In this document: positions 1 through 64,000 of the stretch, piece after piece
How positions within the stretch are numbered: position 1 is the first letter of the stretch
Layout of the letters: each line of letters begins with the position of its first letter
NCBI GenBank assembly: GCA_963726755.1
Contig: CAVSDB010000002.1
Span: 154,889 to 218,888, forward strand
DNA: 64,000 nucleotides
From: an uncultured Actinomycetota bacterium
GTDB taxonomy: Bacteria > Actinomycetota > Actinomycetes > JAHEKZ01
Reading direction: 5' to 3'
The notes under the pieces: generated by a model
The model's input: only the letters and a program-made list of their open reading frames with translations
Database searches by the model: none
Told to the model about the DNA's origin: nothing
Position numbers and translations under genes: made by a program

Positions 1-404
1 CAGCTGCCTGGTTCATCGCAAAGTCTTGGCGACCAGTTGTTGGCTCGCTGGTGGCCGGTTGGGGTGGCTGGTGGCTCGCCAAAGTTGTGAAGGACGAAAT
101 TGGTCGCGGTCGGCCCTATGAGGTTCTCGGAAGTCACGCCGTTCGTCCGTCTGCACTCACCGAGGGGCTTGGCTTCGTCAGCGGCCACAGCACGGTCGCC
201 TTCGCATGTGCAGCAGTCCTCTCCCCCTACCTTTCACGCCCCTGGCGAGTAGGTGTCTACAGCTTGGCGGTCGTGGTGGCACTGTCTCGGGTGGTCGTCG
301 GCGCGCACTTTCCGCTTGATGTTGTTGGCGGCGCGGCGCTTGGTCTGATGCTGGCCTATCTCTGGCACCTCGCGGTTGGTGTGCCCGAACCGGCGGCGGG
401 CTAA
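1..404 (+). CDS. PAP2 family phosphatase, 5' partial at window edge
   Basis: ORF 51..404 stays open to the window start. It carries PAP2 motifs (SGHST..., VGAHFPLDVVGG). Confidence 0.5.
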   Translation, partial: AAWFIAKSWRPVVGSLVAGWGGWWLAKVVKDEIGRGRPYEVLGSHAVRPSALTEGLGFVSGHSTVAFACAAVLSPYLSRPWRVGVYSLAVVVALSRVVVGAHFPLDVVGGAALGLMLAYLWHLAVGVPEPAAG

Positions 405-1056
405 CGGTCAAGTGGCCACTGCCGTGACGTATACCCGACGCTGGCGCACCGACGGGGTCGCGTTGCTTGTGGCGATGGTTGTCCTCGGCCTCGCGGCCTT
501 GGCAGCGGCGCAGGGCGTGAGCTCGTTCGAGGCCACTGTCTTTCACGCCATCAACGACTTACCTGAGTTCCTGTACCGACCCATGTGGCTGGCCCAGTTC
601 TTGGGGTTGTTGTTGGTCCCCGCGGTCGTGGCAGTTGTTGCGCTGGGGTTTCGTCGCTGGCGGCTCGCCGTTGCCCTCCTCCTGCTGATCCCGTTGAAAC
701 TCTTCATCGAGAAGGGGGTGGTCAAGAACTTGGTCTACCGAGCCCGCCCCGGGACGTCCATCTGTGACCAGGACCCAAGTTGCCTCAACCTGCGCGACGT
801 TCCCCTGGTCGGGCCGAGCTTTCCATCGGGACACGTGATCATCGCCTGCGGGATCGCCTGGCTCGTCGCTCCTTACGTTGGCCGAAAGTGGCGGTACGTC
901 CTGGTTGGGATCTGTTGTGCAGTGGCTTTCGCGCGCGTGTACTTAGGAGCACACAATCCCCTAGACGTTGTCGCTGGAGCCGCGTGCGGCGTCACGGTCG
1001 GAGCCGTGCTGAACCTGTTGCTTGGCGTTCCTGCGCGGCAATCGGAGGCTAGTTAG
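376..1056 (+). CDS. PAP2 family membrane phosphatase
   Basis: Multi-TM ORF with PSGH and LGAHNPLDVVAGA motifs. It is a tandem paralogue of the preceding ORF; the start is uncertain. Confidence 0.55.
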   Translation: MVCPNRRRANGQVATAVTYTRRWRTDGVALLVAMVVLGLAALAAAQGVSSFEATVFHAINDLPEFLYRPMWLAQFLGLLLVPAVVAVVALGFRRWRLAVALLLLIPLKLFIEKGVVKNLVYRARPGTSICDQDPSCLNLRDVPLVGPSFPSGHVIIACGIAWLVAPYVGRKWRYVLVGICCAVAFARVYLGAHNPLDVVAGAACGVTVGAVLNLLLGVPARQSEAS

Positions 1057-2974
1057 TCGGTTTCTCGCGGTCCTTCGCCAGTTGCTCGACCTGGCGCAGC
1101 CCGTCGACAACACCTCGCGCATACGCAGCAGCGCCGCTGTACGTCAGGTGAGTCCCATCGGCCACGAAGTACCCACCGCGATCCTTCGACAATCCCGCCC
1201 AGTTGACGACGACGACGTTCTTCAACCCACGCGTGGCCTTATCGATCGCAGTGTTGCTTTGATCCATCCACGGAATCTGGGCACGGACGTTCACAAGGAC
1301 TATGCCCTCGATGTCGTCAAGGTCGACGAGCAGTTCGCGAAGGTCTTCCTCAACCGGAATGCCGTTGGTTCCGGTTTGGATGACGAGGAGTGGAGCGAGC
1401 TTGTCGAACTTCAAGCGTTGACGTATCCGGGCGATTGCGTCGTACGGCTGTCGGCCGACCTCGGCATCGAAGTGCGCATTCGGAAGCCGATCGATGATCG
1501 CATTTCTCGCGCTCAACGCGACTGAGTCGCCGACGACCGTCACGCGTCGTTGTGACAAGGGGACCGACTGGTGCTGGTGGTCTTTGCCGCCTCCGCGACC
1601 CGGATGTTGGGTGTTTTCGTTATCGTCCTTCTTCGGCCCGAGGGTGCCGGCTCCTACCGAAGTGACGCCGCCCAGGTACGTCGAACTGTCGACGATGGGG
1701 ACCTGTGCTAGTGCGACTCCCCCGACCACGAGTGTCGCGGCGCTCGCGACGCCCACCCCAATCCAGCGGAAGCGGGTGTGGGAATCTCCTGCGCGAAGGC
1801 GTCGCCACGACGCGCCTAAGGCACCGCGGCGAATGGGCATCTCGACCCACCGATAGCTGGCCTCGGCACAGACACCAGTGAGGGCTAGGGAGGTCAGCGC
1901 CGCCGCCCAGCCTGAGTACGGCAAATCGATCGTGGGGCGGGTCACCAAGAAGATGGGCCAGTGCCAGAGGTAAATGCCGTAGGAGCGGGTCCCAAGCCAG
2001 CGCAGTACTCGGTTCCCGAGCCCCCGGCCGAATTGGCTGGCTGGGTGCGAAGCAGCCATCACTAGCCCAGCGGTCACTATCGCGAACACCAAAAAGCCAC
2101 CGCGGTAGAGCCAGGTCGAGGTGTCGGGTAGCCACAAAAAGAACCACCCCATGACGAGCATGGAGACGATGCCAACCGTCGTCAGGAAGACCTGTGCAGA
2201 CTTCGGAACGAAAGTCGGCAGACGCGAGGGTCGCCACACAACCGCAAGCGCGGCACCAACCATCACCGTCATCGCATGTGTGTCGGACCCGAAGTACACC
2301 CGCGCCGTATCGGTGAGTGCAGGAATGTGTTCGTGGACAGCGAGCGTGGCCATCCAGATGGTCGACGCAACTGCGCCGATCAACGCCGTGATACCAACAC
2401 CGCGTCGCCCCCACGGTCGCCAAACCAACAACAAGACCGTCGGCCAGATCAGATAGAACTGCTCCTCGAGTGCGAGTGACCACAAGTGCTGAAGCATCGG
2501 CGGTCGACCGATGACTTCGAAGTAACTGCGGGAGTCGAAGATGTACCACCAGTTCGTGGTGTAGGTCAGCGACGACAAGCACGTCCTGGCGGAATTGTGA
2601 CGCCGCATCACGTGCAACGGTCAGGCACAACACCGCAGTGAAGGCGAGAACGACCAGCAGCGCCGGTAGCAGTCGCCGCGCACGCCGTAAGTAGAACTGC
2701 TTGAAGCGGAGGGAGCCGTGGCTTTCGACTTCTTCGAGCAGCAGGTGGTGATGAGGAATCCGGACAGCACGAAGAAGGTGTCAACACCGAGGTAGCCCCC
2801 GGGAAAGATTCTCGCTGGCAGGTGAAAGAGGAGTACGGCGGTGACCGCGATGGCGCGAACTCCGTCGAGTCCGGGAAGGTACGGCAATCGCTGAGGGCTC
2901 GGCCAGTTCGGTGAGCGACGCTTGGATTTAGTCGCGCTTATGCCCGAACCAGTGTCGACAGTTACTTCGGGCAT
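1049..2974 (-). CDS. Acyltransferase family 3 (OafA/YrhL-like) with C-terminal SGNH domain; frameshifted near 2620-2760
   Basis: The N-terminal acyltransferase-3 motif (LPYLPGLDGVRAIAVTAVLLFHL...GYLGVDTFFVLSGFLIT) lies in ORF 2621..3142. The TM body and the GDS-type SGNH tail lie in ORF 1049..2617, in a different frame. Confidence 0.65.
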
Positions 2975-3021
2975 TTGGTCGAGTGTAACGGCGCCCGCCG
3001 ACGATCCGCACCGCCCAAAAG

Positions 3022-4634
3022 TCAGGCGAATCGGACTCGCCAAGTTGCATGTCCGGCGCGAAGTAGGCCATAGGTGATGGCATCGGACAACGCCGACCAG
3101 GACGCTGCGATGACGTTCTCGTGAACTCCGATTGTGTCCCACTCGCCACGACCGTCACTGGTCTCGATCAGGACTCGAGTGACCGATGCGGTCCCCTCGC
3201 GTCCCTCAAGGATTCGCACCTTGTAGTCAACGAGTTCCAACGCATTCAGCTCTGGGTAGATCTGAGACAGTGCCTGCCGCAGAGGCGTTGTCCAGGGCGT
3301 TGACCGGCCCGTTGCCCTCGCCGGTGGCAACGATGCGCTCACCGTTGGCGTACAGCTTGACGGTGGACTCGCTGACGATCGCCGCGTCGGTTCGCTGCTC
3401 GACGATCACCCGCCAGGACTCGACCGTGAAGTGGCGACGGGCCTTGCCGAAGACCACTTCGTCGACCAGCAGCTCAAACGAGGCGTCTGCCGCCTCGAAG
3501 CTGTACCCCTCTGCCTCGAGTTCCTTGACCCGATCGACGACGCGACCGACCGCGTCCTTGTCTGACAGATCGATGCCGAGCTCTCGACCCTTGAGCTCGA
3601 TGGAGGCCCGACCGGCCATCTCGGTGACGAGCACCCGCATGTCGTTGCCGACGACGACTGGGTCGATGAAGTTGTACAGGTCTGGCGAAACTTTGATCGC
3701 ACTTGCGTGCAGCCCGGCCTTGTGGGCGAATGCCGAAACTCCGACGTATGCCTGATGCGTGTTTGGTGCGATGTTCGCAATCTCGGCAAGGGCGTGCGAG
3801 ACCCGAACCATTTCCGACAGCTTGCCTTCGGGCAGCACTCTGCGATCGAGTCGAGTCTCGAGGTTTCCGACGACGGCAAACAGGTCTGCGTTCCCTGTGC
3901 GTTCGCCGTATCCGTTGGCGGTGCACTGAACGTGGGTAGCGCCAACCTCGACGGCCGCCACCGTGTTGGCGACCGCGCACGACGTGTCGTCCTGGCAGTG
4001 GATTCCGATTCGAACGTCGTCGGTCCGCGTCCATCACCTCGCCAGCGATGCGCTGGATACCGGACGGCAGCATCCCTCCGTTGGTGTCACACAGCACAGC
4101 CACGTCGGCACCGGCCTCACGCGCAGCCTCGATAACTCTTACGCCGTAGTCAGGGTCTCGGTAGGTACCCGTCGAAGAAGTGCTCGAGATCGACGAAGAC
4201 CCGGCGACCCTCGTCCACGAGGAACTGGACGGTGTCGGAGACCATCGCGAGGTTCTCCTCCGGCGTGGTCCGAAGCGCCTCTTTGACGTGCCTCAGGTCA
4301 GACTTGGCAACCAAGGTGACGACCGGTGTCTGGGCTGCAAGCAGTGCCAACACTTGCGGATCATCGGCAACCTTTTGGTCGGGCCGTCGAGTCGCACCGA
4401 AGGCAACCAACTGCGCGCAAGTCAGTGCGAGTTCGGTTCGGGCACGCTCAAAGAACTCGGTGTCCTTCGGCAATGCACCGGGCCAACCTCCTTCGATGAA
4501 ACCGACACCGAGTTCGTCCAACAGTCTCGCGACCGACAACTTGTCAGCGACGGAGTACGAAATCCCTTCGCGCTGGGCACCATCGCGCAGCGTGACGTCG
4601 TACACGTGAAATGCGTCGTCGGGCCGACTCATTG
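3022..4634 (-). pseudogene. cimA: Citramalate synthase CimA-like (LeuA/homocitrate synthase family), at least 4 frameshifts
   Basis: N-terminus [20 protein letters not shown]...[16 protein letters not shown] (CimA-type GWPG motif) is in ORF 4150..4815. LCDTNGG is in ORF 3474..4103, the middle in 3227..3961, and the LeuA-dimer C-terminal domain in 3022..3342. Confidence 0.7.
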
Positions 4635-4732
4635 AATCCTCCAACCAAAAGACCCCCCGCAAAGTGCGAGAGGTCGGCGCATCAGGCTGGCCTGATGCGC
4701 TAGCAGATAATGGTCGCGTACACCATGCGCAT
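4635..4732 (-). promoter_or_regulatory. Putative leader ORF plus hairpin/U-tract (attenuator-like) upstream of cimA
   Basis: On the minus strand: ATG CGC ATG GTG TAC GCG ACC ATT ATC TGC TAG ([10 protein letters not shown]). This is followed by a perfect hairpin GCGCATCAGG-CCAG-CCTGATGCGC (4677..4700), then GACC...GGUC and UUUUGGUUGG immediately before the cimA ATG. Confidence 0.3.
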
Positions 4733-4773
4733 AGTCTGACACATCGCAGCGAGAAGCAGCGTCGACTGGGAGG

Positions 4774-5596
4774 ATGAGCCAGATCATGGTGCGTGGCAGC
4801 CACCGCATGCGGCACGGGTCAGGGCGCTGGATCGCCCTTGCCGTCGTCGTGGCAGTGGTGCTCGCTGGAGCGGGATTCGTTCTTCGAAATAGCCTCACCC
4901 AGTCGGAGGCGACCACGTCCGCCGCCCGCCGTGCAGCAGCCGACCCTGATGGCTGTCGCCGAACGCAGACGGACCACGCCACCGGAGTCGCTGATCGAGG
5001 TGCCAGCCCCGCCAACCTTTCCGCCGAGTACGAGCGTCCTGGTCATCGGAGACTCGTTGGCGGTGGGCATCGCCGAGCAGGTCACGTCGCGAAATGCCGG
5101 ACCGTCAGATCGTTGTGGAGGCCGCCGAAGGCAGGAACACCGGAACCTCGGTGGCACTCGTCGCTGACCATGCGGCGTACACCCCGTCGATCTGGGTCGT
5201 CAGTCTTGGCACGAACGACAACAGCGATGAGTTCGCCGACAATGCCGAGGCATTGATGGAGCTAGCCGGCCATGATCGATGCGTGCTCTGGTACGACGTC
5301 TATCGACCTGTCGAGGTGACGAGATCAACGCCATCCTGCGAGGGATCCAAGCAGCCCACTCCAACATGGAGATCCTGAATTGGCAGGACATGGCACTGGC
5401 CCACCCCGAGTGGTTCTCCTCTGATGGCATTCACCCCTCAGCCGAGGGGTACCTGGCAGCGCAGCAAACTTGCCACCCGTGCCGTCTCGGAAACCTGTAC
5501 AGATCCTGGGCTCGTAAGGTGGGTCAGACTAGCGGGTACGAGCGGATGCATCCAACCGTGGGGGTCGTCGATTCTGCCGTGTTGCAGGTCGAGTAA
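4774..5596 (+). CDS. SGNH/GDSL-family hydrolase, frameshifted across three frames
   Basis: [13 protein letters not shown] (GDS block), [13 protein letters not shown], then [10 protein letters not shown] (catalytic His block) fall in successive ORFs 4793..5167, 5094..5378 and 5279..5596. An N-terminal signal/TM is in 4774..5256. Confidence 0.5.
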
Positions 5597-6523
5597 ATGA
5601 TCGCGCAGCCGTAACGTCACCGGACCTGGCTCTCCCTCACCGACGGTCCAACTGCGGTCCGCAGACTTCACGTGGCCAACGGGCGTGATTACAGCGGCCG
5701 TGCCGCACGCAAACACTTCACTGATGGTGCCGTCGAGATTGCCCTCACGCCATTGCTCGACGTTGATTCGCTCTTCGCTGGCAGGGATCCCAAGGTCTGC
5801 GGCGACGGTCAGCAACGAGTCGCGCGTGATTCCCGGCAGCAGCGCGCCGGTAAGCGTTGGAGTCACAACACGAGCGTCTGCACCGGTGCCGTAGACGAAG
5901 TAGAGGTTCATGCCGCCCATCTCTTCGACCCATCGGTGCTCAGCTGCGTCCAACCAGACGACCTGGTCGCATTCGTGCTCGGTCGCCTGCGCTTGCGCGA
6001 TGAGCGATGCCGCATAGTTCCCCGCGCACTTGGCTTCGCCGGTTCCGCCAGGTGCCGCCCGCACGTACTCGGTCGACAGCCAGACCGATACCGGTTTAAC
6101 ACCGCCGCGGAAGTACGCACCAGCTGGCGAAGCAATGAGCAGGAAGAGGTACGAACTGGCCGGTTTGACGCCAAGGCCGACCTCGGTGGAGAACATGAAC
6201 GGACGCAGGTACAGGCTCATCTCATCGCTGGTCGGGACCCACGTGCGGTCTTGCTGCACCAGCGCACCGATTGCGTCGACGAAGAGGTCCTCGGGTAGTT
6301 CGGGCATGGCCAATCGCGCTGCGGATTTCTGAAACCGTCGAGCGTTCAACGTTGGCCGAAACGTGGCGATGGAACCGTCGGCGCGGTGATAGGCCTTAAG
6401 CCCCTCGAAGATCTCCTGCCCGTAGTGAAGAGCCATCGTCGCTGGGTCGAGTTCCAGTGGGCCATACGGAACGAGTTCGGCGTCGTGCCAGCCGCGACCG
6501 TCGGTCCATTGGATCGTGACCAT
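5438..6523 (-). CDS. ilvE: Branched-chain amino acid aminotransferase
   Basis: Full-length similarity to actinobacterial IlvE (MALHYGQEIFEGLKAY..., GTAAVITPVGHVK). The C-terminal tail looks extended, so a frameshift may remove the native stop. Confidence 0.85.
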   Translation of the reverse strand: MVTIQWTDGRGWHDAELVPYGPLELDPATMALHYGQEIFEGLKAYHRADGSIATFRPTLNARRFQKSAARLAMPELPEDLFVDAIGALVQQDRTWVPTSDEMSLYLRPFMFSTEVGLGVKPASSYLFLLIASPAGAYFRGGVKPVSVWLSTEYVRAAPGGTGEAKCAGNYAASLIAQAQATEHECDQVVWLDAAEHRWVEEMGGMNLYFVYGTGADARVVTPTLTGALLPGITRDSLLTVAADLGIPASEERINVEQWREGNLDGTISEVFACGTAAVITPVGHVKSADRSWTVGEGEPGPVTLRLRDHLLDLQHGRIDDPHGWMHPLVPASLTHLTSPGSVQVSETARVASLLRCQVPLG

Positions 6524-6635
6524 GTGATCGGTGAAGAACCGGCCGAACCCGGGATCAGCGAGAATCGCCTCGCCGCTGCTCGTCAGGCAGCGGCTGGCTC
6601 GTGGGCTTCAGCGCGATCGTCATCGTCAGATCCTC

Positions 6636-7685
6636 TCAGCCAGCCGCGGCAGCGGCCAGCGCGTCCCCAATTTCAGCGGTATTGCGTTCGCTGGAACCCC
6701 GCTGGGCAAGGTCTTCGGTGACCGCGCGCTCCACGCTCCGAGCCGCCTCGGTCAGTGAAAGGTGATCGAGCAACATACCCACTGACAGCACCGTGGCGGT
6801 CGGGTCCGCGATGCCTTGCCCCGCGATGTCCGGGGCAGAACCGTGGACCGGCTCGAACATGCTGGGGTTGGTACGACTCACATCAAGGTTGCCACTTGCG
6901 GCACGTCCAATCCCTCCGGCGATGGCCGCGCCAATGTCAGTGATGATGTCGCCAAAGAGGTTGTCGGTGACTACGACGTCGAACCGCTCTGGTGCGGTGA
7001 CGAAGAACATGCTCGCCGCGTCGACGTGCAGATACTCGGTCTCGACCTCGGGAAACTCCGTCGCAACCGCATTAAACGTTCGGGTCCACAGATCACCAGA
7101 GTGAGTCAGGACGTTGTTCTTGTGTACCAATGACAACTTCTGACGTGGGCGAGCGTGTGCCCGGCCAAAGGCGTCACGCACTACTCGTTCCACACCGAAT
7201 GCGGTGTTGAGACTCTCCTCGGTGGCCACCTCATGGCGAGTTCCCCGACGCAACGTGCCACCCGAACCGGCGTACGGTCCCTCAGTTCCTTCTCGCACGA
7301 CAATCATGTCGATGTCCTGCGGCGTCTTGCCGGCCAACGGGGTAGCGACTCCCGGGTATAGCCGCACTGGGCGAAGGTTGACGTGATGGTCGAGCTCGAA
7401 CCGAAGTCGCAACAGCAAGCCACGCTCGAGCACGCCACTCGGCACGGACGGATCTCCGACTGCGCCAAGGAGGATCACATCGTGTGCGCGAATCTCCTCA
7501 AGAACCGAATCCGGCAACGTTTCACCGGTCGCATGCCAACGTCGAGCACCCAGGTCATACTCAGTCCGCTCGAACTTGACCGAATTCTGGGCAGCGACCG
7601 CCTCGAGGACCTTAAGACCTTCAGTCACCACCTCAGGGCCGATGCCGTCCCCTGCGATCACGGCCACGCGAATCGTCGTCGTCAT
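6636..7685 (-). CDS. leuB: 3-isopropylmalate dehydrogenase
   Basis: [19 protein letters not shown]... with IMDH-family motifs throughout; intact 349 aa. Confidence 0.9.
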
Positions 7686-7688
7686 GAG

Positions 7689-9285
7689 TCAGTCGAGTCC
7701 TTCGAGGTCGAGTGCACGTCCTTCGTGGGCACCAATAGCTTCGATGATTTCGTTCAAGGCATCGGCCTCGATGGGTGAGTCAACGGTCATAGCGATGAGC
7801 GCATGACCGCCTGCCATATCGCGGCTCACCTGCATACCAGCGATATTGACACCCTGTTCGCCAAGGACGCGTCCGAGTTCGCCAACCACACCTGGTCGGT
7901 CGTCGTAGCGGAAGAACGCCAGGTGTTCTGACGGTTGCAGGTCCACGTCGAAGCCATCGATCTCGACCAACTTCTCGACATGTTTTGGGCCGGTGAGCGT
8001 GCCGCTCACAGTCAAGTGGCGGCCATCAGCCAGGCCGCCACGAATCGTCACCAAGTTTCGGTGGTCAGGGCTATGTGACTCGGTGACTAGCCCGACTTGG
8101 ACGCCGCGCTCGGCGGCGAGCAGCGGGGCATTGACGTAGCTGACTTGCTCGTCGACAACCGCAGTGAACACACCCTTTAGAGCCGCCAACTCAAGGACCT
8201 TCACGTCCTCGCTTGAGATCTCGCCGCGCACTTCAACCGTCAATCCTTCGGGCGCCCCACCAGCCAGGCCGGTAAACACCCGACCCAACTTCTCGGCGAG
8301 TGGAATGAACGGGCGCACGTCCTCGGCGATAACGCCACCTTTAACGTTCACGGCGTCAGGTACCAATTCGCCCGCGAGCGCGAGACGGACTGACTTCGCG
8401 ACCGCGATGCCGGCTTTCTCCTGCGCCTCGTCGGTGCTGGCACCAAGGTGCGGCGTCACCACAATCTGTTCATGCTCGAACAGTGGCGACGACGTGCAAG
8501 GCTCCTCGCTGAAGACATCAACTCCGGCCGCTTGCACTCGACCTTCAGCAACTGCTGTTGCGAGGGCGGACTCGTCAACGATCCCACCGCGTGCCGCGTT
8601 CACGATGATGACTGTTGGCTTGACCAGCTTCAGTTGGTCAGCTGCCGATGAGTCCGACGGTCTCAGGGGTCTTTGGCAAGTGCACCGTGATGAAGTCGCT
8701 CTGAGCGAGCAGTTCATCGAGCTCCACGAGCTGGATTCCGAGCTGAGCCGCGCGACCCGGCTGCACATACGGGTCGTAAGCGATGACTTTGGTCCCGAAG
8801 GCCATCAGACGTTGTGCGGCGAGCACTCCGATTCGGCCAAGGCCGAGAACTCCGACGACCTTGCCGTAGACCTCGACGCCGGTGTACTTCGAACGCTTCC
8901 ACTCACCATTGCGCAGTGCCGCGTTAGCCGGTGCGATGTTTCTGGCCGCTGCCAGCAGCAATGCAACTGCTAGTTCCGCGGCGCTGACGATGTTCGACGT
9001 CGGAGCATTGACGACCATAACCCCGGCTTGCGTTGCCGCCGGGACGTCGACATTGTCGAGTCCGACCCCCGCGCGAGCAATCACCCTGAGTCGACGTGCC
9101 GCACCGAGCGCCGCCGAGTCGATCTGCGTGGCGCTGCGAACCAACACCGCATCGACGTCGACGATCGCGGCCAGCAACTCGTCTCGGTCAGCGCCATTGC
9201 ACGTTCGGATCTCGAAATCGGGGCCGAGGGCTTCAACTGTCGCAGGCGACAACTCTTCGGCTATTAGAACAATCGGTCGGCTCAC
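7689..9285 (-). CDS. serA: D-3-phosphoglycerate dehydrogenase, frameshift near 8640-8770
   Basis: The NAD-binding N-terminal half is in ORF 8638..9285. The catalytic C-terminal half plus ACT domain is in ORF 7689..8768. Position matches M. tuberculosis serA1 between leuB and ilvC. Confidence 0.8.
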
Positions 9286-9325
9286 GTAGGAATCCTCATC
9301 GCGGAGTGCCCGGGGAAGGCTCGGC

Positions 9326-10357
<1,032 letters not shown>

Positions 10358-10402
10358 TCATCCTTTGATCGTTGGTTGTAGGTGGGTGTGTTTGCATATT
10401 TC

Positions 10403-10942
10403 TCACGCGGTTCGGTCTGCGGGACGATCGGCGGCTCGTAACGAGCGATCGGTGATCGATCGGCCACCGCGTCCCATTGCAACCATGCCGGACTGAACAA
10501 GTTCCTTGACCCCAAAGGGTTCGAGAACATGCATCAAAGCGGCGAGTTTGTCAGAGTTGCCAGTGGCCTCAATGATCACCGTGTCGGCAGAGACGTCGAC
10601 AACCTTGGCTCGAAACAACGTCACGGTTTCCAGCACTTGCGAACGAGTCTCCGCATCCGCTCGTACCTTCACCAGGACGATCTCGCGCTGGATCGATGAC
10701 GTCTGATCGAGTTCGACGATCTTAAGCACGTTGATCAGCTTGTTGAGCTGTTTGGTTACCTGCTCAAGTGGTAGGTCGTCGACATTGACGACGATCGTCA
10801 TGCGCGACACGGCCTCATGTTCGGTCGGGCCAACAGCGAGCGACTCAATGTTGAAGCCACGCCTGGAAAACAGCGAGGCAATTCGAGCCAGCACACCGGG
10901 CTGGTCCTCAACCAGTACAGACAGCGTGTGTCTAGTCATCAC
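10403..10942 (-). CDS. ilvN: Acetolactate synthase small (regulatory) subunit
   Basis: ACT domain start ([30 protein letters not shown]). ATGA overlap with the ilvB stop. Confidence 0.9.
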
Positions 10943-12693
10943 AGATCGTCCTTGTCCCAGGCGGGCGCCATATCGCGCGCGTACTTGATGTCGTCGTTAC
11001 TGGTTCCGGCTGCGACCATCGGCCATACCATCGCGTCCTTGTGCACTACGAAGTCAACGACAACCGGACGGTCGTTGATGGACATCGCCTTGTCGATTGT
11101 CGCGTCAACATCGGCCGCCGTCTCACAGCGCAGCCCTTCGCAGCCGTAAGCCTCGGCCAGCTTGGCGAAGTCCGGAATGCGCGCCGAATGTAGGTCGGTG
11201 TTGGAGTAGCGAGATTCGTAGAACAACGTCTGCCACTGACGAACCATGCCCAGGCTGCTGTTGTTGATGACCGCAACCTTGATGGGGATGTCGTTGAGCG
11301 CGCACGTCGCTAGTTCCTGGTTGGTCATCTGGAAGCAGCCGTCACCGTCGATGGCCCACACCGTTGATTCTGGTCGACCGACCTTGGCTCCCATTGCTGC
11401 AGGAACCGCAAAACCCATCGTCCCGAGCCCGCCGGAGTTCAGCCAGGTGCCAGGGTGTTCGTACTTGATGTACTGCGCCGCCCACATCTGGTGTTGCCCG
11501 ACACCGGCGGCGAACAAAGCCTCCGGACCGCTGATCGCGCCGAGACGTTCGATGACGTATTGCGGTGACAGCGATCCGTCGTCGGGCGTCGTGTACCCGA
11601 GCGGGTACGTCGATCGCATGCGCTCCAAGGTGTCGCGCCAAGCTGCGTAGTCGCCGACGCGTCCAGCTTCTGCTTGCGCGCGCAGCGCCGTCAGCAGATC
11701 GTTGATGACGTACTTGGCATCGCCGACGATGGGCACATCCGCGACGCGGTTCTTGGAGATCTCGGCCGGGTCGATGTCAGCGTGAACGATAAGCGCATCC
11801 GGCGCGAAGCTATCGAGGCGTCCGGTGACCCGGTCATCGAAGCGCGCGCCGAGCGCCAGCAGGAGATCGCTCTTCTGAAGTGCGCCGACCGCAGCAACCG
11901 TCCCGTGCATTCCGGGCATCCCCATGTGGAGGGGGTGGCTGTCGGGGAACGCCCCACGGGCCATCAACGTCGTGACAACCGGAATCCCGGTCAGTTCGGC
12001 AAGTTCCATGAGTTCGGCCGTTGCTGACGCCGCGAGTACGCCGCCCCCGACGTACAGCACTGGACGCTTGGCATCGACGATCAGCCGAGCCGCCTCACGC
12101 ACCTGCTTCGCGTGCGGTGCGATCGTCGGTCGGTAGCCAGGCAGGTCGATCGGCTGCGGCCAGGAGTACTCAGTGGTCGCCTGGAGGGCGTCCTTGGAGA
12201 TGTCGACCAACACCGGACCACGGCGTCCGGTCGATGCCAGGTGGAACGCCTCAGCGATGGTCTTGGGGATCAGCGACGCGTCGGTGATCAGGAAGTTGTG
12301 CTTGGTCACCGGCATCGTGATGCCGCGGATGTCGGCCTCTTGGAAGGCGTCAGTGCCGATCGAAGCGCTAGGCACTTGGCCGGTGATCGCGACCATGGGC
12401 GTTGAGTCCATGTGGGCATTGGCGATGGCCGTGACCAGGTTGGTCGCGCCTGGACCAGACGTCGCCATGCAGACGCCGACCTTGCCGGTCGCCATCGCGT
12501 AACCCTCTGCCGCATGGCCGGCACCCTGCTCGTGGCGCACCAGGATGTGACGAACACTGGAGTCGAACAGCGGGTCGTAGGCCGGAAGGATCGCGCCGCC
12601 GGGGATGCCAAAGACGGTCTCGACGCCGACGTCCTCCAAAGCCCGTACCAGGCTCTGGGCGCCGTTCATCGTTTCGGCTGTCGGCTCGGTCAT
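10939..12693 (-). CDS. ilvB: Acetolactate synthase large subunit
   Basis: ThDP-enzyme motifs ([17 protein letters not shown]). Start taken at MTEPTAE (12693), preceded by GGAGAAGGG. The upstream ATG at 12711 abuts the attenuator U-tract. Confidence 0.9.
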
Positions 12694-12712
12694 CGTCCTG
12701 CCCTTCTCCATT

Positions 12713-12746
12713 AAAAAACCCCTCGAACCCGGGTCTGGGTGAGGGG
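12713..12746 (-). terminator. ilvB attenuator terminator (intrinsic hairpin plus U6)
   Basis: Minus-strand RNA: CCCCUC-ACCCAGACCCGGGUUC-GAGGGG followed by UUUUUU, directly upstream of the ilvB start. Confidence 0.6.
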
Positions 12747-12770
12747 CGCGCGCGGCTCGAGCGGGATGGC

Positions 12771-12809
12771 TCAGGCCACGCGCCGTCCAACTACGAGAAT
12801 CTTGTACAC
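12771..12809 (-). CDS. ilvL: ilvB leader peptide (GTG start) [12 protein letters not shown]
   Basis: A 12-codon ORF rich in Ile/Leu/Val lies about 25 nt upstream of the terminator hairpin. It resembles known actinobacterial ilvB leader peptides. Confidence 0.5.
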
Positions 12810-12879
12810 GTTTATAGGGTCGACCCCACGTCCGGTTGAGTCAAGCCTCGGAGCGTTCCGTCTCAGTATCTGGACGTCG

Positions 12880-13320
12880 TCAGGAGTTCGCGGCGTCTAA
12901 TCGCCGTTGTGACCAGTGGCTGACCTCGTAACTGATCACCAGGACGATGGGAGTTGCGAGCACTGCCATAGCCATGGCACCCGCGAGCACTCCTCGCCAT
13001 GGCTTTTCGCTCGCCGCACGTGCTCCGATCAGCGCGAGGCCGAGCGCAATCGCGCCGGCCAAGAAACATCAGACGCAAGGATAGATCGGGTAGTAGCCAT
13101 ATCCCTGTCGGGCCGGCACTCTCGAAGTTCCGGAGGTAATCACGGCCGAGCGTCGAGGTCGCTCGTAGTTGACGTGCTGGCCATTGGCCCAGACTGCCGC
13201 GATCAGACTGCCCACGATGCAGATCCCCGAGATGACGAACGACGCGTCCAGCGCGATTCGAGATCTGATCAGTTCGTCGTTGTGCCGCGTGGGGTGAACG
13301 TCACTCATGCTCTGGACCAT
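12880..13320 (-). CDS. Small membrane protein (about 3 TM), split by one in-frame TGA at 13066-13068
   Basis: ORFs 13069..13320 and 12880..13062 are in the same frame and both contain hydrophobic TM-like stretches. A single TGA codon separates them. Confidence 0.3.
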
Positions 13321-13508
13321 CGAGGCCCTCCTAGCGTTGGATTACTAGGTTCCCACTCGCGACGACGAAAAAGGCGCGATTACTGAATACACCGAGCCTT
13401 CGCCACAGGCGGCTAGTCGCAGACGGCGCCTTGGGCTGCTGAGCCGACCAGCCGGGCGTACTTGGCCAGCACTCCGCGGGTGTAGCGAGGCGGCTGCGGC
13501 TGCCAACC

Positions 13509-15096
13509 CTACTTCCGCTTCGCCAACTCGGCGTCGTCGACGAGTAGGTCCAACGTCCGGGTGCTCATGTCCAGCCGGATGCGATCGCCGTTCGCGACGT
13601 AGGCGATGGGTCCACCCTTCGGCGCTTCGGGAGCGACATGGCCGATGCAGAATCCAGCAGTAGCGCCGGAGAATCGTCCGTCGGTGACGAGCATGACGTC
13701 CTTGCCCAGTCCGGCTCCCTTGATCGCAGCCGTGACCGCGAGCATCTCGCGCATCCCTGGACCACCGACCGGACCTTCGTAACGGATCACGACGACGTCG
13801 CCGGCCTCGATCTGACCGTGGGTGACAGCAGCCATCGCGTCCTTTTCGTCGTCGAAGACCTTTGCGGTGCCCTCGAACACTGGTCGGTCGATGCTGGCCG
13901 CTTTGATGACTGCCCCTTCTGGCGCCAGCGACCCCTTGAGGATGGCTAGTCCGCCGGTCGGATGAATCGGCGTCGCGACGCTGACGATCACCGTGCCGTC
14001 CGGCTTTGGCGGATCAAGTTCGTCAAGGTTCTGCGCAAGCGTCCGGCCGGTCACCGTCATCACGTCGCCGTGCAGCAGTCCGGCGTCCAGCAGTTCACGC
14101 ATCACGACAGGCACGCCACCGATGCGGTCGATGTCGTTCATGACGAAACGTCCGAACGGCTTGACGTCTGCCAAGTGCGGCGTGCGATCGCCAACCCGGT
14201 TGAAGTCGTCGATGTCGAGATCGAGTTCGGCCTCATGGGCGATGGCCAACAGGTGCAGCACAGCATTCGTCGAACCACCGAGCGCCATGACAACGGCGAT
14301 CGCGTTCTCAAACGCCTCCATCGTCATGACGTCGCGGGCGGTGATGCCCTTGCGCAACAACTCGACGACGGCTTCTCCGGAACGGAACGCGTACTCGTCA
14401 CGTCGTTTGTCGACGGCGGCCGGAGCCGCACTGCCCGGCAGCGACATGCCCAACGCCTCACCGACACTGGCCATGGTGTTCGCGGTGAACATCCCGCCGC
14501 ACGCGCCTTCACCCGGGCACGCCTGACGTTCGATCTCGTCGAGTTGACCTTGAGTGATGCGACCAAGTGCACAAGCGCCGACGCCTTCGAACGCGTCTTG
14601 GATCGTGACGTCCTTGTCGCCCACCCGACCCGGGAGGATCGATCCCGCGTAGACGAAGACGCTCGAGAGGTCGAGCCGGGCAGACGCCATCAACATGCCG
14701 GGCAGCGACTTATCGCAGCCCGGCGAACGTGACCGACCCGTCCATGCGCTCGGCGTGGATGACGGTCTCGACCGAGTCAGCGATCACCTCGCGACTGACC
14801 AGTGAGGCTCGCATGCCCTCGTGACCCATTGAGATGCCGTCGGACACCGAGATCGTGCCGAACTCCATCGGGAATCCACCAGCGGCGAAGACGCCTTCCT
14901 TCGCCTTTGCCGCCAACCGCTTGAGCGACAGATTGCACGGCGTGATCTCGTTCCAACTCGACGCGATGGCGATCTGCGGCTTGTCCCAGTCCTCATCGGT
15001 CATCCCGACGGCGCGCAACATCGCACGGTTTGGTGCGCGCTCCATGCCGTCGGTGACGTCGCGACTGCGCGGCTTGATGTCAGGCGTCTGGCTCAT
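13509..15096 (-). CDS. ilvD: Dihydroxy-acid dehydratase, frameshift near 14700
   Basis: The N-terminus ([31 protein letters not shown]..., ITPCN) is in ORF 14710..15096. The remainder is in ORF 13509..14696. Confidence 0.85.
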
Positions 15097-15725
15097 GGGT
15101 CGAGCCTACGGTTACCCAGACGTCCGCCACTTCATGGCCTCGACGCAAGCCTCGGGCCTCGAACTTGGTCACTGGACGATCCGCCGGACGCGGCGCGAAT
15201 CCGTCGTAGGGATTGACCAGGGCGTCGTTCGCCGCGAATACCTTGACCATTTGTTTGGCGTAACCGGGATCGTCGGTAGCGCAGTGGATGAACGCTCCTG
15301 GCGCTAACCGGGAGATCAACAGTTCAACGAACGGTGCCTGGACGAGGCGACGCTTTTGCTGTCGGATCTTCGGCCAGGGATCGGGAAAGTAGATCCTGGC
15401 GCCGGCCAGCGAATCGGGCGCGATCATCAGATCGAGCACCTCGACCGCATCACCCACGATCGCGCGGACGTTGTCGACACCAGCCTGCTCAGCGTGGGCG
15501 AAGAGACTGCCGATCCCCGGCGTGTGGACGTCGATGGCCAAGATGTCGACGTCAGGTGCGGCCGACGGCCTGCTCGACGGTGGTTGCGCCCATGCCGCTG
15601 CCGATGTCGATCACCAGCGGCGCCATCCGTCCAAACGACTGCGCGGGATTCCAGACGGTCTCCTGCATCGGGACCAGCCACTGATCGCTGAGTCGGTCGA
15701 ATGCGTCGCTCTGGGTGGCGGTCAT
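15080..15725 (-). CDS. trmB: tRNA (guanine46-N7)-methyltransferase, frameshift near 15545
   Basis: N-terminus [16 protein letters not shown]...VIDIGSGMG is in ORF 15552..15791. The C-terminus ([11 protein letters not shown]..., HCATD) is in ORF 15080..15541. Confidence 0.75.
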
Positions 15726-15783
15726 CCGACGACGCCGCCCGTTGAACGTACGAATTCGTGGGTGGGCCGACGCCGGCCCGCCG

Positions 15784-16071
15784 CTAGCCACCAGCGACAG
15801 AAGGGATCACCAGGACGTGCGCACCATCGCTGAGGGCGGTCTGCTCCGTCTGCAATGCCCGGATGTCGACGCCGTCTGCGTACACGTTGACGTAACGACG
15901 CAGTCCGCCGGTCTCGTCACGGATTCGACGCTCAAGCACCGGATGAACGCCGCCGACGACGTCGAGTACCTGTCCGACGGTGGCCTGTTCACCGTCAACA
16001 GAGATGCACAGTTCACGACGTCCACCGACTAGGTCGGCGAGCGTGGCTGGTAGTCCCAACCGAACGTTCAT
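15784..16071 (-). CDS. MoaD/ThiS-family beta-grasp sulfur-carrier protein (C-terminal GG)
   Basis: The last 95 aa of ORF 15784..16830 begin at MNVRLGLPATLADL and end ...VIPSVAGG. This is typical of MoaD/ThiS/CysO-type carriers. Confidence 0.7.
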   Translation of the reverse strand: MNVRLGLPATLADLVGGRRELCISVDGEQATVGQVLDVVGGVHPVLERRIRDETGGLRRYVNVYADGVDIRALQTEQTALSDGAHVLVIPSVAGG

Positions 16072-17164
16072 CGTCACGCCCACCTGAGCCGCGCGGACGC
16101 ACAGTACGTCCGGCAGATGCGCAGTGGCTTGCGACCAGTTCTGTCCTGCGTCGGGACTGCTCCACACTTCGCCCGATCGAGTACCGAAGTAGACCCCGAC
16201 TGGGTCGAGGTCGTCGACGGCGAGAGCGTCGCGCAGCACGATGGAATAGAAGTCCTTGTCAGGTAGTCCCGATGACGCGTCGTGCCAAGTCAGACCCCAG
16301 TCGTCGGTTCGATAGATACCCGCGCGCCCGTTGGCCGGGAAGCGGTCCATGTCGGCATTCAGCGGGAAGCAGAACGCCGGACTATCGCTGGACGCGGCCG
16401 CGGCCAGTCCGAATCCGAAGTTGGCAGGCAGTCCCTCCTCGGCCCGCGTCCACGACTGTCCCCAGTTCGACACTGCGGAAAACACCGCCGTGGTTCTGCA
16501 GCAGCAAGTTGTCCGGTTCTGCCGGGTCGGCGACGACCTTGTGGACGCATTGTCCGTATTCCGGCTCGGCGTCGGGGAGGAACGGCGCCGCCACCCCGCG
16601 GTTGCTTGGGGACCACGAATCACCGCCGTCACCGGTGACGTAGACACCGCCGGTCGACATCGCGACGAGCACGCGGTCGGCCTCCGTCGGGTGAGGCACG
16701 ATCGTGTGCAGACAGTGTCCGCCGGCGCCAGGACGCCAGTCAGGACGGTGCGGGTGGTCCCACAAGGCTCTGACCAGGCTGTAGGTGCGACCACCGTCTT
16801 CAGAACGAAAGACCGCTGCTGGCTCAACACCGGCCCACACCTCGTCAGGTCGATCAGCCGGGCCAGGACGTAACTGCCAGATCTGCTCTACGGCGGCCTC
16901 GGTATCTGGCGGGAAGGCGATTGAGCCGCCGGTTTCTTCGTGCCATGACTTGCCGAGATCGTCAGAGGTAAAGACCGCCGGACCCCAGTGCTCGTTACGT
17001 CCGCCGGCGAGCAGTCGCGGGGTCGATGAACGAGTGTCGATCGCTACCGCGGCGACCGCCGCCATCGCATGATGCGGTCCGTCCCACGTCCAGTTGATGC
17101 GATCAGAACTCCGTCCGAGGAAGAGTCCCTTCTTGGTGCCAGCGGCTAACAGCACGTCACCCAT
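16072..17164 (-). CDS. BNR/Asp-box repeat beta-propeller protein (sialidase/Ycf48-like), frameshifted; no stop before the downstream MoaD in the current frame
   Basis: Repeated S-x-D-x-G-x-T-W motifs (SDDLGKSWHE, SEDGGRTYS, TGDGGDSWS, TDDWGLTWHD, SPDAGQNWS) span ORFs 16382..17311 and 15784..16830. Confidence 0.6.
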
Positions 17165-17199
17165 ATGTGTTTGCCTCCCGCGGTGAAGTCTTCCGTCAG

Positions 17200-18148
17200 T
17201 TGCGTGTCGATACAAGAGGAAACGACCCACTGTTCCATCTAGTGGGCGATGACATTTTCCAACGGTTCGTTCGTCGCATACCTGTTGAGTTGGTCGCGAA
17301 GCAATCGCCACGCGCGCGGCATGAACGCACTGGTGTCACCACCAACGTGTGGCGTGATGAAAGTGTTTGGCGCGTGCCACAACGGATGCTCCGGTGGCAA
17401 GTGGCTCGGGATCAGTTACGTCTAACGCAGCACGTAATCGCCCCGACTGCAATTCCGATAGCAACGCATCAGTGTCGACAACAGCACCGCGCGACACGTT
17501 GACGAACAACGCGCCGTCTTTGAGTTGCCGCAAGAAATCCTGAATCGATCATGCCTCGCGTCGTTTCGTTGAACGGAACAACAACGATGACGACGTCGGC
17601 CGATGGAAGTAACGACGGCAACTCGTCGACGCCGTGGACTCCGTCTCTGCGCGAACGCGACACCGCGACGACGTTCACCTCGAACGGGCGTCAGTCTGGC
17701 GATCACCGCCGATCCGACAGCGCCCGCGCCGAGGACCAGTACCGTCTTGTCCGCAAGCGCTTCATGGCGACCATGCAGCCAGACGCCCTCGTCTTGCGCA
17801 CGGACGAAGCCAGGGAACCCACGCAGTCCCGAAATGGCCAAGCCAACCGCCAGTTCGGCGGTGCTGGCCTCGTGGACACCGCGCGCGTTACACAGCGTCA
17901 CCCCGCCCGGGATCTGGTCGAGGAGGTGGTCGTAGCCGGCAGTCAGAGTCTGGACAACCTGCGAGGTTGGGCATCTGAGCAATCACGTCAACGACCGAAG
18001 CGGGACCGAGGTACTCAGGTACGTAGAAGGCGACGTCAGCCGGATCCCCGGGAAGGTCGATTCCGTCACGCCAGACCTGTATCTGGCAGCCAGCTGGCGC
18101 CTGGACATGCTCAGCCCAGTCGTCGAAGGGCAGCCAGACCGACCTCAC
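17200..18148 (-). pseudogene. D-isomer-specific 2-hydroxyacid dehydrogenase, at least 3 frameshifts
   Basis: The N-terminus is in ORF 17888..18148 and the NAD-binding GxGxxG region in 17422..17982. LFVNVSRGAVVD...LDVTDPEPL is in 17336..17533, with another fragment in 17469..17678. The 3' end is uncertain. Confidence 0.6.
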
Positions 18149-19656
18149 GAGCCGGACGTGCGCTCAAGAATGAGTTCTCGGACCCGGGCTGCGTCCGCCT
18201 GACCTCGCGTGGCTTTCATGACAGCGCCGACGATGGCGCCGGCTGCTTGCGTCTTGCCGCTTCTGATCTTGTCGGCGACGTCGGGTGAGGCGGCCAAGCG
18301 CCTCGTCGATCGCAGCGAGTAGCGCTCCGTCGTCCGACACCACCTGCAAGCCACGTGCGGCAACGACCTCGTCTGGCGTGCCTTCGCCCTCGATGACGCC
18401 CTCGATCACCTGGCGGGCGAGTTTGTCGTTGAGTGCACCACTCGCGACGATCTCGACCACGCGTGCCACGTCCGCCGGTGTGATGGGTACCTCAGCAAGA
18501 TCGATCGACCGCTCGTTGGCAACACGAGCGATCTCGCCAGTCCACCACTTGCGGGCACTCGCCTGATCGGCACCGAGCTCAATGGTGCGTTCGACGAGTT
18601 CGACTCCCCCGGCGTTGACCAACGACTGCATGTCGTGGTCGCTGATTCCCCACTCGTCACGCAGTCGTTGGCGACGTTGCAGCGGTGGTTCTGGCAGCGT
18701 CGCGCGCAACTCGTCGACCCACTCGTCACTGGGCGCGACGGGAACCAGATCAGGTTCAGGGAAGTAGCGGTAGTCCTCCGACTCCTCCTTGATCCGTCCA
18801 GACGTGGTGCTGCCGTCGTTCTCGTGGAAGTGACGGGTCTCCTGAACGATCGAACCGCCCGATGCGAGACACCGCTGCCTGTCTGCGGATCTCGTGATTG
18901 ACTGCGCGCTCAACCGATCGCATCGAGTTGACGTTCTTCGTCTCGGTGCGCGTTCCGAGTTCGGACGAGCCCTTGGGCTTGAGTGAGAGGTTTGCGTCCA
19001 CTCGCATCGAGCCTTGGTGCATGTGAGCGTCTGAAACGCCCAGCGCGACGATCAGTTCACGCAGTTCATTCGCATACGCCCTTGCCACTGCGGGGGCGAT
19101 CTTCGGATCGACCTCGATCGTCTTGGTGACGATTTCGATCAACGGCACGCCCGCACGGTTGTAGTCGACCAACGAATAGTCGGCACCCTGGATACGTCCG
19201 GTGGCACCCACCGACGTGCGTCGACTTACCGGTGTCTTCCTCCATGTGCGCGCGTTCAATTTCGACGCGAACCGTCGTTGGCCCTTTCTCGGTATCAAGA
19301 GAAATGTCGAGATAGCCATCGAACGCGATCGGCTCGTCGTACTGCGAAGTCTGGAAGTCCTTGGGCATGTCTGGGTAGAAGTAGTTCTTGCGCGCGAACC
19401 TCGACCACGGCGCGATGGAGCAGTTCAGCGCCAGCCCGATCCGGATCGCGGACTCAACCGCCTTCGCGTTGACCACGGGCAGCGCACCTGGCAGACCAAG
19501 GCAAACCGGACAGACCTGAGTGTTCGGATCGGCACCGAACTCGGTGGGACAGCCGCAGAACATCTTCGACGCTGTGTTGAGTTCGACGTGGACCTCTAGC
19601 CCCATAACCGGGTCGAAGGTGTCGATGGCCGCATCGAAGTCCATGAGTTCGGTCAT
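18145..19656 (-). CDS. gatB: Asp-tRNA(Asn)/Glu-tRNA(Gln) amidotransferase subunit B, two frameshifts
   Basis: N-terminus [28 protein letters not shown] is in ORF 19066..19704. The middle is in 18756..19319 and the C-terminal GatB/YqeY domain in 18164..18913 and 18145..18363. Confidence 0.8.
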
Positions 19657-21159
19657 CGGGCTGCCTCCAACTGCGGAGCTTTCGACAGCAATGGAGCGCC
19701 CCAACGTTCGAGCAGCGCCTGTTCTAGCGCGGCGGCGGCGCGGTACACCAGGTCGTCGCGCTGGACGGCGGCCATGATCTGCACGCCGACCGGTAGATCG
19801 TCATCGCCGAGACCGCCGGGCAGGCTCATGGCCGGGCCGCCGTACAGGGACGACGGCAAGCGTGGCCAGATCCGCCTTGTACATCGCGACCGGATCGTCA
19901 ACGCGGGCGCCGAGTTTGAACGCGACCGTGGGCGTGGTCGGCGACATCAGAACGTCAACGGTCGAGTAGGCGGCCTCGAAGTCGCGACGGATCAGCGTCC
20001 GGACCTTCTGCGCTTGGCCGTAGTAGGCGTCGTAGTAGCCGGCCGAGAGCGCATACGTACCGAGCATGATCCGTCGCTTAACCTCGGCGCCGAAGCCCGC
20101 TGCCCGGGTCATGGCCATCACCTGCTCGACGCTGTGTTCGCCGTCGTCGCCGGTGCGCAAGCCGTACCGCATACCGTCGAAGCGGGCCAAGTTGCTGGAG
20201 CACTCGCTCGGCGCGATCAGGTAGTACGCGGGTAGCGCGTAGTCGAAGGCCGGGCACGAGACCTCGTGGACCTGCGCGCCGAGTTCCTCGACGAGCGCGA
20301 CTGCTTCGTCGAAGCGTGCCTGCACGCCCGGTTCGTAACCTTCGCCTTGCAGTTCCTTGACGACACCGATGCGGAGTCCGGCCAGTCCCCCGTGCTCGCC
20401 GCGAGCAGCAGCAACGACGGCTGGTACCGGCGCGTCGATGGACGTCGCGTCCATCGGGTCCTTGCCCGCGATGACCTCGTGCAGCAACGCGGCGTCCAGA
20501 ACCGTCCGAGCAAACGGTCCAGCCTGGTCGAGTGACGACGAGAAAGCGACCAAGCCGTAGCGCGAGACGCCGCCGTACGTCGGCTTCATCCCGACGATTC
20601 CGGTCACCGACGCCGGTTGCCGGATCGAGCCTCCGGTGTCGGTGCCGATGCCGAGCGGCGCTTCGAACCCCGCCACCGCGGCGCTTGAGCCACCCGACGA
20701 CCCGCCGGGGATCCGCTCGAGGTCCCAGGGGTTCGACGTCGGACCGTACGCGGAGTTCTCGGTCGAAGAGCCCATGGCGAACTCGTCCATGTTGGTCTTG
20801 CCGAGAATGATCACCCCGGCGTCGCGGAGTCGCTTGGTGACGGTCGCGTCGTACGGGGGTCGCCAGCCTTCGAGGATCCGCGAGCCGCACGTAGTAGGGA
20901 TGCCCTTGGTAGCGATCACGTCCTTGAGCGCCAGCGGGACTCCCGCGAGTGGGCCGCGCTGGTCGTTGCCGAGGGCGTCGACGGCACGTGCCGCGTCCAG
21001 CGCCCCTTCGGAGTCGACGTGCAGAAAGGCGTGGAGCCGTCCGTCGACCTGGTCGATCCGGTCCAGATGTGCCTGCGTCACCTCGACCGCCGAGGTCTGT
21101 CCGTCCTTGACGGCGGTCGCGAGCTCGTCCGCTGTCAGCTGCGTGAGGTCAGTCGACAC
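19653..21159 (-). CDS. gatA: Glutamyl-tRNA(Gln) amidotransferase subunit A, C-terminal frameshift near 19850
   Basis: Amidase signature [13 protein letters not shown] is in ORF 19801..21159. The C-terminal tail is in ORF 19653..19901. Confidence 0.85.
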
Positions 21160-21162
21160 CGA

Positions 21163-21459
21163 CTACTCCTCGTCCAGGATTCGCGGAACCCGGAACCGGT
21201 TGTCCTCAGCTGCCGGTGCAGCGGCGAGGGCCTCGTCCGCCGTCAGGCACGGCCCGATTTCGTCCGGGCGAGTCACGTTGACGACCGGAACGGCGTGAGT
21301 CGTGGGGGGTACGTCGTCCGCCGCCACTTCGGAGACCCGGGCCACCGCCCCGAGGATCACCTCGAGTTGCGTCCCCAGATGCGCCAGCTCGTCGTCGGTG
21401 AGATCGAGCCTGGATAACCGCGCCAAGTGCGCGACTTCGGCGGGACTGAGGGAGGGCAT
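21163..21459 (-). CDS. gatC: Glutamyl-tRNA(Gln) amidotransferase subunit C
   Basis: 98-aa [28 protein letters not shown]... directly upstream of gatA. Confidence 0.88.
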
Positions 21460-21607
21460 ACCTAGCCTTCAGGGGGCATTGGGGAGACGCCGATGGACGC
21501 GCCCATCCTAGGCAGTCCTCCATTTCCTAAGAACGACGCGTTCTCCCCTTCTCACGCAACAAACTCCCTATTCATCCTGTGGATGCTGCGGCATCCACAA
21601 CCTCAGT

Positions 21608-21633
21608 CCTGTGGAGGCCGCGGCCTCCACAGG
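21608..21633. repeat. Perfect 26-bp palindrome CCTGTGGAGGCCGCGGCCTCCACAGG
   Basis: Equals its own reverse complement. An identical copy lies at 52969..52994. Confidence 0.9.
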
Positions 21634-21642
21634 CAAAAGGGA

Positions 21643-21668
21643 CCTGTGGATCCCGCGGGATCCACAGG
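21643..21668. repeat. Perfect 26-bp palindrome CCTGTGGATCCCGCGGGATCCACAGG
   Basis: Equals its own reverse complement. An identical copy lies at 52907..52932. Confidence 0.9.
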
Positions 21669-21712
21669 ATGAATGCAGAGTTTGTTCACGAGCGAAGGCC
21701 AAGGAGGGGCGG

Positions 21713-23920
21713 CTAGCCGGCTTCGCCGCCTCTTAGGAGGCGGAGGGCTCGCTGTTGCGATGGGTGGCGCAGCAACCAGGTGGTTGCGGACTCACCGTCG
21801 AGCGGGCGACTGACGTACCAACCCTGGATCGCATCGCAGCCGAGTTCGTCGAGCAAGTCCCAGACCTGCTGGGTCTCGACACCTTCGGCGACTGCGCTCA
21901 TGCCCAGACCGTGGGCCAGATCGATGATCGACCGGACGATGGTCACGTCCTCGGAGTCGAGGGTGAGCCGAGAAACGAAGCTGCGGTCGATCTTCAGTTC
22001 AGTGATCGGCATCCGCTTCAGCAGCACCATGGACGAGTACCCGGTGCCGAAGTCGTCGAGGGAACTGGTGACACCGAGTTCACGCAGCGCGCCAAGGGTC
22101 CCCGCGACCTCGTCGGAGTCTCTGGTCAGCACGCGTTCGGTGAGTTCGAGGATGAGCATCGAGGCCGGCACGTCGTGCTTCTCCAGTGCGTCGCTGACCA
22201 CCTTCAGCAGGTCGCCGCTGTGAAGGTCGCGCATCGACACGTTGACGGCGACCGGAACGTGCAAGCCCGCTTGCCGCCAGCGAGCGACCTGCTCGAGCGA
22301 GCGGTCGATCACGTACGCGGTAAGCGGCCCCATCAGCCCCGAGTGCTCGGCCATGGGAATGAAGTCGTCGGGCATCACCAGGCCACGCAGAGGGTGGTGC
22401 CAGCGGACCAGCGCCTCGACGCCGACGACGGCGCCACTCCCGACGGACACCTTGGGCTGGAAGTGGACCTTGAGTTCCTCGTTTTCGAGCCCGTTGCGCA
22501 GACCACCAAGCAACGCGAGTCGCCCAGCGGAGTTCTTGTCGCGGTCAGCGGCGTAAACCTCGACGCCGGTGCGCTCTTCCTTGGCCAGGTACATGGCGAC
22601 GTCGGCTCGTCGGACTATGGGCTCGACGTCTTGGCCGTGCTCGGGGAACACAGCGACGCCAACGCTTGCCTCAAGTTCGAAGAGCATGCCCTCAAGGTGG
22701 AATGGCCTGGTCAGCGCCTCGCGTACCCGCTGCGCGACCTCAACCGCCGCGTCGCAGTCACGGACGGGGTCGAGCAGGACGGCGAACTCGTCACCACCCA
22801 GTCGCGCGACGACGTCTCGGGGACGGAGCGCGCCCTTGATGCGCTGAGCGACCACAGCCAGCAGTCGGTCGCCGACATGGTGGCCGAGCGTGTCGTTGAC
22901 CTCTTTGAACCGGTCAAGGTCGAGCAGGCAGAACCCGACGCTGGTGCCGTTTCGGCGGGCATCCTCGATGGAGTCACCGAGCCGACTCAGCACCATCTTG
23001 CGGTTCGGCAGCCCGGTCAGTGAGTCATGCAGCGACTGGTGCTCCTTCTCACGCGAGATGGACGCCGTTAGGTACACCGCGTAGAGCGGTAGCAGCAGCA
23101 GCGGCAGGTAGACCGGTTCGGCAGCGACGAAGACGACCAGCGGGGACAGCGCGAGCACGGCGAACGTAGTCACGAAGAAGTAGCCAAGCTCGTTGAAAAA
23201 CTCTTCGTGGAACTTGTGACCGTCGCTGGCGGCCAACGTGCACACGAGAGCGTTGTTCACCATGAAGAAGGCAAACCAACCCGAGACGACCCAGATCAAG
23301 TCGCTCGCGACCAAGCCGACCGCGGGGTCGGCAAGCGTGGGCATGCTGACGCCGTCGTAGGCATACCAACCGGCCATGATCGCGGCGGCCGAACCCGCGC
23401 TGATCGTGTACTGACCCACGTTGAACGGAACTTTCCAGGGAGCCTTGCGTCGGGCGATTTCAGCGATGAGGGTTGCGATCGCGAGGAACATCAGCGCTGG
23501 CCACGGGCCGTAGAGGTACATCGCGGCGAACACGAATGCGTGGCTGGTTACGACACCCTGCGGGTCATACCCACCGGCAGCAACGACAGGGCGCAACTCG
23601 CCGAGGAGAATGAGCCCGGCAACCATCCAGAAGGCGGCTGGCGCTTGTGACATCTGCGGGACGGTCTGAACCGCAGCCCAAACAGCCAAAGACACACCGA
23701 CGATGACCGAGAACCACCAACCGACCGCGAACAACGACCACTCGGCGAGCGACGGACGACCTGAGTCCTCGTCTTCGGGCAGCCACGATTCATCGGGTGT
23801 TGCGACACCACCGGGCGCGGTGGTTCCACCGGGCGTTTCGGTCATCACCCACCCTTGCCTTCGTCGACCCGTCTTGAGGCTTTTCGGTCGTGGGCCTGCC
23901 CCAACAGGTCCGGACGTCAC
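21713..23920 (-). CDS. Membrane-anchored GGDEF-EAL protein (diguanylate cyclase/phosphodiesterase)
   Basis: Multi-TM N-terminal region. The GGDEF domain has RLGGDEFAVLL. The EAL domain has ELKIDRSFV and an EGVETQ-type motif. The start could instead be MTETPGG at 23845. Confidence 0.85.
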   Translation of the reverse strand: MTSGPVGAGPRPKSLKTGRRRQGWVMTETPGGTTAPGGVATPDESWLPEDEDSGRPSLAEWSLFAVGWWFSVIVGVSLAVWAAVQTVPQMSQAPAAFWMVAGLILLGELRPVVAAGGYDPQGVVTSHAFVFAAMYLYGPWPALMFLAIATLIAEIARRKAPWKVPFNVGQYTISAGSAAAIMAGWYAYDGVSMPTLADPAVGLVASDLIWVVSGWFAFFMVNNALVCTLAASDGHKFHEEFFNELGYFFVTTFAVLALSPLVVFVAAEPVYLPLLLLPLYAVYLTASISREKEHQSLHDSLTGLPNRKMVLSRLGDSIEDARRNGTSVGFCLLDLDRFKEVNDTLGHHVGDRLLAVVAQRIKGALRPRDVVARLGGDEFAVLLDPVRDCDAAVEVAQRVREALTRPFHLEGMLFELEASVGVAVFPEHGQDVEPIVRRADVAMYLAKEERTGVEVYAADRDKNSAGRLALLGGLRNGLENEELKVHFQPKVSVGSGAVVGVEALVRWHHPLRGLVMPDDFIPMAEHSGLMGPLTAYVIDRSLEQVARWRQAGLHVPVAVNVSMRDLHSGDLLKVVSDALEKHDVPASMLILELTERVLTRDSDEVAGTLGALRELGVTSSLDDFGTGYSSMVLLKRMPITELKIDRSFVSRLTLDSEDVTIVRSIIDLAHGLGMSAVAEGVETQQVWDLLDELGCDAIQGWYVSRPLDGESATTWLLRHPSQQRALRLLRGGEAG

Positions 23921-24000
23921 ACCCGCACCACCCGTCCCCCTTGGGGGTGCTGAACACTCATGGTAACCGGTTATGCGCCGTGAGTGATCCCCCTAACGGC

Positions 24001-26219
<2,219 letters not shown>

Positions 26220-26230
<11 letters not shown>

Positions 26231-27262
26231 CTCTGTCGCGCAGCCGTCGACCTGCGTCCACCACTGCACGGTACGCGGGAGGTACGTCAGTTTGCGAGAC
26301 AGCGCTGAGGCCACACCCCGGCGTGAGAACGACTTGATCCAGGCGCTTGACTTCCAGCCCGGTGCGGTCCCACAGACCTACCACCGGAGCTATGAATTGC
26401 TCGCCCGCAGGCTGTTCGCTAGGCGTCGGAGGATCGGTCGGACCCGGCAGCAACCACCCGCCAGCCTCCACCCACTCTGCCAACTCCACCTCAAGCGGTC
26501 TCGACGTCGAGAACCCGCATGTCCAGACCCAAACCAGCCGCTCCGATTCTCCGAATCAAGCCCACGGGTACCTCGTCTGAACAGCAGTGCACGACCGTTG
26601 CCGTCACATGTTCGTTGGCCGTTGTGACCAGGGCACTCAATACGCGCTCAACTTCCTCAGTTGAGACAGGTGCAACCCGACCCCAACCACTTGCAGTTCC
26701 CATGGCGCCGGACAACACCGACGGCAACAGCGGTTCGTCGAGCTGCAACAGAATGCTCATCGCGGGTAGTCGCCTGGCGATGTCCGACACCCAAGTCGCG
26801 ATCCCCTCGGTCAAACTCTCGGCCAAGTCGCGACGGGCGCCTTCGTCAGCCAGCGGCTCGGTGACCACGGTTCGTCTCGACCGAAGCTGCAAAGGTCAGC
26901 GGGCCGACCACTTGCACCTTGAACCAGCCTGAGTAGCCGCTGAACACCTCTTCGACGACGTCAACGTCCTGAGCCAACAGCGAGCGAGCACGTCGAACGT
27001 CAGCGCCTGGTCGCGTACCCAACCGCCAACCGCGAACATCGAGTTCGGTCGGCACATCCACCAGGAGCGCCGCGCCGCGTCCGACGCTCGTCGCAGCTGG
27101 ACCGCGATCCGGCAGTTCCGCTAGGTAGGGCAGATCGGTCAGCAGATCGGCAATGGACCTGGTCGCTTCCATCGGATCTGACCCGGGCAGCGCCCCGGTC
27201 CCAGTCACCGAGCCGGCTGGCCATCGTTTCGCCGCCGGGGCGTCGGGGTCGATCGAGGTCAC
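26220..27262 (-). CDS. Cobalamin-independent methionine synthase (MetE C-terminal-like) family protein, two frameshifts; Rv3015c-like
   Basis: Three consecutive minus-strand ORFs (26846..27262, 26491..26892, 26220..26489) sit in the position of M. tuberculosis Rv3015c between ligA and mnmA. Confidence 0.55.
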
Positions 27263-28353
27263 CAGGCCCTGGTGATGGTCGCGGACCCAATGACGCGCGT
27301 CTGGTCATAGAGCACCGCGGCCTGCCCGGGAGCAACGCCACGTTGTGGCGCCAGCAACGTCAGGTCGACGTTCGACCCCGCAACCGACGCCGACGCATCG
27401 ACGGCTGAGCCATGGGCGCGCACCTGAACTGCGCAATCGAACGACGTCTCGCCGACGGCGCCGCACCACGTCAGTCGATCGCCACTGATCCGGTCAACTG
27501 CAAGCGCGGACTGCGGACCGACGGTCACGGTGTTACTTACTGGCTCGATCGACAACACGTATCGCGGTGCGCGATCTGGAGCGGCTACCGCCAAGCCCAA
27601 CCCACGTCGTTGACCGACGGTGTAGGCATACGCACCTTCGTGCTCACCGACCACTGCCCCTGTTGTGTCCACGACGACCCCGTGTCGCTCGCCGAGCCGC
27701 TCGGCCAGAAACCCTTTGGTGTCACCGTTCGGGATGAAGCAGATGTCGTGGCTGTCCGGCTTGTCGGCAACGAGCAGTCCCCGTCTTGCCGCGTCAGCTC
27801 GTACGTCGCTCTTCTGCGAGTCGCCTAGGGGAAAGAGTGCGTGCGCTAACTGATGTTCGTTGAGCACCGCAAGGACGTATGACTGGTCCTTCTCAGGGTC
27901 GACTGCTCGGTGAAGTTCGCGCCCCTTCGTGCCGTCGACGATCCGCGCATAGTGACCTGTGCATACGGCGTCGAACCCGAGAGCAAGCGCGCGTTCGAGA
28001 ACGGCGGCGAACTTGATCCGCTCGTTACATCGAAGGCACGGGTTGGGAGTGCGTCCGGCTTCGTATTCGGAAAGGAAATCATCGATGACTTCGTCGCGAA
28101 ATTCTTCGGCAAGATCCCACACGTAGTACGGGATCTCGAGCAGGTCTGCGACGCGTCGCGCGTCACGCGAGTCCTCAAGACTGCAACAGCCACGAGCGCC
28201 GCTTCGGAAAGTTTGCGGGTTCTCACTCAACGCAAGATGAACACCCGTGACGTCGTGTCCGGCGTCGACCGCACGCGCTGCGGCAACGGCTGAATCAACT
28301 CCCCCAGACAGGGCGGCTAGTACACGCATATCGGCCTCGTCAGTGCCCAACAC
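27259..28353 (-). CDS. mnmA: tRNA-specific 2-thiouridylase
   Basis: PP-loop SGGVDSAV..., the catalytic cysteine region and the C-terminal barrel are all present; intact 364 aa. Confidence 0.88.
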
Positions 28354-29527
28354 GGACCGCAGCCCGTGCAGCGCGGGCCCGATCGACCACGGGAGCTATT
28401 ACCTCGATCAGCGCATCAACGTCAGCCTGCTCCGAAGTGTGACCAAGGCTAAAGCGCAACGAAGCCCGCGCGTCTTCCTCGGGGACACCCATCGCCAGCA
28501 GGACGTGGCTCGCCTGGGCTACTCCGGCCGAGCAGGCCGAACCGGTCGAGCAGCAGATGTCTCGGGCGTCGAGCAGCATCAGTAGGGAGTCGCCTTCACA
28601 ACCGGGGAAGGAAACGTGCGCATTGCCAGGCAACCGGTACCGCGGGTCAAAGCGCAGGTCTCCGTGAACCACAGCGTCCGGAACCGCCTCGACCAGTCGG
28701 CTCACCAGATCGTCACGCAATACACCCACTCGCTTCGAACGCTCGACCAGGTCGTGGGTCGCGACAGTCGCTGCAGCTGCAAAACCCGCGATCGCCGGGG
28801 TGTCTAACGTGCCGGAGCGAACGTCACGCTCCTGCCCACCGCCGTGCAGCAACGGTACGGGCGAAGCGTCACGCGACAGCAGAAGTGCGCCCACGCCAAG
28901 CGGACCACCGAACTTATGACCGGTAATCGTCAACGCGTCGACGCCGACTGCGGCAAAGTCCACCGGGAGTACGCCCGCGGCCTGGACGGCATCGGTGTGG
29001 ATCGGCACTCCGGCGGCTCTGGCTAGTTCGGCGCACTCCTCGATTGGCTGCACCGTTCCGACCTCGTTGTTCGCCCACATGACGCTGACCAACGCGACTG
29101 TCTCAGGCTCAAGCAACTCCACACGCAACGCTTCGAGGTCGACGCGTCCGGTTTCGTCGACCGGCAACCACGTGACGTCGGCGCCTTCGTAGTCGACTAG
29201 CCACTGCACCGGATCGATGGCCGCGTGATGCTCAACGGCACTAGCCAGGATTCGGGTGCGACGGACGTCGGCGGCACGCCGCGACCAGTACAGCCCCTTC
29301 AGCGCGAGGTTGTTCGCTTCGGTGCCCCCGCAGGTGAAGACCACTTCGCTGGGGCGGGCACCGAATGATTCCGCGATCTGCTCGCGGCTTTCTTCAACGA
29401 CTCGACGTGCGCGTCGACCTGCGGCATGCAGAGACGAGGCATTGCCAACCTGCCCCAACTGAGCGGTCATAGCCGCCGCAGCCTCGGGCAGGATGGGGGT
29501 GGTCGCCGCGTGATCGAGGTAAGTCAT
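28340..29527 (-). CDS. iscS: Cysteine desulfurase (class V aminotransferase, IscS/NifS-like)
   Basis: [11 protein letters not shown]..., ITGHKFGGP (PLP lysine) and the C-terminal SGSACS active-site loop are present. Confidence 0.85.
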
Positions 29528-29543
29528 CGCGAACGAGTCTAGG

Positions 29544-30497
29544 TCAGCCTTTGCGTTTGACCACTTCGTCGGTCAACTGAGGCAACACCACGTGCAGGTC
29601 CCCGACGACGCCGAAGTCGACGAGGTCAAAGATCGGCGCCTCGGGGTCCTTGTTGACGGCGACGATGGTCTTGGAGGTTTGCATGCCAGCTCGGTGCTGG
29701 ATCGCGCCGGAGATGCCGTTCGCCATGTAGAGCTGCGGCGAGACGGTCTTGCCGGTCTGACCGACCTGGAACTGGTGCGGGTACCAACCTGCGTCGGTCG
29801 CTGCTCGCGAGGCACCGACGGCCGCTCCGAGACTGTCGGCCAGCGCCTCGACGACGCCGAAGCCCTCGGGACCGCCCACGCCACGGCCACCCGAGACGAC
29901 GATTGCCGCCTCGGTCAACTCGGGGCGTCCGGCCCGCTCCTCCATGACTCGCTCGACGATGTGCGCGCCGCGGTCAACATCAGAAAGGTCGACGGCGATG
30001 TCGACCCTGGCACCGGCGGCCGCGACCGCCTCTGGCGCGATTGCGTTCGGGCGGACCGCGATGATCGGCGTGCCGTGCGTGACCTTGGCGTTCACGACGG
30101 TTGAGCCACCGAAGACGGACTGGTTGGTCACCATCGCGTCGCTGACCGAGACGGCGTCGGTGATGACACCGGAGCCGAGTCGAACCGCGAGTCGGCCTGC
30201 GACCTCTTTGCCCTCAGCCGTCGACGAAACCAGGATCGCAGCGGGCGATGCCTGCGCAGCAGCTGCTTGCAGCGCCGCAACCTTGGGAGTCGCGACGTAG
30301 TCATCAACGCCGGCACCGGTGGCGAGGTAGATCTTCTCGGCACCGTTTGCGGTCAGATCGTCGACGGCGTTCTCGCCGCCGTCTCCGACAACCACCGCGC
30401 TCGGCTCACCCATGGTGCGCGCCAGTGTCAGCAGTTCGTGCGTGACCTTCTTGACGTCGCCCTTTGCGTGCTCAACGAGCACCAAGATCTCAGACAT
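29544..30497 (-). CDS. etfA: Electron transfer flavoprotein alpha subunit
   Basis: The FAD-binding C-terminal domain ...[27 protein letters not shown] is present; intact 317 aa. Confidence 0.9.
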
Positions 30498-30521
30498 GCG
30501 TGGACTCCTTCGGGAACGACG

Positions 30522-31313
30522 TCAGATGAACTTCTGCGCGGACAAGAACTCGGCGAGCTTCACGCCGCCGTCACCTTCGTCGGTGACGACCGTGCCAGCC
30601 TGCCGTGGCGGCCGCGTTGCAAAGGTCTCGACCCCACTCCATGAACCACCGAGTCCGACCTCGGCAGCGTCTACGCCGAGGTCGCTGAGCGTCAGCGTCT
30701 CGACCGGCTTCTTCTTGGCAGCCATGATCCCCTTGAACGAGGGGTAGCGAGGTTCGTTGATCTTTTCGACGACGCTGATCACTACGGGCAACGTGGCTTC
30801 AACGGTGTCGTAGCCGTAGTCGGTTTGCCGTTGGATCCGCACCGACTGACCGTCGAGGTCGACCTTGTTCGCGAACGTCAACTGCGGACGCCCTAGGCGC
30901 TCGGCCACCATCGCCGGCACGACCGACATCCGAGCATCGGTCGACTCTGAACCCATCAACACGACCTCGGGGCCGAGCCGCTCGATGGCTTGGGCCAACA
31001 CTCGGGACGTGCCGACGGCGTCTGTGCCGTGGAGCGCATCGTCAACGACGTGCACGCCCTGGTCGGCACCCATCTGCAGACCCTTACGGACGCTCTCGAG
31101 CGCCTTTTCCGGTCCCATGCTGAGCACCGTGACAGTGCAGGCGTCGGCGCCGCCAAGTTTTTCTTGGATCTGGAGGGCCTCTTCGATCGCGAACTCGTCG
31201 AGTTCGTTCACGACGGCATCGCTGGCGTCTCGATCCAGGGTGTTGTCTGAGGGATCAAGCTTCTTCTCGGCCCAGGAGTCGGGCACCTGCTTCACACATA
31301 CGACGATGTTCAT
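30522..31313 (-). CDS. etfB: Electron transfer flavoprotein beta subunit
   Basis: Start taken at MNIVVCVKQVPD (31313). The ORF extends upstream to 31496 without homology. Confidence 0.88.
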   Translation of the reverse strand: MNIVVCVKQVPDSWAEKKLDPSDNTLDRDASDAVVNELDEFAIEEALQIQEKLGGADACTVTVLSMGPEKALESVRKGLQMGADQGVHVVDDALHGTDAVGTSRVLAQAIERLGPEVVLMGSESTDARMSVVPAMVAERLGRPQLTFANKVDLDGQSVRIQRQTDYGYDTVEATLPVVISVVEKINEPRYPSFKGIMAAKKKPVETLTLSDLGVDAAEVGLGGSWSGVETFATRPPRQAGTVVTDEGDGGVKLAEFLSAQKFI

Positions 31314-31386
31314 GACGGCTCGCGCCGACCTCCTGTTCTTTGCCCCACTTGCCAAACCCGAGTTGTCAAGAGCATCCGGCCCGCAC

Positions 31387-31431
31387 CCGGTGACGTCACC
31401 GGAAGTCTGCCAGACGGATTGGATCCAATCC
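31387..31431. promoter_or_regulatory. Three abutting palindromes upstream of etfBA: CCGGTGACGTCACCGG, GTCTG-C-CAGAC, GGATTGGATCCAATCC
   Basis: Perfect 16-bp palindrome at 31387..31402, an 11-bp palindrome at 31405..31415 and a perfect 16-bp palindrome at 31416..31431. A fourth TATCA-AA-TGATA lies at 31450..31463. All lie 75-140 nt upstream of the etfB start. Confidence 0.7.
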
Positions 31432-31511
31432 TTAGCCGGGTCATTTTGCCTATCAAATGATAGCCAGTCGCGATTCTCCTGGCGAATGGGCTCCAACCAA
31501 GGGACGAGAGG

Positions 31512-34500
31512 TCACCTGCGTTTGAGGTATAGCGGTTCGGCGATGACTCCGTGGCGTGCGCGGATGCTGTCTCGCTCCGGTACCAGACTCATGAGGCTCC
31601 CACTGCCTGGGACCAACTCTTCAAGCGCATCGATGCACCTCGCCACTTCGATATCCGCGCGGCTGCGTCGCGCGCGGTCCAGTGTCGACTCAATATCCGA
31701 GACCGCCTCAGAGTGTCCGAGCTGCGCCATCGCCAAGCCGGCGAGCCGTGCCGCAGTTACAGCAACCACTTGGTCCGGCGCGAGCGCAGCGAGCGAAGGA
31801 CTGATCTGCCGGTAGAGGTCAAGAGCCGACTCGCTGTTCCAGGCGAGCACGAGAGCCTCGAGTTGATACACCTGGATGTCGAGCAAGGTGCGGGGGTCCA
31901 ATGACCCCCTCGCCTGGTCGACCACATCGGCAATCTCCTGGGCCGCCTTGGCCGCCTCCACCGTCCCTGACTCTCTCGCTCGCCCTCGCAGTAAGGATGC
32001 CTGAGCCAAGTGCGACAACGGCCCGCCTGCGGCCCGGAGCACGCGTTCGCAGTTCACGTTCATCTCTGCCGCCATCTGCAGGTGCCCCTGTTCAAGCACA
32101 ATGCCCGCTCGGTTGAGGCGGGTGATGGCTTCCCCGACGACGGTCCCACTGCGGCTGAACGCCTCCTCCGCCTCAGCGAAGCTTGCCAGGGCTGCCGGCC
32201 AATCGCCGCGAAACATCTGATCGGTTCCGAGGTCTAAGAGCGAGGCTCCGAGCAACTCGCCGGCATCCTCGACCCGAAGAATCTCAATCGCCTCCTTGAC
32301 GGCGATTTCGGCATCCCGGCGATGCGCCAAGGTTCGCGACAGGTATGCCTGCAGAAGGGCTTCGGCCAGGAGCACCGGACTGTCCAAGACGCGAGCTTGG
32401 CTAAGGGCATGCTCGGCGTCGGCGCTGCTCTCCTGGGATTTCTCTTGGAAGCATCGGGCCGAGGCACGCTCGATCAACAGTCGCGTCCGTACCTCCAAGG
32501 ATGTGCGTCCCGAGACGCCATCCAGCAGATGGAGACCTTGGTTTGCCCATCGGACGGCCAACGAGTACTGGCCACGCCGACCTTCGACCTGACTACGCAA
32601 AGCAAGGACACGCGCTTGTTCTACCGCGCTCCTCCCCTGCAGCGCCCTCCCGAACGATCGCGAGGCGTCGGCCTGGTCTCCCGCCATGGCCTGCGCTGCT
32701 GCTAGCCGTTCCCAGGTCCGTGCTTGGTAACGCGAAGAGCGACCAGCGCGGGCGCTTGAGACAACGGAGAATCTCGCGCACTCGACGGCCTCTTGTGCCG
32801 CCCCAAGTCTCAACGCCGCCTCGTAGGCGCGGTCTAGCCAAGGTAGGGCTGCGCCATCACGCCGGCCCATCGCCAGGTGTCGACCTACCAGCGCCGCGGA
32901 AATCGACTGGCGGTCCTCGGCATTGCCGGCGGCTTTTGACAACGCGCGCCCGGCCCGAGCATGAATTCGGAGTCGCTCAGCGTGCGGCAAGCCTTCGTAG
33001 GCCACCAGCCGGACCAGATCGTGGCGAAAGGTGAGGCCGTCTCCATTGACGACGACGAACTCGGCAAGTGCGTCCCACCCACCCCGCAACTGAGACAGAT
33101 CACGATCAACTGACTGCGCAATGAGTGCGTGAGAGGGCTCAGCCCCCAGCACGGAAACCTGCCGCAACAATCGCCGGTCGGCTGGCGCGAGCCGATCGAT
33201 CCGGGCGCCGATCGTGCGTTCAGCCGAAACCGGCAGCGAGTCACTGCTCGCACCGCCAGCCACATAGGTGGCTAGCTGAGCTGCGAAGAGTGGGCTGCCA
33301 GCAGCACGGCGAACAATGGCGGAGACATCGGCGTCGCTCAGGGCTCGCTCGCCGGCCGCGTTCACCGCGATCTGCTCCAACACCGCGTCACTCAACGGCT
33401 CCAAATGCACCTCTTCGGAGTCCTCCCACAGACGGGGTGAGTCGGGGCGCCTGGTGGCGACCATCAACCAACCTGATTCCAGGAGCACCCGCTGCAAATG
33501 CTGCAAGAGGCCGCGTGAGGCTGCGTCGAGCCAGTGCGCATCCTCGATCACGATCATTCCGGGAGGTGCCGCTTGCTCGCGGATCAGATCGCCGACCGCG
33601 TATGCCGTGAGGTCGCCCACTCGCGAGGGATCAATCGCCGCGACCTCGGGCGTGCTCGAGGTCGGTACTCCGAGTACCGCTGCGATCAGCGGCAACACCG
33701 CGGAAAGTTCAGCCGGAACAACACTCTGCAGCGTGGACTCCGAGGATAGGTCGGGCAGGTTAGGTGAGCGCGTCTCAACGAGGTTGCGTAGCGGACGCTG
33801 AACAGCACGGTAGGGCAGCGTCGTTCCATAAACGTCTCCGAAGATCGTGGCAGTCGGCTCTCCTGCCCCCCTTAAGAAGGCGGTCAGGAGCTGGGTCTTA
33901 CCACTCCCTGGCGCTCCCACGATTTCCACACTTGCCCCGCGCCCCGCACGGTGGTTGGCCAGCGCCTCATTCAACGTAGCCAGTTCGGCTTCACGACCGA
34001 CAAAGAAGGCATCCGCACGCAGTACCGGCGCCTCCACCGGATCCCCCACGCTGATCGCCAGGACCGGAACTCGCTTACCCTTCAGGGCCAACATCAGGCT
34101 GCCGGCCACCGCGTATCGACCACGAGACCGAGCCATCACCGCCTCGCTGGCAAGAACCTGCCCTAGGGACGCGGCAGCTGCCAGACGTGCGGCCGTATTG
34201 ATGGTGTCACCCAAGGTGGCATAGGTCCGGCGGAGCGGGTGTCCGACGTCTGCGGTGAAGGCCGTTCCGCTGTGGACTCCCACGGCTAGACGTCCGGTGG
34301 GGTCCCGCTCCACCATGCGTCGGACAGCTGCCAACATCAGTAACTCATCGTCATCGGATTGCACCGGCACTCCGGTGAACAGGAGGATCTTCGCGCCATG
34401 GCGACTGACGTCCGTCTCGTAGACCGATACGCCCATCTCGTCCTCGACCGAAGCGACGGTCGCCATCGCCTTGAGCAGTGTCGCTGCGCGGTCCTGGAGT

Positions 34501-35297
34501 GAACGTCCGACCAGTCGAATGTCACCAAAGGCTGCGACAACACGACGATGCTCTGGAGGGGCGTGGCCACTGCGAAGAAGCGAACGCAGCCCCTCTGGGA
34601 CAAATGCCGAGTTGCCCGAGGGTGGTTCAGTTGGATTCCACGACAGCTCCGCCTCCGACATCGAAGCGACTCGAGAACGGGTGAGCCGAACCGCACCGGT
34701 GGGCAATTTCGCCAGGGTCTCACCAGCCACGGCCGTGGCCTCAAGTGCAAGTGCGGAATCGACGCCCGGACCGATCAGGAACCAGTGACGTCGAAACCCT
34801 TCCGTAACGACGAGCAAGGCTCGCCCGGAAGCAACCCCCACTGACATCCGAAGACGGACCGCTCCTCCGTCGGTTTCGACTCTCCCCACCTCTGCGACGG
34901 CTTGCTGCATCCTCACAGCGGTCACGCTGGCGCGCTGAACATGGTGCGTCCCACGAAACACGATGAAGAGGGCGTCGCCACCGAAGAACAGCACGTCGCC
35001 ACCGTGCTGAAGAACGACGTCAATCAGAGACGTGAAGCACCGATTGATCGCATCGGAGATCTGCTCCGCGCCGATCCGACCGTGTCCTGCGAGCCTCTCG
35101 GAAAGTTTGGTGAACCCAGAGATGTCTGCCGACACGAACGTCCCCGCGACAGCCAGCGTCGTCTCCCCCGCGGTTACCTCGGCCAGGATTCGGGGCGTAT
35201 AGGCAGCAACCGGATCCTTCAGCGGAACTTGCCGCCCCCCGGCGCCGTTGCCGATGGCGAAAGTTCCCAGACCCCAGCGTCCTGGAACAGACCCCAA
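31512..35297 (-). CDS. Tandem class III nucleotidyl cyclase (two CHD domains) fused to a STAND/AAA ATPase and TPR array; no LuxR HTH
   Basis: CHD1 (FVSADISGFT...GGDALFIVF) supplies the metal-binding Asp residues. CHD2 (TLGDTINTAARL) supplies the N/R transition-state residues. A Walker A (VGAPGSGKTQLL) follows, and then about 600 aa of TPR-like helical repeats. The ORF is uninterrupted (1261 aa). Confidence 0.8.
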   Translation of the reverse strand: MGSVPGRWGLGTFAIGNGAGGRQVPLKDPVAAYTPRILAEVTAGETTLAVAGTFVSADISGFTKLSERLAGHGRIGAEQISDAINRCFTSLIDVVLQHGGDVLFFGGDALFIVFRGTHHVQRASVTAVRMQQAVAEVGRVETDGGAVRLRMSVGVASGRALLVVTEGFRRHWFLIGPGVDSALALEATAVAGETLAKLPTGAVRLTRSRVASMSEAELSWNPTEPPSGNSAFVPEGLRSLLRSGHAPPEHRRVVAAFGDIRLVGRSLQDRAATLLKAMATVASVEDEMGVSVYETDVSRHGAKILLFTGVPVQSDDDELLMLAAVRRMVERDPTGRLAVGVHSGTAFTADVGHPLRRTYATLGDTINTAARLAAAASLGQVLASEAVMARSRGRYAVAGSLMLALKGKRVPVLAISVGDPVEAPVLRADAFFVGREAELATLNEALANHRAGRGASVEIVGAPGSGKTQLLTAFLRGAGEPTATIFGDVYGTTLPYRAVQRPLRNLVETRSPNLPDLSSESTLQSVVPAELSAVLPLIAAVLGVPTSSTPEVAAIDPSRVGDLTAYAVGDLIREQAAPPGMIVIEDAHWLDAASRGLLQHLQRVLLESGWLMVATRRPDSPRLWEDSEEVHLEPLSDAVLEQIAVNAAGERALSDADVSAIVRRAAGSPLFAAQLATYVAGGASSDSLPVSAERTIGARIDRLAPADRRLLRQVSVLGAEPSHALIAQSVDRDLSQLRGGWDALAEFVVVNGDGLTFRHDLVRLVAYEGLPHAERLRIHARAGRALSKAAGNAEDRQSISAALVGRHLAMGRRDGAALPWLDRAYEAALRLGAAQEAVECARFSVVSSARAGRSSRYQARTWERLAAAQAMAGDQADASRSFGRALQGRSAVEQARVLALRSQVEGRRGQYSLAVRWANQGLHLLDGVSGRTSLEVRTRLLIERASARCFQEKSQESSADAEHALSQARVLDSPVLLAEALLQAYLSRTLAHRRDAEIAVKEAIEILRVEDAGELLGASLLDLGTDQMFRGDWPAALASFAEAEEAFSRSGTVVGEAITRLNRAGIVLEQGHLQMAAEMNVNCERVLRAAGGPLSHLAQASLLRGRARESGTVEAAKAAQEIADVVDQARGSLDPRTLLDIQVYQLEALVLAWNSESALDLYRQISPSLAALAPDQVVAVTAARLAGLAMAQLGHSEAVSDIESTLDRARRSRADIEVARCIDALEELVPGSGSLMSLVPERDSIRARHGVIAEPLYLKRR

Positions 35298-36268
35298 CTG
35301 AACACCGCCGGTGCCGAAGCACCTTCAGGAGCCCAGAAGGCATCACGCGAAACGACCGTTACCGGACCCGATGCTGTCTGGAACTCGCAGGTGGCATACG
35401 CGTCCAGGATCGGCGCGACACCAGTCCGGTCGTCTGCTGTCGGCCACCTAAGGATGCGCTCCTGGTCGTACGACCGCGCGTAAATGGCCGAATCAAACGT
35501 GTCAATCCGAACCACGTTGGTCAGTGGGTCAAGCAAACCTGGGAAACCGTTCGCATCCTCTCCTCGGTAGCCCCACAGCAGCTGCGACGGCCCGGGCGTG
35601 CCGCCGGCGCTGCAAGCGGTTTGGGTTTGCCCGATCATCGGCAGATGAGCCTCAATGGGGCGCCCGGTGTCGTCAGTGGCGGTGACCACCGGATCTCCTG
35701 GACCGCCAGAGGCGTACTGAGCGACGGCAAACCGGTGGGGTACCCACGCATCGCAACCCGAATTCTTGGCGGTAATCGTTAGCCGCCAAGAGTCAGGGCT
35801 GTTCATCAGGTCGGGCTCACCGATGCGAGGGACCTCGAGGACCCAACGGACACGACCACCGTCTGGGAAGCGGATGGCAAACCTGTTCGGGTGGTTGCCC
35901 GGTTGGAATTGGGTGACGACCGGTGGGTTCGATACTGCCGCGAAGGGTTGTTGCGGCCCCGGCGAGACCTCGATCCGGTTGATCGGCGGCCTGTTGGAGA
36001 AGGCGTCGACCCCGTTGTAGCCAAACACCGCCTCTTTGGTGGTGTGGTTGATCCGGCGCACGCAGGTGACTCTTGGTAGCACCGATGGTCCGGTCTCAGG
36101 ACTAAGCCCAGCCAGTGGCTCGATGACTAACTTGAAGGCATTGGTGGTCGTCGTGGACCCTTTGGGGGTGCTCGTGGCGGCACTGACTGTGCCGGTCATG
36201 GATCCGGCGACCAGGGCCCAAGCCGTGAGGGCAGCGAGTGCGGTCCCGAACGCAAAACGCCTGTGCAT
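35219..36268 (-). CDS. Secreted protein of unknown function (signal peptide), immediately upstream of and overlapping the cyclase-STAND gene
   Basis: Start MHRRFAFGTALAALTAWALVAGSMTGTVSAA (Sec signal). Mature about 320 aa with no recognisable motif. The 3' end overlaps the downstream ORF by about 78 nt. Confidence 0.5.
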   Translation of the reverse strand: MHRRFAFGTALAALTAWALVAGSMTGTVSAATSTPKGSTTTTNAFKLVIEPLAGLSPETGPSVLPRVTCVRRINHTTKEAVFGYNGVDAFSNRPPINRIEVSPGPQQPFAAVSNPPVVTQFQPGNHPNRFAIRFPDGGRVRWVLEVPRIGEPDLMNSPDSWRLTITAKNSGCDAWVPHRFAVAQYASGGPGDPVVTATDDTGRPIEAHLPMIGQTQTACSAGGTPGPSQLLWGYRGEDANGFPGLLDPLTNVVRIDTFDSAIYARSYDQERILRWPTADDRTGVAPILDAYATCEFQTASGPVTVVSRDAFWAPEGASAPAVFSWGLFQDAGVWELSPSATAPGGGKFR

Positions 36269-36394
36269 GATTGGCTCACCTTCGCCACGGGCGTCCCTGG
36301 GCGAACCGCCCTGTATAACGGCCTCTCTACACCATTCGCGCTCCCTTTGGGGCCACTTTCCGTACTCGGCCAAGACCCATGCCACCAGGATTCG

Positions 36395-37963
36395 ATGACC
36401 GCCGGTAACTACCTAGATGTCAGCCAGATACATAGGCTGCCTGCCATGACTCCACTGCCAACGACCGAACGCCTCGGCGCGGTTCTTGATCTGATGATTC
36501 CCAGCGCGCGTGAGGAAGCCGGCCACCACAAGTACGACGGGGTGCTCCAGGACTTGTCCAACAGTGCGGTCAAGTCAGGGTTGGACCGACTTGGTGGAGC
36601 CACCCTCGATGACTCACACGACGAGGCACACTTGGCTGCGTTTGAGGCCGGTCTTGTCGTGCTGTTCAGAGATTTGGAAGCGCACCGCACCAACCCACTC
36701 CTCCACCTCAGCAACCTCGACGTCTCCTGCTACCTCAAGGAGTACGCACCGGAAGCTGAACGTCATGAGGCGATGCGCAAACACATCGCTGGCTGGCCGG
36801 ACGCGATCGACGTCGCAATCTCGACGCTCGACCAAGTCGCTGCGCCGGTTGCAACTGCACTCCTGGACGCGATCAAGGGCTTGGGGGCATCGCTGCCGCC
36901 AGACTGGCCGGAGTCCGGACCAGCCAAGGCAGCCCATGCCCGACTGGTCGCACACATCGAGACCTGCGCAAAGACTGGACGTCCTGATGCGGCGATCGGT
37001 GAGAAGGCACTCGCCAAATTCATGGGCACGATCGACGCCAGCACGGTTGATCTCGGCCTACTTGAAGCGAAAGCAGACGCTGAGGGCCTACGACTCCAAC
37101 AAATGCTGGACGAGGCTTGTCAGGCTTTGCGCCCCGGAGCGAGCACCGCGACAACCGTCGCTGAGTTGATTCACGACTCGCCAGCGGCGGACGAACTCGT
37201 CCCGATTGCCCAGGCTCGTACCGCTGAGGTCATCGAGTTCACGCGCAATCAGGATCTGGTCCCTTACATCGACGGCGAGTGCCGCGTTGGGATCGCCCCA
37301 GAGGCTCGGCGCTGGGGCATCGCGATGTTGAGCTGGTCCGCCCCCGGCGAGCCGGACTCGCCATCGCTCTACGACATCACGCCCCCTGACGAGTCGTGGT
37401 CACCCGAGGAGCAGAGCGAGTGGCTGTCGATGTTCAACCCGACGTCAATGCTGGTCATTACCGCACACGAAGTTGCACCCGGACACTTTGCCCACGGACG
37501 TGCACTGCGGCGCGCACCCGGAGCGGTTCGGCAGAGCCTGTTCGGCTACGCCTTCGCCGAAGGGTGGGCGCACTACACAGAGGAACTGATGCTTGAGGTC
37601 GGGTTTCGTTCCGAAGACAAGCGCTTCCAAGTCGGCGTCGCCCTTGAGGCACTTGTGCGACTGACGCGATTGGCGTGCGCAATCGGAATCCATCGCGGGT
37701 CGATGACCGTGGACGAAGCCACCGCTCGGTTCGAGGAGAAGGCGTACGCCGCTCCGCCCATCGCCCGTTCTGAAGCGCGAAGAGGCACCTTCGACCCCGG
37801 CTATGGCATGTACACGTGGGGTAAGTGGCAGATTCTCCAAGCGCGTGAGGAAGCCAAGGCTGCGTGGGGGAATGAGTACACACTTCGTCGGTTCCACAAC
37901 GCGCTGCTCGATCTGGGCTCACCGCCACTTGGACTGATCGGCACGGCGATCGAACGCGGTTAG
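36395..37963 (+). CDS. DUF885-family protein (putative metallopeptidase-like)
   Basis: HEVAPGHFAH motif and overall DUF885-like architecture. Start taken at MTAGNY; the listed ORF begins at 36263. Confidence 0.55.
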   Translation: MTAGNYLDVSQIHRLPAMTPLPTTERLGAVLDLMIPSAREEAGHHKYDGVLQDLSNSAVKSGLDRLGGATLDDSHDEAHLAAFEAGLVVLFRDLEAHRTNPLLHLSNLDVSCYLKEYAPEAERHEAMRKHIAGWPDAIDVAISTLDQVAAPVATALLDAIKGLGASLPPDWPESGPAKAAHARLVAHIETCAKTGRPDAAIGEKALAKFMGTIDASTVDLGLLEAKADAEGLRLQQMLDEACQALRPGASTATTVAELIHDSPAADELVPIAQARTAEVIEFTRNQDLVPYIDGECRVGIAPEARRWGIAMLSWSAPGEPDSPSLYDITPPDESWSPEEQSEWLSMFNPTSMLVITAHEVAPGHFAHGRALRRAPGAVRQSLFGYAFAEGWAHYTEELMLEVGFRSEDKRFQVGVALEALVRLTRLACAIGIHRGSMTVDEATARFEEKAYAAPPIARSEARRGTFDPGYGMYTWGKWQILQAREEAKAAWGNEYTLRRFHNALLDLGSPPLGLIGTAIERG

Positions 37964-38778
37964 ATCTGCGGCCAGATCTTGTTGGCACCTGGAATGCAAC
38001 CCTGGTGACGTCCCAGTCGGTGCAGTCCTTCCGAGTCACCTTGTTTGTAGGTGCTTTGGTGGCGACTAAGGATCGTTGGGTACATCAGTTCGCTCGTGCT
38101 ACCGACGTGGCTGAGGCCAATGGCGTGACCAATCTCGTGCTGCAGCAATGAGCCTCGAGTAACGCCTGAGCCGAAGCCGGGTGCGTAGATGTGATTGTCC
38201 GCCGAGTTGATGACGACGTAGCCCCTGCCCACCGCTGCCTGCCAGTGCGACTTCTCGTCGGTCCACCCTCGCAGGATCCAGCCGCCGACGCCAGAGACAT
38301 AACCGTCTCCCGAGGTCGCGAGCAAATCGGTGTGGTACTTCTTCCGGCTCTCGTCCACCCAAGCCACGACAATCTCGGCGACCTTCTGACGCTCCGACCA
38401 TCGGGCGGTCGGGGTATTGCGAGGCAACTCATGGGTACGACCAGCAAACTTAAAGGTCAGACCACTTCGCTGTCCTGCTCGAGCGAAGGATCCACGAACG
38501 TCACGAACGGCCCGTGCCCTCGCGTGAGCACTGTGGCCAGCTAGCCGTGGGTTAACCGCGAATGTGATGGTCTGGCAGGGGTTCCATCGAACGAGGTGGT
38601 GACCGCCGTCAGGGTCGGTCCAGGTATTGACATTGAACGGGTCGCCGGACGCGTCTGCAGAAAACTGCGACAACGTCGCTGGTGCAACCAACCCGACGGT
38701 GACGGCCAAAACAGTGGCCATCAAACCCACGAGTCGTCGACGACTCCCACCCATGCCATTCCTCCTCGAAGCCTGCAC
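37960..38778 (-). CDS. Secreted zinc metalloprotease (metzincin, matrixin/M10-like)
   Basis: Signal peptide, HEIGHAIGLSH zinc-binding motif and a downstream Met-turn (ELMYP). Confidence 0.6.
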   Translation of the reverse strand: MQASRRNGMGGSRRRLVGLMATVLAVTVGLVAPATLSQFSADASGDPFNVNTWTDPDGGHHLVRWNPCQTITFAVNPRLAGHSAHARARAVRDVRGSFARAGQRSGLTFKFAGRTHELPRNTPTARWSERQKVAEIVVAWVDESRKKYHTDLLATSGDGYVSGVGGWILRGWTDEKSHWQAAVGRGYVVINSADNHIYAPGFGSGVTRGSLLQHEIGHAIGLSHVGSTSELMYPTILSRHQSTYKQGDSEGLHRLGRHQGCIPGANKIWPQI

Positions 38779-38811
38779 TTTGGTCTTCGGCGGAGAAGCG
38801 CCCAGCGCTGA

Positions 38812-39803
38812 CTACTCCATGCGAGGGAGGGGGTTGGGCCAACCGGGTGACGCTAGGAATCCTGAGTAGCCGAGGTTGCTCAGAACAGACGCGTTGGCCA
38901 GCCGACGTCTGGCATCGAGGACCGACGGGTCTTCGTTGCCCACGAGGTCGAGCAAACCGAGCAGATGGTCCGTCGCTTGCTTACGTTCGTCGCCGGAGAG
39001 CCGGCTGACCAACGCGATGAGACGATCGAAGGCGCGGTCTACCGCACCGCCGAGGAGCTCAAGGTCGGCAGCCAGCAACTGCGGTTCCACCGAATCGGGA
39101 GAAGCGGCGGCCAGTTTCAGCGTTTGCTCCACGTCCACGCCCTTGGTGCGACGCATCAGGTCAACCCGCGCCAACCCCTGAGTCGCCTCGATGTCGCCGG
39201 GTCGGGTCGCCAACACCTGCTGGTAGGCACTGGCTGCCCCGTCAAGATCGTCCGCAGCGAAGGCGGCGTCGGCTGCATCCAGTTCTGGGTCGATGGGCTC
39301 CTCACCGGGCTGCTCCTCGACGGTCGCGTCCGGCACGGTCCAGCCAGCGCAATCACTTGGTCAAGGAAGTCGCGAACTGACGCCTCCGGGAGCGCCCCTG
39401 AGAATCCTGGGATCACCTGACCCTGCCAGACGACCATCACGGTCGGCACGCTTTGCACCTGCGCCGCCGCGGCTAACTGCGGGTTGGCGTCAACGTCGAT
39501 TGCCGCCAGCACCCAACGGCCGGCATCAGCCCCGACGAATCGCTCAAGAATGGGAGTGAGTTGCTTGCATGGCTCGCACCACGTCGCCCAGAAGTCGAGG
39601 ACGACCGGGACGGTGGCCGATCGCTGGACGACCTCTATTTCGAAATTGAGATCGGTGACCTCGATGACGGCGGGCGGTTCGACTGCGCCGCCGCCCGGCG
39701 ATGACGCCGCTGCCTCGGCTCGTTCTTGGGCTTCGCGCTGCTTCGCCAGCGCTGCCAGGTCAACGGCCCCATAGGGATTGAAGCCACCCGGCTGCTGCGT
39801 CAT
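38812..39803 (-). CDS. Thioredoxin-domain protein with TPR-like C-terminal domain (YbbN/CnoX-like), frameshift near 39330
   Basis: WATWCEPCK thioredoxin motif is in ORF 39156..39803. The helical C-terminal domain is in ORF 38812..39336. Confidence 0.65.
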
Positions 39804-41580
39804 GCGTCCATTGTCTTACAGCCGTCGGACTGGCCAACGAGCCGGTCAGAAACTCGGCGTCTCGACGTGAGCCACCGAAGACCCCGCGAAGCCCGTCGCA
39901 GATCTCCCCGACGGTGGCCTCGACTCGTACCGCCGCGAGCATCTCGGGTATGACGTTGCCGCCCTCACGCGCCCGAGCCACAAGCGCGTCGAGCGCTGCG
40001 TCTACGGCTGCCTGGTCGCGGTTGACTCGCCGGACCCGAAGCGACGCCACCTGGTCGGTTTCTACCTGTGACGAGATGCGGAGTACCTCAAGCGGTTCGG
40101 TCTGTGAATGACGGTGGGAGTTGACGCCGACCACGCGCTTGTCACCGGACTCCAGCGCCGACTGATAGGCGTATGCGGCGTCCGCGATGAGCGTTGTGAA
40201 CCAGCCGCTCTCGATGCCTGCGAGAATTCCCGATGTCATCGAACCGTCGCCCATCGACTCGATGCTCGCGAAAACTTCTTCTGCTTCTTGCTCGATCCGG
40301 TCAGTGAGGGCCTCGACATACCAAGACCCGCCGAGCGGATCAGCAACAGCGGTGACGCCGGTTTCTTCCATCAGCACATGCTGAGTCCGAAGCGCGATCT
40401 CGGCAGCCTGGTCGGTCGGCAGTGCCAACACCTCGTCCAGCGCGTTGGTATGTAACGAGTTTGTTCCGCCCAGCACTGCGGCGAGTGCCTCGATGGCCGT
40501 GCGCGTGACGTTGTTGTACGGCTGCTGCGCGGTGAGTGAAACACCTGCTGTCTGCGTGTGGAACTTCAGCCACTGAGCTCGCTCAGTCTGCGCGCCGAAT
40601 CGGTCTCGCATCCATCGCGCCCAAATGCGCCGAGCAGCCCGGAACTTCGCGATCTCCTCGAAGAAGTCGATATGCGCGTCGAAGAAGAACGTCAGCCGGG
40701 GCACGAAGGCATCGACGTCCAGACCTCGCGAAATCCCAAGCTCTACATAGGCGAATCCGTCAGCAAGCGTGAACGCCAACTCCTGCGCGGCGGTCGATCC
40801 GGCTTCTCGGATGTGATAGCCGCTGACGCTGATCGGATTGAACGCAGGCATGTTCACCTGAGTCCACTCCTGCAGGTCTCCGATCATCCGCAGGTGCGGC
40901 TCAGGTGGAAACAGCCATTCCTTCTGGGCGATGTACTCCTTGAGGATGTCGGTCTGCAACGTTCCGCTGAGTCGCGACGGCGCCACGCCACTTCGTTCGG
41001 CGGCAACGACGTAGCAGCAGAAGACCGGCAATGACGGTCCGCTAATCGTCATCGACGTCGTCACTTGGTCGAGTGGAACGGCCGCGAAGAGTTCGGTCAT
41101 ATCCGCAGCCGAGTCGACCGCGACGCCGCAATGGCCGACTTCTCCGAGCGCCTGCGGAGCATCGGAGTCGTAACCCATCAGGGTGGGCATGTCGAAGGCG
41201 ACGCTCAGCCCGTGGCTGCCGTGCTCAAGCAGCGCGCGAAACCGTTGGTTGGTCTGGTTGGCACTCCCGAAGCCGGCGAACTGCCGAATCGTCCAGGGCT
41301 TGCCGCGGTAACCGGTCGAGTGGATCCCCCGAGTGAACGGATACTCCCCTGGCCAGCCGATCCGGTCGAATCCGGGAACCTCACCACCGGGAGGCGGCCC
41401 GTAGACGGGCTGTAACGGAGATCCCGAGAGCGTGGTGGGGTCCGGCTGGCTCACCGCACCTGACCGCAGCGCCTCGGCGTAGCGCAAACTCCAGGCCGAT
41501 CGGCCACGTTCGATCGAGTCGGCATCCATGGGCCCAGCGTAAACACGCCGTTTCTCGGTTTCAGTTGCACTTCCAATCAA
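39760..41580 (-). CDS. Acyl-CoA mutase catalytic subunit without B12-binding domain (IcmA/HcmA-like)
   Basis: Full mutase TIM-barrel (KPWTIRQFAGFGS...NNVTRTAIEALAAVLGGT). It ends after the linker (ATVGEICDGLRGVFG) with no DxHxxG B12 domain. An alternative start is MDADS at 41528. Confidence 0.75.
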   Translation of the reverse strand: MIGSATETEKRRVYAGPMDADSIERGRSAWSLRYAEALRSGAVSQPDPTTLSGSPLQPVYGPPPGGEVPGFDRIGWPGEYPFTRGIHSTGYRGKPWTIRQFAGFGSANQTNQRFRALLEHGSHGLSVAFDMPTLMGYDSDAPQALGEVGHCGVAVDSAADMTELFAAVPLDQVTTSMTISGPSLPVFCCYVVAAERSGVAPSRLSGTLQTDILKEYIAQKEWLFPPEPHLRMIGDLQEWTQVNMPAFNPISVSGYHIREAGSTAAQELAFTLADGFAYVELGISRGLDVDAFVPRLTFFFDAHIDFFEEIAKFRAARRIWARWMRDRFGAQTERAQWLKFHTQTAGVSLTAQQPYNNVTRTAIEALAAVLGGTNSLHTNALDEVLALPTDQAAEIALRTQHVLMEETGVTAVADPLGGSWYVEALTDRIEQEAEEVFASIESMGDGSMTSGILAGIESGWFTTLIADAAYAYQSALESGDKRVVGVNSHRHSQTEPLEVLRISSQVETDQVASLRVRRVNRDQAAVDAALDALVARAREGGNVIPEMLAAVRVEATVGEICDGLRGVFGGSRRDAEFLTGSLASPTAVRQWTHDAAAGWLQSLWGR

Positions 41581-41590
41581 CTTTAAGTAT

Positions 41591-41613
41591 CTTTCCTATC
41601 GACTTAGTAGGAA
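41591..41613. promoter_or_regulatory. Inverted repeat TTTCCTA-N9-TAGGAAA in the mutase/ABC-operon divergent promoter
   Basis: 7-bp perfect arms about 20 nt upstream of the AAGGAGA ribosome-binding site of the binding-protein gene. It is a candidate operator, possibly for the operon-encoded Rrf2 regulator. Confidence 0.3.
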
Positions 41614-41632
41614 ACAACCAGAAGGAGAACCC

Positions 41633-42736
41633 GTGTTTCGTCGTTTGAGTTCCCACGGCCGCTATCTGCGGATAGCCGGCGCACTCGCGGTTGTCGGGCT
41701 GGCTATGGCCGCCTGCAGCTCGTCGGACGCCAGCACCAACGCAAGCGGCTCCGCGAGCCCATCGTCGACGGCGGAGTTGACGAACCTGCGCCTCGGCTTC
41801 TTCCCGAACGTCACCCACGCCCCCGCGCTGGTTGGTCTACAAGACGGCTTGTTCAAGAAGTACCTCGACCCGCTGGGCGTCAAGGTGACCCCGACGGTCT
41901 TCAACGCCGGCCCCGACGCTGTCACCGCCCTGTTCAGCGACTCACTGGACATCTCCTACGTTGGGCCAAACCCCACGATCAATGCCTGGGTCCAGTCGCA
42001 AGGTGACGCCGTAAAGGTCATCTCAGGCTCAACCTCTGGCGGTGCGTCGTTGGTTGTCTCCGACGACATCAAGACCCCAGAAGACCTGGCCGGCAAGACT
42101 CTCGCCACCCCGCAGCTCGGCAACACGCAGGACGTGGCATTGCGCTACTACCTGAAGCAGCAGGGTTACGAGACCGATGTCGATGGCGGCGGCGACGTCA
42201 GCATCCTTCCTCAGTCGAACTCCGAAGCGCTAACGGCGTTCGGCACCGGTGACATTGACGGCGCCTGGGTGCCGGAGCCGTACGCAACCCTGTTCCAGGA
42301 GCAGGGCGCTCACGTGCTAGTCGACGAGAAGACGCTCTGGCCGCAGGGCAAGTTCGTTACGACCGACATCGTCGTCCGCACCGACTTCCTCAATGAGCAC
42401 CCCGACGTCGTCGAGGCGTTCCTCAAGGGACACGTTGACGCGCTCCAGGCCATCGAGAAGGACCCGGCCGCGGCACAGGAGGCGGTCAACACCAGCCTCA
42501 CGGCACTGACCGGTTCGGCGCTTGACCCTCAGACCTTGGCCAATGCCTGGAAGCAGGTGGACTTCACCGCGGATCCGCTGCAGGCGACTCTCGAAGAGTC
42601 GGCGGCACATGCGATTGACGTTGGCCTGCTCGACGCCGACCAGTACGAGGCAGCAGGTGACATCAACGATCTCTACGACCTGACGATGCTCAACGCCATT
42701 CTGAAGAAGCAGGGCCTCCCGGAGGTCACCTCATGA
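41633..42736 (+). CDS. ABC transporter substrate-binding lipoprotein (NitT/TauT, SsuA/NMT1-like)
   Basis: Lipobox LAMAAC after the signal peptide and a periplasmic-binding-protein type 2 fold. It is followed by matching ATPase and permease genes. Confidence 0.8.
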   Translation: MFRRLSSHGRYLRIAGALAVVGLAMAACSSSDASTNASGSASPSSTAELTNLRLGFFPNVTHAPALVGLQDGLFKKYLDPLGVKVTPTVFNAGPDAVTALFSDSLDISYVGPNPTINAWVQSQGDAVKVISGSTSGGASLVVSDDIKTPEDLAGKTLATPQLGNTQDVALRYYLKQQGYETDVDGGGDVSILPQSNSEALTAFGTGDIDGAWVPEPYATLFQEQGAHVLVDEKTLWPQGKFVTTDIVVRTDFLNEHPDVVEAFLKGHVDALQAIEKDPAAAQEAVNTSLTALTGSALDPQTLANAWKQVDFTADPLQATLEESAAHAIDVGLLDADQYEAAGDINDLYDLTMLNAILKKQGLPEVTS

Positions 42737-43521
42737 GTCAACCGACTCTGCTGGCTCCCTCGACGGACGATCCGTCGGGGGGGTCAGCGCTCAGCGTTCG
42801 TGGTCTGACGAAGACCTTCGGGCACGGGCCATCAGCAACAGTTGCGCTCGACGGGGTCGATCTACAGGTCGCCCGTGGGGAGTTCGTCACCATCGTCGGT
42901 GCGTCGGGTTGCGGTAAGAGCACGTTGCTGTCGATCGTTGCCGGTCTCGACGAGCCAACCAGCGGCACGGTCACGACCGACGGCAAGGTGTCATTGATGT
43001 TCCAGGAAGCAACGCTGCTGCCCTGGCTCACTGCGTCGCGCAACATCGAACTCGCATTGCGGCTTCGCGGTGTCCCCCGGGCAGACCGCCAGGACAAGGT
43101 CAACGAATTGCTCGAACTTGTTCGCCTCGAGAGCAACGCAAACAAGCGCCCCCACGAACTGTCCGGTGGTATGCGGCAGCGCGTCGCGTTGGCTCGCGTG
43201 CTGGCACAGGACGCCAAGATCGTGCTCATGGACGAGCCGCTTGGTGCGCTCGACGCCATGACTCGCGACCGGATGCACGACGAAATCGAGCGCATCTGGT
43301 CAACCGTCGGACTCACCGTCCTGTTCGTTACTCACAACATGCGCGAGGCAGTCCGACTTGGCGACCGCGTCGTACTCATGAGCAGTTCCCCCGGTCGCAT
43401 CAAGCTCGAAGAGACCATTTCGCTTCAGCGACCACGGGTCATCGACTCGCCTGAGATTGCCGGATACGCAGCGAATCTGACCGAGGCACTACGCGATGAG
43501 GTGGCTGCCCATGTCCGTTGA
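42733..43521 (+). CDS. ABC transporter ATP-binding protein (SsuB/TauB-like)
   Basis: Walker A GASGCGKST, signature LSGGMRQR and Walker B IVLMDEP. Confidence 0.88.
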   Translation: MSQPTLLAPSTDDPSGGSALSVRGLTKTFGHGPSATVALDGVDLQVARGEFVTIVGASGCGKSTLLSIVAGLDEPTSGTVTTDGKVSLMFQEATLLPWLTASRNIELALRLRGVPRADRQDKVNELLELVRLESNANKRPHELSGGMRQRVALARVLAQDAKIVLMDEPLGALDAMTRDRMHDEIERIWSTVGLTVLFVTHNMREAVRLGDRVVLMSSSPGRIKLEETISLQRPRVIDSPEIAGYAANLTEALRDEVAAHVR

Positions 43522-44383
43522 CACCGTCGCGCGAACCTCCACTGTCGACCCCCAGCCAAGCGGTGAGAGCAGCCGTGGTGCCCGTGATGGATGGGCTATA
43601 GCCACCAAGGTCTGGCGCTCGACCTGGCCGAAGTTGCTGGCGCTAGCGATCGTCATTGGCATTTGGCAACTGATCTACCTGTCAGCCTGGAAGCCAGATT
43701 ATTTGCTGCCCTCTCCGAACCAAGTCGCTCACGAACTGTGGACGATGATGACTGACCCCGATCATCGGCTCTGGCATGGCATCGCAACGACCATGCGACG
43801 GGCCATCGTCGGCTATTTCATGGCGCTGTGCATCGGAACCGTCATCGGACTAGCGGTCGCTCGGGTCAACGTGCTCCGACGCGCGGTCGGCGCGATCATC
43901 ACCGGCCTGCAGACCATGCCGTCGATCGTGTGGTTCCCACTCGCCATCCTGATTTTCCACATCTCCGAGACAGCGATTCTGTTCGTGGTCGTGCTCGGTG
44001 CTGCTCCGAGCATCGCCAATGGCGTCATCGGGGGCATCGACCACGTCCCACCGGCGTACCTCAAACTCGGCAAAGTTCTGGGCGCCAAGGGTCCAAGTCT
44101 TTATCGGTACATCATCGGGCCAGCGGCCCTGCCGTCGTTCGTCTCTGGCCTTAGCCAGGGATGGTCGTTCGCCTGGCGCAGCTTGATGGCCGGTGAATTG
44201 CTGGTCCTCATCATGGGCAACGTTTCGCTCGGTAGCGACCTCGACTTCGCTCGCCAGTTGTCGCAAGCATCACGTCTGGTCGCCCTGATGTGGGTCATTT
44301 TGATCTTGGGAATGATCGTCGGCGCGATCTTCAACGCCATGTCTCGCAGCGTGCGGAGGCGTCGTGGACTCTCCGTCGACTGA
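43496..44383 (+). CDS. ABC transporter permease (SsuC/TauC-like)
   Basis: BPD-transport-type 6-TM permease with an EAA-like loop. Confidence 0.8.
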   Translation: MRWLPMSVDTVARTSTVDPQPSGESSRGARDGWAIATKVWRSTWPKLLALAIVIGIWQLIYLSAWKPDYLLPSPNQVAHELWTMMTDPDHRLWHGIATTMRRAIVGYFMALCIGTVIGLAVARVNVLRRAVGAIITGLQTMPSIVWFPLAILIFHISETAILFVVVLGAAPSIANGVIGGIDHVPPAYLKLGKVLGAKGPSLYRYIIGPAALPSFVSGLSQGWSFAWRSLMAGELLVLIMGNVSLGSDLDFARQLSQASRLVALMWVILILGMIVGAIFNAMSRSVRRRRGLSVD

Positions 44384-44483
44384 CGCCACGACCGCCTCTC
44401 CGGACGCGGTCGTGCCAGGGCCAGAACCTGCCAATGCGGGTGCCCGTGCACCGCGCCGTCGCACGACGCGGAAGAATGGCACC

Positions 44484-44951
44484 ATGCACGTCTCCGCCAA
44501 GGTCGATTACGCCATGCGCGCGCTTCTTGAGATCAGTCGCGCAACCGAAGGGGATCGCACCTTGCTCATTAAGGGCGACCAGCTGGCCTCGTCGCAACAG
44601 ATCCCCGCGAGGTTCCTCGAGGGGATCCTTCGTCAGTTGCGTCAGGCAGGCATCGTGGCTAGTCAACGCGGCGCTGACGGCGGCTACCGACTCGCTCGGC
44701 CAGCCGACGAGATCAGCGTGGCGGACGTCGTTCGCGCGCTAGACGGACCGCTCGCCGACGTCCGCGGTGATCGTCCGGAGAACGCGGAGTACAACGGCGC
44801 TGCTGAGCACCTCAAGGACGTTTGGGTAGCAACTCGCGCCGCGCTACGTGGAGTCCTCGATCACGTCACGTTGGCGGACATCGCGACGGGAAAGCTGCCC
44901 AGCGAAGTGACCGACCTGACGCACGACCCGGCAGCGTGGGGTCCTCGCTAG
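44484..44951 (+). CDS. Rrf2 family transcriptional regulator
   Basis: MHVSAKVDYAMRALLEI... winged-helix Rrf2 N-terminus. Start taken at 44484; the ORF opens at 44364. Confidence 0.75.
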   Translation: MHVSAKVDYAMRALLEISRATEGDRTLLIKGDQLASSQQIPARFLEGILRQLRQAGIVASQRGADGGYRLARPADEISVADVVRALDGPLADVRGDRPENAEYNGAAEHLKDVWVATRAALRGVLDHVTLADIATGKLPSEVTDLTHDPAAWGPR

Positions 44952-45904
44952 TCGACGAGCGCGTCTGCCGCTGCATAGGGGTCGAGTCGACCAGCTAGTA
45001 CTTCGTCAGCGAGATCGTCAATGCGCGTCCCACTCGATGGGTCCTTGACACGGCTGCGAAGTTTCGCCACGGCCAGCGCCTCGATCTCTGCGACAGCTCG
45101 GTGATGGCGTCGTGCGCGAATGCCATCTTTACCGAGTGCCTCGCTGTGCGCATCGATGGCCGTTCGAAGCTCGTCGATCCCTTCACCTCTGGATGCAACT
45201 GTTTTGACGATTGCTGGCGGTCGTTCAGGGACCTCGCCCTTGCGCACCTCACGCCCCAACGCCAACATCGCGCGAAGTTCGCGAGCGGTCACGTCAGCGC
45301 CGTCACGATCGGCTTTGTTGATGCAATAGACATCGCCGACTTCGAGAATGCCAGCCTTGGCGGCTTGGATCGCATCGCCCATCCCGGGCGCCAACAACAC
45401 CACCGTGGTGTCAGCCAGCCCGGCAACCTCGACTTCGGACTGGCCAACGCCGACGGTCTCGATCAGCACCACGGCGCACCCGGCCGCCTCGAGCACCCGC
45501 AACGCTTGCGGTGCCGCGGCCGCCAAACCGCCTAGATGCCCTCGCGTCGCCATAGACCGGATGAACACACCCGCGTCGGTGGCGTGGTCTTGCATGCGGA
45601 TTCGGTCGCCAAGTAGAGCGCCACCAGTGAATGGTGAAGACGGGTCGACGGCGAGCACTCCGACCTTGTGACCCAGGGCGCGATATGCCGTGACCAACGC
45701 GGCAGTTGTCGTGGACTTGCCTACACCCGGGGCACCGGTGAGTCCGATGAGGTGCGCCTTCCCGGACAACGGTGACAGCAGTGCCGAAACCTCAGGCAAA
45801 CTCGGAGAGCCGTCTTCGACCAGCGAGATCAGTCGAGCGACGGCGCGGGCTTCCCCTAAACGAGCCCGCGCGACAAGATCCTCGACGTCACCACCACGCG
45901 TCAC
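44948..45904 (-). CDS. meaB: Methylmalonyl-CoA mutase-associated GTPase (ArgK)
   Basis: G1 motif GAPGVGKST, metallochaperone switch regions and the C-terminal dimerisation helix; intact. Confidence 0.88.
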   Translation of the reverse strand: MTRGGDVEDLVARARLGEARAVARLISLVEDGSPSLPEVSALLSPLSGKAHLIGLTGAPGVGKSTTTAALVTAYRALGHKVGVLAVDPSSPFTGGALLGDRIRMQDHATDAGVFIRSMATRGHLGGLAAAAPQALRVLEAAGCAVVLIETVGVGQSEVEVAGLADTTVVLLAPGMGDAIQAAKAGILEVGDVYCINKADRDGADVTARELRAMLALGREVRKGEVPERPPAIVKTVASRGEGIDELRTAIDAHSEALGKDGIRARRHHRAVAEIEALAVAKLRSRVKDPSSGTRIDDLADEVLAGRLDPYAAADALVD

Positions 45905-45905
45905 G

Positions 45906-47091
45906 TCAGGAAGGTACTCGCAGAATCAACGCATCGCCTTGTCCGCCGCCCCCGCACAGCGCAGCAACTCCAACGCCGCCACCGCGTCGCTTGAGCTCAT
46001 AGGCCAGCGTCAATGCCAACCGCGCGCCGCTCATCCCGATCGGGTGGCCGAGCGCGATGGCCCCGCCGTTGGGGTTCACCTTCTCGTCGTCGAGGCCAAG
46101 TGCCTTGGCTGAGACGATCCCAACGGACGCGAACGCTTCGTTGATCTCGATGACGTCGAGGTCGCTAGCCGTCAGTCCTTCACGTTCCAGCGCCTTGTTG
46201 ATGGCGTTCGCTGGTTGCTCGTGCAGCGACGTGTCCGGTCCGGCGACAACCCCGTGCGCGCCGATCTCGGCGAGCCACGTCAGGCCCAGCTCTTCAGCCT
46301 TGGCCTTGCTCATCACGACAACAGCCGCGGCACCGTCAGAAATCTGCGACGCCGAACCCGGCCGTGATCGTGCCCTCCTTGGAGAACGCCGGACGCAGTC
46401 GACTGAGCGACTCAACGGTGGTGTCTGCGCGGATTCCCTCATCTTCGGAGAAGACGATCGGGTCGCCCTTACGCTGCGGAATCTCGACCGGAACGATCTC
46501 GTCGACGAACAGTCCATTCTTCTGTGCCGCTGCAGCTCGTTGGTGCGAACGAGCAGCAAACGCGTCCTGCTCCTCGCGCGTCAGGTCATAGCGGGCGTTG
46601 TAGCCCTCGGTGGACTCGCCCATGGGACGTCCGTCGAACGCATCGGTCAGACCGTCGAAAGCCATGGCGTCAACCAGGACGCCATCGCCGTACTTGATGC
46701 CCTCGCGTGATTTCGGCAGCAGGTGGGGAGCGTTGGTCATCGACTCCATGCCGCCGGCCACGATGATCTCGAACTCGCCAGCGCGAATGAGCTGGTCGGC
46801 CAGCGCGATCGCGTCGAGCCCGGACAGGCAAACCTTGTTGATGAGCAACGACGGAACCGTCATCGGGATGCCAGCCTGCGCACCAGCCTTGCGCACCGGG
46901 AGTTGCCCAGCGCCGGCCTGCAGCACCTGGCCCATGATGAGGTAGTCGACGTCGCCGCCGGAGATACCCGCGCGCTCAAGTGCGGCCTTGATAGCGAACC
47001 CACCGAGGTCCGCGGCCGTGAATCCCTTGAGCGAACCGAGCAGGCGTCCCATCGGGGTACGCGCGCCGGCGACGATGACAGACGAGGTCAT
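45906..47091 (-). CDS. Acetyl-CoA C-acetyltransferase (thiolase II), frameshift near 46340
   Basis: N-terminus with catalytic Cys ([10 protein letters not shown]) is in ORF 46336..47106. C-terminus with [10 protein letters not shown] and CGGGGQG is in ORF 45906..46559. Confidence 0.8.
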
Positions 47092-47140
47092 TGGTGACCC
47101 TCCCATCCGAGGTACAGGTGATCTGGGTTCTAGCGTAACG

Positions 47141-47180
47141 GGCAGCCCCCCTCATGTGACAGCGGGGAATGCGGGCTGCC
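47141..47180. promoter_or_regulatory. Inverted repeat GGCAGCCC-N24-GGGCTGCC in the thiolase/epimerase-ccr divergent promoter
   Basis: 8-bp perfect arms enclosing TCATGTGACAG. Confidence 0.3.
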
Positions 47181-47249
47181 ACGATGGATTCCTGGACCTG
47201 GACTCAATTAGGGACTCGCTAACGAGATGGGATCCGAGAGGGGATATCC

Positions 47250-47693
47250 GTGTCTGTACAGCCAGAGTTGGCCGACGATCCACTGTTCTTGGCCATCGAC
47301 CATGTCGGCGTCGCCGTTGCCGACCTCGACGAGGCGATCGCCTACTACGCGGCGACGTTCGGGATGTCCGTGGTCCACCAGGAGTTCAACGAGGAGCAGG
47401 GCGTTCGCGAGGCCATGCTCGGCGTCGGTGACTCGGGCTCGTACGTGCAATTACTGGCGCCGCTGAACGCCGAATCCCCCATCGGCAAGTTCCTCGACAA
47501 GTGGGGACCGGGGTTGCAGCAGGTGGCCTACCGCGTGGCCGACGTACGGCAGGCCGCCGATACGCTTCGGTCACGAGGGGTCGAATTGCTCTACGACGAG
47601 CCTTGCGCAGGCACCGCAGGGGCCCTCATCAACTTCATCCATCCCAAAGACGCCGGTGGAGTTCTGATCGAACTCGTCGAACCGGCCCGATAG
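47250..47693 (+). CDS. mce: Methylmalonyl-CoA epimerase (VOC/glyoxalase family)
   Basis: AIDHVGVAV... and HPKDAGGVLIELVE metal-binding blocks; 147 aa. Confidence 0.85.
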   Translation: MSVQPELADDPLFLAIDHVGVAVADLDEAIAYYAATFGMSVVHQEFNEEQGVREAMLGVGDSGSYVQLLAPLNAESPIGKFLDKWGPGLQQVAYRVADVRQAADTLRSRGVELLYDEPCAGTAGALINFIHPKDAGGVLIELVEPAR

Positions 47694-47703
47694 AGAGACC
47701 GAC

Positions 47704-49041
47704 GTGCAACAGATCCTCGACGCGATCCTCTCCCCCGACACCTCGTCAGAGGACTTCGCGAACCTGCCCGTCCCCGAGCACTACACCGGCGCGATCCTCC
47801 GGCAAGAGGACGAGACGATGTTCGAGGGCGTCATCACCAGGGACCGCGACCCTCGCAAGGCTCTGCGCATCGAGGACATCCCGACCCCAGAACTCGGTCC
47901 CGGCGAAGCGCTCATCGCCGTCATGGCGTCGTCCATCAACTACAACACCGTGTGGTCAAGCATCTTCGAACCGGTGTCGACGTTCTCGTTCCTGCGGCGG
48001 TACGGACGCACGTCCCCGCTCGCCAAGCGACACGACCTGCCGTACCACGTGCTGGGCTCGGATCTGTCCGGCGTCGTGTTGCGCACCGGTCCAGGCGTGC
48101 ATGCGTGGCAGCCCGGGCAAGAGGTCGTCGCCCACTGCGCGTCCGTCGAACTTGAGAGCCCACTCGGTCACAACGACACCATGCTCGACCCCGAACAGCG
48201 AATCTGGGGATTCGAGACCAACTTCGGCGGGCTTGCTCAGTTGGCGTTGGTCAAAGCCAACCAACTGCTCGACAAGCCGAAGCACCTGACGTGGGAAGAA
48301 GCCGCTTGCCCTGGGTTGGTCAATTCAACGGCGTACCGACAGTTGGTCAGCCGCAACGGTGCAGGCATGAAGCAAGGCGACATCGTGCTGATCTGGGGAG
48401 CCAGCGGCGGACTCGGTTCCTACGCAACGCAGATGGCGCTCAACGGCGGAGCGACGCCGGTCTGCGTGGTGTCGTCGCCTGAGAAGGCCGCCATTGTGCG
48501 CAGCATGGGCGCGGATCTGATCATCGATCGCAATGCAGAGGGCTTCAAGTTCTGGCAGGACGAGCACACCCAGGACCCCAAAGAATGGCAGCGCCTGGGC
48601 AAGGCGATTCGCGATCTCACTGGCGGCGACGACGTTGACATCGTCTTCGAACATCCGGGCCGTGAGACGTTCGGAGCCAGCGTGTACGTCGCGCGCAAGG
48701 GCGGCACGATCGTCACGTGCGCCTCGACGTCTGGCTTCATGCACGAGTACGACAACCGCTACCTCTGGATGAATCTCAAGCGCATCATCGGATCGCACTT
48801 CGCGAACTATCGCGAAGCGTGGGAGGCCAACCGCTTGATTCAACGCGGCAAAGTGCATCCGACGTTGTCGAAGGCATACCCGTTGGCCGACACCGGGCAG
48901 GCCGCGTACGAAGTGCATCGCAACATGCACCAAGGCAAGGTCGGCGTGCTGTGCCTGGCGCCAGAAGAAGGTCTCGGTGTCAGCAATCCTGAGTTGCGAG
49001 CCAAGCACCTCGACGAAATCAACCGCTTCCGCGACGTCTAG
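47704..49041 (+). CDS. ccr: Crotonyl-CoA carboxylase/reductase
   Basis: 445-aa MDR enzyme with the CCR-specific N-terminal extension and high full-length similarity to Streptomyces/Rhodobacter Ccr. Confidence 0.88.
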   Translation: MQQILDAILSPDTSSEDFANLPVPEHYTGAILRQEDETMFEGVITRDRDPRKALRIEDIPTPELGPGEALIAVMASSINYNTVWSSIFEPVSTFSFLRRYGRTSPLAKRHDLPYHVLGSDLSGVVLRTGPGVHAWQPGQEVVAHCASVELESPLGHNDTMLDPEQRIWGFETNFGGLAQLALVKANQLLDKPKHLTWEEAACPGLVNSTAYRQLVSRNGAGMKQGDIVLIWGASGGLGSYATQMALNGGATPVCVVSSPEKAAIVRSMGADLIIDRNAEGFKFWQDEHTQDPKEWQRLGKAIRDLTGGDDVDIVFEHPGRETFGASVYVARKGGTIVTCASTSGFMHEYDNRYLWMNLKRIIGSHFANYREAWEANRLIQRGKVHPTLSKAYPLADTGQAAYEVHRNMHQGKVGVLCLAPEEGLGVSNPELRAKHLDEINRFRDV

Positions 49042-49081
49042 CGCGAACTGTCGCTGAGCCGCCGACTTTCCCACTCCCGGC

Positions 49082-49133
49082 CAAGTTGCTAGGCGAAACG
49101 GGCGCTATAGCGCCCGTTTTGCCTAGCAACTTC
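49082..49133. terminator. Bidirectional intrinsic terminator (52-bp near-perfect hairpin) between convergent ccr and hydrolase genes
   Basis: CAAGTTGCTAGGCGAAACGGGCGC-TATA-GCGCCCGTTTTGCCTAGCAACTTC. GC-rich stem with a T-run on the plus side. Confidence 0.65.
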
Positions 49134-49191
49134 GCCGGAATGGTCGGTGGCTAGTCGGCGACGCGGGCGAGCAGGTCGCTGAGGGCGGTCG

Positions 49192-49892
49192 CTACCGCGT
49201 CGGGTGCCTCAAGCGGCGTGAGGTGTCCAGCACCTTCGATGACCGTGAGAGCGACATCGTTGCGCGAGCGACGACCATTGCCTCGGCTTCACTCGGCGGA
49301 GTCAGGACGTCCTCTTCGCCGACCACTACTGCGACGGGTACGTGCAGTCCCGCGAGCACGTCGAAGGTGTCGCCGCGTCCTGCCATTGCACGTTGCGCCC
49401 ACGCAGCAGCGGCCGGCTCAACCGCTTCGACTGTCGCACCGACCTCAGCGACGAGACCAGGGTGGGTTCGTTGCGTCGACTCACCGAGGAGTTTGGGCAG
49501 GACCGCCTCGAGGAGCACCGCAGCCGAACCCTCGGACTCCATCCGGTCCGCGAGCGCACGCCGTCCGGCCGCTGCTTCTGCGGAATCCGCCGAAGCTTTG
49601 GTGTCGATCAGGGCCAAGCCGCGGACCCGCTCCGGGTAACGCCGGGTCAGCGCTAGGGCGACGTAGCCGCCCATCGACGTTCCCCCGATCACGAACTCAC
49701 TGATCCCGTCGGCGTCCAACTGCGCGATCACCGAGTCGACGTAACTCTCAAGGCTGGGTTCGCCGACGACAGCGGCGCGTTTCCGAAGCCGGGTAGGTCC
49801 GGTGTCGCGACTGTGGCGTCGAGTCGATGAACGACCGCGTCGTACATCGACGACTCCATCGGGAACGCATGCAAGAGAACCAGTGGCGTCAT
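49192..49892 (-). CDS. Alpha/beta hydrolase, frameshift near 49730
   Basis: N-terminus is in ORF 49728..49928. The nucleophile elbow GGTSMGG and the remainder are in ORF 49192..49731. Confidence 0.55.
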
Positions 49893-50635
49893 GGCTTCAC
49901 ACTCGCGATCTCCATCGGGCCGTCCCACGTCGTCGGCAACGGCGATCTCTCCGGTTCAACAGCGGCAACGATCTCATCCAACACGCGACGAACGTATTTC
50001 TCACCTACCCACAGGTGTTTTGCGCCGTCGACTCCAATGACTTTGGCCTGCGGAACGCGAGCAAATCGCTCACGGGCAGCCTCAGGACGCAGGTAGTCGT
50101 CGAACTCGGGCACCAGCACCGTCATCGGCAGGCCGCTTGCGGCCCAACGGTCAAGGTCGGCATCGGTGGCGAATCGCAGTGCGGGTGACAGCAGTAGCGC
50201 ACCCTCGACGCCGGGCTGCAGGCCGTACTTCAGTACCAAGTCGGTGCCGAACGACCACCCGAGCAGCCAACGTCTTGGCAGTTGACGCTCCGCAGCGAAG
50301 TCCAGCGCAGCCGCGACGTCGTGCTGCTCGGACTTCGCTTCGTCGAACTCTCCCTCGCTGCGACCGCGTGGCGACGCCGTCCCCCGGGTGTTGAAACGCA
50401 GCACCGCCAGGTCGGCCAGTGCCGGTAGTCGCCAGGCGGCCTTGCGCAGGACGTGGGAATCCATGAACCCACCGGCGGTAGGCAGCGGATGCAGGGTCAG
50501 CAGTGAGGCAACCGGCGGGACGCTCTGCGGGAGCGCAAGTTCCCCAACCAGACAGCAGCCCGTCGCTGGTGAACAGCTCAATGTCCTCGCGCTGCGCCGG
50601 CAACACACTGTTAGACGACCGATCTCCGCAGTCAT
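49889..50635 (-). CDS. Alpha/beta hydrolase (dienelactone hydrolase/peptidase S15-like)
   Basis: GWSFG nucleophile elbow. The start is probably internal (MDSHVL at about 50467). Confidence 0.5.
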   Translation of the reverse strand: MTAEIGRLTVCCRRSARTLSCSPATGCCLVGELALPQSVPPVASLLTLHPLPTAGGFMDSHVLRKAAWRLPALADLAVLRFNTRGTASPRGRSEGEFDEAKSEQHDVAAALDFAAERQLPRRWLLGWSFGTDLVLKYGLQPGVEGALLLSPALRFATDADLDRWAASGLPMTVLVPEFDDYLRPEAARERFARVPQAKVIGVDGAKHLWVGEKYVRRVLDEIVAAVEPERSPLPTTWDGPMEIASVKP

Positions 50636-50798
50636 GCCACGAACCTACGACCCCCATTTCCGTAAGAACGACGCACTCTCCGCACTGGCGCAACAAATTC
50701 CGCATCCCGACTACGGCCACCCCGATCCACGTCGGCCTCAACGACGTCCTCGACGTTCTCTCGCGTTCCAGCACGGCGTGTGCCAGTGCCGTCGAGCG

Positions 50799-51092
50799 TC
50801 AATCGCACTCGCCCGCGATGGTCTCTTCAGGCCAGACGACGACGTGCGGCGTCGCCGGCGGGATCTCCTGGTCGCAGCCTGGGCAGCGATAGTCCTTGGT
50901 CGACGTCGACCCTCGGATCGGTGAGACGACCCAGACCTCGCCCTGCCACTCGACCGTCTGTTGGGTCTTGACCGGCGACGGAGGTCGTCCCTTGGGACGA
51001 CGTCGGCTCACGACCGTCCCGCAACTACGCGTAGACGCGGAAGCCGCGGCCGGACTTGCGACCGAGGTACCCGGCCGTGACCAGGTGCTCAA
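50799..51092 (-). CDS. Small hypothetical protein with CPGC motif
   Basis: ORF ...DYRCPGCDQEIPPATPHVVVWPEETIAGECD. Low confidence; the start is unclear. Confidence 0.2.
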   Translation of the reverse strand: MSTWSRPGTSVASPAAASASTRSCGTVVSRRRPKGRPPSPVKTQQTVEWQGEVWVVSPIRGSTSTKDYRCPGCDQEIPPATPHVVVWPEETIAGECD

Positions 51093-52801
51093 GCAGCGGA
51101 GCTGGCGCGAAGCCGGGCTCGCGGAACTCCAGGTAGAGCGTCCGCTGGATAGCTAGTGCCACGTCGAGCCCGACAACGTCGAGCAGTTCGAACGGACCCA
51201 TCGGGATATCCGCAGCCGACCTTCATCGCGTTGTCAATGTCGTCGGTGGTCGCGTAGTGAGCCTGCAACATGCGCACCGCGTCATTGAGGTACGGGAACA
51301 ACAGCGCGTTGACGATGAATCCAGCGCGGTCTCCGCACGTGACGGGATGCTTGTCCATCCGCTCGCATACTGCACGTACCGACGCGGCAACGCGCTCGCT
51401 GGTGTTGACCGTTTGCACGACCTCGACCAACTTCATGACTGGCGCGGGATTGAAGAAGTGCATCCCAACGACGTCAGGCATCCGGTTCGTCGCTGCGGCA
51501 ATCTCAACGACCGGCAGGCTGGACGTCGTTGTCGCAAGAATGGCGCTCGGCTTCGCAATCTCGTCGAGCGTGGCGAAGATCGCCTGCTTGACGGTGAGCT
51601 CCTCGACGGTTGCTTCGACGAACAAGTCGCAGTCCGCGAGATCGTCGAACGACGTGCTCCCCGCGATGCGCCCAATCGCAGCGTCGCGATCCTTCTCGTC
51701 CAATTTCCCGCGGACGACGGCCTTCTCAAGTGATCGAGCGATGGCGGCCTTGGCTTTCGCGATCTGCTCTTCGCCCCGCGCACGCAGCACAACGTCGAAG
51801 CCGGCCTTGGCGAAAACCTCTGCGATACCGACGGCCATCGTCCCCGAACCGATGACGCCCACCCGCTGGATGGGGATCAGGTCCTGTTCGGCCGCGTCGA
51901 CCGAAGGAGTTCCCGCGTCGGGCACAACGGCCGGTGAGTCAGGGGTCTCGTAGGTGTAGAAACCACGTCCGGTCTTGCGACCATTCATTCCGGCGGTGAC
52001 CATCTGCTTGATGATCGGCGTCGGCGCGTGCAACCGGTCGCGGGTTTGCTTGTACATCGTGTCGAGAATCTCGTACGCAGTGTCGAGCCCGATCAGATCG
52101 AGCAACGCCAGCGGACCCATGGGCAATCCGCAGCCGAGTTTCATCGCCGCGTCGATGTCTTCGCGTGTCGCGTAGCGCTGCTCGTACATCGATGCAGCGT
52201 GATTGAGGTAGCCAAAGAGCAGTGCGTTAGCAATGAACCCTGCCTTGTCACCGACCACGACCGGCACTTTGCCAAGACGTTCGACAAGCGCTTTGGTGTC
52301 GTCGATGACCGAGACATCGGTGACCACCGTGCGAATGACCTCGACGAGTTTGAGCACCGGGGCGGGGTTGAAGAAGTGAAGTCCGATGACCTGTGCTGGT
52401 CGGTGAGTCGATACCGAGATCTCGGTCACCGAAAGGGACGACGTATTCGTGGCCAGGATCTGCGTCGGGACCAGTGATGGCATCCAGCTGAGCAAAGATC
52501 TGCTGCTTCAACTCGAGCTTCTCAGGGACAGCTTCGACGACCAGACTGCAGTCCGCCAGGTCGTTCATCGACGTGCTGAATGTAATGCGATCGAAGATTC
52601 CCTGCTTTTCGTCGTCCGACATCTTCCCGCGCTTCACCGCACGCGAAGTGGACGATTCGACGTGCCCCACACCGCGCTGAAGCGAGTCATCGCCGGTCTC
52701 AACGGCCACTACCTCAAGGCCTGCCGAGCGAAGACTTCGACTATCCCGGCACCCATCGTGCCGAGGCCGACGACGCCAACTTTGGTGAACTCGCGAGTCA
52801 T
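51089..52801 (-). CDS. Tandem (duplicated) 3-hydroxyacyl-CoA dehydrogenase, at least 3 frameshifts
   Basis: Unit 1: MTREFTKVGVVGLGTMGAGI... at 52801, with its C-terminal domain in the 51089..52495 frame. Unit 2 (VGVIGSGTMAVGIAEV...NPAPVMKLVEV...) follows in the same ORF after a linker. Confidence 0.7.
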
Positions 52802-52906
52802 GAACGATCTCCCTGCGACCTGCTGCCCCGGCTCCCGAGGCAGGAATGATCCTCGCATCCGCAGCCCCGCAGGACTCGACCGGGGCGGCGTCTCCCTCGG
52901 GCTCCA

Positions 52907-53020
52907 GCCTGTGGATCCCGCGGGATCCACAGGTGACAAATCGCCCACAGTCCGTCGGTTGATCCACAGCCTGTGGAGGCCGCGGCCTCCACAGGCACGC
53001 AATCCAACAATGCATCCACA
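52907..53020. repeat. Second cluster of CCTGTGGA-N10-TCCACAGG palindromes plus extra TCCACAG half-sites
   Basis: Perfect 26-mers at 52907..52932 and 52969..52994, identical to those at 21643 and 21608. Additional half-sites GATCCACAG (52960), CCCACAG (52944) and GCATCCACAA (53011). Confidence 0.85.
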
Positions 53021-53096
53021 AGAATGCGTCAGCAGCCGCCAAGTGTCAGCCGCCTCACGATTGGTCGCCGCCGCTGGCCGGACATACTGATGCCCT

Positions 53097-53774
53097 ATGC
53101 GCCTGGTCATTGCCCGCTGCAGCGTCGACTACACGGGTCGGCTGACCGCTCATCTCCCCCTCGCAACCCGGCTCATCCTCGTGAAGGCGGACGGCTCGGT
53201 ATCGATTCACGCGGACGACCGCGCGTACAAACCATTGAACTGGATGAGCCCGCCCTGTCGAACGACCGAGGACACCGACGACGCCGGGATCGGAACTTGG
53301 ACCGTGATTCATCAAAAGACCGGCGATCAACTGGTCATCACCCTCGAGGAAGTGTTGAGCGATGACTCCCACGAACTCGGAGTCGATCCCGGGCTGCAGA
53401 AGGACGGCGTCGAAGCGCACTTGCAAGCGCTCCTCGCCACGCACATCCAGACACTGGGAGACGGTTGGACGTTGGTGCGCCGCGAGTACGGCACCGCGAT
53501 CGGTCCAGTGGACATCCTGGCCAAGGACGGGTCCGGGAAGAGCGTCGCCATCGAAATCAAGCGCCGGGGAGATATCGACGGGGTTGAGCAGTTGACGCGA
53601 TACCTCGAATTGCTCAACCGCGACCCACTGCTGAGTCCGGTCAGCGGAATCTTCGCCGCTCAGGAGATCAAGCCGCAGGCTCGCGTTCTGGCCGAGGACC
53701 GGGGGATCCGCTGCGTCACGCTCGACTACGACGCCCTGCGCGGACGCATTGATCCCAGCCTGCGGCTGTTCTAG
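53097..53774 (+). CDS. nucS: Endonuclease NucS (EndoMS, mismatch-specific)
   Basis: [16 protein letters not shown]... N-terminal dimerisation domain and C-terminal RecB-like nuclease (GPVDILAKD...AIEIK); intact 225 aa. Confidence 0.88.
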
Positions 53775-53843
53775 TGAGCACGCCAGAGGACTGACCAGGC
53801 CAAACCACTGTCCAGATCGGGACGAACCAGGCACCATCGAGAG

Positions 53844-54860
53844 ATGGCAACCAGCCGCATCACGGTCGTAGGGGCAGGCGTCGTCGGGCTGACGACTGCC
53901 GTCCGGCTGGCCGAAGCTGGCTACTCAGTGGACGTGCTCGCCCGAGATCTGCCACATGAGACGACCTCGGTGCTCGCCGGGGCGTTGTGGTACCCGTACC
54001 GCGCGTCAGCCACCGGGACCGGTTTCACAATGGGCGCGAGCCGCGCTTGAGGTCTTCGTCAAAGAAGCCGCGGACTCCAAGTCGGGAGTCCGAATGGTTG
54101 ACGGACTCGAACTTCGCCAGTCCCCCTCGAAACCATGGTTCGCGGACGTACTGACCGACTCGGTGGCGTTCTCTCACTACTCAGAATTACCCGATGGCTA
54201 CCGCGACGGCTGGCAGATGCGGTTGCCCGTGATCGAGCCAGCGGTGTACCTGTCGTCGCTGGTCGATCGACTCAAGGACCTTGACGGAACGCTGACCCGG
54301 CTACCACTGACCGGTATGCCCGGACGCGGCATCGTGGTCAATTGCAGCGGACTGTCGGCGCGGTCGTTGGTACACGACCGATCGGTGATCCCCGTGCAAG
54401 GTCAGGTAGTACGCGTCGCTCCGATCGAAGGCGTCGACACCTGGCTGTTGGACCAGTCGGACGAGGACGAGTTGGTGTACGTCATCCCCCGCTCGAATGA
54501 CATCGTCGTCGGCGGAACCGCCGTGGAGAACAACTTCGACCGACACGTTGACGATGAGGTCACCGAGGCGATCATGCGTCGAGCTGCCCGCTTGGTTCCG
54601 CAATTGACGCGCGCAGAAATCCTCGAGCACCGCAGTGGGACTTCGTCCCACTCGGCCGAAGGTTCGACTCGAACTCGAGCACGGAAGCAACGGCGCTGCG
54701 GTCGTTCACAACTACGGCCACGGAGGATCGGGTTGGACGCTGTCGTGGGGATGCGCGGATGCCGTCGTCGAACACCTCGATCGGTACATCGCAGCGCGTT
54801 CGCACGAGGTCTACGACGACACCAGAGCGCACCGCCAGTTGCAGGGGAGAACCAATGACT
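53844..54860 (+). CDS. FAD-dependent D-amino-acid oxidase family protein, two frameshifts
   Basis: [10 protein letters not shown] dinucleotide-binding start is in ORF 53844..54050. The middle is in 53956..54858. The C-terminal [17 protein letters not shown] is in 54635..54931. Confidence 0.7.
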
Positions 54861-55248
54861 ACCTATCAGTGGCGCGGCGCCTTCGAGAACGAGGAGGTCA
54901 ACCGGCTGCACGCCGAGGGCTTCAAACATGAAGTCCTTGACGACGACTGGTGGCAGCAGTTAAACGAGCACAGTCTTGGTTGGGTCACGCGCACGAGATG
55001 ACACTGACTTGGTCGGGTTCGTCAACGTGGCGTGGGACGGTGTCGGCCACGCATTCGTGATCGACACGCTGGTTACCGAACATGCGCAGCGCCAAGGGAT
55101 CGGCGTTGGTTGGTAGAAGTCGCCACGACCGCAATCGCGTGCCGCGGGATGCGAATGGTTGCATGTTGACTTCGAGGATCACTTGAAATCCTTCTACTTC
55201 GACGCCTGCGGATTCACTCCGACCAACGCGGGATTAATCGCGTTGTAG
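54854..55248 (+). CDS. GNAT family N-acetyltransferase, frameshifted
   Basis: [14 protein letters not shown]...[30 protein letters not shown], then ...[20 protein letters not shown], read in two frames. Confidence 0.5.
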
Positions 55249-55257
55249 GTTAGTGAC

Positions 55258-55550
55258 ATGGCACTTCTCGACAAGGCAAAGCAAGCGGCGCAACAAGCGC
55301 TGGACGAGGCCAAGAAGGGCATCGATACCGGCCAGGCAAAGTTGGACGAGTTCCAAGCCAAGCGCGAGAGCGAACGGTTGCTGACCGCACTCGGCTCGGC
55401 CTACTTCGCACAGCAACGACACGGCGGGTCCGCCGAGGCGGTCGACCGAAGCGCTGACCGCGGTCGACAGTCACATCGAGACCCACGGCATGGTCGGTTT
55501 CCCCGCACCGCCAACGGCTTCGCCGCCAGATCCCAGCGAAGGCGACTAAG
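55258..55550 (+). CDS. Small hypothetical helical protein, probable frameshift near 55440
   Basis: MALLDKAKQAAQQALDEAKKGIDTGQAKLDEF... Confidence 0.3.
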
Positions 55551-56212
55551 TCTCGTCCCCGATCCCGTGACGTTCGGCCCAAAGCGCCGCTTGCGTACGG
55601 TCCGCGACGCCCAATCCGCTGGAAGCAGGACGTTAGGTGCGCTTTGACGGTGCGCTCGGTGATTCCCAGTCGACGCGCGATCTGCTTGTTCGCCAGACCC
55701 TTGCCGCACTAGTGCTAGTACCTCGATCTCTCGAGGGGTGAGGTCGGCGACCGCGACCGCTTCGGACGACGCGGAGACGGACTCGGCAGTCGGCTCACCA
55801 CGTCGAGCGGCCAACAGTTCACGAGCCGCTCGGGGTGCAACGGGGACTCCCCGTGCGCGGCCGCTTTCACGCCCGACAGCAACTCCTCAGGTCCTGCGTC
55901 TTTCAGCAAGTAGCCAACCGCGCCAGCATCAACCGCTTGGACGATCCGTTCTCGGTCCGACTGCGAGGTAAGGACGACGACGTGTACGTCCGGGGATTGT
56001 TCACGAATCTGTCGGGTCGCCTCGACCCCGTCCATCACCGGCATCTGCAGGTCCATCAGGACGACGTCAGGGGAGGTTTGGCTGACAACGTCAGCCGCCT
56101 CTGACCCGTCACTGGCAGTGCCGACGACCTCAATGTCCGGGTCGGCGTCGAGCAACTGCGCGAGTCCGGCGCGCACCATGGCGTGGTCGTCGACGATCAC
56201 GACGCGAATCAT
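55545..56212 (-). CDS. Two-component response regulator, NarL/LuxR family, frameshifted
   Basis: The REC domain with phospho-acceptor in VLMDLQMP is in ORF 55715..56212. The LuxR HTH (LTPREIEVLALVRQG...) is in ORF 55401..55814, with a further shift. Confidence 0.7.
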
Positions 56213-57553
56213 CAGGCCGGCACCTCCAATCGAACAACAGCGCCGTTGCCGGGGGACGACTCGACAGTCAGCGTGCCACCGGCTTCAGAGGCGAGATCGC
56301 GCAAGTCCCCGGATCCCGAAGTGGCCTTTCTCCGGCAGAGCGCTGGGGTCGAAGCCGGCGCCGTCGTCGGCCACCTCAAGGAGCCAAGTCGAGTCAGAGC
56401 TGTCGCTGCGTGCTACCCGGACCGACAGGTGGGTCGGCTGCCCGTGACGGAGCGCGTTACGCACCGCTTCCTGCGCAGTACGCCAGACCAGCGCCGTGGA
56501 CTTCGGGCTCATGGCATCGGTGTCCCCTAGCTCTGTCTCGACGTTGACGCCGGATGCCACGGCAGTTGCCAGCAGGTCGTCGAGCGCGGGACCAAGGCCG
56601 TCGCCGGCGAGATCCGGTGGGTAGATCTCGACCAAGAGCGAACGCAACGAAGTCAGGCTGTGGCGAACGCTGACCGCCATCGTCTGCAACCGAGCCCGCA
56701 GCGCGGGTACGTCGGTCACATCAGAGGTCGCAAGTTCTCTTTCGGCCGCTGACAGCGCAAACGACGTTCCCGCCAGATCTTGCACGACGCCATCATGAAC
56801 GTCACGCGCGATACGTCGACGTTCGGCATCCGACGCGTCTGCGGCGGCGACCAGAAGTCGCTCGCGCACCGCCGCTGAGTCGCTGAGCCGGCGCGCCAGC
56901 AAGAACACCAGAGGAACTGTGAACAGGAGGAACAGCACGACGCCACCAACGGTGACCGGCTGAAAGGCCCTGGTGAGCTGAGACGTTCGTTCTGCGATCT
57001 GGTCTCCGCTGTAGTAGACCTCGAAGAGCAGCGGCTCACCTTTAGGGCCGTCGACCGGCGTATAGACCTCCAGTACTTGACCGAGCGGACGTTCATACCT
57101 GTTCTCGCGCTCGGTTAGGTTCGACAGTGCCGCGTGACTGACTCCGGAGTCCAAGACCTCGCGCTGATCGGCGTCCAACGTGAACTGATCACCGATCAGT
57201 CGCGGTTCGTCCGAGTAGATGACCACGCCGTCGGAGTTCCAGATCTTCACCCGCAACGCCTCGCCGCCGACGACGCGCGCTCTCATCAGTCGGTCGAACC
57301 GGTCCACGTCTGCGGCACCTCCGGACAACAAGCCGGAGGTAAGCGCTGGCTGAACCACCGCACGCGCGAGCAGTTCGTTGGTCTGTCGCGCCTGCTCGAC
57401 TGCCTCTTGCTCGGCGACACGTCGACTGAACCAAACAGCGAGCAGCGAGACGGCAACCGCCACGACGATCCCTGCAACGACGAACTGCACGACCGGGCGT
57501 TTCCAGCCCGATCGCGCAGTTCGTTTTCGCTCATCCGTAGCCATGAACCTCAC
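56212..57553 (-). CDS. Sensor histidine kinase (HisKA_3/NarX-type), C-terminal frameshift near 56290
   Basis: Two TM segments, then the H-box RRRIARDVHDGVVQDL and a HATPase_c domain. ATGA overlap with the response regulator start. Confidence 0.75.
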
Positions 57554-57590
57554 CGTCGCCGTGGAGCCGAGTCTGCCCCACTCGCGAGGC

Positions 57591-57989
57591 TCAGAAGGTC
57601 AGACTTCCCTTGCAAACTTCGCCGGTCTTGTGGTTCTTGGCTCGGAATCCGATCTGGTCGGCTCCGCTGGCGTTGACCACGCACGCGGCGAACGTCGAAC
57701 GAGCCGCTCGGTGGCGACGGTCGTCTTGCCTCCGTGTGCCGAGACGTTCGCCATTGTGGGCGAGCTGCCAGCTCCAGCGCTGACCGTTGACGTTCGAGTC
57801 GACCTCAGCCTCGACCTCGATACGGCCGTGCTCGGGCTTGGCTTTGATCTTCCAGTCGCTGCTGGCGCTACATGCTCCTTGCTTGATGACGTCTGCAGAA
57901 CTGGCCAGTGCTGGCACCGCCGACATCGCCATCGTGCCGCCCAGGGCTAGCGCGAGGACTCCCATCGCCATCGTCTTTTCGTTTCTCAT
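57591..57989 (-). CDS. Small secreted protein of unknown function upstream of the two-component operon
   Basis: Signal peptide MRNEKTMAMGVLALALGGTMAMSAVPALA; mature about 100 aa with 3 Cys. Confidence 0.35.
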   Translation of the reverse strand: MRNEKTMAMGVLALALGGTMAMSAVPALASSADVIKQGACSASSDWKIKAKPEHGRIEVEAEVDSNVNGQRWSWQLAHNGERLGTRRQDDRRHRAARSTFAACVVNASGADQIGFRAKNHKTGEVCKGSLTF

Positions 57990-58095
57990 TGCTACCTCCG
58001 CGTAGTCGAGTCGTTCGTTGTCCGTGACACCACAGTCCCCGACGCGGAGAGTCACCACAATTGTCCGTTAGTCGTAGTACCACCCAGCGGTTCGT

Positions 58096-60058
58096 TCAGA
58101 TCGGGAGGTTGTGAGCGCGACGGATCTCGTCGACGATCCGACCCATGATCTGGTTGATGGAGTAGTCCTTAGGGCGTGAAGACCGCTGCCACGCCCGCCG
58201 CCTCAAGCTCGCGGGCGTCCGAGTCGGGGATGATTCCGCCGACGATGACCGGCACGTCGTCCAGCCCCGCCTTGCGCAGACCCTGGACGACCTCAGGTAC
58301 TAGTTCCCGGTGGGACCCGGACAGGATCGACAGTCCGACCACGTGGACGTCCTCGGCCACCGCCGCAGCGACAAGCTGCTCCGGAGTCACCCGGATCCCC
58401 TGATAGATGACTTCGAACCCGCAGTCGCGCGCACGTACCGCGATCTGCTCTGCGCCATTCGAGTGTCCGTCCAGGCCCGGCTTGCCGACGAGGAATCGCA
58501 ACTTCGACCCGAGCGCCTCCCCTGTGGCCGTCACCGCTTGCTGCACTTCTGCGAGCGACGTGTCCGCGTCGGACTGGACCAGACCCACGTGACCAGAGAC
58601 GCCGGTCGGCGCGCGGTACTCGCCAAACACCCGACGCAGCGAACCGGCCCACTCCCCCGTGGTGACTCCGGCACGCGCGCACTCAAGCGAGGCAGACATC
58701 AGGTTGGTCGACGACGCTGCATCGATCTCAAGTCGCTGCAGAGACGCGGCGACGCGCGCGTCGTCACGTCCGGCCCGCCATTCGGCGATGCTCGCGCGAG
58801 CACTCGCCTCGATCTCAGGCGCGACGGTTTGAATCGCGTCGTCCAAGTCGGCTGTCAGGGGATTCGGTTCAGTCGTGGTGAACGCATTGACACCGACGAC
58901 CTGATCCTCACCATTCTCGATCCGGCGACGTCGCTCTGCATGCGCGCCGACAAGTTGGGTCTTCATGTAGCCGCTCTCGACGGCCGCGACGGCGCCACCC
59001 ATCTGCTCGACGCGTCCCATCTCGTCGCGCGCGGCAGCCACAAGTTCGGCGACCTTGGCCTCGACCACGGTCGAACCCTCGAACAGATCGCCGTACTCAA
59101 GCAGGTCCGACTCGAACGCCAAGACTTGCTGCATGCGTAGCGACCATTGCTGGTCCCATGGACGCGGTAAGCCAAGGGCCTCGTTCCATGCCGGCAACTG
59201 AATCGCGCGGGCCCGTGCGTCCTTCGACAACGTCACACCCAACATTTCCAGCATGATGCGCGCGACGTTGTTCTCCGGTTGAGCCTCGGTCAGCCCGAGA
59301 GAGTTGACTTGTACGCCGTATCGGAACCGTCGCTGCTTTGGGTCGGTCACGCCGTACCGCTGCTCAGTCAGCTCGTCCCAGAGCTGGACGAAGGCTCGCA
59401 TCTTGCACATCTCCTCGACGAACCGAACTCCGGCGTTGACGAAGAACGAAATGCGCTGGACGACTTCACCGAACTTCTCGGGCGGCACTTGTCCAGAGTC
59501 GCGGACGGCGTCCAGTACCGCGATCGCCGTTCCCATCGCGTAAGCGATCTCTTGGACCGTTGTCGCGCCCGCTTCTTGCAGGTGATAGCTACAGATGTTG
59601 ATGGGATTCCACTTGGGGACGTTGGTCACCGTGTACGCCACCATGTCAGTGATCAAGCGCATCGACGGAGCCGGCGGGAACACATACGTCCCGCGAGACA
59701 GGTACTCCTTGATGATGTCGTTCTGAGTGGTGCCCTGCAGCACACTGGGGTCGACGCCTTGCTCCTCAGCGGCGGCAATGTAGAGGCTCAACAACCACAT
59801 TGCCGTTGCGTTGATCGTCATCGAGGTGTTCATCTGGTCGAGCGGGATGTCACGGAACAGCGCGTGCATGTCACCCAGGTGCGACACCGGAACCCCGACC
59901 TTGCCCACCTCACCACGCGCCAACTCGTCGTCTGGGTCGTAGCCGGTTTGGGTCGGCAGATCGAAGGCGACCGAGAGTCCGGTCTGCCCTTTGGACAGGT
60001 TGCGTCGGTACAACTCATTGGACGCCTGCGCGGACGAGTGGCCGGCGTAGGTCCGCAT
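58096..60058 (-). CDS. Ethylmalonyl-CoA mutase-like B12-dependent acyl-CoA mutase (MeaA/Ecm family), C-terminal frameshift near 58170-58200
   Basis: It starts directly at RPWVMRTYAGHS with no N-terminal extension, as in Ecm/MeaA. The B12 domain has GLDGHSNG (DxHxxG). The native C-terminus ...DYSINQIMGRIVDEIRRAHNLPI is read in another frame down to 58096. Confidence 0.78.
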
Positions 60059-60150
60059 GACCCAGGGCCGATCCCGTTGCGGGCGTGAGTTAGCTCAGGT
60101 CCATCCAAGCCTCCGTGAGGTCCCGGTGGTGGTCCGAGGAGCCTACCGGG

Positions 60151-60495
60151 TCAGCCTGCGCGGACGCCTGCCCGCTCGAGGTCGAGGATGCGATGCAACC
60201 GCGTTACTGCCAGCAGGCGCATGATCCGCGGCTGCGGGTCGCAGATCACCAGGCGGCGATCAGCGTGCCGAGCTCGTCGGTGCGCGGCGAGGAGTACGCC
60301 AAGGCCGGACACGTCGATGGTCTCGACCTGGGACGCGTCCACTAGGACGTCGGGTTCACCGGTCACGTCGAGCGCAACGATCAGGGCATACCTGACGTCT
60401 GCTGAGGTGGTGGCGTCGACGCGTTGGGGTAACCGGACGTCGGGAACACGCATACGGACCTCCACTCGGCCCAGCGGTGTCCGGAGCGCGATCAC
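60151..60495 (-). CDS. STAS-domain anti-sigma-factor antagonist
   Basis: 114 aa, SpoIIAA-like, with VETIDVSGLGVLLAAHR. Confidence 0.7.
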   Translation of the reverse strand: MIALRTPLGRVEVRMRVPDVRLPQRVDATTSADVRYALIVALDVTGEPDVLVDASQVETIDVSGLGVLLAAHRRARHADRRLVICDPQPRIMRLLAVTRLHRILDLERAGVRAG

Positions 60496-60551
60496 CCAGG
60501 AGGGAAGTCACCGGTGGTGCCCGAGTGAGCCGGACGCTAGACCAGGAAACG

Positions 60552-60568
60552 GTCGCGGTTGCCGCGAC
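60552..60568 (-). terminator. Candidate hairpin terminator downstream of the 3-hydroxybutyryl-CoA dehydrogenase gene
   Basis: GTCGCGG-TTG-CCGCGAC, followed on the minus strand by a U-containing CGUUUCC. Confidence 0.3.
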
Positions 60569-60621
60569 ACGACCAAAGCGGCGTCAGGTACTTCGTTGTG
60601 TGGTCGAACCGTCACACGCTG

Positions 60622-61497
60622 TCAGTACGTGTAGAAGCCGCGACCGGTCTTTCGTCCCAGATCCCCCGCCGCGACCATCCGGCGGAGCAACCCTGGAACG
60701 GCAAACGTCTCACCGGGCGTCTCTGCGGCGACGTTGTCCGACGCGTTCACCATGATGTCGATGCCGGTCAGGTCCATGGTCTGCAGCGGACCCATCGCGT
60801 GGCCGAAGCCAAGACGGCAGGCAATGTCGACGTCTTCGGCGGTCGCAACTCCGGCTTCGACAAGCCGAGCTGCTTCGTTCGACAGCGCGGTAATCAGTCG
60901 AGTGGTTACGAATCCTGCGACGTCACGATTGACGACGATGCACGTCTTGCCCACGGCTTCGGCGAAGTTCCGGGCCACCGCCAATGTCTCGTCTGTGGTG
61001 TGATCGCCTCGAACAAGTTCGCACAACTGCATGAGCGGAACCGGCGAGAAGAAGTGAGTGCCGATGACTTGGCCGGGTCGACTTGTGGCGGCTGCGATCT
61101 GGGTGATCGGGAGCGCGGACGTATTCGTCGCCAGAATGCAGTCCGATGCCGTCAGAGCGTCGAGCGCACCGAACAACTCCTGCTTGACGTCTAGTCGCTC
61201 GAAGATGGCCTCCACCACGATGAACGAGCCAGCGAGTCCGTCTAGGTCAGTGGTCGTCGACAGACGTCCCATGGCCTGCCCAGCGTCGTCCGCGGCGAGC
61301 TTTCCCTTTTCGACGAACTTGCTCAGCGACTTCTCGATCGACGCGCGTCCGCGGTCGAGCGCTTCCTCGGAAACGTCGCGCATCACCACCGAGTACCCCG
61401 CTTGCGCGGCTACCTGCGCGATGCCCGCCCCCATCAGCCCAGCCCCGACAACTCCGACCGGACGGTCGGTCCTGACCTCAGCCACTGTGCACTCCAT
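60622..61497 (-). CDS. hbd: 3-hydroxybutyryl-CoA dehydrogenase
   Basis: VGVVGAGLMGAGIAQV NAD-binding start and the 3HCDH C-terminal domain; intact 291 aa. Confidence 0.88.
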   Translation of the reverse strand: MECTVAEVRTDRPVGVVGAGLMGAGIAQVAAQAGYSVVMRDVSEEALDRGRASIEKSLSKFVEKGKLAADDAGQAMGRLSTTTDLDGLAGSFIVVEAIFERLDVKQELFGALDALTASDCILATNTSALPITQIAAATSRPGQVIGTHFFSPVPLMQLCELVRGDHTTDETLAVARNFAEAVGKTCIVVNRDVAGFVTTRLITALSNEAARLVEAGVATAEDVDIACRLGFGHAMGPLQTMDLTGIDIMVNASDNVAAETPGETFAVPGLLRRMVAAGDLGRKTGRGFYTY

Positions 61498-61594
61498 CGA
61501 TCGTCGGTCGAATTACCTCGTCGAAGGCTAGTGTCCCTGACCGATCGACCCAGCCAGGCTGGCGCCAAACGACCGAACGTCTCAGACTGGTCGG

Positions 61595-61924
61595 GTGAAC
61601 ACGTGGCCCAACTGGGCCTACCTCTTCAGCCCGCTCATGGCGTTGGCCGTCATCGGGTTGTTCGTGCTGATTCTGCGCTGGGCTTTCGGGCGGGGAACCT
61701 CACTCGTCGAGCGTCAGCCGACCACCGGAAAACCCGATGACTACGGACTGCTCAGTGTTGTCGCTGTTCCCGGCAACTTCATCGAGGGCGAACTGATCCG
61801 CCAACGACTTGCCGACTCCGGGGTGAAGGCCACCTTGGCGATGACTAACGACGGACCGCGTGTCATGGTCTGGCCCGATGACGAGAGCCGTGCTCGACGA
61901 GTGTTAGGGCAACCGGCTAGCTAA
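61595..61924 (+). CDS. Small membrane protein (1 TM), hypothetical
   Basis: [31 protein letters not shown]... Confidence 0.35.
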
Positions 61925-63246
61925 TGTGGGCTAACTAGAACGCCATCGGAATCGGGCTCGCGGACGACATTCGCCCCCAAACTGCGCAACTGCTCATCGA
62001 AGTGCGGATAACCGCGGTCGATGTGAGCGACACCGGTGACGACGGTCTCGCCATCGGCGACCAAACCAGCGATTACGAGTCCAGCCCCTGCGCGAATGTC
62101 TGGTGCTCGAACCGGCGCACCGGACAACTTCAGGTGCCCTCTAACGATCGCATGATGGCCGTCGGTCCGGATGTCCGCACCAAGGCGGCTGAGTTCGTTC
62201 ACGAACGTGAAGCGAGACTCGTACACGTTCTCAGTGACCATCGCGGTGCCGTCAGCGATGGCGTTGAGCGCCAGGGCCATGGGCAGCAGGTCTGTGGGGA
62301 ATCCGGGGAAGGGCAGCGTGACGGCGTCCACCGCGCGTGGGCGATCGTTCATGACGACGCGGAAGCCGTTCTCGACGCGGTCAATTTCGGCTCCGGCGGT
62401 TTGCAGTTTATCGAGGGCGATTTCGAGGTGCGTGGGCTCGCTGTTCAGGATCGTTACATCGCCACGCGTCATCGCGGCCGCCATCGCCCACGTGCCCGCA
62501 ACAATGCGGTCAGCGACGGTGGTGTGAGTGACCGGCTCGAGAGACTCAACGCCCTCGATCTCGAGTGTTGACGTCCCGGCTCCGTCAATCTTGGCGCCCA
62601 TCGCGCGGAGCATCCGACAGAGGTCGATGATTTCGGGCTCGCGCGCTGCGTTGTCAATCTCGGTTCGGCCGTCCGCCAGGACTGCAGCCATCAGCAAGTT
62701 CTCCGTAGCACCCACGCTTGGAAAGTCCAGCCAGATCGTCGCACCGTGCAGCCGCTTCGCCTTGGCGATGATGAAGCCGTGCTCGTTCTCGATCGTGGCG
62801 CCCATCTTGAGCAATCCGGCGACGTGGAAGTCGAGAGGTCGCGATCCGATCGCATCTCCGCCCGGTAGCGCGACGTCTGCCTCACCGGTGCGCGCGATGA
62901 GCGGACCGAGGACGGCGATCGACGCACGCATCTGACGTACGAAGTCGTAGTCCGCGCGGTGGTCGAGTTCTTCGGGTACCTCCACCGTGACGATGGCGGT
63001 GCCGAAGTCGTGGGTGACCTCGCACCCGAGTCGACGTAGCAACTCCGACATGATCTCAACGTCGAGGATGTCGGGAACCTCACGGATCGTCGTGGTCCCA
63101 GGCGCCAGCAGGGCGGCCGCCATGAGTTTGAGAGCACTGTTCTTGGCTCCGGTGACACGCACGCGTCCGACCAGGCGTGCGCCCCCAGTGACCCTGAACC
63201 TGTCCACGTCAGCATGGTAGGGCCAGCCGTCTAGGCTGACCGACAT
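61921..63246 (-). CDS. murA: UDP-N-acetylglucosamine 1-carboxyvinyltransferase
   Basis: EPSP-synthase fold ([16 protein letters not shown]...). Start taken at MSVSLD (63246). Confidence 0.9.
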
Positions 63247-63829
63247 GGTCAACCTGACACGCATCTACACCCGCACCGGCGACGACGGCACAACGGCGCT
63301 CGGCGACATGTCCCGCGTCGACAAGAACGACCTACGGTTACGTGCCTACGCAGACGTCGACGAGGCGAACTCAGCCGTCGGCGTCGCAATCGCCTGCGGC
63401 GAACTGCCCGAGGATGTGCGTGCGCTCCTGGTTGGGATTCAGAACGATCTTTTCGACGTGGGGGCGGATCTGTGTACCCCGATCGTCGACGAACCCGCGT
63501 TCACGGCGTTGCGCGTCGAACCGGAATATGTGGTTCGCCTCGAGGCCGCATGCGATGAGTTCAACGAACGGTTAGAAAAGCTCCGTTCGTTCGTCCTGCC
63601 AGGTGGTACACCCGGGGCTGCCCACCTTCATGTAGCACGGACGGTGACGCGCCGGGCAGAGCGATCGACGTGGGCAGCGCTAACCGAACACGAGGCGGAC
63701 ATGAACACGCTGACCGCCAAATACCTGAACCGACTCAGCGATCTACTGTTCATCCTCAGCCGGGTCGCGAACCTGCCGAGCAACGGTGGCCGTGGCGACA
63801 TTCTCTGGAAGCCCGGCGGCTCACGCTAG
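63245..63829 (+). CDS. ATP:cob(I)alamin adenosyltransferase, PduO-type
   Basis: [17 protein letters not shown]...; 194 aa; Rv1314c-like position next to murA. Confidence 0.85.
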
Positions 63830-63840
63830 TCGTCTTGCAA

Positions 63841-64000
63841 CTACTTGGCGTTCTGCAGCAGGCGGATCTTGCTCTCGATGTCCTCGTGGTTGAGGTAGGC
63901 ACCGCACAGGCGACGACCACCGTTGTACGAAGCGCGACCATGCATGACCCGCCAGTTGTCGAACAACATCGCTTCACCGGGCGCGAGTTGGTGACGCCAC
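63841..64000 (-). CDS. TauD/TfdA-family Fe(II)/2-oxoglutarate dioxygenase, C-terminal fragment (runs off window)
   Basis: Minus-strand translation ...MLFDNWRVMHGRASYNGGRRLCGAYLNHEDIESKIRLLQNAK, with stop at 63841. Confidence 0.45.
   Translation of the reverse strand, partial: WRHQLAPGEAMLFDNWRVMHGRASYNGGRRLCGAYLNHEDIESKIRLLQNAK

Follow-up and report, generated by a model that had tools for sequence, protein, structure and literature searches.

Clustered TGTGGA/TCCACA palindromes in two core-chromosome spacers of an uncultured actinomycete: a candidate REP/REPIN- or MITE-like repeat

A short intergenic spacer that separates a GGDEF/EAL gene from gatC in an uncultured actinomycete holds a dense group of palindromes, and the question this locus raises is whether they make up an operator, a transcript-ending structure, a set of protein-binding boxes or one copy of a repeat. 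In the 64,000-nucleotide stretch of DNA analysed here (the window), both flanking genes lie on the minus strand, with the GGDEF/EAL stop at 21713 and the gatC start at 21459, and GGDEF and EAL Pfam domains are on record for protein P0121, which is identical to the window's GGDEF/EAL product. Two of the palindromes recur, letter for letter, at a second locus, upstream of nucS. From comparisons of sequence, we lean towards reading the two clusters as structurally plastic extragenic repeats, palindromic, specific to this lineage and akin to REP/REPIN or MITE elements; they are not a conserved operator.

Three related palindromes, none of which has a strand of its own, occupy locus 1 at 21576-21601 (A), 21608-21633 (B) and 21643-21668 (C), with gaps of 6-9 nt between them and the common geometry CC-TGTGGA-NNN-(C/T)GCG-NNN-TCCACA-GG. 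B (CCTGTGGAGGCCGCGGCCTCCACAGG) and C (CCTGTGGATCCCGCGGGATCCACAGG) are perfect 26-mers, while A reads CC-TGTGGATGC-TGCG-GCATCCACA-AC, with a 9+4+9 core at 21578-21599, CC at 21576-77 and imperfect ends (40 bits with a covariance model of the palindrome). A preliminary description of this DNA had recorded two perfect 26-mers and a third related palindrome, all of which are indeed present; it had given the difference between the two 26-mers as GG/CC against AT/AT, which is in error, B and C differing as GG/CC against TC/GA. The outer inverted repeat that it drew at 21559..21583 against 21660..21684 exists but is longer, pairing 21558-21599 with 21645-21686 over 42 nt at 86% complementarity. The left outer arm, the left half of this 42-nt repeat, lies on the plus strand at 21558..21575 (AACAAACTCCCTATTCAT) and agrees with the arm of the close relative L041 at 16/18 positions; the right arm, on the minus strand at 21669..21686 (AACAAACTCTGCATTCAT), agrees at 17/18. 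The element thus has terminal inverted repeats at locus 1 (AACAAACTCCCTATTCAT against the reverse complement AACAAACTCTGCATTCAT). A small hairpin, AGAACGACGCGTTC, at 21530..21543 on the plus strand, travels with the outer arm, from which it is separated by 14 nt (12 nt to the arm-adjacent GC dinucleotide); exact copies occur in the relatives L040 and L041, in the latter on the opposite side of the element and again 12 nt from the arm region. No clean target-site duplication was found at the element ends: a 4-nt CACG is present on both sides, with a one-base offset on the left, and the spacers of relatives are too diverged for the junctions to be placed.

With respect to the genes, the palindromes lie 3' of the GGDEF/EAL gene and 117-209 nt upstream of gatC, which agrees with the earlier estimate of roughly 100-220 nt. 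Palindrome C lies 45 nt past the GGDEF/EAL stop codon, and a terminator scan picks up a terminator-like site there on the coding (minus) strand, where C is followed by TCCCTTTTGC; intrinsic terminators are recognised by just such an arrangement, in which a G+C-rich hairpin located 3' of a gene has a T-run behind it on the coding strand. Outside the element, approximately 35-55 nt upstream of gatC, the block TGCCTAGGATGGGCGCGTCCA (21494..21514, minus strand) includes a -10-like TAGGAT, is kept in the window, L040, L041 and L042 even though the remainder of the spacer is not, and is likely to be a promoter or leader element of gatC. L040, which encodes an identical GatC, carries in the gatC leader region a 30-nt insertion relative to the window (GGTAGGGATCCAGCGGAGGGCGGCGGGCAC, L040 32-61), so the spacer varies even within the species; the sequence of L040 breaks off some 10 nt short of the outer arm.

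The clustering of the palindromes is far beyond chance. In the 64-kb window, the palindrome pattern with up to 3 mismatches finds 5 matches against 0.34 expected, a number that 0/100 shuffles reach, and CCTGTGGA occurs 9 times against 2.0 expected, every time at one of the two loci; a covariance model of the palindrome found no further, more diverged copies in the window. As had been proposed, the whole of locus 1 can fold into one long hairpin with B at its tip (RNA -106.6 kcal/mol, z = -10.2; DNA -50.3 kcal/mol, z = -9.9), in which A and its arm pair with C and its arm to give an inverted doublet forming a single hairpin.

The second locus, 31 kb from the first, lies within the 295-nt spacer between two divergent genes, that of 3-hydroxyacyl-CoA dehydrogenase (3HCDH; start 52801, minus strand) and nucS (53097-53774, plus strand), whose nearest named NucS proteins come from 'Actinomycetes bacterium' MAGs. 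This locus, to which the preliminary description had alluded, is at 52908-52995: C (52908..52933) and B (52970..52995) are each 26/26 identical to their counterparts at locus 1. Between them, at 52942..52968 on the plus strand, are two isolated half-sites in direct orientation, CGCCCACA and TGATCCACA, and beyond B, at 53012..53032 on the minus strand, lies half of palindrome A (TGTGGATGC on that strand) together with a shortened arm and flank, recognised by aligning the loci in reverse orientation; GCATCCACA is also among the isolated half-sites of this locus. In this alignment CTGACGCATTCTTGTGGATGC at locus 2 matches CTCACGCA...TTCATCCTGTGGATGC at locus 1. The loci align only in opposite orientation, where they share the order A (or half A)-B-C, the short flank CTSACGCA and the shortened arm; the spacers between the palindromes do not align (9 vs 36 nt and 8 vs 23 nt). 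The full outer arms were not found at locus 2, the arm being truncated or absent there, the fold consists of two separate hairpins only, and the terminator scan gave no terminator-like site.

It had been suggested that the feature might be an assembly artefact if it was not kept in relatives, a concern that is countered by a short-read (megahit) Illumina contig from another sample, L048, whose NucS falls in the same 90% cluster. In it palindrome B and the half-sites TGATCCACA and GCATCCACA are letter for letter the same and the half of A at 53012..53032 is conserved, in flanks that carry about nine substitutions or indels. We reject an artefact since L048 and L041 are independent assemblies and the former repeats part of locus 2, including one palindrome. 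Several core genes in the window are split by frame shifts (13512-15105, 51092-52801 and others), ilvD appearing as two ORFs and 3HCDH shifting frame after about 26 codons (MTREFTKVGVVGLGTMGAGIVEVFAR...); fragmentation of the same kind is present in the relatives L015 and L041, which suggests indel errors of long-read assembly more than pseudogenes.

It is the comparison with relatives that decides between a REP/MITE-like element and an operator, the two readings that the preliminary description had left side by side. The spacer between the GGDEF/EAL gene and gatC measures 253 nt in the window, 177 nt in L041, 86 nt in L042 and 82 nt in L043, and the neighbouring protein (GGDEF/EAL in L041) is 91%, 84% and 76% identical, respectively, to that of the window. 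No trace of the element was found in the spacers of L042 and L043, and the gatC-proximal block TGCCTAGGATGGGCGCGTCCA is nonetheless kept in L042. In L041, where the gene order ligA-GGDEF/EAL-gatC-gatA is that of the window, the spacer contains AGAACGACGCGTTC-ACTAGCGAATTT-GCAACAAACTCCGCATTCAT-GCTGGGGATTCCGCGGAACCACGG, in which a single outer arm is accompanied by a single palindrome that lacks both the TGTGGA and the TCCACA hexamers. A 34-nt stretch of it (arm and palindrome) corresponds to the GGDEF-proximal arm and C of the window at 88% identity in the same orientation, and a 62-nt stretch (small hairpin, 12 nt, arm and palindrome) corresponds to the gatC-proximal half at 73%, inverted relative to the genes. 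The L041 spacer shows no significant fold (z = -1.7); the L041 assembly contains split genes (gatA, ilvD), and sequencing error could partly account for the decay of its palindrome.

A comparable picture was obtained at locus 2, where the spacer between 3HCDH and nucS is 295 nt in the window and shorter, without palindromes, in four relatives with NucS 86-88% identical (L044 and L045, 105 nt each; L046 and L047, 142 nt each); in L015 (NucS 89%) a different gene occupies the position, and its 19.7 kb contain no motif. No extra copy was found in approximately 42 kb from the two closest relatives, and when some 70 kb of sequence from relatives was searched, with mismatches allowed, for arms, small hairpin and palindromes alike, the orthologous L041 site alone was returned. 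Since the elements are missing from the orthologous spacers of relatives, both clusters were added recently, within this lineage, to core-genome spacers that are otherwise short. Orthologous sites with and without the element, such as are sought for MITEs, are thus both at hand, the empty ones being those of L042 and L043 at locus 1 and of L044-L047 at locus 2. A site kept at the orthologous promoter, which an operator or a DnaA-box cluster would lead one to look for, is lacking in L042-L047, and the hexamers are gone in L041. As such, the REP/MITE-like half of the earlier proposal is supported and the operator half is weakened by non-conservation at orthologous promoters.

The collections were scanned with the exact pattern CCTGTGGA-N4-GC-N4-TCCACAGG. 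One genome per species, 185,579 species in all, gave 14 single matches, which is about the level of chance, and none of these representatives carried more than one exact copy; viral contigs gave 0 matches, and the JGI metagenomes gave 23, among which five soil contigs appear related. One of the soil contigs, L017, has two palindromes 30 nt apart, one of them with perfected A-type arms (TGTGGATGC-CGCG-GCATCCACA). Two others, L030 (528-711) and L037 (198-377), have only a 184-bp segment in common, 91% identical and in unrelated flanks, which holds the palindrome CCTGTGGATTCCGCGGAATCCACAGG and a second hairpin, CGTTCTCACG...CGTGAGAACG, and looks like a dispersed structured repeat of a soil bacterium. 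In L021 (578-603) and L026 (1062-1087), the 26-bp palindrome is part of the reading frame of homologous DUF222 (13E12-type) ORFs and is translated as PVDSAEST; two third codon positions distinguish the copies (TCC GCG vs TCA GCT), both changes being synonymous and leaving the palindrome perfect, and because it is coding we do not use it as evidence on the window.

A BLAST search with the 174-bp element against plasmid and phage collections gave no match, and the whole window gave no match to Rfam 15 at gathering score (permissive scans returned only miRNA hairpins, which at 17-27 bits are far below their thresholds of 60-90 and spurious) and no tRNA. Neither a RAYT nor any other transposase is among the 30 window ORFs scanned with Pfam, the neighbours of the repeats being GGDEF/EAL, gatC, 3HCDH and nucS. 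A text search of the literature for the motif returned nothing relevant, and among the papers searched we found none linking REPINs or RAYTs with Actinobacteria. A CRISPR array, which the preliminary description had already set aside, is rejected: the units are non-identical, their gaps are just 6-9 nt and no cas genes occur in the ORFs scanned. Likewise, parS, dif and attC are rejected, their consensus sequences not matching. Elsewhere in the window, at 49077-49138, there is a 62-bp near-perfect palindrome (31+31 nt, 94%; CCGGCCAAGTTGCTAGGCGAAACGGGCGCTA / TAGCGCCCGTTTTGCCTAGCAACTTCGCCGG), about 40 nt past a zinc-ADH gene (47668-49038, plus strand), whose sequence bears no relation to that of the TGTGGA family; it would have no room in the relative L015, where ADH and the gene that follows overlap.

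The symmetry of the palindromes was examined in an alignment of seven, three from the window and four similar ones found in soil contigs, the inner positions having been left free by the search pattern. In this alignment 96.7% of cells are paired, against 33-42% in slid controls, and three inner pairs show changes on both sides (T-A/G-C; G-C/C-G/T-A; C-G/A-T), a degree of covariation that 0/500 shuffles reached. Within the window palindromes alone there are two variable positions, compensated every time, and all pairs are Watson-Crick except for one T/G in palindrome A. Compensated inner pairs would not be expected of two independently bound monomers, and hence we take it that a constraint or a generating mechanism acts upon the palindrome as a whole.

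The repeat reading draws upon identical units in two unrelated spacers, their absence from the orthologous spacers of relatives and decay in L041, the compensated inner pairs, the REPIN-like nested hairpin, an anatomy that matches described REP clusters and REPINs, and soil contigs with the same kind of palindrome, including A-type arms. REPINs are inverted REP doublets that form hairpins, with spacers that vary from copy to copy while the hairpin is kept, and perfect palindromic REP singlets of 20-28 bp have been described (PMC3337134). In common with the RAYT-mobilised REP, BIME and REPIN elements of E. coli and Pseudomonas, the units here are short, G+C-rich, extragenic palindromes of several sequence types, clustered with non-conserved spacers; their inverted doublet folds into one long hairpin, and the singlets are perfect palindromes within the 20-28-bp range (PMC3337134, PMC6006769). 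The 26-bp length falls within the approximately 20-65 nt of extragenic REPs and REPINs, in two spacers, and such elements likewise lie at the 3' ends of genes, differ from species to species and are able to end transcripts or make them more stable (PMC3337134, PMC6006769).

The resemblance is nevertheless incomplete. The guide tetranucleotide of canonical REPs, GT[AG]G, is located 0-2 nt 5' of the hairpin foot (PMC6006769), whereas here GTGG occupies positions 4-7 inside an 11-13-bp stem and the bases 5' of the foot vary; with this placement, and no RAYT or other transposase among the 30 window ORFs, membership of the canonical RAYT-REP class can be no more than tentative. REPs are usually imperfect, unlike the perfect palindromes seen here. 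REP/REPIN families run to tens to hundreds of copies per genome; the 64 kb covered here hold two loci. The host, furthermore, is an uncultured actinomycete, whereas the reference REP families are mainly proteobacterial (PMC6006769). MITEs such as ERIC/IRU, Correia (CREE) and RUP offer a second likeness, in the length of 125-140 bp, the terminal inverted repeats (at locus 1), the hairpin formed by the whole element, the position in transcribed spacers and the presence or absence between related genomes; the present element differs from them in having no clear target-site duplication, no parent IS and a second copy without terminal repeats, and in consisting internally of three palindromes. That only two loci with five units were seen in 64 kb, without a clean target-site duplication and with the outer arms missing at locus 2, counts against a repeat, as do the absence of any multi-copy genome among the 185,579 representatives and of a further copy in the 42 kb from close relatives, and the isolated half-sites, which cannot form hairpins and would better fit a protein-binding array.

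If the clusters are such a repeat, a plausible course of events may be outlined. The building block is the 26-bp G+C-rich perfect palindrome CC-TGTGGA-NNN-CGCG-NNN-TCCACA-GG in at least three variants (A, B and C), which in the fixed order A-B-C make up a composite element of 125-140 bp. Locus 1 holds the complete element, whereas the copy at locus 2 is rearranged and oppositely oriented, its arm being cut short and half-sites added. Such an element may have entered, or grown in, two otherwise short core-chromosome spacers in recent ancestry, spreading by transposition or by copying driven by hairpins or template switching, and it would appear to be unstable, as in the closest relative it is partly inverted, with one half lost and the palindrome decayed. 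The hairpins of locus 1, above all C with the UCCCUUUUG that follows it on the coding strand, may bring the GGDEF/EAL transcript to an end, or stabilise it, before gatC's own promoter is reached, and the element there is probably also a terminator or 3' stabiliser after the GGDEF/EAL gene. The anatomy, the repetition, the empty orthologous sites, the compensated pairs and the capacity to fold are established, whereas the manner of spread and the part played in transcription are inferred.

This last possibility invites the stronger proposition that the structures are nothing but tandem intrinsic terminators or insulators, or an RNA-stability element, selected and evolved in place and neither mobile nor repeated. 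Locus 1 would suit it well, in that three strong hairpins stand 45 nt past the GGDEF/EAL stop and ahead of gatC's conserved promoter block, a T-run comes directly after C on the coding strand and, as RNA, the region folds very stably. However, the genes on either side of locus 2 start in divergent directions, a setting that calls for no terminator, and no terminator-like site is found there; relatives do with hairpin-free spacers of 82-86 nt; that nearly all pairs are Watson-Crick points to symmetry at the level of DNA more than to selection on RNA, and identical 26-mers at two loci require copying rather than convergence. We consider this proposition quite unlikely. Copying of another kind is supplied by local growth, whereby template switching, or repair primed by a hairpin, would have expanded one seed palindrome, the two loci having undergone gene conversion and no transposition machinery being involved. 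The one-armed appearance of L041, of which the element in the window could be the inverted duplication, agrees with such growth, as do the small quasi-palindromes GTTCACGAGCGAA and AGAACGACGCGTTC that flank the arms in flipped orientations and the lack of a transposase among the 30 window ORFs. It leaves unexplained, however, how the A-B-C set, in the same order, reached another and unrelated spacer at a distance of 31 kb, one that relatives have empty, and why similar palindromes occur in unrelated soil contigs, and we give it little credence.

Clusters of DnaA boxes are found outside oriC, as with datA of E. coli and the DnaA-box clusters of B. subtilis, and a likeness of the arms to a DnaA box, which the preliminary description had not noticed and which is new in this analysis, opens a further line of explanation. 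Here the palindromes would be DnaA-box-like sites, or those of another dimeric DNA-binding protein, each comprising two head-to-head boxes 4 bp apart, and clusters of 6-7 boxes would titrate DnaA or regulate gatCAB, nucS and the 3HCDH gene. The palindrome arms end in TCCACAGG, the 3' part of an extended actinobacterial DnaA box. In Nocardiopsis sinuspersici (L013), the oriC and dnaA-promoter regions (2090-3390 and 5630-5921) contain DnaA boxes with a 3' extension, TCCACA being followed by G in 29/35 boxes and by GG in 20/35, which suggests an 11-nt consensus TT(A/G)TCCACAGG in this genome, and upstream of its dnaA lies CC-TGTGGACAG-CGCG-TTGTCCACA-GG, with the same geometry and CGCG spacer. A paired-box palindrome is also present in an Actinoplanes MAG (L010, 6336-6361) and a metagenome contig (L023, 309-334), where the perfect consensus pair CC-TGTGGACAA-CGCG-TTGTCCACA-GG stands immediately before an acpS-like gene, itself succeeded by an Nnr-like one, and could be a conserved DnaA-regulated promoter.

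High-affinity DnaA boxes include TTGTCCACA, TTATCCACA and TGATCCACA (PMC4285127), the last being one of the half-sites at locus 2. When the 9-mers of the window were compared with TTGTCCACA/TTATCCACA, the TCCACA core was perfect in 12 boxes, a 3' GG was frequent and the half-site TGATCCACA agreed at 8/9. Both clusters lie upstream of promoters, each with 6-7 box-like sites per approximately 100 bp, and the three extra direct-orientation half-sites at locus 2, those within L048 being kept there, are not explained by hairpins. The resemblance to box pairs and clusters outside oriC, which lies in the TCCACA(GG) core and the head-to-head boxes with a 4-bp CGCG spacer, as upstream of Nocardiopsis dnaA, is offset by several differences. 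The boxes lack the 5' TT(A/G), matching 6-7/9 consensus positions with GCC, GGA or GCA instead; the half-sites of each palindrome share the same non-consensus triplet in complementary form, a perfect symmetry that independent monomer binding does not predict and that natural box pairs (L003, L013, L014, L029), which are asymmetric at these positions, do not have; and the identity of spacing with other genomes is imposed by the search pattern. Moreover, relatives with 76-88% protein identity have no such clusters at the same promoters, and the one at 91% has lost the hexamers. We therefore regard a DnaA-type binding array as unlikely.

A combination of the two ideas may also be entertained, in which the palindromes would be mobile paired DnaA boxes, that is, a repeat family with DnaA-box-mimicking arms (TCCACAGG) that seeds DnaA-binding clusters in core spacers; we think this improbable. 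The spacers in question adjoin nucS (mismatch repair), ligA, the GGDEF/EAL gene and gatCAB, and, were it true, DnaA titration or DnaA-dependent transcription would have been rewired in an uncultured actinomycete lineage. The DnaA-box likeness of the arms would be of wider interest if binding were shown.

On the reading that we favour, as REP/REPIN- or MITE-like repeats, the feature is an ordinary kind of genomic element, a small palindromic repeat, in a little-studied host. This group of actinomycetes is not known to have any catalogued family of small palindromic repeats of the REP/REPIN type. One orthologous site makes the growth and decay of a palindrome visible between close relatives, and a new family would be of use in typing strains and in marking where assemblies break in these MAGs. 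As the REP families used as reference in earlier work come mostly from Proteobacteria (PMC6006769), a new family here would widen the known range of REP/REPIN-type elements.

Follow-up and report, generated by a model that had tools for sequence, protein, structure and literature searches.

A conserved box and lineage-specific palindromes upstream of etfBA in an uncultured actinobacterium and its relatives

The electron-transfer flavoprotein EtfBA accepts electrons from acyl-CoA dehydrogenases and delivers them to the respiratory chain. A conserved RNA element associated with a related operon, the fixA RNA motif, is known from Pseudomonas and is represented in Rfam. Among the DNA sites that are relevant here, the operator tetO1 has the sequence CTATCA-T-TGATAG, and CRP/GlxR-type sites follow the pattern TGTGA-N6-TCACA. 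Among Actinomycetota, Mycobacterium tuberculosis requires its ETF system for beta-oxidation (PMC8593149). How etfBA is controlled in this phylum seems to be little known, and a search of the literature on etfBA regulators in actinobacteria returned nothing specific. Actinobacterial promoters and operators in general have been described in more detail. In M. smegmatis, an ANNNT element is found at positions -6 to -13 in 79% of promoters, 63% of which start with T and 37% of which do not, while a -35 consensus is absent and 24% of the transcripts are leaderless (PMC6448022). The AmtR box has the sequence tttCTATN6AtAGat/aA, and TetR likewise recognises CTATC (PMC2723105).

Here, we analysed a 64-kb stretch of DNA from an uncultured actinobacterium (referred to as the window) that contains a cluster of palindromes upstream of etfB. 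All genes around this cluster are located on the minus strand, with a gene for an adenylate-cyclase/AAA-ATPase (STAND-type) protein of 1261 aa (35297..31512) being followed by etfB (31313..30522), etfA (30497..29544), a class-V aminotransferase gene (iscS-like) and then mnmA. The etfB start codon (31311-31313) is preceded by a hairpin, CGGC-GCGA-GCCG (31316-31327), and a Shine-Dalgarno sequence, AGGAGG (31329-31334), both on the same strand. In the orientation of etfB, the upstream region comprises CTATCAttTGATAG, GACCCGG, GGATTGGATCCAATCC, GTCTGgCAGAC and CCGGTGACGTCACCGG in this order, followed by about 55 nt, the AGGAGG sequence and the ATG. As described in the initial annotation, all four palindromes are exact and found at the positions assigned to them. 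In the order of their coordinates on the minus strand, they include dyad 1 (CCGGTGACGTCACCGG, 31387-31402), which is loop-free with 8-nt arms, dyad 2 (GTCTG-c-CAGAC, or GTCTGgCAGAC in the etfB sense, 31405-31415), dyad 3 (GGATTGGATCCAATCC, 31416-31431), again with 8-nt arms, and dyad 4 (31450-31463). The gaps of 2 nt between dyads 1 and 2 and of 0 nt between dyads 2 and 3 were also given correctly. Dyad 4 had been reported as TATCA-AA-TGATA, a sequence that is indeed present but falls short of the full element, as the outer C and G pair too, yielding a 14-nt dyad with the sequence CTATCA-AA-TGATAG (CTATCAAATGATAG; CTATCA-TT-TGATAG in the etfB sense). The cluster is located 74-150 nt from the ATG at 31313, rather than 75-140 nt upstream of the etfB start, and the G+C content of the window is 63.4% instead of the 67% originally quoted.

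The density of these palindromes had been regarded as well beyond chance, which proved to be an overstatement, since such a cluster is found in about 4% of random 64-kb sequences. In order-2 Markov simulations of the window (n=400), 3.5% of the sequences reached 43 palindromic bases per 50 nt, and 4.5% contained two dyads with arms of >=8 nt within 50 nt of each other. The cluster is unusual for a single window but not for a genome, in which several instances are expected. Second copies of the four dyads were not detected in the 64-kb window even with as many as 3 mismatches permitted (1 for the 11-mer), and this search revealed no link to the CCTGTGGA repeat family.

To place the region in an evolutionary context, we compared 172 loci with EtfB relatives, of which 80 came from species-representative genomes, 80 from metagenomes and 12 from contig look-ups of close homologues obtained by protein search. 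The best relative in the metagenome scan showed at most 69% identity, and the closer ones came from the protein search and contig look-ups, with the closest, L161, reaching 89% EtfB identity. The clade of the window consists of 14 lineages, including the window itself. In 13 out of 13 other members, the upstream neighbour of etfB is a divergent DUF885 gene, which in the window lies on the plus strand from ~36446 onward. Judging from this gene order, ~4.9 kb of DNA, containing the cyclase/STAND gene and a 388-aa ORF, are inserted between DUF885 and etfB in the window genome, making it the sole lineage of the 14 with a co-directional gene upstream of etfB. The conserved elements have stayed with etfB despite this insertion and are therefore control elements of etfB, not a terminator of the STAND gene. 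Moreover, given the divergent orientation of DUF885 in the relatives, etfBA must have its own promoter within ~190-260 nt. Across the 172 loci, the dyads occur only upstream of etfB. The initial assignment of the region to the regulation of etfBA is upheld by the comparison of orthologous upstream regions, in which two of the dyad cores are kept in relatives and a third (CTATCA..TGATAG) in the closest ones. The best reading of the dyads is that they represent promoter/operator DNA of etfBA and, as such, an ordinary if compact bacterial control region. Closer to the gene, GGAGGTCGGC is widely kept across the loci at a distance of 17-20 nt from the etfB ATG, and the small hairpin by the etfB start varies in its stem and loop letters with its complementarity, as judged by eye, staying intact (e.g. 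GGCC-ACC-GGCC and GGCT-CTA-AGCC).

The same comparison bears on the proposal that the palindromes form multi-hairpin terminator or insulator structures blocking read-through from the co-directional cyclase/STAND gene ending at 31512, which we regard as very improbable. The only lineage with a co-directional upstream gene is also the only one with a G+C-rich dyad 1 and, if transcription started at ~31397, the full hairpin would form in read-through transcripts only. However, dyads 2, 3 and 4 are kept in relatives whose upstream gene is divergent, as it is in 13 of 13 close relatives, and a scan of positions 31000-31900 revealed no terminator-like site. None of the dyads is followed by a U-tract, with GUGCGGGCC coming after dyad 1, which is itself located 110 nt past the STAND stop codon. 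In addition, the individual hairpins are modest (-7.1, -2.2, -10.8 and -5.1 kcal/mol), so that the stems, ranging from -2.2 to -10.8 kcal/mol, are weak for such a function.

Dyad 2 contains a sequence that is conserved far beyond the clade of the window. TGGCAGACT (31404-31412, minus strand) is the local form of a box, TGGCAGNCT, that is conserved ahead of etfB at ~55 loci distributed across diverse Actinomycetota, including Nonomuraea, Streptosporangium, Planomonospora, Actinomadura, Spirillospora, Nanopelagicales-like MAGs and unclassified Actinomycetota. In the 55 loci that could be anchored on the box, its T, G, C, A, C and T positions are invariant. It forms the downstream half of a bipartite motif whose upstream half, the CCC motif (G)ACCC(G)G, is typically found 22-24 nt upstream of the box and corresponds to GACCCGG (31436-31442, minus strand) in the window. 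At a distance of 25-27 nt before the box, two fixed columns contain a C in 54 and 55, respectively, of the 55 anchored sequences. The spacing between the two halves is 23 nt in the window and 20-26 nt across its clade. Of the 43 spaced-pattern loci, 42 have TG[GA]CA[GC]NCT upstream of etfB, once per locus and on the etfB strand, and the 64-kb window holds a single copy of the box. Within the clade, 13 of the 14 lineages possess the box, the exception being L004, which has a TAGGCT sequence nearby, 7 nt before dyad 3. Outside the clade, the box is non-palindromic (TTTGGCAGGCT), whereas the TCTGgCAGA symmetry is kept throughout the clade. Dyad 2 is a clade-specific symmetric version of the asymmetric conserved box TGGCAGNCT.

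We propose that the box serves as an extended -10-like core promoter element of the form TGn + C-A-N-N-N-T, represented in the window by TGG and the hexamer CAGACT (31409-31404), whose A and T, the ANNNT core, are invariant in the 55 anchored loci. Transcription is predicted to start near 31397/31396, 7-8 nt past the last T of the box, a geometry drawn from the leaderless DUF885 promoters of the clade and from the start-site statistics of M. smegmatis (PMC6448022). Given this start, the three abutting dyads would cover positions -34 to +11, which correspond to the RNA polymerase footprint at a core promoter, with dyad 3 at -34 to -19, dyad 2 at -18 to -8, dyad 1 at -5 to +11 and the centre of dyad 4 at -59.5. 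We give this composite promoter/operator model, taken as a whole, about even credence.

Several observations are consistent with a promoter function of the box. The DUF885 genes of every clade lineage are preceded by TAGGCT, TACGCT, TACCCT or TAACCT, followed by 6-8 nt and the ATG (36430-36448 in the window), and are evidently leaderless in this clade, as far as the sequences indicate; CAGNCT differs from the DUF885 element TAGGCT at only one position. In L167, whose upstream region is rearranged, 8 nt separate the box from the etfB ATG and there is no Shine-Dalgarno sequence, which represents the geometry of a leaderless promoter, albeit at a single rearranged locus. Furthermore, 9 of 13 clade intergenic regions lack any TANNNT on the etfB strand, although a 200-nt G+C-rich stretch is expected to do so by chance in about 1 in 3 cases. 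The base composition after the box, with T enriched at +6 (42% vs 15% background) and purines making up 53-60% at +7/+8, weakly fits a start at +7/+8. Similar to actinobacterial SigA-type -10 elements, the box has an A at position 2 and a T at position 6, with TGG before CAGACT; mycobacteria need no -35 consensus (PMC6448022). It differs from them in that the first hexamer position is a C in 55 of 55 loci, so that C replaces T at -12 and the sequence deviates from TANNNT, and in that 9-11 nt are strictly kept across orders, far more than in a usual -10 hexamer. Moreover, the fixed-distance CCC motif would fall at about -41, which is no -35 position. In more distant relatives, a good sigma-70-like promoter sequence, TTGnnn-17-TAACAT, precedes the box by 45-98 nt, so that the box is probably transcribed there as well.

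A number of other roles were considered for the two motifs and rejected. If the box were a -35 element (TTGGCA/TTGACA), conservation would be expected at -10 distance downstream of it, where none was found. The notion of a sigma-54 -24 element is at odds with the spacing to TTGC and, to our knowledge, Actinobacteria have no sigma-54. The CCC motif and the box do not qualify as a -35/-10 pair, as their spacer would be 24-25 nt, and a promoter on the reverse strand would lack a -10 element. A short ORF upstream of etfB or an extension of the EtfB N-terminus (the frame is open to 31496) is contradicted by the variable spacer and by the distance of 28 nt between the motifs, which is not a multiple of 3; moreover, all EtfB N-termini begin with M(N/K/D)IVVCVK. 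Finally, an anti-Shine-Dalgarno role of GACC(C/T) would rely on the pairing of 4 bp only.

In a further, though unlikely, interpretation, (G)ACCC(G)G-N22-24-(TT)TGGCAGNCT would be an undescribed etfBA-specific control element of several Actinomycetota orders (Streptosporangiales, Nanopelagicales-like and unclassified lineages) that is read by a putative dedicated factor. This factor could be an alternative sigma factor or activator, or else a regulator that binds RNA within an unstructured leader, and might tie the expression of the beta-oxidation ETF to some signal. In the clade of the window, the GATTGGATCCAATC dyad would then constitute a second, lineage-specific input placed in the spacer of this element. 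Sequences that lend themselves to a search for a regulon are GATTGGATCCAATC, CTATCANNTGATAG and ACCC-N22-26-TGRCASNCT.

Dyad 3 (GGATTGGATCCAATCC) shows a pattern of conservation that differs from that of the box. Its core of 12-14 nt is kept in 10 of the 14 clade lineages, with ATTGGATCCAAT being exact in L003, L004, L009, L161, L162, L164/165, L168/169 and L171 and matching at 11 of 12 positions in L002, and TCTGGCAGACT invariably follows it after 2 nt. When six lineages are aligned (A3; mean column identity of 51%), GATTGGATCCAATC constitutes the longest invariant intergenic block. By contrast, the dyad is lost in L001/L166/L172, L163, L170 and L167, with no replacement hairpin in its stead. 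Dyad 3 thus behaves like a protein site, because it is invariant where present, lost outright elsewhere and never swapped for a compensating hairpin. Its sequence suggests that it is probably an operator for a putative dimeric DNA-binding protein, as it combines symmetry and conservation with an overlap with the polymerase footprint, the latter depending on the predicted start. At -32 to -19, a dimeric regulator bound to GATTGGATCCAATC would compete with RNA polymerase. GATTGGATCCAATC resembles no operator that we are aware of. The outermost pair of the dyad is complementary in three versions, G-C in the window, C-G in L161, L164 and L171, and A-T in L004, a variation that hints at pairing but is not significant (~p = 0.1 for independent lineages).

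Dyad 4 is reminiscent of operators of the TetR/AmtR type, in that it has a palindromic core of the form CTAT-N6-ATAG (CTAT-CATTTG-ATAG in the window). It shares the half-sites of tetO as well as the overlap with a -10-like hexamer (TATCAT), although its centre is one base longer. With the AmtR box, it has the CTAT-N6-ATAG spacing in common (PMC2723105), whereas its flanks are unlike (GG...GC vs ttt...at). Pfam scans of 16 neighbouring ORFs identified no TetR-family gene near the locus. As far as we know, etfBA is not an AmtR target. In L161, the dyad takes the perfect form CTATCATATGATAG (CTAT-CATATG-ATAG), and L167 carries CTAgCAAGTGATAG. Other lineages have GTGA-N6-TCAC or GTTAC-N6-GTAAC instead, the second of which overlaps the TTGnnn-17-TAACAT promoter in more distant taxa. 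In the window, a consensus scan of positions 31000-31900 revealed a single promoter-like site (0.1 expected in shuffles), a possible sigma-70-type promoter with TCGCCA, a 17-nt spacer and TATCAT (31457-31485, minus strand). Apart from this TATCAT sequence, the etfB strand of the intergenic region contains no TANNNT. With its centre at about -59.5 and its TetR/AmtR-type half-sites positioned over TATCAT, dyad 4 would probably act as the operator of this second, upstream promoter. Candidate protein-binding sites of the region are GATTGGATCCAATC, CTATCATTTGATAG and CCGGTGACGTCACCGG.

The upstream promoter is also the starting point for an explanation in which the dyads act as RNA. If transcription started near 31450 (TATCAT), the three abutting dyads would be part of a ~137-nt 5' leader, in which stable hairpins (GGAUUG-GAUC-CAAUCC and CCGGUG-ACGU-CACCGG) could affect mRNA stability, processing or translation, or in which single-stranded UGGCAGNCU could serve as a binding site for a protein or small RNA. 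This explanation, which we consider unlikely, draws on the fact that the sole consensus promoter is situated upstream of the dyads and that the box of distant relatives is similarly preceded by the strong TTGnnn-17-TAACAT sequence. Moreover, the motif is strand-specific and limited to one operon, like cis-acting RNAs, and thus resembles the fixA RNA motif of Pseudomonas and other leader RNAs in being a conserved element of this kind upstream of an etfB/fixA homologue. Both 16-nt dyads fold better than shuffled sequences (z = -2.7 and -2.6), in 6-8 lineages the box is followed by a dyad that varies in sequence and could form a hairpin, and the three complementary versions of the outer pair of dyad 3 may be taken to point in the same direction.

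However, unlike for the fixA motif, Rfam searches of the region (E <= 10) and of 20 related loci (gathering score) yielded nothing relevant, RNAalifold predicted 0 pairs for the 55 sequences, and a column-pair scan for covariation detected no stacked covarying columns or helices. Duplex energies between the box and its flanks equalled those obtained with shuffled flanks (mean z ~0), and compensatory hairpins seen by eye in L098, L104, L120 and L033 failed the shuffled-flank test. The folds of the segment between the CCC motif and the box disagree when examined sequence by sequence, and the window's entire 153-nt leader is no more stably folded than its shuffles (z = -0.05). Further arguments against a role as RNA are that the lineages without GATTGGATCCAATC have no replacement hairpin, that, in most of the clade, no promoter can be recognised upstream of the box, and that the box of L167 adjoins the start codon. 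The fixed spacing of the bipartite motif, its variable spacer sequence and its lack of structure suggest that it is recognised as DNA.

The remaining palindrome, dyad 1, is specific to this lineage. CCGGTGACGTCACCGG is found only in the window genome and absent from 13 of 13 other clade lineages, with L161 carrying CCGGTGATTCCACGAC at the corresponding position. Its core, TGACGTCA, had been described as CRE-like, a designation that we do not support, since GTGA-N2-TCAC (GTGA-CG-TCAC) has the wrong spacing for a CRP-type site. Dyad 1 shares the GTGA and TCAC half-sites of CRP/GlxR-type sites, but they are separated by 2 nt rather than 6 and lie downstream, not upstream, of the box, so that it is not a CRP site; it is no functional analogue of the eukaryotic CRE either, the likeness being superficial. 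True CRP-like sequences of the form GTGA-N6-TCAC(A) are found in relatives only; in L162, L164 and L171 they precede the box by 31 nt, and the L001 group has them too. CCGGTGACGTCACCGG, which would straddle the predicted start (-5 to +11), may be a recent, lineage-specific gain that serves either as a new operator over the start or merely represents a neutral palindrome; as RNA, it folds at -10.8 kcal/mol.

The second of these options can be extended to the cluster as a whole, whose tight packing would then be a coincidence in which only the box and GATTGGATCCAATC matter, whereas CCGGTGACGTCACCGG, a perfect 16-nt palindrome, is neutral, as are the symmetric box flanks. CCGGTGACGTCACCGG could stem from a template-switch (quasi-palindrome correction) mutation converting GTGATTCCAC to GTGACGTCAC. 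The absence of dyad 1 from all 13 relatives, including the one with 89% EtfB identity that differs at a few adjacent bases, agrees with this possibility, as do the occurrence of clusters of equal density in 3.5-4.5% of random 64-kb sequences and the non-palindromic nature of the box outside the clade. On the other hand, the TCTGgCAGA symmetry has been held across the clade, and the position right after the box is occupied by other dyads in other lineages, namely ACTGAC-N6-GTCAG with conserved arms and a variable centre (six loci), GACTC-N5-GAGTC (L003) and CCGCACAG-N11-CTGTGCGG (L164), suggesting a regulatory slot. On balance, we consider mere coincidence improbable and favour the interpretation of the dyads as promoter/operator DNA. 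The four dyads are four unlike elements rather than one type of site. The idea of stacked operators put forward in the initial annotation is reasonable for GATTGGATCCAATC and CTATCA-NN-TGATAG, but the abutting dyads are not equivalent, with the middle one being the symmetric form of a conserved asymmetric box and CCGGTGACGTCACCGG being confined to this genome.

Collectively, the useful outcome of this analysis is not the palindrome cluster itself but the strictly conserved box TGGCAGNCT and its fixed-distance CCC partner, which are shared by many Actinomycetota. This conserved etfB-upstream box has apparently not been described so far. Around it, different lineages have set different dyads, including GATTGGATCCAATC, CTATCA-NN-TGATAG, GTGA-N6-TCAC and GTTAC-N6-GTAAC. 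The box and its associated dyads yield concrete promoter and operator candidates, open to experimental testing, at a central step of fatty-acid catabolism, and they illustrate how regulators can turn over around a core that stays fixed.

In all of the 13 close relatives of the window's lineage, the DUF885 gene and etfB are directly adjacent and divergently oriented. In the window, an insertion of ~4.9 kb (about 31500-36430) separates the two genes and contains a cyclase/AAA-ATPase (STAND) gene together with a 388-aa ORF, whose start resembles a signal peptide and for which a Pfam scan returned no match. A TAGGCT -10 hexamer is located 6-8 nt before the ATG of DUF885 in all lineages examined (the window and the compared etfB loci L001-L004 and L161-L172), with the variants TACGCT, TACCCT and TAACCT among lineages. 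In the window this arrangement lies at 36430-36448, and it is found at the corresponding positions in the other loci. DUF885 appears to be leaderless.

The Shine-Dalgarno sequence of etfB, AGGAGG, is situated 15 nt from the ATG, and the gap between them contains a small hairpin, CGGC-GCGA-GCCG (both elements within 31316-31334). Relatives retain GGAGGTCGGC together with a complementary stem, with varying loops and some changed stem bases, as in GGCC-ACC-GGCC or GGCT-CTA-AGCC. This arrangement hints that the hairpin may shorten the effective spacing between the Shine-Dalgarno sequence and the start codon. Apart from the box, the conserved motif upstream of etfB, the window contains a second, imperfect box-like sequence, TTTGGCAAGTG (31346-31356). 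It precedes the ATG of etfB by ~35-45 nt; in L001 and L166, GCTGGCAAGCAT occupies a similar place. A perfect TTGACA hexamer (31364-31369) lies 7 nt upstream of TTTGGCAAGTG, with no -10 hexamer 16-18 nt after it. Moreover, most members of the clade formed by the window's lineage and its close relatives show a conserved block, GCGGCC(C/G/A)GAC(C), after the post-box dyad; its window version, TGCGGGCCGGA, is found at 31375-31385, and in the relatives the block is positioned 25-45 nt after the box.

Several close relatives additionally carry CRP-like sites, (T/G)GTGA-N6-TCAC(A), upstream of etfB (L162, about 505-521; L164, about 1063-1079; L171, about 45-62; L001, about 2789-2804). In three lineages, the distance from the CRP-like site to the TGGCAGACT box downstream of it is exactly 31 nt, and the corresponding place in the window is taken by the CTATCA..TGATAG dyad.

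Outside the etfB region, the window harbors a family of palindromic repeats, CCTGTGGA, made up of perfect dyads of 26-28 nt such as CCTGTGGATCCCGCGGGATCCACAGG, which occur as pairs in two places (21608-21668 and 52908-52996). In the relative L167, where the stretch upstream of etfB has been rearranged, that stretch holds a related copy, GGATCCACAGCCTGTGGATTCC (1108-1135). The family resembles a dispersed element of the REP/MITE type belonging to the window's clade, and no link between it and the four palindromes upstream of etfB (31387-31463) was found. The NAD-dependent DNA ligase gene (24001-26314) appears to be split or frameshifted, with the N-terminal NAD-binding/adenylation part encoded by ORF 25673..26314 and the remainder by the overlapping ORF 24001..25845.

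In Streptosporangium oxazolinicum (L022, about 2880-2925), the box forms a tandem repeat whose period is 9-11 nt (TGGCGGTCTTG TTGCAGTCTTG TGGCAGTCT TGGCAGCG), an arrangement reminiscent of the direct-repeat binding sites of response regulators. A promoter-like module, TTGnnn-17-TAAC(A/C)T, whose spacer and -10 element carry the dyad G(T/C)TAC-N6-GTAAC, is widely conserved 40-215 nt upstream of etfB (L005-L160), including Micromonospora, Kutzneria, Jatrophihabitans, Nocardiopsis, Streptosporangiales and many MAGs, and is absent upstream of etfB in the window's clade. In the taxa bearing it, this module is probably the main etfBA promoter, combined with an operator.

Follow-up and report, generated by a model that had tools for sequence, protein, structure and literature searches.

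An exported protein of a rare family and a cyclase resembling soluble adenylyl cyclase form a conserved two-gene unit in one sub-clade of bacterial STAND/TPR cyclases

The locus lies on the minus strand of the window, i.e. the whole stretch of 64,000 nucleotides from an uncultured Actinomycetota bacterium that was analysed. It contains two genes, both at the coordinates given for them in a preliminary description of this DNA. The upstream gene encodes an exported protein, here called the partner; the downstream gene encodes a large protein with two class III cyclase homology domains (CHD1 and CHD2). Their features are as follows.

35219-36268, minus strand: partner gene, ATG start, encoding a 349-aa exported, all-beta protein of a rare family.
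36179-36268, minus strand: predicted signal peptide of the partner, about aa 1-30, MHRRFAFGTALAALTAWALVAGSMTGTVSA/A, without lipobox.
35219-35245, minus strand: C-terminal motif of the partner, APGGGKFR plus stop (PGGxR[FIL]R-COOH in the family alignment).
35219-35297, minus strand: overlap between the 3' end of the partner gene and the 5' end of the cyclase gene, 79 nt if TTG 35297 is the start.
31512-35297, minus strand: cyclase gene, TTG start, encoding a 1261-aa protein with tandem CHD, STAND and TPR regions, similar to soluble adenylyl cyclase (sAC).
34683-35159, minus strand: CHD1, C1-like, aa 47-205, with D58 and D108 as metal-binding residues and D180 and A184 at the Asn/Arg positions.
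34038-34553, minus strand: CHD2, C2-like, aa 249-420, with K303, A360, N367 and R371, and with D259 and F307 at the metal positions.
33486-34004, minus strand: STAND-type P-loop NTPase, AAA_16, aa 432-604 (Pfam E 9e-18).
31515-32960, minus strand: C-terminal helical TPR-type sensor region, about aa 780-1261, without HTH.
31314-31511, minus strand: spacer of about 198 nt to etfB, with one promoter-like site at 31457-31485 (consensus match only).

Both genes are embedded in a housekeeping block (ligA, mnmA, iscS, etfAB). The two-gene unit probably ends at the spacer before etfB; a scan for promoters and terminators was uninformative in the GC-rich DNA of this region. The window gave no rRNA, tRNA or Rfam match. 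As the preliminary description had noted, other genes of the window are frameshifted, with gatB in three pieces and ligA in two.

The domain order that had been proposed for the large protein, with two cyclase domains, a STAND P-loop and TPR and without LuxR, was recovered with Pfam. Guanylate_cyc was found in two stretches of the chain. In the NTPase, Walker A (GAPGSGKT) occupies aa 461-468 and Walker B (VIEDAHWLD) aa 583-591, with the hhhhED pattern at 583-586; this layout of P-loop and Walker motifs is conserved in the alignment of the cyclase family. The TPR_12 match is weak (aa 1019-1079), and the TPR-type region can be aligned over its full length with homologues in which Pfam finds many TPR. 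A GerE/LuxR domain was found neither in the cyclase, with Pfam at E≤0.1, nor in the aligned C-termini of the homologues. The protein has no predicted transmembrane segment, and its sole hydrophobic stretch (aa 523-545) is a conserved STAND helix. A classification as TOMM system kinase/cyclase fusion (TIGR03903) was rejected; with a score of 117 bits the match, which is limited to CHD2 and the NTPase (aa 333-842), stays below the cut-off of 705.75, and an N-terminal kinase domain is absent. The reference for dN/dS was L001, a relative with 81% DNA identity; the resulting value of 0.21 for the cyclase indicates purifying selection.

Among solved structures the best sequence match of the cyclase was human sAC (ADCY10). 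In this alignment D58 and D108 of CHD1 correspond to D47 and D99 of sAC, while N367 and R371 of CHD2 correspond to N412 and R416. Both aspartates are invariant in the alignment of the cyclase family, and K303 is placed by motif alignment at the canonical substrate-selecting position. N367 and R371 lie within residues 361-372, TLGDTINTAARL. All of the core residues (D58, D108, K303, N367 and R371) are thus kept, and the wider family shows little or no variation at them. The opposite positions are degenerate: D180 and A184 of CHD1 stand where the transition-state Asn and Arg would be, and the family columns place D259 at the first and F307 at the second metal position of CHD2. The preliminary description had proposed that CHD1 and CHD2 form a pseudo-heterodimer with divided catalytic duties, and had named an Asp pair retained in CHD2 as evidence against it; such a pair is absent.

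The structural model agrees with this proposal. The AF2 model of aa 1-430 has a pLDDT of 88, with the first 20 residues disordered. Its top 24 PDB matches are all human sAC and cover both domains (TM 0.72-0.78, E down to 1.6e-27); the identity between the catalytic cores is only 18-19%. The superposition of the modelled N-terminus on C1-C2 of human sAC indicates that CHD1 and CHD2 are packed in one chain as a C1-C2 pseudo-heterodimer with an sAC-like fold.

The likeness to mammalian sAC extends beyond the fold. Both proteins have two class III domains in one chain, with the metal-binding Asp pair in C1 and Asn/Arg in C2, and in both C2 is followed at a short distance by a P-loop motif and then, later in the chain, by putative TPR motifs. 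In human sAC the P-loop is at residues 516-523 and is accompanied by TPR-like motifs (PMC3475452); the C-terminal halves of the two proteins are likened by motifs alone, those of sAC being taken from the literature. Bacterial sAC-type enzymes are already known from Chloroflexus, as cited in PMC11006738. The window protein differs from sAC in that it is bacterial and shorter (1261 against about 1610 aa), in two residues discussed below and in having a dedicated gene for an exported partner. We know of no sAC counterpart of the latter.

By itself the window cyclase is ordinary, since it belongs to a very large and already annotated sAC-like family in soil Actinomycetota. Its architecture is common to more than 744 close homologues (E≤1e-20) from 560 or more species genomes, the majority of them Acidimicrobiia/Actinomycetota MAGs. 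Proteins of about 1250-1300 aa that are annotated in Actinomycetota and Chloroflexota as 'adenylate/guanylate cyclase domain-containing / tetratricopeptide repeat protein' align with it end to end and have the same domains and catalytic residues. However, identities between the window protein and these members reach only 30-38%, and it falls into a separate sub-clade, which alone bears the partner gene. LuxR is absent from all 120 listed homologues, so that a LuxR domain, which the preliminary description took for the usual ending, is not typical of the sAC-like relatives. The description had also named Rv0386, Rv1358 and Rv2488c of M. tuberculosis as relatives. These proteins, which have a cyclase-ATPase-TPR-LuxR architecture (bioRxiv 10.1101/2024.03.06.583649), share with the window protein an N-terminal class III cyclase, a MalT/AAA_16-type P-loop ATPase and TPR. 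They have one homodimerising cyclase domain and a LuxR HTH, whereas in the window protein two domains complement each other and an HTH is missing; they are a different, single-CHD family and not its nearest relatives.

Two positions in the cyclase core deserve caution. Position 360, where the usual residue assists in the selection of ATP, is Asp in the canonical type and Thr in sAC (Thr405) and in the family consensus; in the window protein it is Ala, although K303, the Lys of the class IIIb Lys/Thr signature, is kept. Arg176 of the bicarbonate site of sAC is replaced by L183, and V or L occupies this position across the family. Because of these two replacements, cyclase activity and sAC-like regulation are not assured. 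Furthermore, the catalytic Asn is lost in four relatives from the sub-clade (P0004, P0007, P0008 and P0010; GLTTITAARL), so the partner-linked sub-clade may tolerate loss of catalysis. It could be that the cyclase domains serve mainly as a scaffold or pseudo-enzyme, that the protein signals by STAND/TPR protein contacts and that cAMP is not the relevant output. Such a role would fit with A360 at the substrate-selecting position, with the loss of Asp364 along with Asn367 in the four relatives and with the lack of a cNMP-binding protein among the neighbours examined. We nevertheless consider it unlikely, since the window protein retains the whole set of core residues named above and its gene is under the purifying selection already described.

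The upstream ORF is a real gene. Its dN/dS against L001 is 0.21, while the other two frames of the same ORF give values above 1. The predicted signal peptide of its product comprises a charged n-region, a hydrophobic core and an AxA-type site, and this layout recurs in the N-termini of the listed family members, a few of which are truncated or mis-started. The preliminary description had called the protein Sec-secreted. The predicted signal peptide bears out that it is exported; the Sec route is not established, as the n-region has a twin arginine (MHRRFAF). A Tat signal was in turn rejected as a family trait, because only about half of the family N-termini have the twin arginine. Anchoring by sortase, GlyGly-CTERM or as a lipoprotein was also rejected, since LPXTG, a C-terminal transmembrane segment and a lipobox are all lacking. 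The AF2 model of the partner (pLDDT 81, pTM 0.79) contains strands only, with values below 50 for residues 1-29; four Cys are conserved across the family.

The earlier statement that this protein has no recognisable motif agrees with our searches, which gave no Pfam, NCBIfam, PDB, PADLOC, PHROGs or fold match. Pfam searches with 25 family members and a profile-versus-PDB sequence search were equally without a match. The family is rare: exhaustive HMMER searching of 1.84 billion proteins yielded 29 representatives, and a profile re-search added just five. The exhaustive search was needed to reveal the family, since a word-indexed search returned one homologue only. A metagenome scan with the single protein found nothing, while a four-sequence alignment led to three loci, one of them with downstream context.

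The two genes overlap if the cyclase starts at the TTG at 35297. We infer this start because it is the only canonical one before the conserved N-terminal motif AAYTPRIL (family consensus PYLPRL), which precedes V55; between this TTG and V55 there is no further ATG, GTG or TTG. L001 has GTG at the codon aligned to TTG 35297 and no start codon at the position of V55. The resulting overlap of 79 nt is close to the value of about 78 nt given in the preliminary description. Within the overlap, selection acts on the frame of the partner (dN/dS 0.48) and not on that of the cyclase (2.1).

The preliminary description had regarded the two genes as a module and had asked whether they travel together in other genomes. 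The partner gene was found directly upstream of the cyclase gene and co-oriented with it in 10 independent loci, all in one sub-clade of the cyclases. In the window and in L001, L008, L082, L084, L085/86, L087, L088/89 and L090, the sole match of the partner HMM was the ORF that immediately precedes the cyclase; L091 is one further paired locus. In L083, which belongs to the same sub-clade, the available 560 nt of upstream sequence showed no partner. The partner-linked cyclases group together in a single clade. The association does not extend to the main clade, where none of 79 loci matched the HMM and where no alternative upstream partner is widely shared (best cluster, 8 of 80 loci). The pair is therefore a conserved two-gene unit, restricted to one sub-clade.

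This conservation bears on the question of whether the adjacency is simply inherited synteny without a functional link. The fact that the two proteins work in different compartments and that the main clade does without the partner could be read in this way. However, the partners have diverged to about 24-36% identity with the window protein (L001, with 83%, is the exception) and the surroundings of the pair are different in almost all of the loci, and still the pair is kept. The two genes are always co-oriented; at their junction they are at most 42 nt apart and overlap by at most 82 nt, and searches begun from partner homologues reach a cyclase each time. Together, these results make mere synteny quite improbable.

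On balance, and with modest confidence, we favour the explanation that the locus is a conserved operon for an exported protein and a cytoplasmic, STAND/TPR-switched, sAC-like cyclase that makes cAMP. The product of the first gene would have a cleavable N-terminal signal peptide and a mature part built of beta-sandwich domains, in which the four conserved Cys probably form two disulfides. These three properties suggest an extracytoplasmic role, most likely that of a binding or structural protein associated with the envelope. Since the second gene starts inside the first or within a few bases of its end, both are expected on one mRNA, and their translation is probably coupled. The second product would be cytoplasmic, a bacterial equivalent of the full-length soluble adenylyl cyclase of animals, with both cyclase domains folding together into a single active site. 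To this site CHD1 would contribute the two Mg-binding aspartates, and CHD2 the purine-selecting lysine and the transition-state Asn/Arg pair; its predicted product is cAMP.

The layout of the STAND class suggests a ligand-gated, nucleotide-dependent switch, and the window cyclase has the same order of effector, P-loop NOD and TPR-type sensor as MalT and Avs. By analogy, the P-loop module and the TPR array may decide, as a nucleotide-dependent switch, when the cyclase is active; presumably, as for MalT and Avs proteins, binding of a ligand to the TPR sensor would set this switch. Unlike in these proteins, the effector is a complete intramolecular cyclase pair, so oligomerisation would not be needed to form the active site. 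The exported protein may then belong to the process that the cAMP signal controls or reports on.

The Avs layout of STAND plus TPR, together with weak PADLOC matches to PycC cyclases (best E 6e-11), could also be taken to mean that the locus is an anti-phage defence pair, with a Pycsar-like cyclase or Avs-like STAND sensor and the upstream protein as its effector. We regard this as very unlikely. The PycC matches can be put down to homology shared by class III cyclases in general, K303 points to a purine substrate and the surroundings are those of a housekeeping block. The partner is exported, and it has no cNMP-binding, TIR or pore-forming signature and no PADLOC or PHROGs match. Membership in Pycsar was rejected on the same grounds, as neither Pfam nor PADLOC identified a cyclic-nucleotide-binding domain in the partner.

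The partner is exported and the cyclase is cytoplasmic, and a direct mechanism between them is not obvious. One can be imagined in which the exported beta-sandwich protein is the cognate ligand or regulator of this bacterial sAC orthologue. The TPR sensor would bind the partner before export, by its PGGxR[FIL]R tail or its signal peptide, and a build-up of the precursor, through export stress or controlled release, would flip the STAND switch and change cAMP. Terminal peptides are ligands of TPR domains (Hsp70/90 EEVD, PTS1), and in Avs STAND proteins the TPR sensors recognise entire proteins. The strict pairing within one sub-clade would be explained, as would the conservation of the extreme C-terminal motif at the protein level, which is retained whether or not the cyclase start overlaps it. 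However, the tail has low model confidence (residues 344-348, pLDDT below 50), its PGG codons could partly be a ribosome-binding element for the cyclase where gaps are short, and P0144 (L087) is paired even without the tail. We therefore consider direct recognition of the partner unlikely. If it were true, protein export or envelope status would be coupled to cAMP. A first input would also be defined for the STAND-TPR half of sAC-type cyclases, the function of which is unexplained in animals.

What is new at this locus is a rare, unannotated family of exported proteins, without domain or fold match, which is tied gene to gene to one branch of sAC-like cyclases. The stimulus of a STAND sensor is usually found by way of its conserved partners. 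What the long P-loop/TPR tail of sAC does is an old question, which could be approached with a bacterial pair amenable to expression and assay.

The structure of the junction has a practical consequence for annotation. Because the cyclase probably starts inside the partner gene, gene callers would place its start too far downstream. The public annotation of this genome is an example; it begins the cyclase at V55, and it carries the partner ORF in a longer, 388-aa version with a GTG start.

The pair consists of two overlapping open reading frames:

35219-36268, minus strand: partner gene, encoding an exported protein of 349 aa, ATG start
31512-35297, minus strand: cyclase gene, 1261 aa, TTG start

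In the public record the partner has 388 aa, from a GTG at 36385, and the cyclase (P0002, 1207 aa) begins at V55, just ahead of the metal-binding Asp (window 35135-35297, minus strand). No ATG, GTG or TTG occurs between the cyclase TTG (35297) and the GTG of codon 55. This codon falls beyond the N-terminal motif AAYTPRIL (family consensus PYLPRL), which is conserved family-wide; in an alignment with human soluble adenylyl cyclase (sAC) the equivalent stretch comes ahead of beta-1. The sole close relative, L001 (Logan contig, DNA identity 81%), has a GTG aligned to the window TTG, and its V55 position reads GTC, not a start codon. Because a start at V55 cuts off the N-terminal motif, and because of the codons in L001, the annotated protein is almost certainly truncated. 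Late starts were also called in relatives: P0006 and P0010 open at the metal-Asp strand, and L001 from an internal ATG. These late calls probably arose because the cyclase really starts within the upstream gene.

Read from the TTG, the cyclase gene overlaps its partner by 79 nt, in agreement with the ca. 78 nt of the preliminary description. Relative to L001, the full-length dN/dS is 0.21 for the partner and 0.21 for the cyclase, and it exceeds 1 in both alternative frames of the partner; judged by this substitution pattern, both are real genes. Inside the overlap dN/dS is 0.48 in the partner frame and 2.1 in the cyclase frame. Since the cyclase frame is unconstrained here and residues 1-20 are disordered in the AlphaFold model, the overlapped codons encode a non-conserved leader. 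The partner stop lies in a CTGA (window 35219-35222; L001 1545-1548), so that a cyclase-frame CTG overlaps the TGA in both genomes. This may be a non-canonical re-initiation site just before the conserved cyclase motif.

A Pfam search of the cyclase gave the following domains:

two stretches: Guanylate_cyc, E 5e-13
aa 432-604: AAA_16, E 9e-18
aa 1019-1079: TPR_12, weak

Both Walker motifs, A (GAPGSGKT, 461-468) and B (583-591), are preserved, in line with the P-loop STAND NTPase described before. The sole hydrophobic stretch is a conserved helix in the NTPase module and the protein is therefore predicted to be cytoplasmic. An assignment as a TOMM kinase/cyclase fusion was rejected, because this match, the only one in NCBIfam, was partial and below threshold (117 bits vs a cut-off of 705.75).

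Among solved structures, human sAC was the top match in a sequence search (E 3e-15). The active-site residues of the two cyclase homology domains, CHD1 and CHD2, correspond as follows:

D58, CHD1: metal binding, human sAC D47
D108, CHD1: metal binding, human sAC D99
N367, CHD2: transition state, human sAC N412
R371, CHD2: transition state, human sAC R416

The Asn and Arg positions of CHD1 are occupied by D180 and A184, and K303 sits at the canonical substrate-lysine position of CHD2. The first metal position of CHD2 is D259 in the window protein (R or H in relatives) but the second is F307. Hence CHD2 lacks an Asp pair and the domains complement each other, as the proposed pseudo-heterodimer demands. 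The same picture came from an AlphaFold model covering aa 1-430, built on a 34-sequence alignment (pLDDT 88, pTM 0.87): its top 24 PDB matches were all human sAC (best E 1.6e-27), spanning both domains with TM 0.72-0.78, and C1-C2 pairs of membrane cyclases ranked below.

Full-length animal sAC has the same architecture; the human enzyme carries a P-loop at 516-523 plus putative TPR motifs (PMC3475452). Enzymes of the sAC type are already on record from bacteria (Chloroflexus, cited in PMC11006738). Two sAC residues are replaced: L183 stands at the position of the bicarbonate-site Arg176, and A360 at that of Thr405, although Thr is the cyclase family consensus. A protein search found 744 relatives at E≤1e-20. 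The 120 listed, named, where they have a name, 'class 3 adenylate cyclase/TPR repeat protein', are almost all ca. 1200-1320 aa long with Guanylate_cyc, AAA_16 and TPR, and the window cyclase aligns with its family end to end. When each species was represented by a single genome, at least 560 genomes had a relative, mostly Acidimicrobiia and other Actinomycetota MAGs, with some Chloroflexota. The architecture is thus not unusual, and the cyclase is an addition to an already known family. The preliminary description held that it lacks the usual LuxR domain of its mycobacterial relatives. Pfam indeed found no GerE/LuxR domain; however, none of the 120 listed relatives has LuxR either. The Rv0386 group, with a single cyclase domain, MalT-type ATPase, TPR and LuxR HTH (bioRxiv 10.1101/2024.03.06.583649), is a different family, so the absence is an observation and not a contrast.

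Identity to all relatives except L001 is only 30-38%. The window cyclase falls into a separate sub-clade with P0003, P0004, P0006-P0008, P0010, P0011, P0016, P0018 and the L087 cyclase. In P0004, P0007, P0008 and P0010 (loci L090, L083, L008) GLTTITAARL replaces GDTxNTAARL. Both the catalytic Asn and the Asp before it are gone, and from their sequences these four may be inactive. Loss of the Asn in four relatives speaks for cyclase domains that serve as a scaffold, which we consider improbable.

The partner, said to be without recognisable motif, indeed had no match in Pfam, NCBIfam, PDB sequences, PADLOC or PHROGs, and none of 25 family members has a Pfam domain. Its family is small: when 1.84 billion representatives were searched exhaustively, 29 matched at E≤1e-3, almost all of them 320-380 aa long. 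In the family alignment the N-terminus resembles a signal peptide, with a basic n-region, a hydrophobic core and an AxA-type site but no lipobox. Four cysteines (C69, C172, C219, C294) are conserved, as are the motifs VFGY and QFxPGxHPxxFAVR, and the strict C-terminal end reads PGGxR[FIL]R-COOH. Export as such is consistent with the earlier assignment to Sec; the route is less certain, since about half of the N-termini, including that of the window protein (MHRRFAF), carry a twin arginine and export may proceed via Sec or Tat. The AlphaFold model (pLDDT 81, pTM 0.79) contains beta strands only, arranged as consecutive sandwiches. Foldseek comparison with PDB and BFVD gave nothing convincing; FN3/Ig-like hits were noise (TM<0.2).

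A partner-family HMM was run against six-frame translations of the window and all fetched loci. In every matching locus it hit solely the co-oriented ORF directly upstream of the cyclase:

window
L001
L008, Acidimicrobiia MAG, partner frameshifted
L082, cyclase P0003
L084, cyclase P0016
L085/L086, cyclase P0011
L087
L088/L089, cyclase P0018
L090, cyclase P0004

The HMM found no partner in the 79 other cyclase-family loci (0/79), and main-clade cyclases have no common upstream partner. In the reverse approach, from the partner homologues P0144 and P0153, the cyclase was again immediately downstream, as it was in L091 from a metagenome scan. The pairing thus occurs in ten independent loci, in one sub-clade only. 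The partner family and its strict link to this sub-clade are hitherto undescribed. In one exception, L083 (P0007), no partner was found within the 560 nt present upstream; the P0006 and P0010 contigs end 245-470 nt upstream, with only short same-strand partial genes there. At least two of the four cyclases without the catalytic Asn retain the partner gene. In L008 (4897-6010; MFD02360.bin.1.92) the partner is split across two frames, probably by a long-read indel error. The L087 partner (P0144, 319 aa; 3031-3990) lacks the terminal PGGxRxR motif and its cyclase (4033-8250) was called at 1405 aa, exceeding all others; this is either a frameshifted C-terminus or a real variant.

Partner identity to the window protein is ca. 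24-36% (83% in L001), junctions lie between a gap of 42 nt and an overlap of 82 nt, and flanking genes differ between loci. Because of this divergence and the changing neighbourhoods, synteny without function is unlikely. The observation of the preliminary description is confirmed and its interpretation, with the framing on LuxR corrected, is supported. Most likely the pair is a conserved two-gene operon, with one gene for a beta-sandwich protein that is exported and stabilised by disulfides and the other for a cytoplasmic cyclase of the sAC type. The single C1/C2 active site would make cAMP under control of the STAND/TPR switch, translation of the two genes would be coupled, and their products would be functionally tied. 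That the TPR array directly senses the tail or precursor of the partner seems doubtful.

On one side the pair is flanked by etfB-etfA-iscS-mnmA-ligA; on the other (36263-38778) lies a DUF885 gene divergent from the partner gene and, beyond it, the gene of an M10/matrixin-like metalloprotease that has a signal peptide and the motif HEIGHAIGLSH; neither is a conserved neighbour of the pair elsewhere. GC content is even throughout. This housekeeping context argues against a defence system, for which only a generic PycC similarity speaks and which we regard as very improbable. Cyclase and partner are intact, as noted before for the cyclase, while gatB (three consecutive ORFs), ligA (two) and a thioredoxin-TPR_20 protein (two) are frameshifted (18164-19704, 24001-26314 and 38812-39803, minus strand), reflecting either assembly indel errors or real pseudogenes. 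A GGDEF-EAL (c-di-GMP) protein is encoded ca. 8 kb from the cyclase (21713-23920, minus strand) and a MASE1-GGDEF-EAL gene flanks the cyclase in L084, which may be coincidence. L085 (386-967, 8368-10857) contains two FHA-domain genes and a PASTA-domain gene, as well as a further cyclase that is unrelated and carries a Big_2 domain.

Follow-up and report, generated by a model that had tools for sequence, protein, structure and literature searches.

The 26-nt palindromes that recur in this 64-kb stretch of DNA (the window, taken at its full length) are best read as units of a small, lineage-restricted family of hairpin palindromes, resembling REP/BIME elements or TRITs, that occupies intergenic spacers, a reading to which we assign a probability of about 0.55. 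Judging from the comparison of orthologous spacers, the flanking genes most likely did not inherit them as a regulatory site, and the best reading is neither an ancestral operator nor a classical MITE. With two clusters in 64 kb the copy number looks low, whereas classical REP and TRIT families comprise tens to hundreds of copies.

One of the clusters, locus 2, lies in the divergent spacer between a fadB-like gene and nucS, where the following features were identified:

51089-52801, minus strand: tandem 3-hydroxyacyl-CoA dehydrogenase (fadB-like) gene, ATG at 52801-52799, broken by frameshifts in the assembly
52903-53022, unstranded: stretch of some 120 nt that the orthologous spacer of L199/L200 lacks (alignment)
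52908-52933, unstranded: palindrome P-A, CCTGTGGATCCCGCGGGATCCACAGG, with a stem of 11-12 bp and a CGCG loop
52945-52951, plus strand: degenerate half-site CCCACAG, read directly from the sequence
52961-52969, plus strand: solitary half-site GATCCACAG, the same sequence as the right arm of P-A
52969-52996, unstranded: palindrome P-B, a perfect 28-mer, GCCTGTGGAGGCCGCGGCCTCCACAGGC, with the 26-nt core CCTGTGGAGGCCGCGGCCTCCACAGG at 52970-52995
53012-53027, plus strand: half-site GCATCCACAA (53012-53021), which is the right arm of the locus 1 palindrome P-C, then GAATGC
53097-53774, plus strand: nucS (endonuclease NucS, 225 aa), with Pfam NucS_N and NucS_C on all homologues

The two gene starts had been placed correctly in the original prediction (minus-strand ATG at 52801, plus-strand ATG at 53097) and both are conserved in relatives; an intact fadB-like orthologue of 603 aa is found in the relative L199, and the start of the window gene aligns with those of relatives. 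The host belongs to an uncultured lineage of Actinomycetes, and its assembly was made from error-prone long reads.

Both palindromes of locus 2 are predicted to fold stably, P-A at -23.2 kcal/mol as RNA (z -4.5) and -12.3 kcal/mol as DNA, with a score of 47.7 bits under the covariance model R1, and P-B at -27.6 kcal/mol as RNA (z -5.6) and -15.7 kcal/mol as DNA. They exist as first described, with small shifts in coordinates: P-A begins at 52908 and not at 52907, and the 26-nt core of P-B begins at 52970, inside the perfect 28-mer that starts at 52969. The 36-nt spacer between them (52934-52969) is indeed unrelated to the other cluster and does carry CCCACAG (52945-52951) and GATCCACAG (52961-52969), the latter adjoining P-B tail to tail (TCCACAG-C-CTGTGGA). 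When the plus strand is folded to minimum free energy, GATCCACAG pairs with the left P-A arm in place of the P-A hairpin. Within about 115 bp we counted five exact heptamers and two one-off copies, in agreement with the five or six first noted. The further half-site GCATCCACAA does match the right arm of P-C, at 53012-53021 instead of 53011, and the GAATGC that follows it matches the ATGAATGC flank beside the outer hairpin of locus 1 in the pairwise alignment of the loci; the stretch 53012-53027 appears to be what is left of a third module. A pair of shorter distal arms, CCCGAGG (52834-52840) and CCTCGGG (52895-52901), had been proposed to bracket part of the element, but the two are on the left-hand side of the palindromes, where the sequence is shared with palindrome-less relatives, and so they bracket nothing of it.

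The other cluster, locus 1, is a larger composite ahead of gatC, with these features:

21163-21459, minus strand: gatC (98 aa), with PF02686 on its homologues
21558-21686, unstranded: locus 1 composite, consisting of outer inverted arms (AACAAACTC-N3-ATTCAT), then P-C, P-B and P-A
21576-21601: palindrome P-C, CCTGTGGATGCTGCGGCATCCACAAC, the third unit
21608-21633: copy of P-B, a 26-mer identical to that of locus 2
21643-21668: copy of P-A, a 26-mer identical to that of locus 2
21713-23920, minus strand: GGDEF-EAL gene, whose stop codon precedes locus 1; the L201 orthologue is annotated GGDEF and EAL

The composite starts 27 nt past the GGDEF-EAL stop codon and ends 98 nt ahead of the gatC ATG, its outer arms measure 42 nt and are 86% complementary, and its units are separated by 6-9 nt. 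The segment 21550-21695, which spans it, is predicted to fold as one long hairpin (-95.8 kcal/mol, z -10.5) whose tip is P-B.

As had been noticed at the outset, both perfect 26-mers recur at the two loci in opposite order along the window (52908-52933 and 52970-52995 against 21643-21668 and 21608-21633), and finding the same 26-mers at two places does require either dispersal or recognition as an explanation. Identity between the loci amounts to 26-29 nt per unit; the spacers are unalignable and the unit order C-B-A is kept. Since P-A and P-B are identical between loci whose surroundings differ, selection or gene conversion is needed, and a purely selfish element is an insufficient explanation. 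A CRISPR array was considered and rejected, as neighbouring units differ from one another (P-A, P-B, P-C) and the spacers measure 6-9 nt at locus 1, with a single one of 36 nt at locus 2.

Palindromes of the form CCTGTGGA-N10-TCCACAGG are far more frequent in the window than chance allows, with five observed against 0.21 expected (CTGTGGA-N10-TCCACAG with at most two mismatches; none of 100 shuffles reached five). All five fall in the two clusters, at 21576-21668 and 52908-52995, and a search of the 64 kb using the covariance model R1 with its filters off revealed no further copies. What is conserved in these units is the ability to pair: across 12 family members 96% of cells are paired, as opposed to merely 35-44% in slid controls, and three apical base pairs covary, in related soil metagenome contigs too, with none of 500 shuffles reaching the observed covariation score. 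The foot of the stem is an invariant 8-9 bp, in which CCTGTGGA(T) pairs with (A)TCCACAGG; the apex varies between TCC/GGA, GGC/GCC, TGC/GCA, TTC/GAA and TCA/TGA, with a CAGCTG centre in addition. At what appears to be an orthologous locus, the soil contig L182 differs from L189 and L192 by double substitutions that preserve pairing. The variation of the inner bases is symmetric and compensatory, which argues for a constraint on the hairpin rather than for the reading of half-sites.

Comparison with relatives marks both clusters as lineage-specific insertions, absent or much smaller in the orthologous spacers. The fadB-nucS spacer measures 295 bp in the window, compared with 105 bp in L196/L197 (NucS 88% identical), where alignment places 52902-53095 outside the shared sequence, and 142 bp in L199/L200 (86%); neither pair of spacers contains a heptamer pair. 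In L180 (NucS 89%) another gene intervenes between fadB and nucS, and no copy of the palindromes is present. The GGDEF-EAL/gatC spacer has 253 bp and three units in the window, while the gatC spacers of L204-L207 (68 bp, GatC 79%) and of L203 (103 bp, 81%) contain no trace of the element. Between these extremes, L201 (89%) has a gatC spacer of 177 bp with one decayed unit and the same AACAAACTC..ATTCAT flank, and this relic was the only copy found in about 70 kb of sequence from relatives. L202, an Illumina contig from a strain whose GatC is 97% identical, contains P-B, along with a degenerate P-C, in that same setting, which means that the element is not an assembly artefact. GC-rich perfect hairpins also coincide with the ends of short-read contigs, L202 beginning at the first base of P-B.

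These comparisons bear directly on the regulatory alternative raised in the original prediction as a regulon-defining operator. In the form weighed here, the palindromes would be operators of a dedicated dimeric transcription factor governing a small regulon that includes gatCAB and the fadB-like/nucS pair. The palindromes are perfect and identical at two loci, their outer half-sites are invariant across organisms, and so few copies are more easily reconciled with a regulon than with a selfish repeat; their positions are also suggestive, with locus 2 between divergent genes and locus 1 just upstream of a conserved TAGGAT block, a putative -10 element, ahead of gatC. However, the orthologous nucS promoters of relatives with 86-89% protein identity have no copy, nor do the gatC promoters of those at 79-81%, and the central 8 bp vary freely yet remain self-complementary in all variants, something that a protein reading half-sites does not need. 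Three tandem copies 32-35 bp apart within one 140-nt quasi-palindrome would be atypical of operators, no regulator gene is adjacent, and the family member in the metagenome contig L185 lies between convergent gene ends. We consequently regard the operator as unlikely. A scan of the fadB-nucS spacer for sigma-70-type promoters returned no match.

A second alternative is that the palindromes are purely functional RNA hairpins, factor-independent or factor-assisted terminators or attenuators, and that they resemble one another through convergence or local duplication instead of dispersal. Their stems are very stable and the same on both strands, locus 1 begins shortly (27 nt) after a stop codon, the L185 member sits between convergent genes, and the mycobacterial TRITs offer an actinobacterial precedent for terminator-like hairpins conserved in sequence (PMC3152330); the window also has an unrelated 62-nt hairpin after an ADH gene. 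At locus 2, on the other hand, the element precedes the start codons of both genes, no U-tract follows it, and a terminator scan of 52300-53500 was empty, so the earlier statement that it is not simply a terminator there stands. The stems are followed by tgacaaa and cacgcaa. The invariance of the foot across loci and organisms is unneeded for a terminator, and relatives manage at the same gene ends without hairpins, which makes this explanation very unlikely. Rfam 15 gave no match for the whole window at the gathering threshold; in E-value mode both loci returned merely sub-threshold generic hairpins (miRNA precursors), and the related loci just a tRNA.

The mobile reading of the original prediction fared better in its general form than in its specific one. 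That the units are dispersed is supported by clusters that are absent or smaller in relatives and by islands of identity confined to the hairpins, but a classical MITE, that is, a non-autonomous IS derivative with terminal inverted repeats mobilised in trans, has in our view only a slight chance of being correct. The 42-nt arms of locus 1 with their 86% complementarity, the size of about 130 nt and the insertion of both loci relative to relatives are what a MITE would provide. Locus 2, though, has no outer arms save the GAATGC remnant, and the arms of locus 1 are not the termini of an element, since homology with L201 extends outside them. The proposed check for target-site duplications revealed no clear one at either locus: the flanks of locus 1 (..CTCACGC|AACAAAC and GTTTGTT|CACGAGC) contain no clean duplication, and the boundaries of locus 2 are too blurred to define one. 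Similarity between the loci is confined to the hairpins, Pfam detected no transposase, RAYT/Y1 included, among 40 of the larger ORFs of the window, and phage and plasmid collections contained no match when queried with locus 1 by blastn (mode 'distant'). The AACAAAC...GTTTGTT ends of locus 1 also led us to consider an integron attC site, which was rejected as they do not fit RYYYAAC/GTTRRRY.

For the dispersed hairpin family that we favour, a history can be proposed from the distribution of units. A composite of units would have entered the GGDEF-EAL/gatC spacer in an ancestor of the lineage and grown by inverted duplication into the quasi-palindrome of 130-140 nt, after which P-A, P-B and the P-C remnant would have been copied into the fadB-nucS spacer, adding some 120 nt midway through a divergent promoter region. 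Copying may have proceeded unit by unit, through an agent that recognises the foot of the hairpin or through gene conversion limited to the hairpin. Any effects would probably be exerted through nucleic-acid structure at both loci. At locus 1 the units could form a 3' stem-loop on the GGDEF-EAL transcript, serving as a stabiliser of the RNA end or as a road-block to transcription before the gatC promoter. Those of locus 2, being upstream of both promoters, are most likely tolerated passengers; negative supercoiling from divergent transcription could make them extrude as cruciforms, or a protein that recognises the foot could land on them. On this reading an uncultured lineage of Actinomycetes has a low-copy hairpin family distinct from the TRITs, with a history traceable from a single unit near gatC, and a compact case of how hairpin modules spread and perturb the promoters of core genes (gatCAB, nucS).

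Searches beyond the window returned few candidates for membership. Of 185,579 species-representative genomes scanned for the armed, YGCG-centred pattern, none has it more than twice; across the same collection CTGTGGA-N3-YGCG-N3-TCCACA occurs in 96 stretches, about the number that we calculate for chance, and the scan exposed DnaA-box pairs in Nocardiopsis dnaA promoters together with long palindromes of a Nocardioides type. The JGI metagenome collection contributed 12 stretches, five of which (L182, L184, L185, L189 and L192) look like family members. By their GC3 profiles the L185 member lies between convergent genes, that of L184 is apparently inside an open frame and those of L182, L189 and L192 are ambiguous, with Pfam context adding little. 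In IMG/VR the YGCG-centred pattern had merely two matches, both unrelated, and the 83 matches to the N10 pattern were discarded as AT-rich TTTTCCACAGG pairs of a different kind.

Most descriptions of dispersed palindromic repeat families concern Proteobacteria, and the TRIT of Mycobacterium is the sole well-described actinobacterial analogue that we could document; our literature searches on the motif and on REP/RAYT in Actinobacteria returned nothing specific. REP/BIME (REPIN) elements are mobilised by RAYT (TnpA-REP) Y1 transposases, whose genes usually have REPs on either side. They are extragenic and have a fully paired basal stem of 7-20 nt and a loop of 2-5 nt (PMC6006769, PMC3733652), and the window units, with a stem of 11-12 bp, a 4-nt loop and an intergenic position, have the same hairpin form. 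As with REPs, they are short (20-40 nt) extragenic hairpin palindromes, single or in clustered mosaics, of several types that keep the base of the stem and vary at the apex, and their presence varies between related genomes. Unlike REPs, they have no unpaired 5' GTAG/GTGG tag 0-2 nt before the hairpin (PMC6006769): the bases 5' of the stems differ (cag, agt, gga, tca), and the sole GTGG is paired within the stem, where its use as a tag leaves 4 bp. Furthermore, the window palindromes are perfect where REPs are imperfect, they appear to number a handful instead of tens to hundreds, and no RAYT was seen among the larger ORFs of the window; Actinobacteria are mentioned in neither PMC6006769 nor PMC3733652.

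The TRITs (Tuberculosis Rho-independent terminators) of Mycobacterium resemble the window units in being actinobacterial, genus-restricted hairpins conserved in both sequence and structure; they are palindromic and so bidirectional, and some factor has been suggested to bind the motif in its double-stranded form (PMC3152330). Their sequence is unrelated, and one genome has 147 of them, placed at gene ends within a narrow range of the stop codon, whereas only two clusters are known from the window and one of these is between divergent start codons.

The composition of the foot introduces a further alternative, one that we consider doubtful, in which the heptamers are DnaA boxes, each palindrome being a head-to-head pair of weak boxes and each locus a cluster outside oriC. 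Such a cluster may titrate DnaA, regulate its neighbours or present a double-stranded box on a hairpin of single-stranded DNA. DnaA-box clusters occur in the dnaA promoter and oriC of Actinobacteria and, as datA and other clusters, in E. coli and B. subtilis; with them the window loci have in common a TCCACA core with a G(G) flank, the geometry seen in Nocardiopsis and several boxes per 100 bp or so. Specifically, (A)TCCACAGG corresponds to positions 3-9 of the DnaA box plus the preferred 3' flank, the invariant foot ATCCACAGG being the 3' part of the actinobacterial box with that flank, and a foot that is invariant across several lineages would fit a universally conserved binding protein. The dnaA/oriC region of Nocardiopsis sinuspersici (L177) has 35 TCCACA sites with the extended consensus gTT(G/A)TCCACAGG (G at +1 in 29/35 and at +2 in 22/35), and several Nocardiopsis species have TGTGGA-N3-CGCG-N3-TCCACA in the promoter region that separates dnaA from rnpA or yidC, a match in geometry that was partly imposed by the search pattern. 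Each locus has six or seven boxes within 92-115 bp, including the solitary half-sites of locus 2, a 9-mer and a 10-mer that cannot form hairpins, which suggests that a box of 9-10 nt is itself a unit. Extra boxes also lie within 80 nt of TTGTCCACA-type palindromes at the Nocardiopsis dnaA/oriC loci L100, L110, L167 and L177, as well as near the Nocardioides and MFD palindromes (L105, L117, L161) and a Geopseudomonas match (L170), whereas the soil members L184, L185, L189 and L192 are solitary hairpins without them.

Several properties of the window units nonetheless speak against DnaA boxes. Positions 1-2 of real boxes (TT) are conserved and contacted by DnaA, but in the window units they are GG, GC, GA or TG, and the loci are not near dnaA or oriC. 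No box at either locus is within one mismatch of TTGTCCACA; TGATCCACA (52961-52969) alone is one mismatch from TTATCCACA, the remaining boxes being two away, as measured against the usual box consensus, from which the source organism's own oriC boxes may differ. Moreover bona fide pairs may have asymmetric inner bases, such as CTGTGGACAGCGCGTCGTCCACAG in Nocardiopsis, whereas those of the window family are always symmetric.

The A site of the ABC-primosome (plasmid R6K), a priming signal studied in E. coli, is a hairpin of single-stranded DNA with a DnaA box in its stem, and in 1990 Masai, Nomura and Arai reportedly described in J Biol Chem that such hairpins are a DnaA-dependent priming signal. 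The window units may resemble it in having a stem that displays a DnaA-box-like sequence, a likeness that we treat as a lead only. We consider it improbable, but worth stating, that these units together with longer TTGTCCACA-bearing palindromes of Nocardioides and other Actinomycetota MAGs could form an unrecognised dispersed class that displays a DnaA box on a hairpin. Were this true, hairpins or cruciforms extruded from single-stranded or supercoiled DNA would expose the box as a duplex and could recruit DnaA or titrate it away from oriC, with roles like those of the A site in priming and restart or of datA in the control of initiation; if the DnaA likeness of the foot is functional, dispersed hairpin repeats would be linked to the replication initiator, which would be of wider interest. 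The longer palindromes, found in Nocardioides koreensis and two MFD Actinomycetota MAGs, are perfect, measure about 60 nt and have the same apex as in the window, CTGTGGA-N3-CGCG-N3-TCCACAG. They differ in having consensus TTGTCCACA boxes, stems longer by about 20 bp (TAGTCCGTSACG...), with no sequence common to the window units in these outer parts, and GTAG on one strand. They are intergenic, are present in multiple copies within a genome and show compensatory differences between genera.

Two spacers between core genes in the window carry clusters of palindromic modules, constrained to form hairpins and constrained in sequence at the foot (the outer stem), that were inserted and amplified lineage-specifically. 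Direct reading of locus 1, between the GGDEF-EAL gene and gatC, and of locus 2, between nucS and the divergent fadB-like gene (a tandem 3-hydroxyacyl-CoA dehydrogenase, 3HCDH), gave three unit types, P-A, P-B and P-C:

21576-21601, P-C, CCTGTGGATGCTGCGGCATCCACAAC, adjoining the other locus 1 units
21608-21633, P-B, second copy (locus 1)
21643-21668, P-A, second copy (locus 1)
52908-52933, P-A, CCTGTGGATCCCGCGGGATCCACAGG (locus 2)
52970-52995, P-B, CCTGTGGAGGCCGCGGCCTCCACAGG (locus 2)
53012-53021, half-site GCATCCACAA, after P-B at locus 2

As the original prediction held, identical copies of P-A and P-B occur at both loci in reversed order, its coordinates being off by one; with one complementary base per side, P-B at locus 2 forms a perfect 28-mer (52969-52996). 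The further half-sites foreseen in the 36-nt spacer of locus 2 are present (GATCCACAG at 52961-52969 and CCCACAG at 52945-52951), and the element does lie between two divergent start codons, the minus-strand ATG at 52801 (fadB-like gene) and the plus-strand ATG at 53097 (nucS). The "distal arms" suggested as possibly bracketing part of the locus 2 element both lie to the left of its palindromes and therefore do not bracket these. With up to two mismatches allowed, CTGTGGA-N10-TCCACAG matches five times in the window against 0.21 expected, a count reached in none of 100 shuffles, and 10 of the window's 13 TCCACAG heptamers fall in the two loci. Searching the window, filters off, with a covariance model of 12 family members turned up no additional copy.

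When folded, each unit has a stem of 11-12 bp closed by a 4-nt loop, at -23.2 kcal/mol as RNA and -12.3 as DNA for P-A, -27.6 and -15.7 for P-B, and -15.0 and -9.9 for P-C; since the units are perfect palindromes, the hairpin is identical in transcripts of either strand. At locus 1, inverted arms (AACAAACTC-N3-ATTCAT) enclose the three units, and 21550-21695 folds into a single long hairpin with P-B at its tip (-95.8 kcal/mol, z -10.5). Read on the minus strand, which is the one transcribed, the locus starts 27 nt past the GGDEF-EAL stop, and 98 nt separate its end from the gatC ATG. When locus 2 is read as its reverse complement, both loci share the order C-B-A, P-C being cut down at locus 2 to a half-site with a GAATGC flank remnant and an additional P-A half-site being present. 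The spacers between units cannot be aligned pairwise between the loci.

Scanning the JGI metagenome collection with CCTGTGGA-N3-YGCG-N3-TCCACAGG returned 12 stretches, several of them perfect palindromes of the same design on G+C-rich contigs, four from samples taken as soil. One contig, L182, has a pair of units at a distance of 55 nt, whose apices read TGCCGCGGCA and TTCAGCTGAA; L184, L189 and L192 carry TTCCGCGGAA, and L185 carries TCACGCGTGA. In a 12-unit alignment the outer eight pairs are near-invariant, and changes in the three apical pairs are compensatory: 96% of cells are paired versus 35-44% in slid controls, and the covariation score is 0.245 versus 0.066 in shuffles, none of 500 reaching it. 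L182, L189 and L192 have flanking sequence in common and so apparently represent one orthologous locus, at which the L182 hairpins differ from those of L189/L192 by double substitutions that keep the pairing. All of the variants, at least six, have a symmetric centre, which cannot be chance: either self-complementarity is selected (hairpin or cruciform) or the units are copied through a hairpin, and a dimeric protein with two half-sites would not require a symmetric centre. The L184 unit (579-604, CCTGTGGATTCCGCGGAATCCACAGG) apparently lies within a 394-codon open frame lacking any Pfam match, with the GC3 signal pointing to one and the same frame before and after the unit; it could be an in-frame insertion, or the frame could be two adjacent genes without an intervening stop.

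The history of both spacers was read from relatives.

Spacer length and palindrome content in the window and its relatives
fadB-nucS, window: 295 bp; P-A, P-B and P-C remnant
fadB-nucS, L196/L197 (NucS identity 88%): 105 bp; no palindromes
fadB-nucS, L199/L200 (NucS identity 86%): 142 bp; no palindromes
fadB-nucS, L180 (NucS identity 89%): another gene between the two; no palindromes
GGDEF-EAL/gatC, window: 253 bp; three units
GGDEF-EAL/gatC, L201 (GatC identity 89%): 177 bp; one decayed unit
GGDEF-EAL/gatC, L203 (GatC identity 81%): 103 bp; no trace of units
GGDEF-EAL/gatC, L204-L207 (GatC identity 79%): 68 bp; no trace of units

The aligned fadB-nucS spacers share the left ~100 bp (the fadB-like 5' region) and the right, nucS-proximal ~70 bp, and the ~120 nt that L199/L200 lack (52903-53022) are exactly the palindrome cluster. 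The decayed unit of L201, AACAAACTCCGCATTCAT-GCTGGGGATTCCGCGGAACCACGG, sits in the same flank as in the window, and L202, from a strain with 97% GatC identity, has P-B unaltered, P-C with four substitutions in 26 nt, and almost identical flanks. Judged from these sequences, the most parsimonious history would be gain of a unit near gatC before the window lineage and L201 diverged, growth there through inverted duplication, and later copying of units to the fadB-nucS spacer; neither cluster would therefore be an inherited cis-regulatory element of its neighbour genes.

Several familiar classes were set aside. Rfam scans of the window, both loci and related loci gave no family match, and a similarity search of phage and plasmid collections with locus 1 found nothing similar. 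An intrinsic terminator was rejected, a scan of the locus 2 region having found no U-tract terminator, and a consensus scan of the fadB-nucS spacer gave no sigma-70-like promoter. A CRISPR array is ruled out by spacers of 6-9 nt and by units that differ from one another. The suggestion of a classical MITE failed as well: outer arms exist at locus 1 only and are not true ends, no transposase appears among 40 of the window's larger ORFs, and no clean target-site duplication is seen. The closest known kinds are REP/BIME elements and the Mycobacterium TRIT. REP/BIME elements share the architecture of the window units, but canonical REPs have a GTAG/GTGG tag, placed 0-2 nt on the 5' side of a stem of 7-20 nt that is paired throughout (PMC6006769), and the sole GTGG here is base-paired within the stem; the scanned ORFs include no RAYT gene. 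The reference-genome pattern scan returned 96 stretches, about our own estimate for chance, with at most two in any genome and none like the window's hairpin family except a near-miss in L135; counted over the window and the reference genomes, copy number looks low. The TRIT, with 147 copies at gene ends (PMC3152330), follows the same idea, being an actinobacterial family of palindromic hairpins whose sequence is conserved.

The modules, whose identity islands between the loci span only 26-29 nt, would have spread unit by unit, through an agent recognising the hairpin foot as RAYT does REP or, alternatively, by hairpin-limited gene conversion. That P-A and P-B are perfect while P-C and the L201 relic have decayed suggests that some units are kept by selection or conversion. 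At locus 1 the GGDEF-EAL transcript would, by the predicted fold, carry a massive 3' stem-loop, situated just upstream of the TAGGAT block before gatC, where it could plausibly act as RNA-end protector or road-block. This conserved block, (G)CC(T/G)TAGGATG, stands 38-47 nt ahead of the gatC start codon in every relative examined (window 21480-21500; L201:9950-9970; L203/L204 around 1440-1460). In our own reading it is probably the gatC promoter's -10 region, and because the insertion with the palindromes stops ~12 nt upstream of the block, the -35 region would lie within inserted sequence. Locus 2 would sit in the stretch separating two divergent promoters, a place that tolerates insertions, and effects there, such as supercoil absorption as cruciforms or protein docking, are speculative.

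The units also resemble DnaA boxes. IMG/VR matches to the N10 pattern are pairs of TTTTCCACAGG, perfect DnaA boxes, and the Nocardiopsis matches among the reference genomes, lying between rnpA or yidC and dnaA, are head-to-head boxes, TGTGGAC(A/G)(A/G)-CGCG-T(T/C)GTCCACA. From the 35 TCCACA sites of the N. sinuspersici dnaA region comes an extended consensus, gTT(G/A)TCCACAGG (29 of them have G at +1 and 22 at +2), and by this consensus the foot (A)TCCACAGG corresponds to nine contiguous positions of the actinobacterial box and its flank. DnaA binds on a hairpin at the ABC-primosome A site, and the window units might likewise be bound by DnaA, possibly when extruded as hairpins; of the readings considered this is the most novel, and we consider it unlikely. 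Their geometry equals that of a genuine box pair, although the search pattern imposed part of this match, and the solitary half-sites of locus 2 would suit a box read singly; however, the two T's of box positions 1-2 are unconserved in the window units, neither locus has a box within one mismatch of TTGTCCACA, the units in L184, L185, L189 and L192 are solitary and without extra boxes, and the inner bases of the window family are always symmetric, which those of real pairs need not be. A real DnaA link, if true, would considerably raise the interest of the hairpin family.

Many AT-rich viral contigs of the IMG/VR set (L001-L083) have CCTGTGGAAAAC..TTTTCCACAGG palindromes, two perfect DnaA boxes, adjoining runs of 9-14 more TCCACAG boxes at ~21 nt spacing (for example L037:9579-9744, L047:10455-10641 and L050:7120-7306); they resemble phage origins or DnaA-titrating arrays. 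A perfect palindrome of ~60 nt, (G)ATAGTCCGTSACG-YTTYKG-CTGTGGACAACGCGTTGTCCACAG-...-CGTSACGGACTAY (L105:5140-5203, L143:5434-5497, L117:516-570, L161:7853-7916, L107:2907-2970), is common to Nocardioides koreensis and two MFD Actinomycetota MAGs; we found no description of it. Its between-genus differences are compensatory, its apex consists of two head-to-head consensus DnaA boxes, GTAG occurs on one strand of the palindrome, and three of the five loci have an additional TCCACAG box within 50 nt.

The window (G+C ~63%) encodes housekeeping functions (ilv and leu genes, ligA, gatCAB, ETF, methylmalonyl-CoA mutase, thiolase, nucS) and a two-component system, and its best named NucS and GatC homologues belong to uncultured "Actinomycetes bacterium" MAGs. 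Frameshifts split gatA, gatB, the tandem 3HCDH gene and apparently ilvD and leuA, whose Pfam matches are truncated (51089-52801, 19066-21159 and elsewhere in the window; also L180 and L201). These are most likely long-read indel errors, not pseudogenes, because related "contig_NNNN" assemblies are fragmented likewise, and short-read relatives (L199) have intact genes. The locus 1 palindromes are independently confirmed by L202, a short-read contig, which begins exactly at the first base of P-B (L202:1-26), the centre of a 140-nt quasi-palindrome; L181, with an identical nucS, begins (L181:1) 38 nt upstream of that gene, and the hairpin clusters therefore coincide with assembly breaks. Finally, a 62-nt near-perfect palindrome (49077-49138), its 31-nt arms 94% complementary and joined without a spacer, follows the stop of a zinc-type alcohol dehydrogenase gene at a distance of 37 nt. 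As DNA, 49070-49145 folds at -35.7 kcal/mol (z -10.6). The palindrome has no sequence relationship to the CCTGTGGA family, and among the fetched loci its 14-nt core has a single match, in the unrelated L113.
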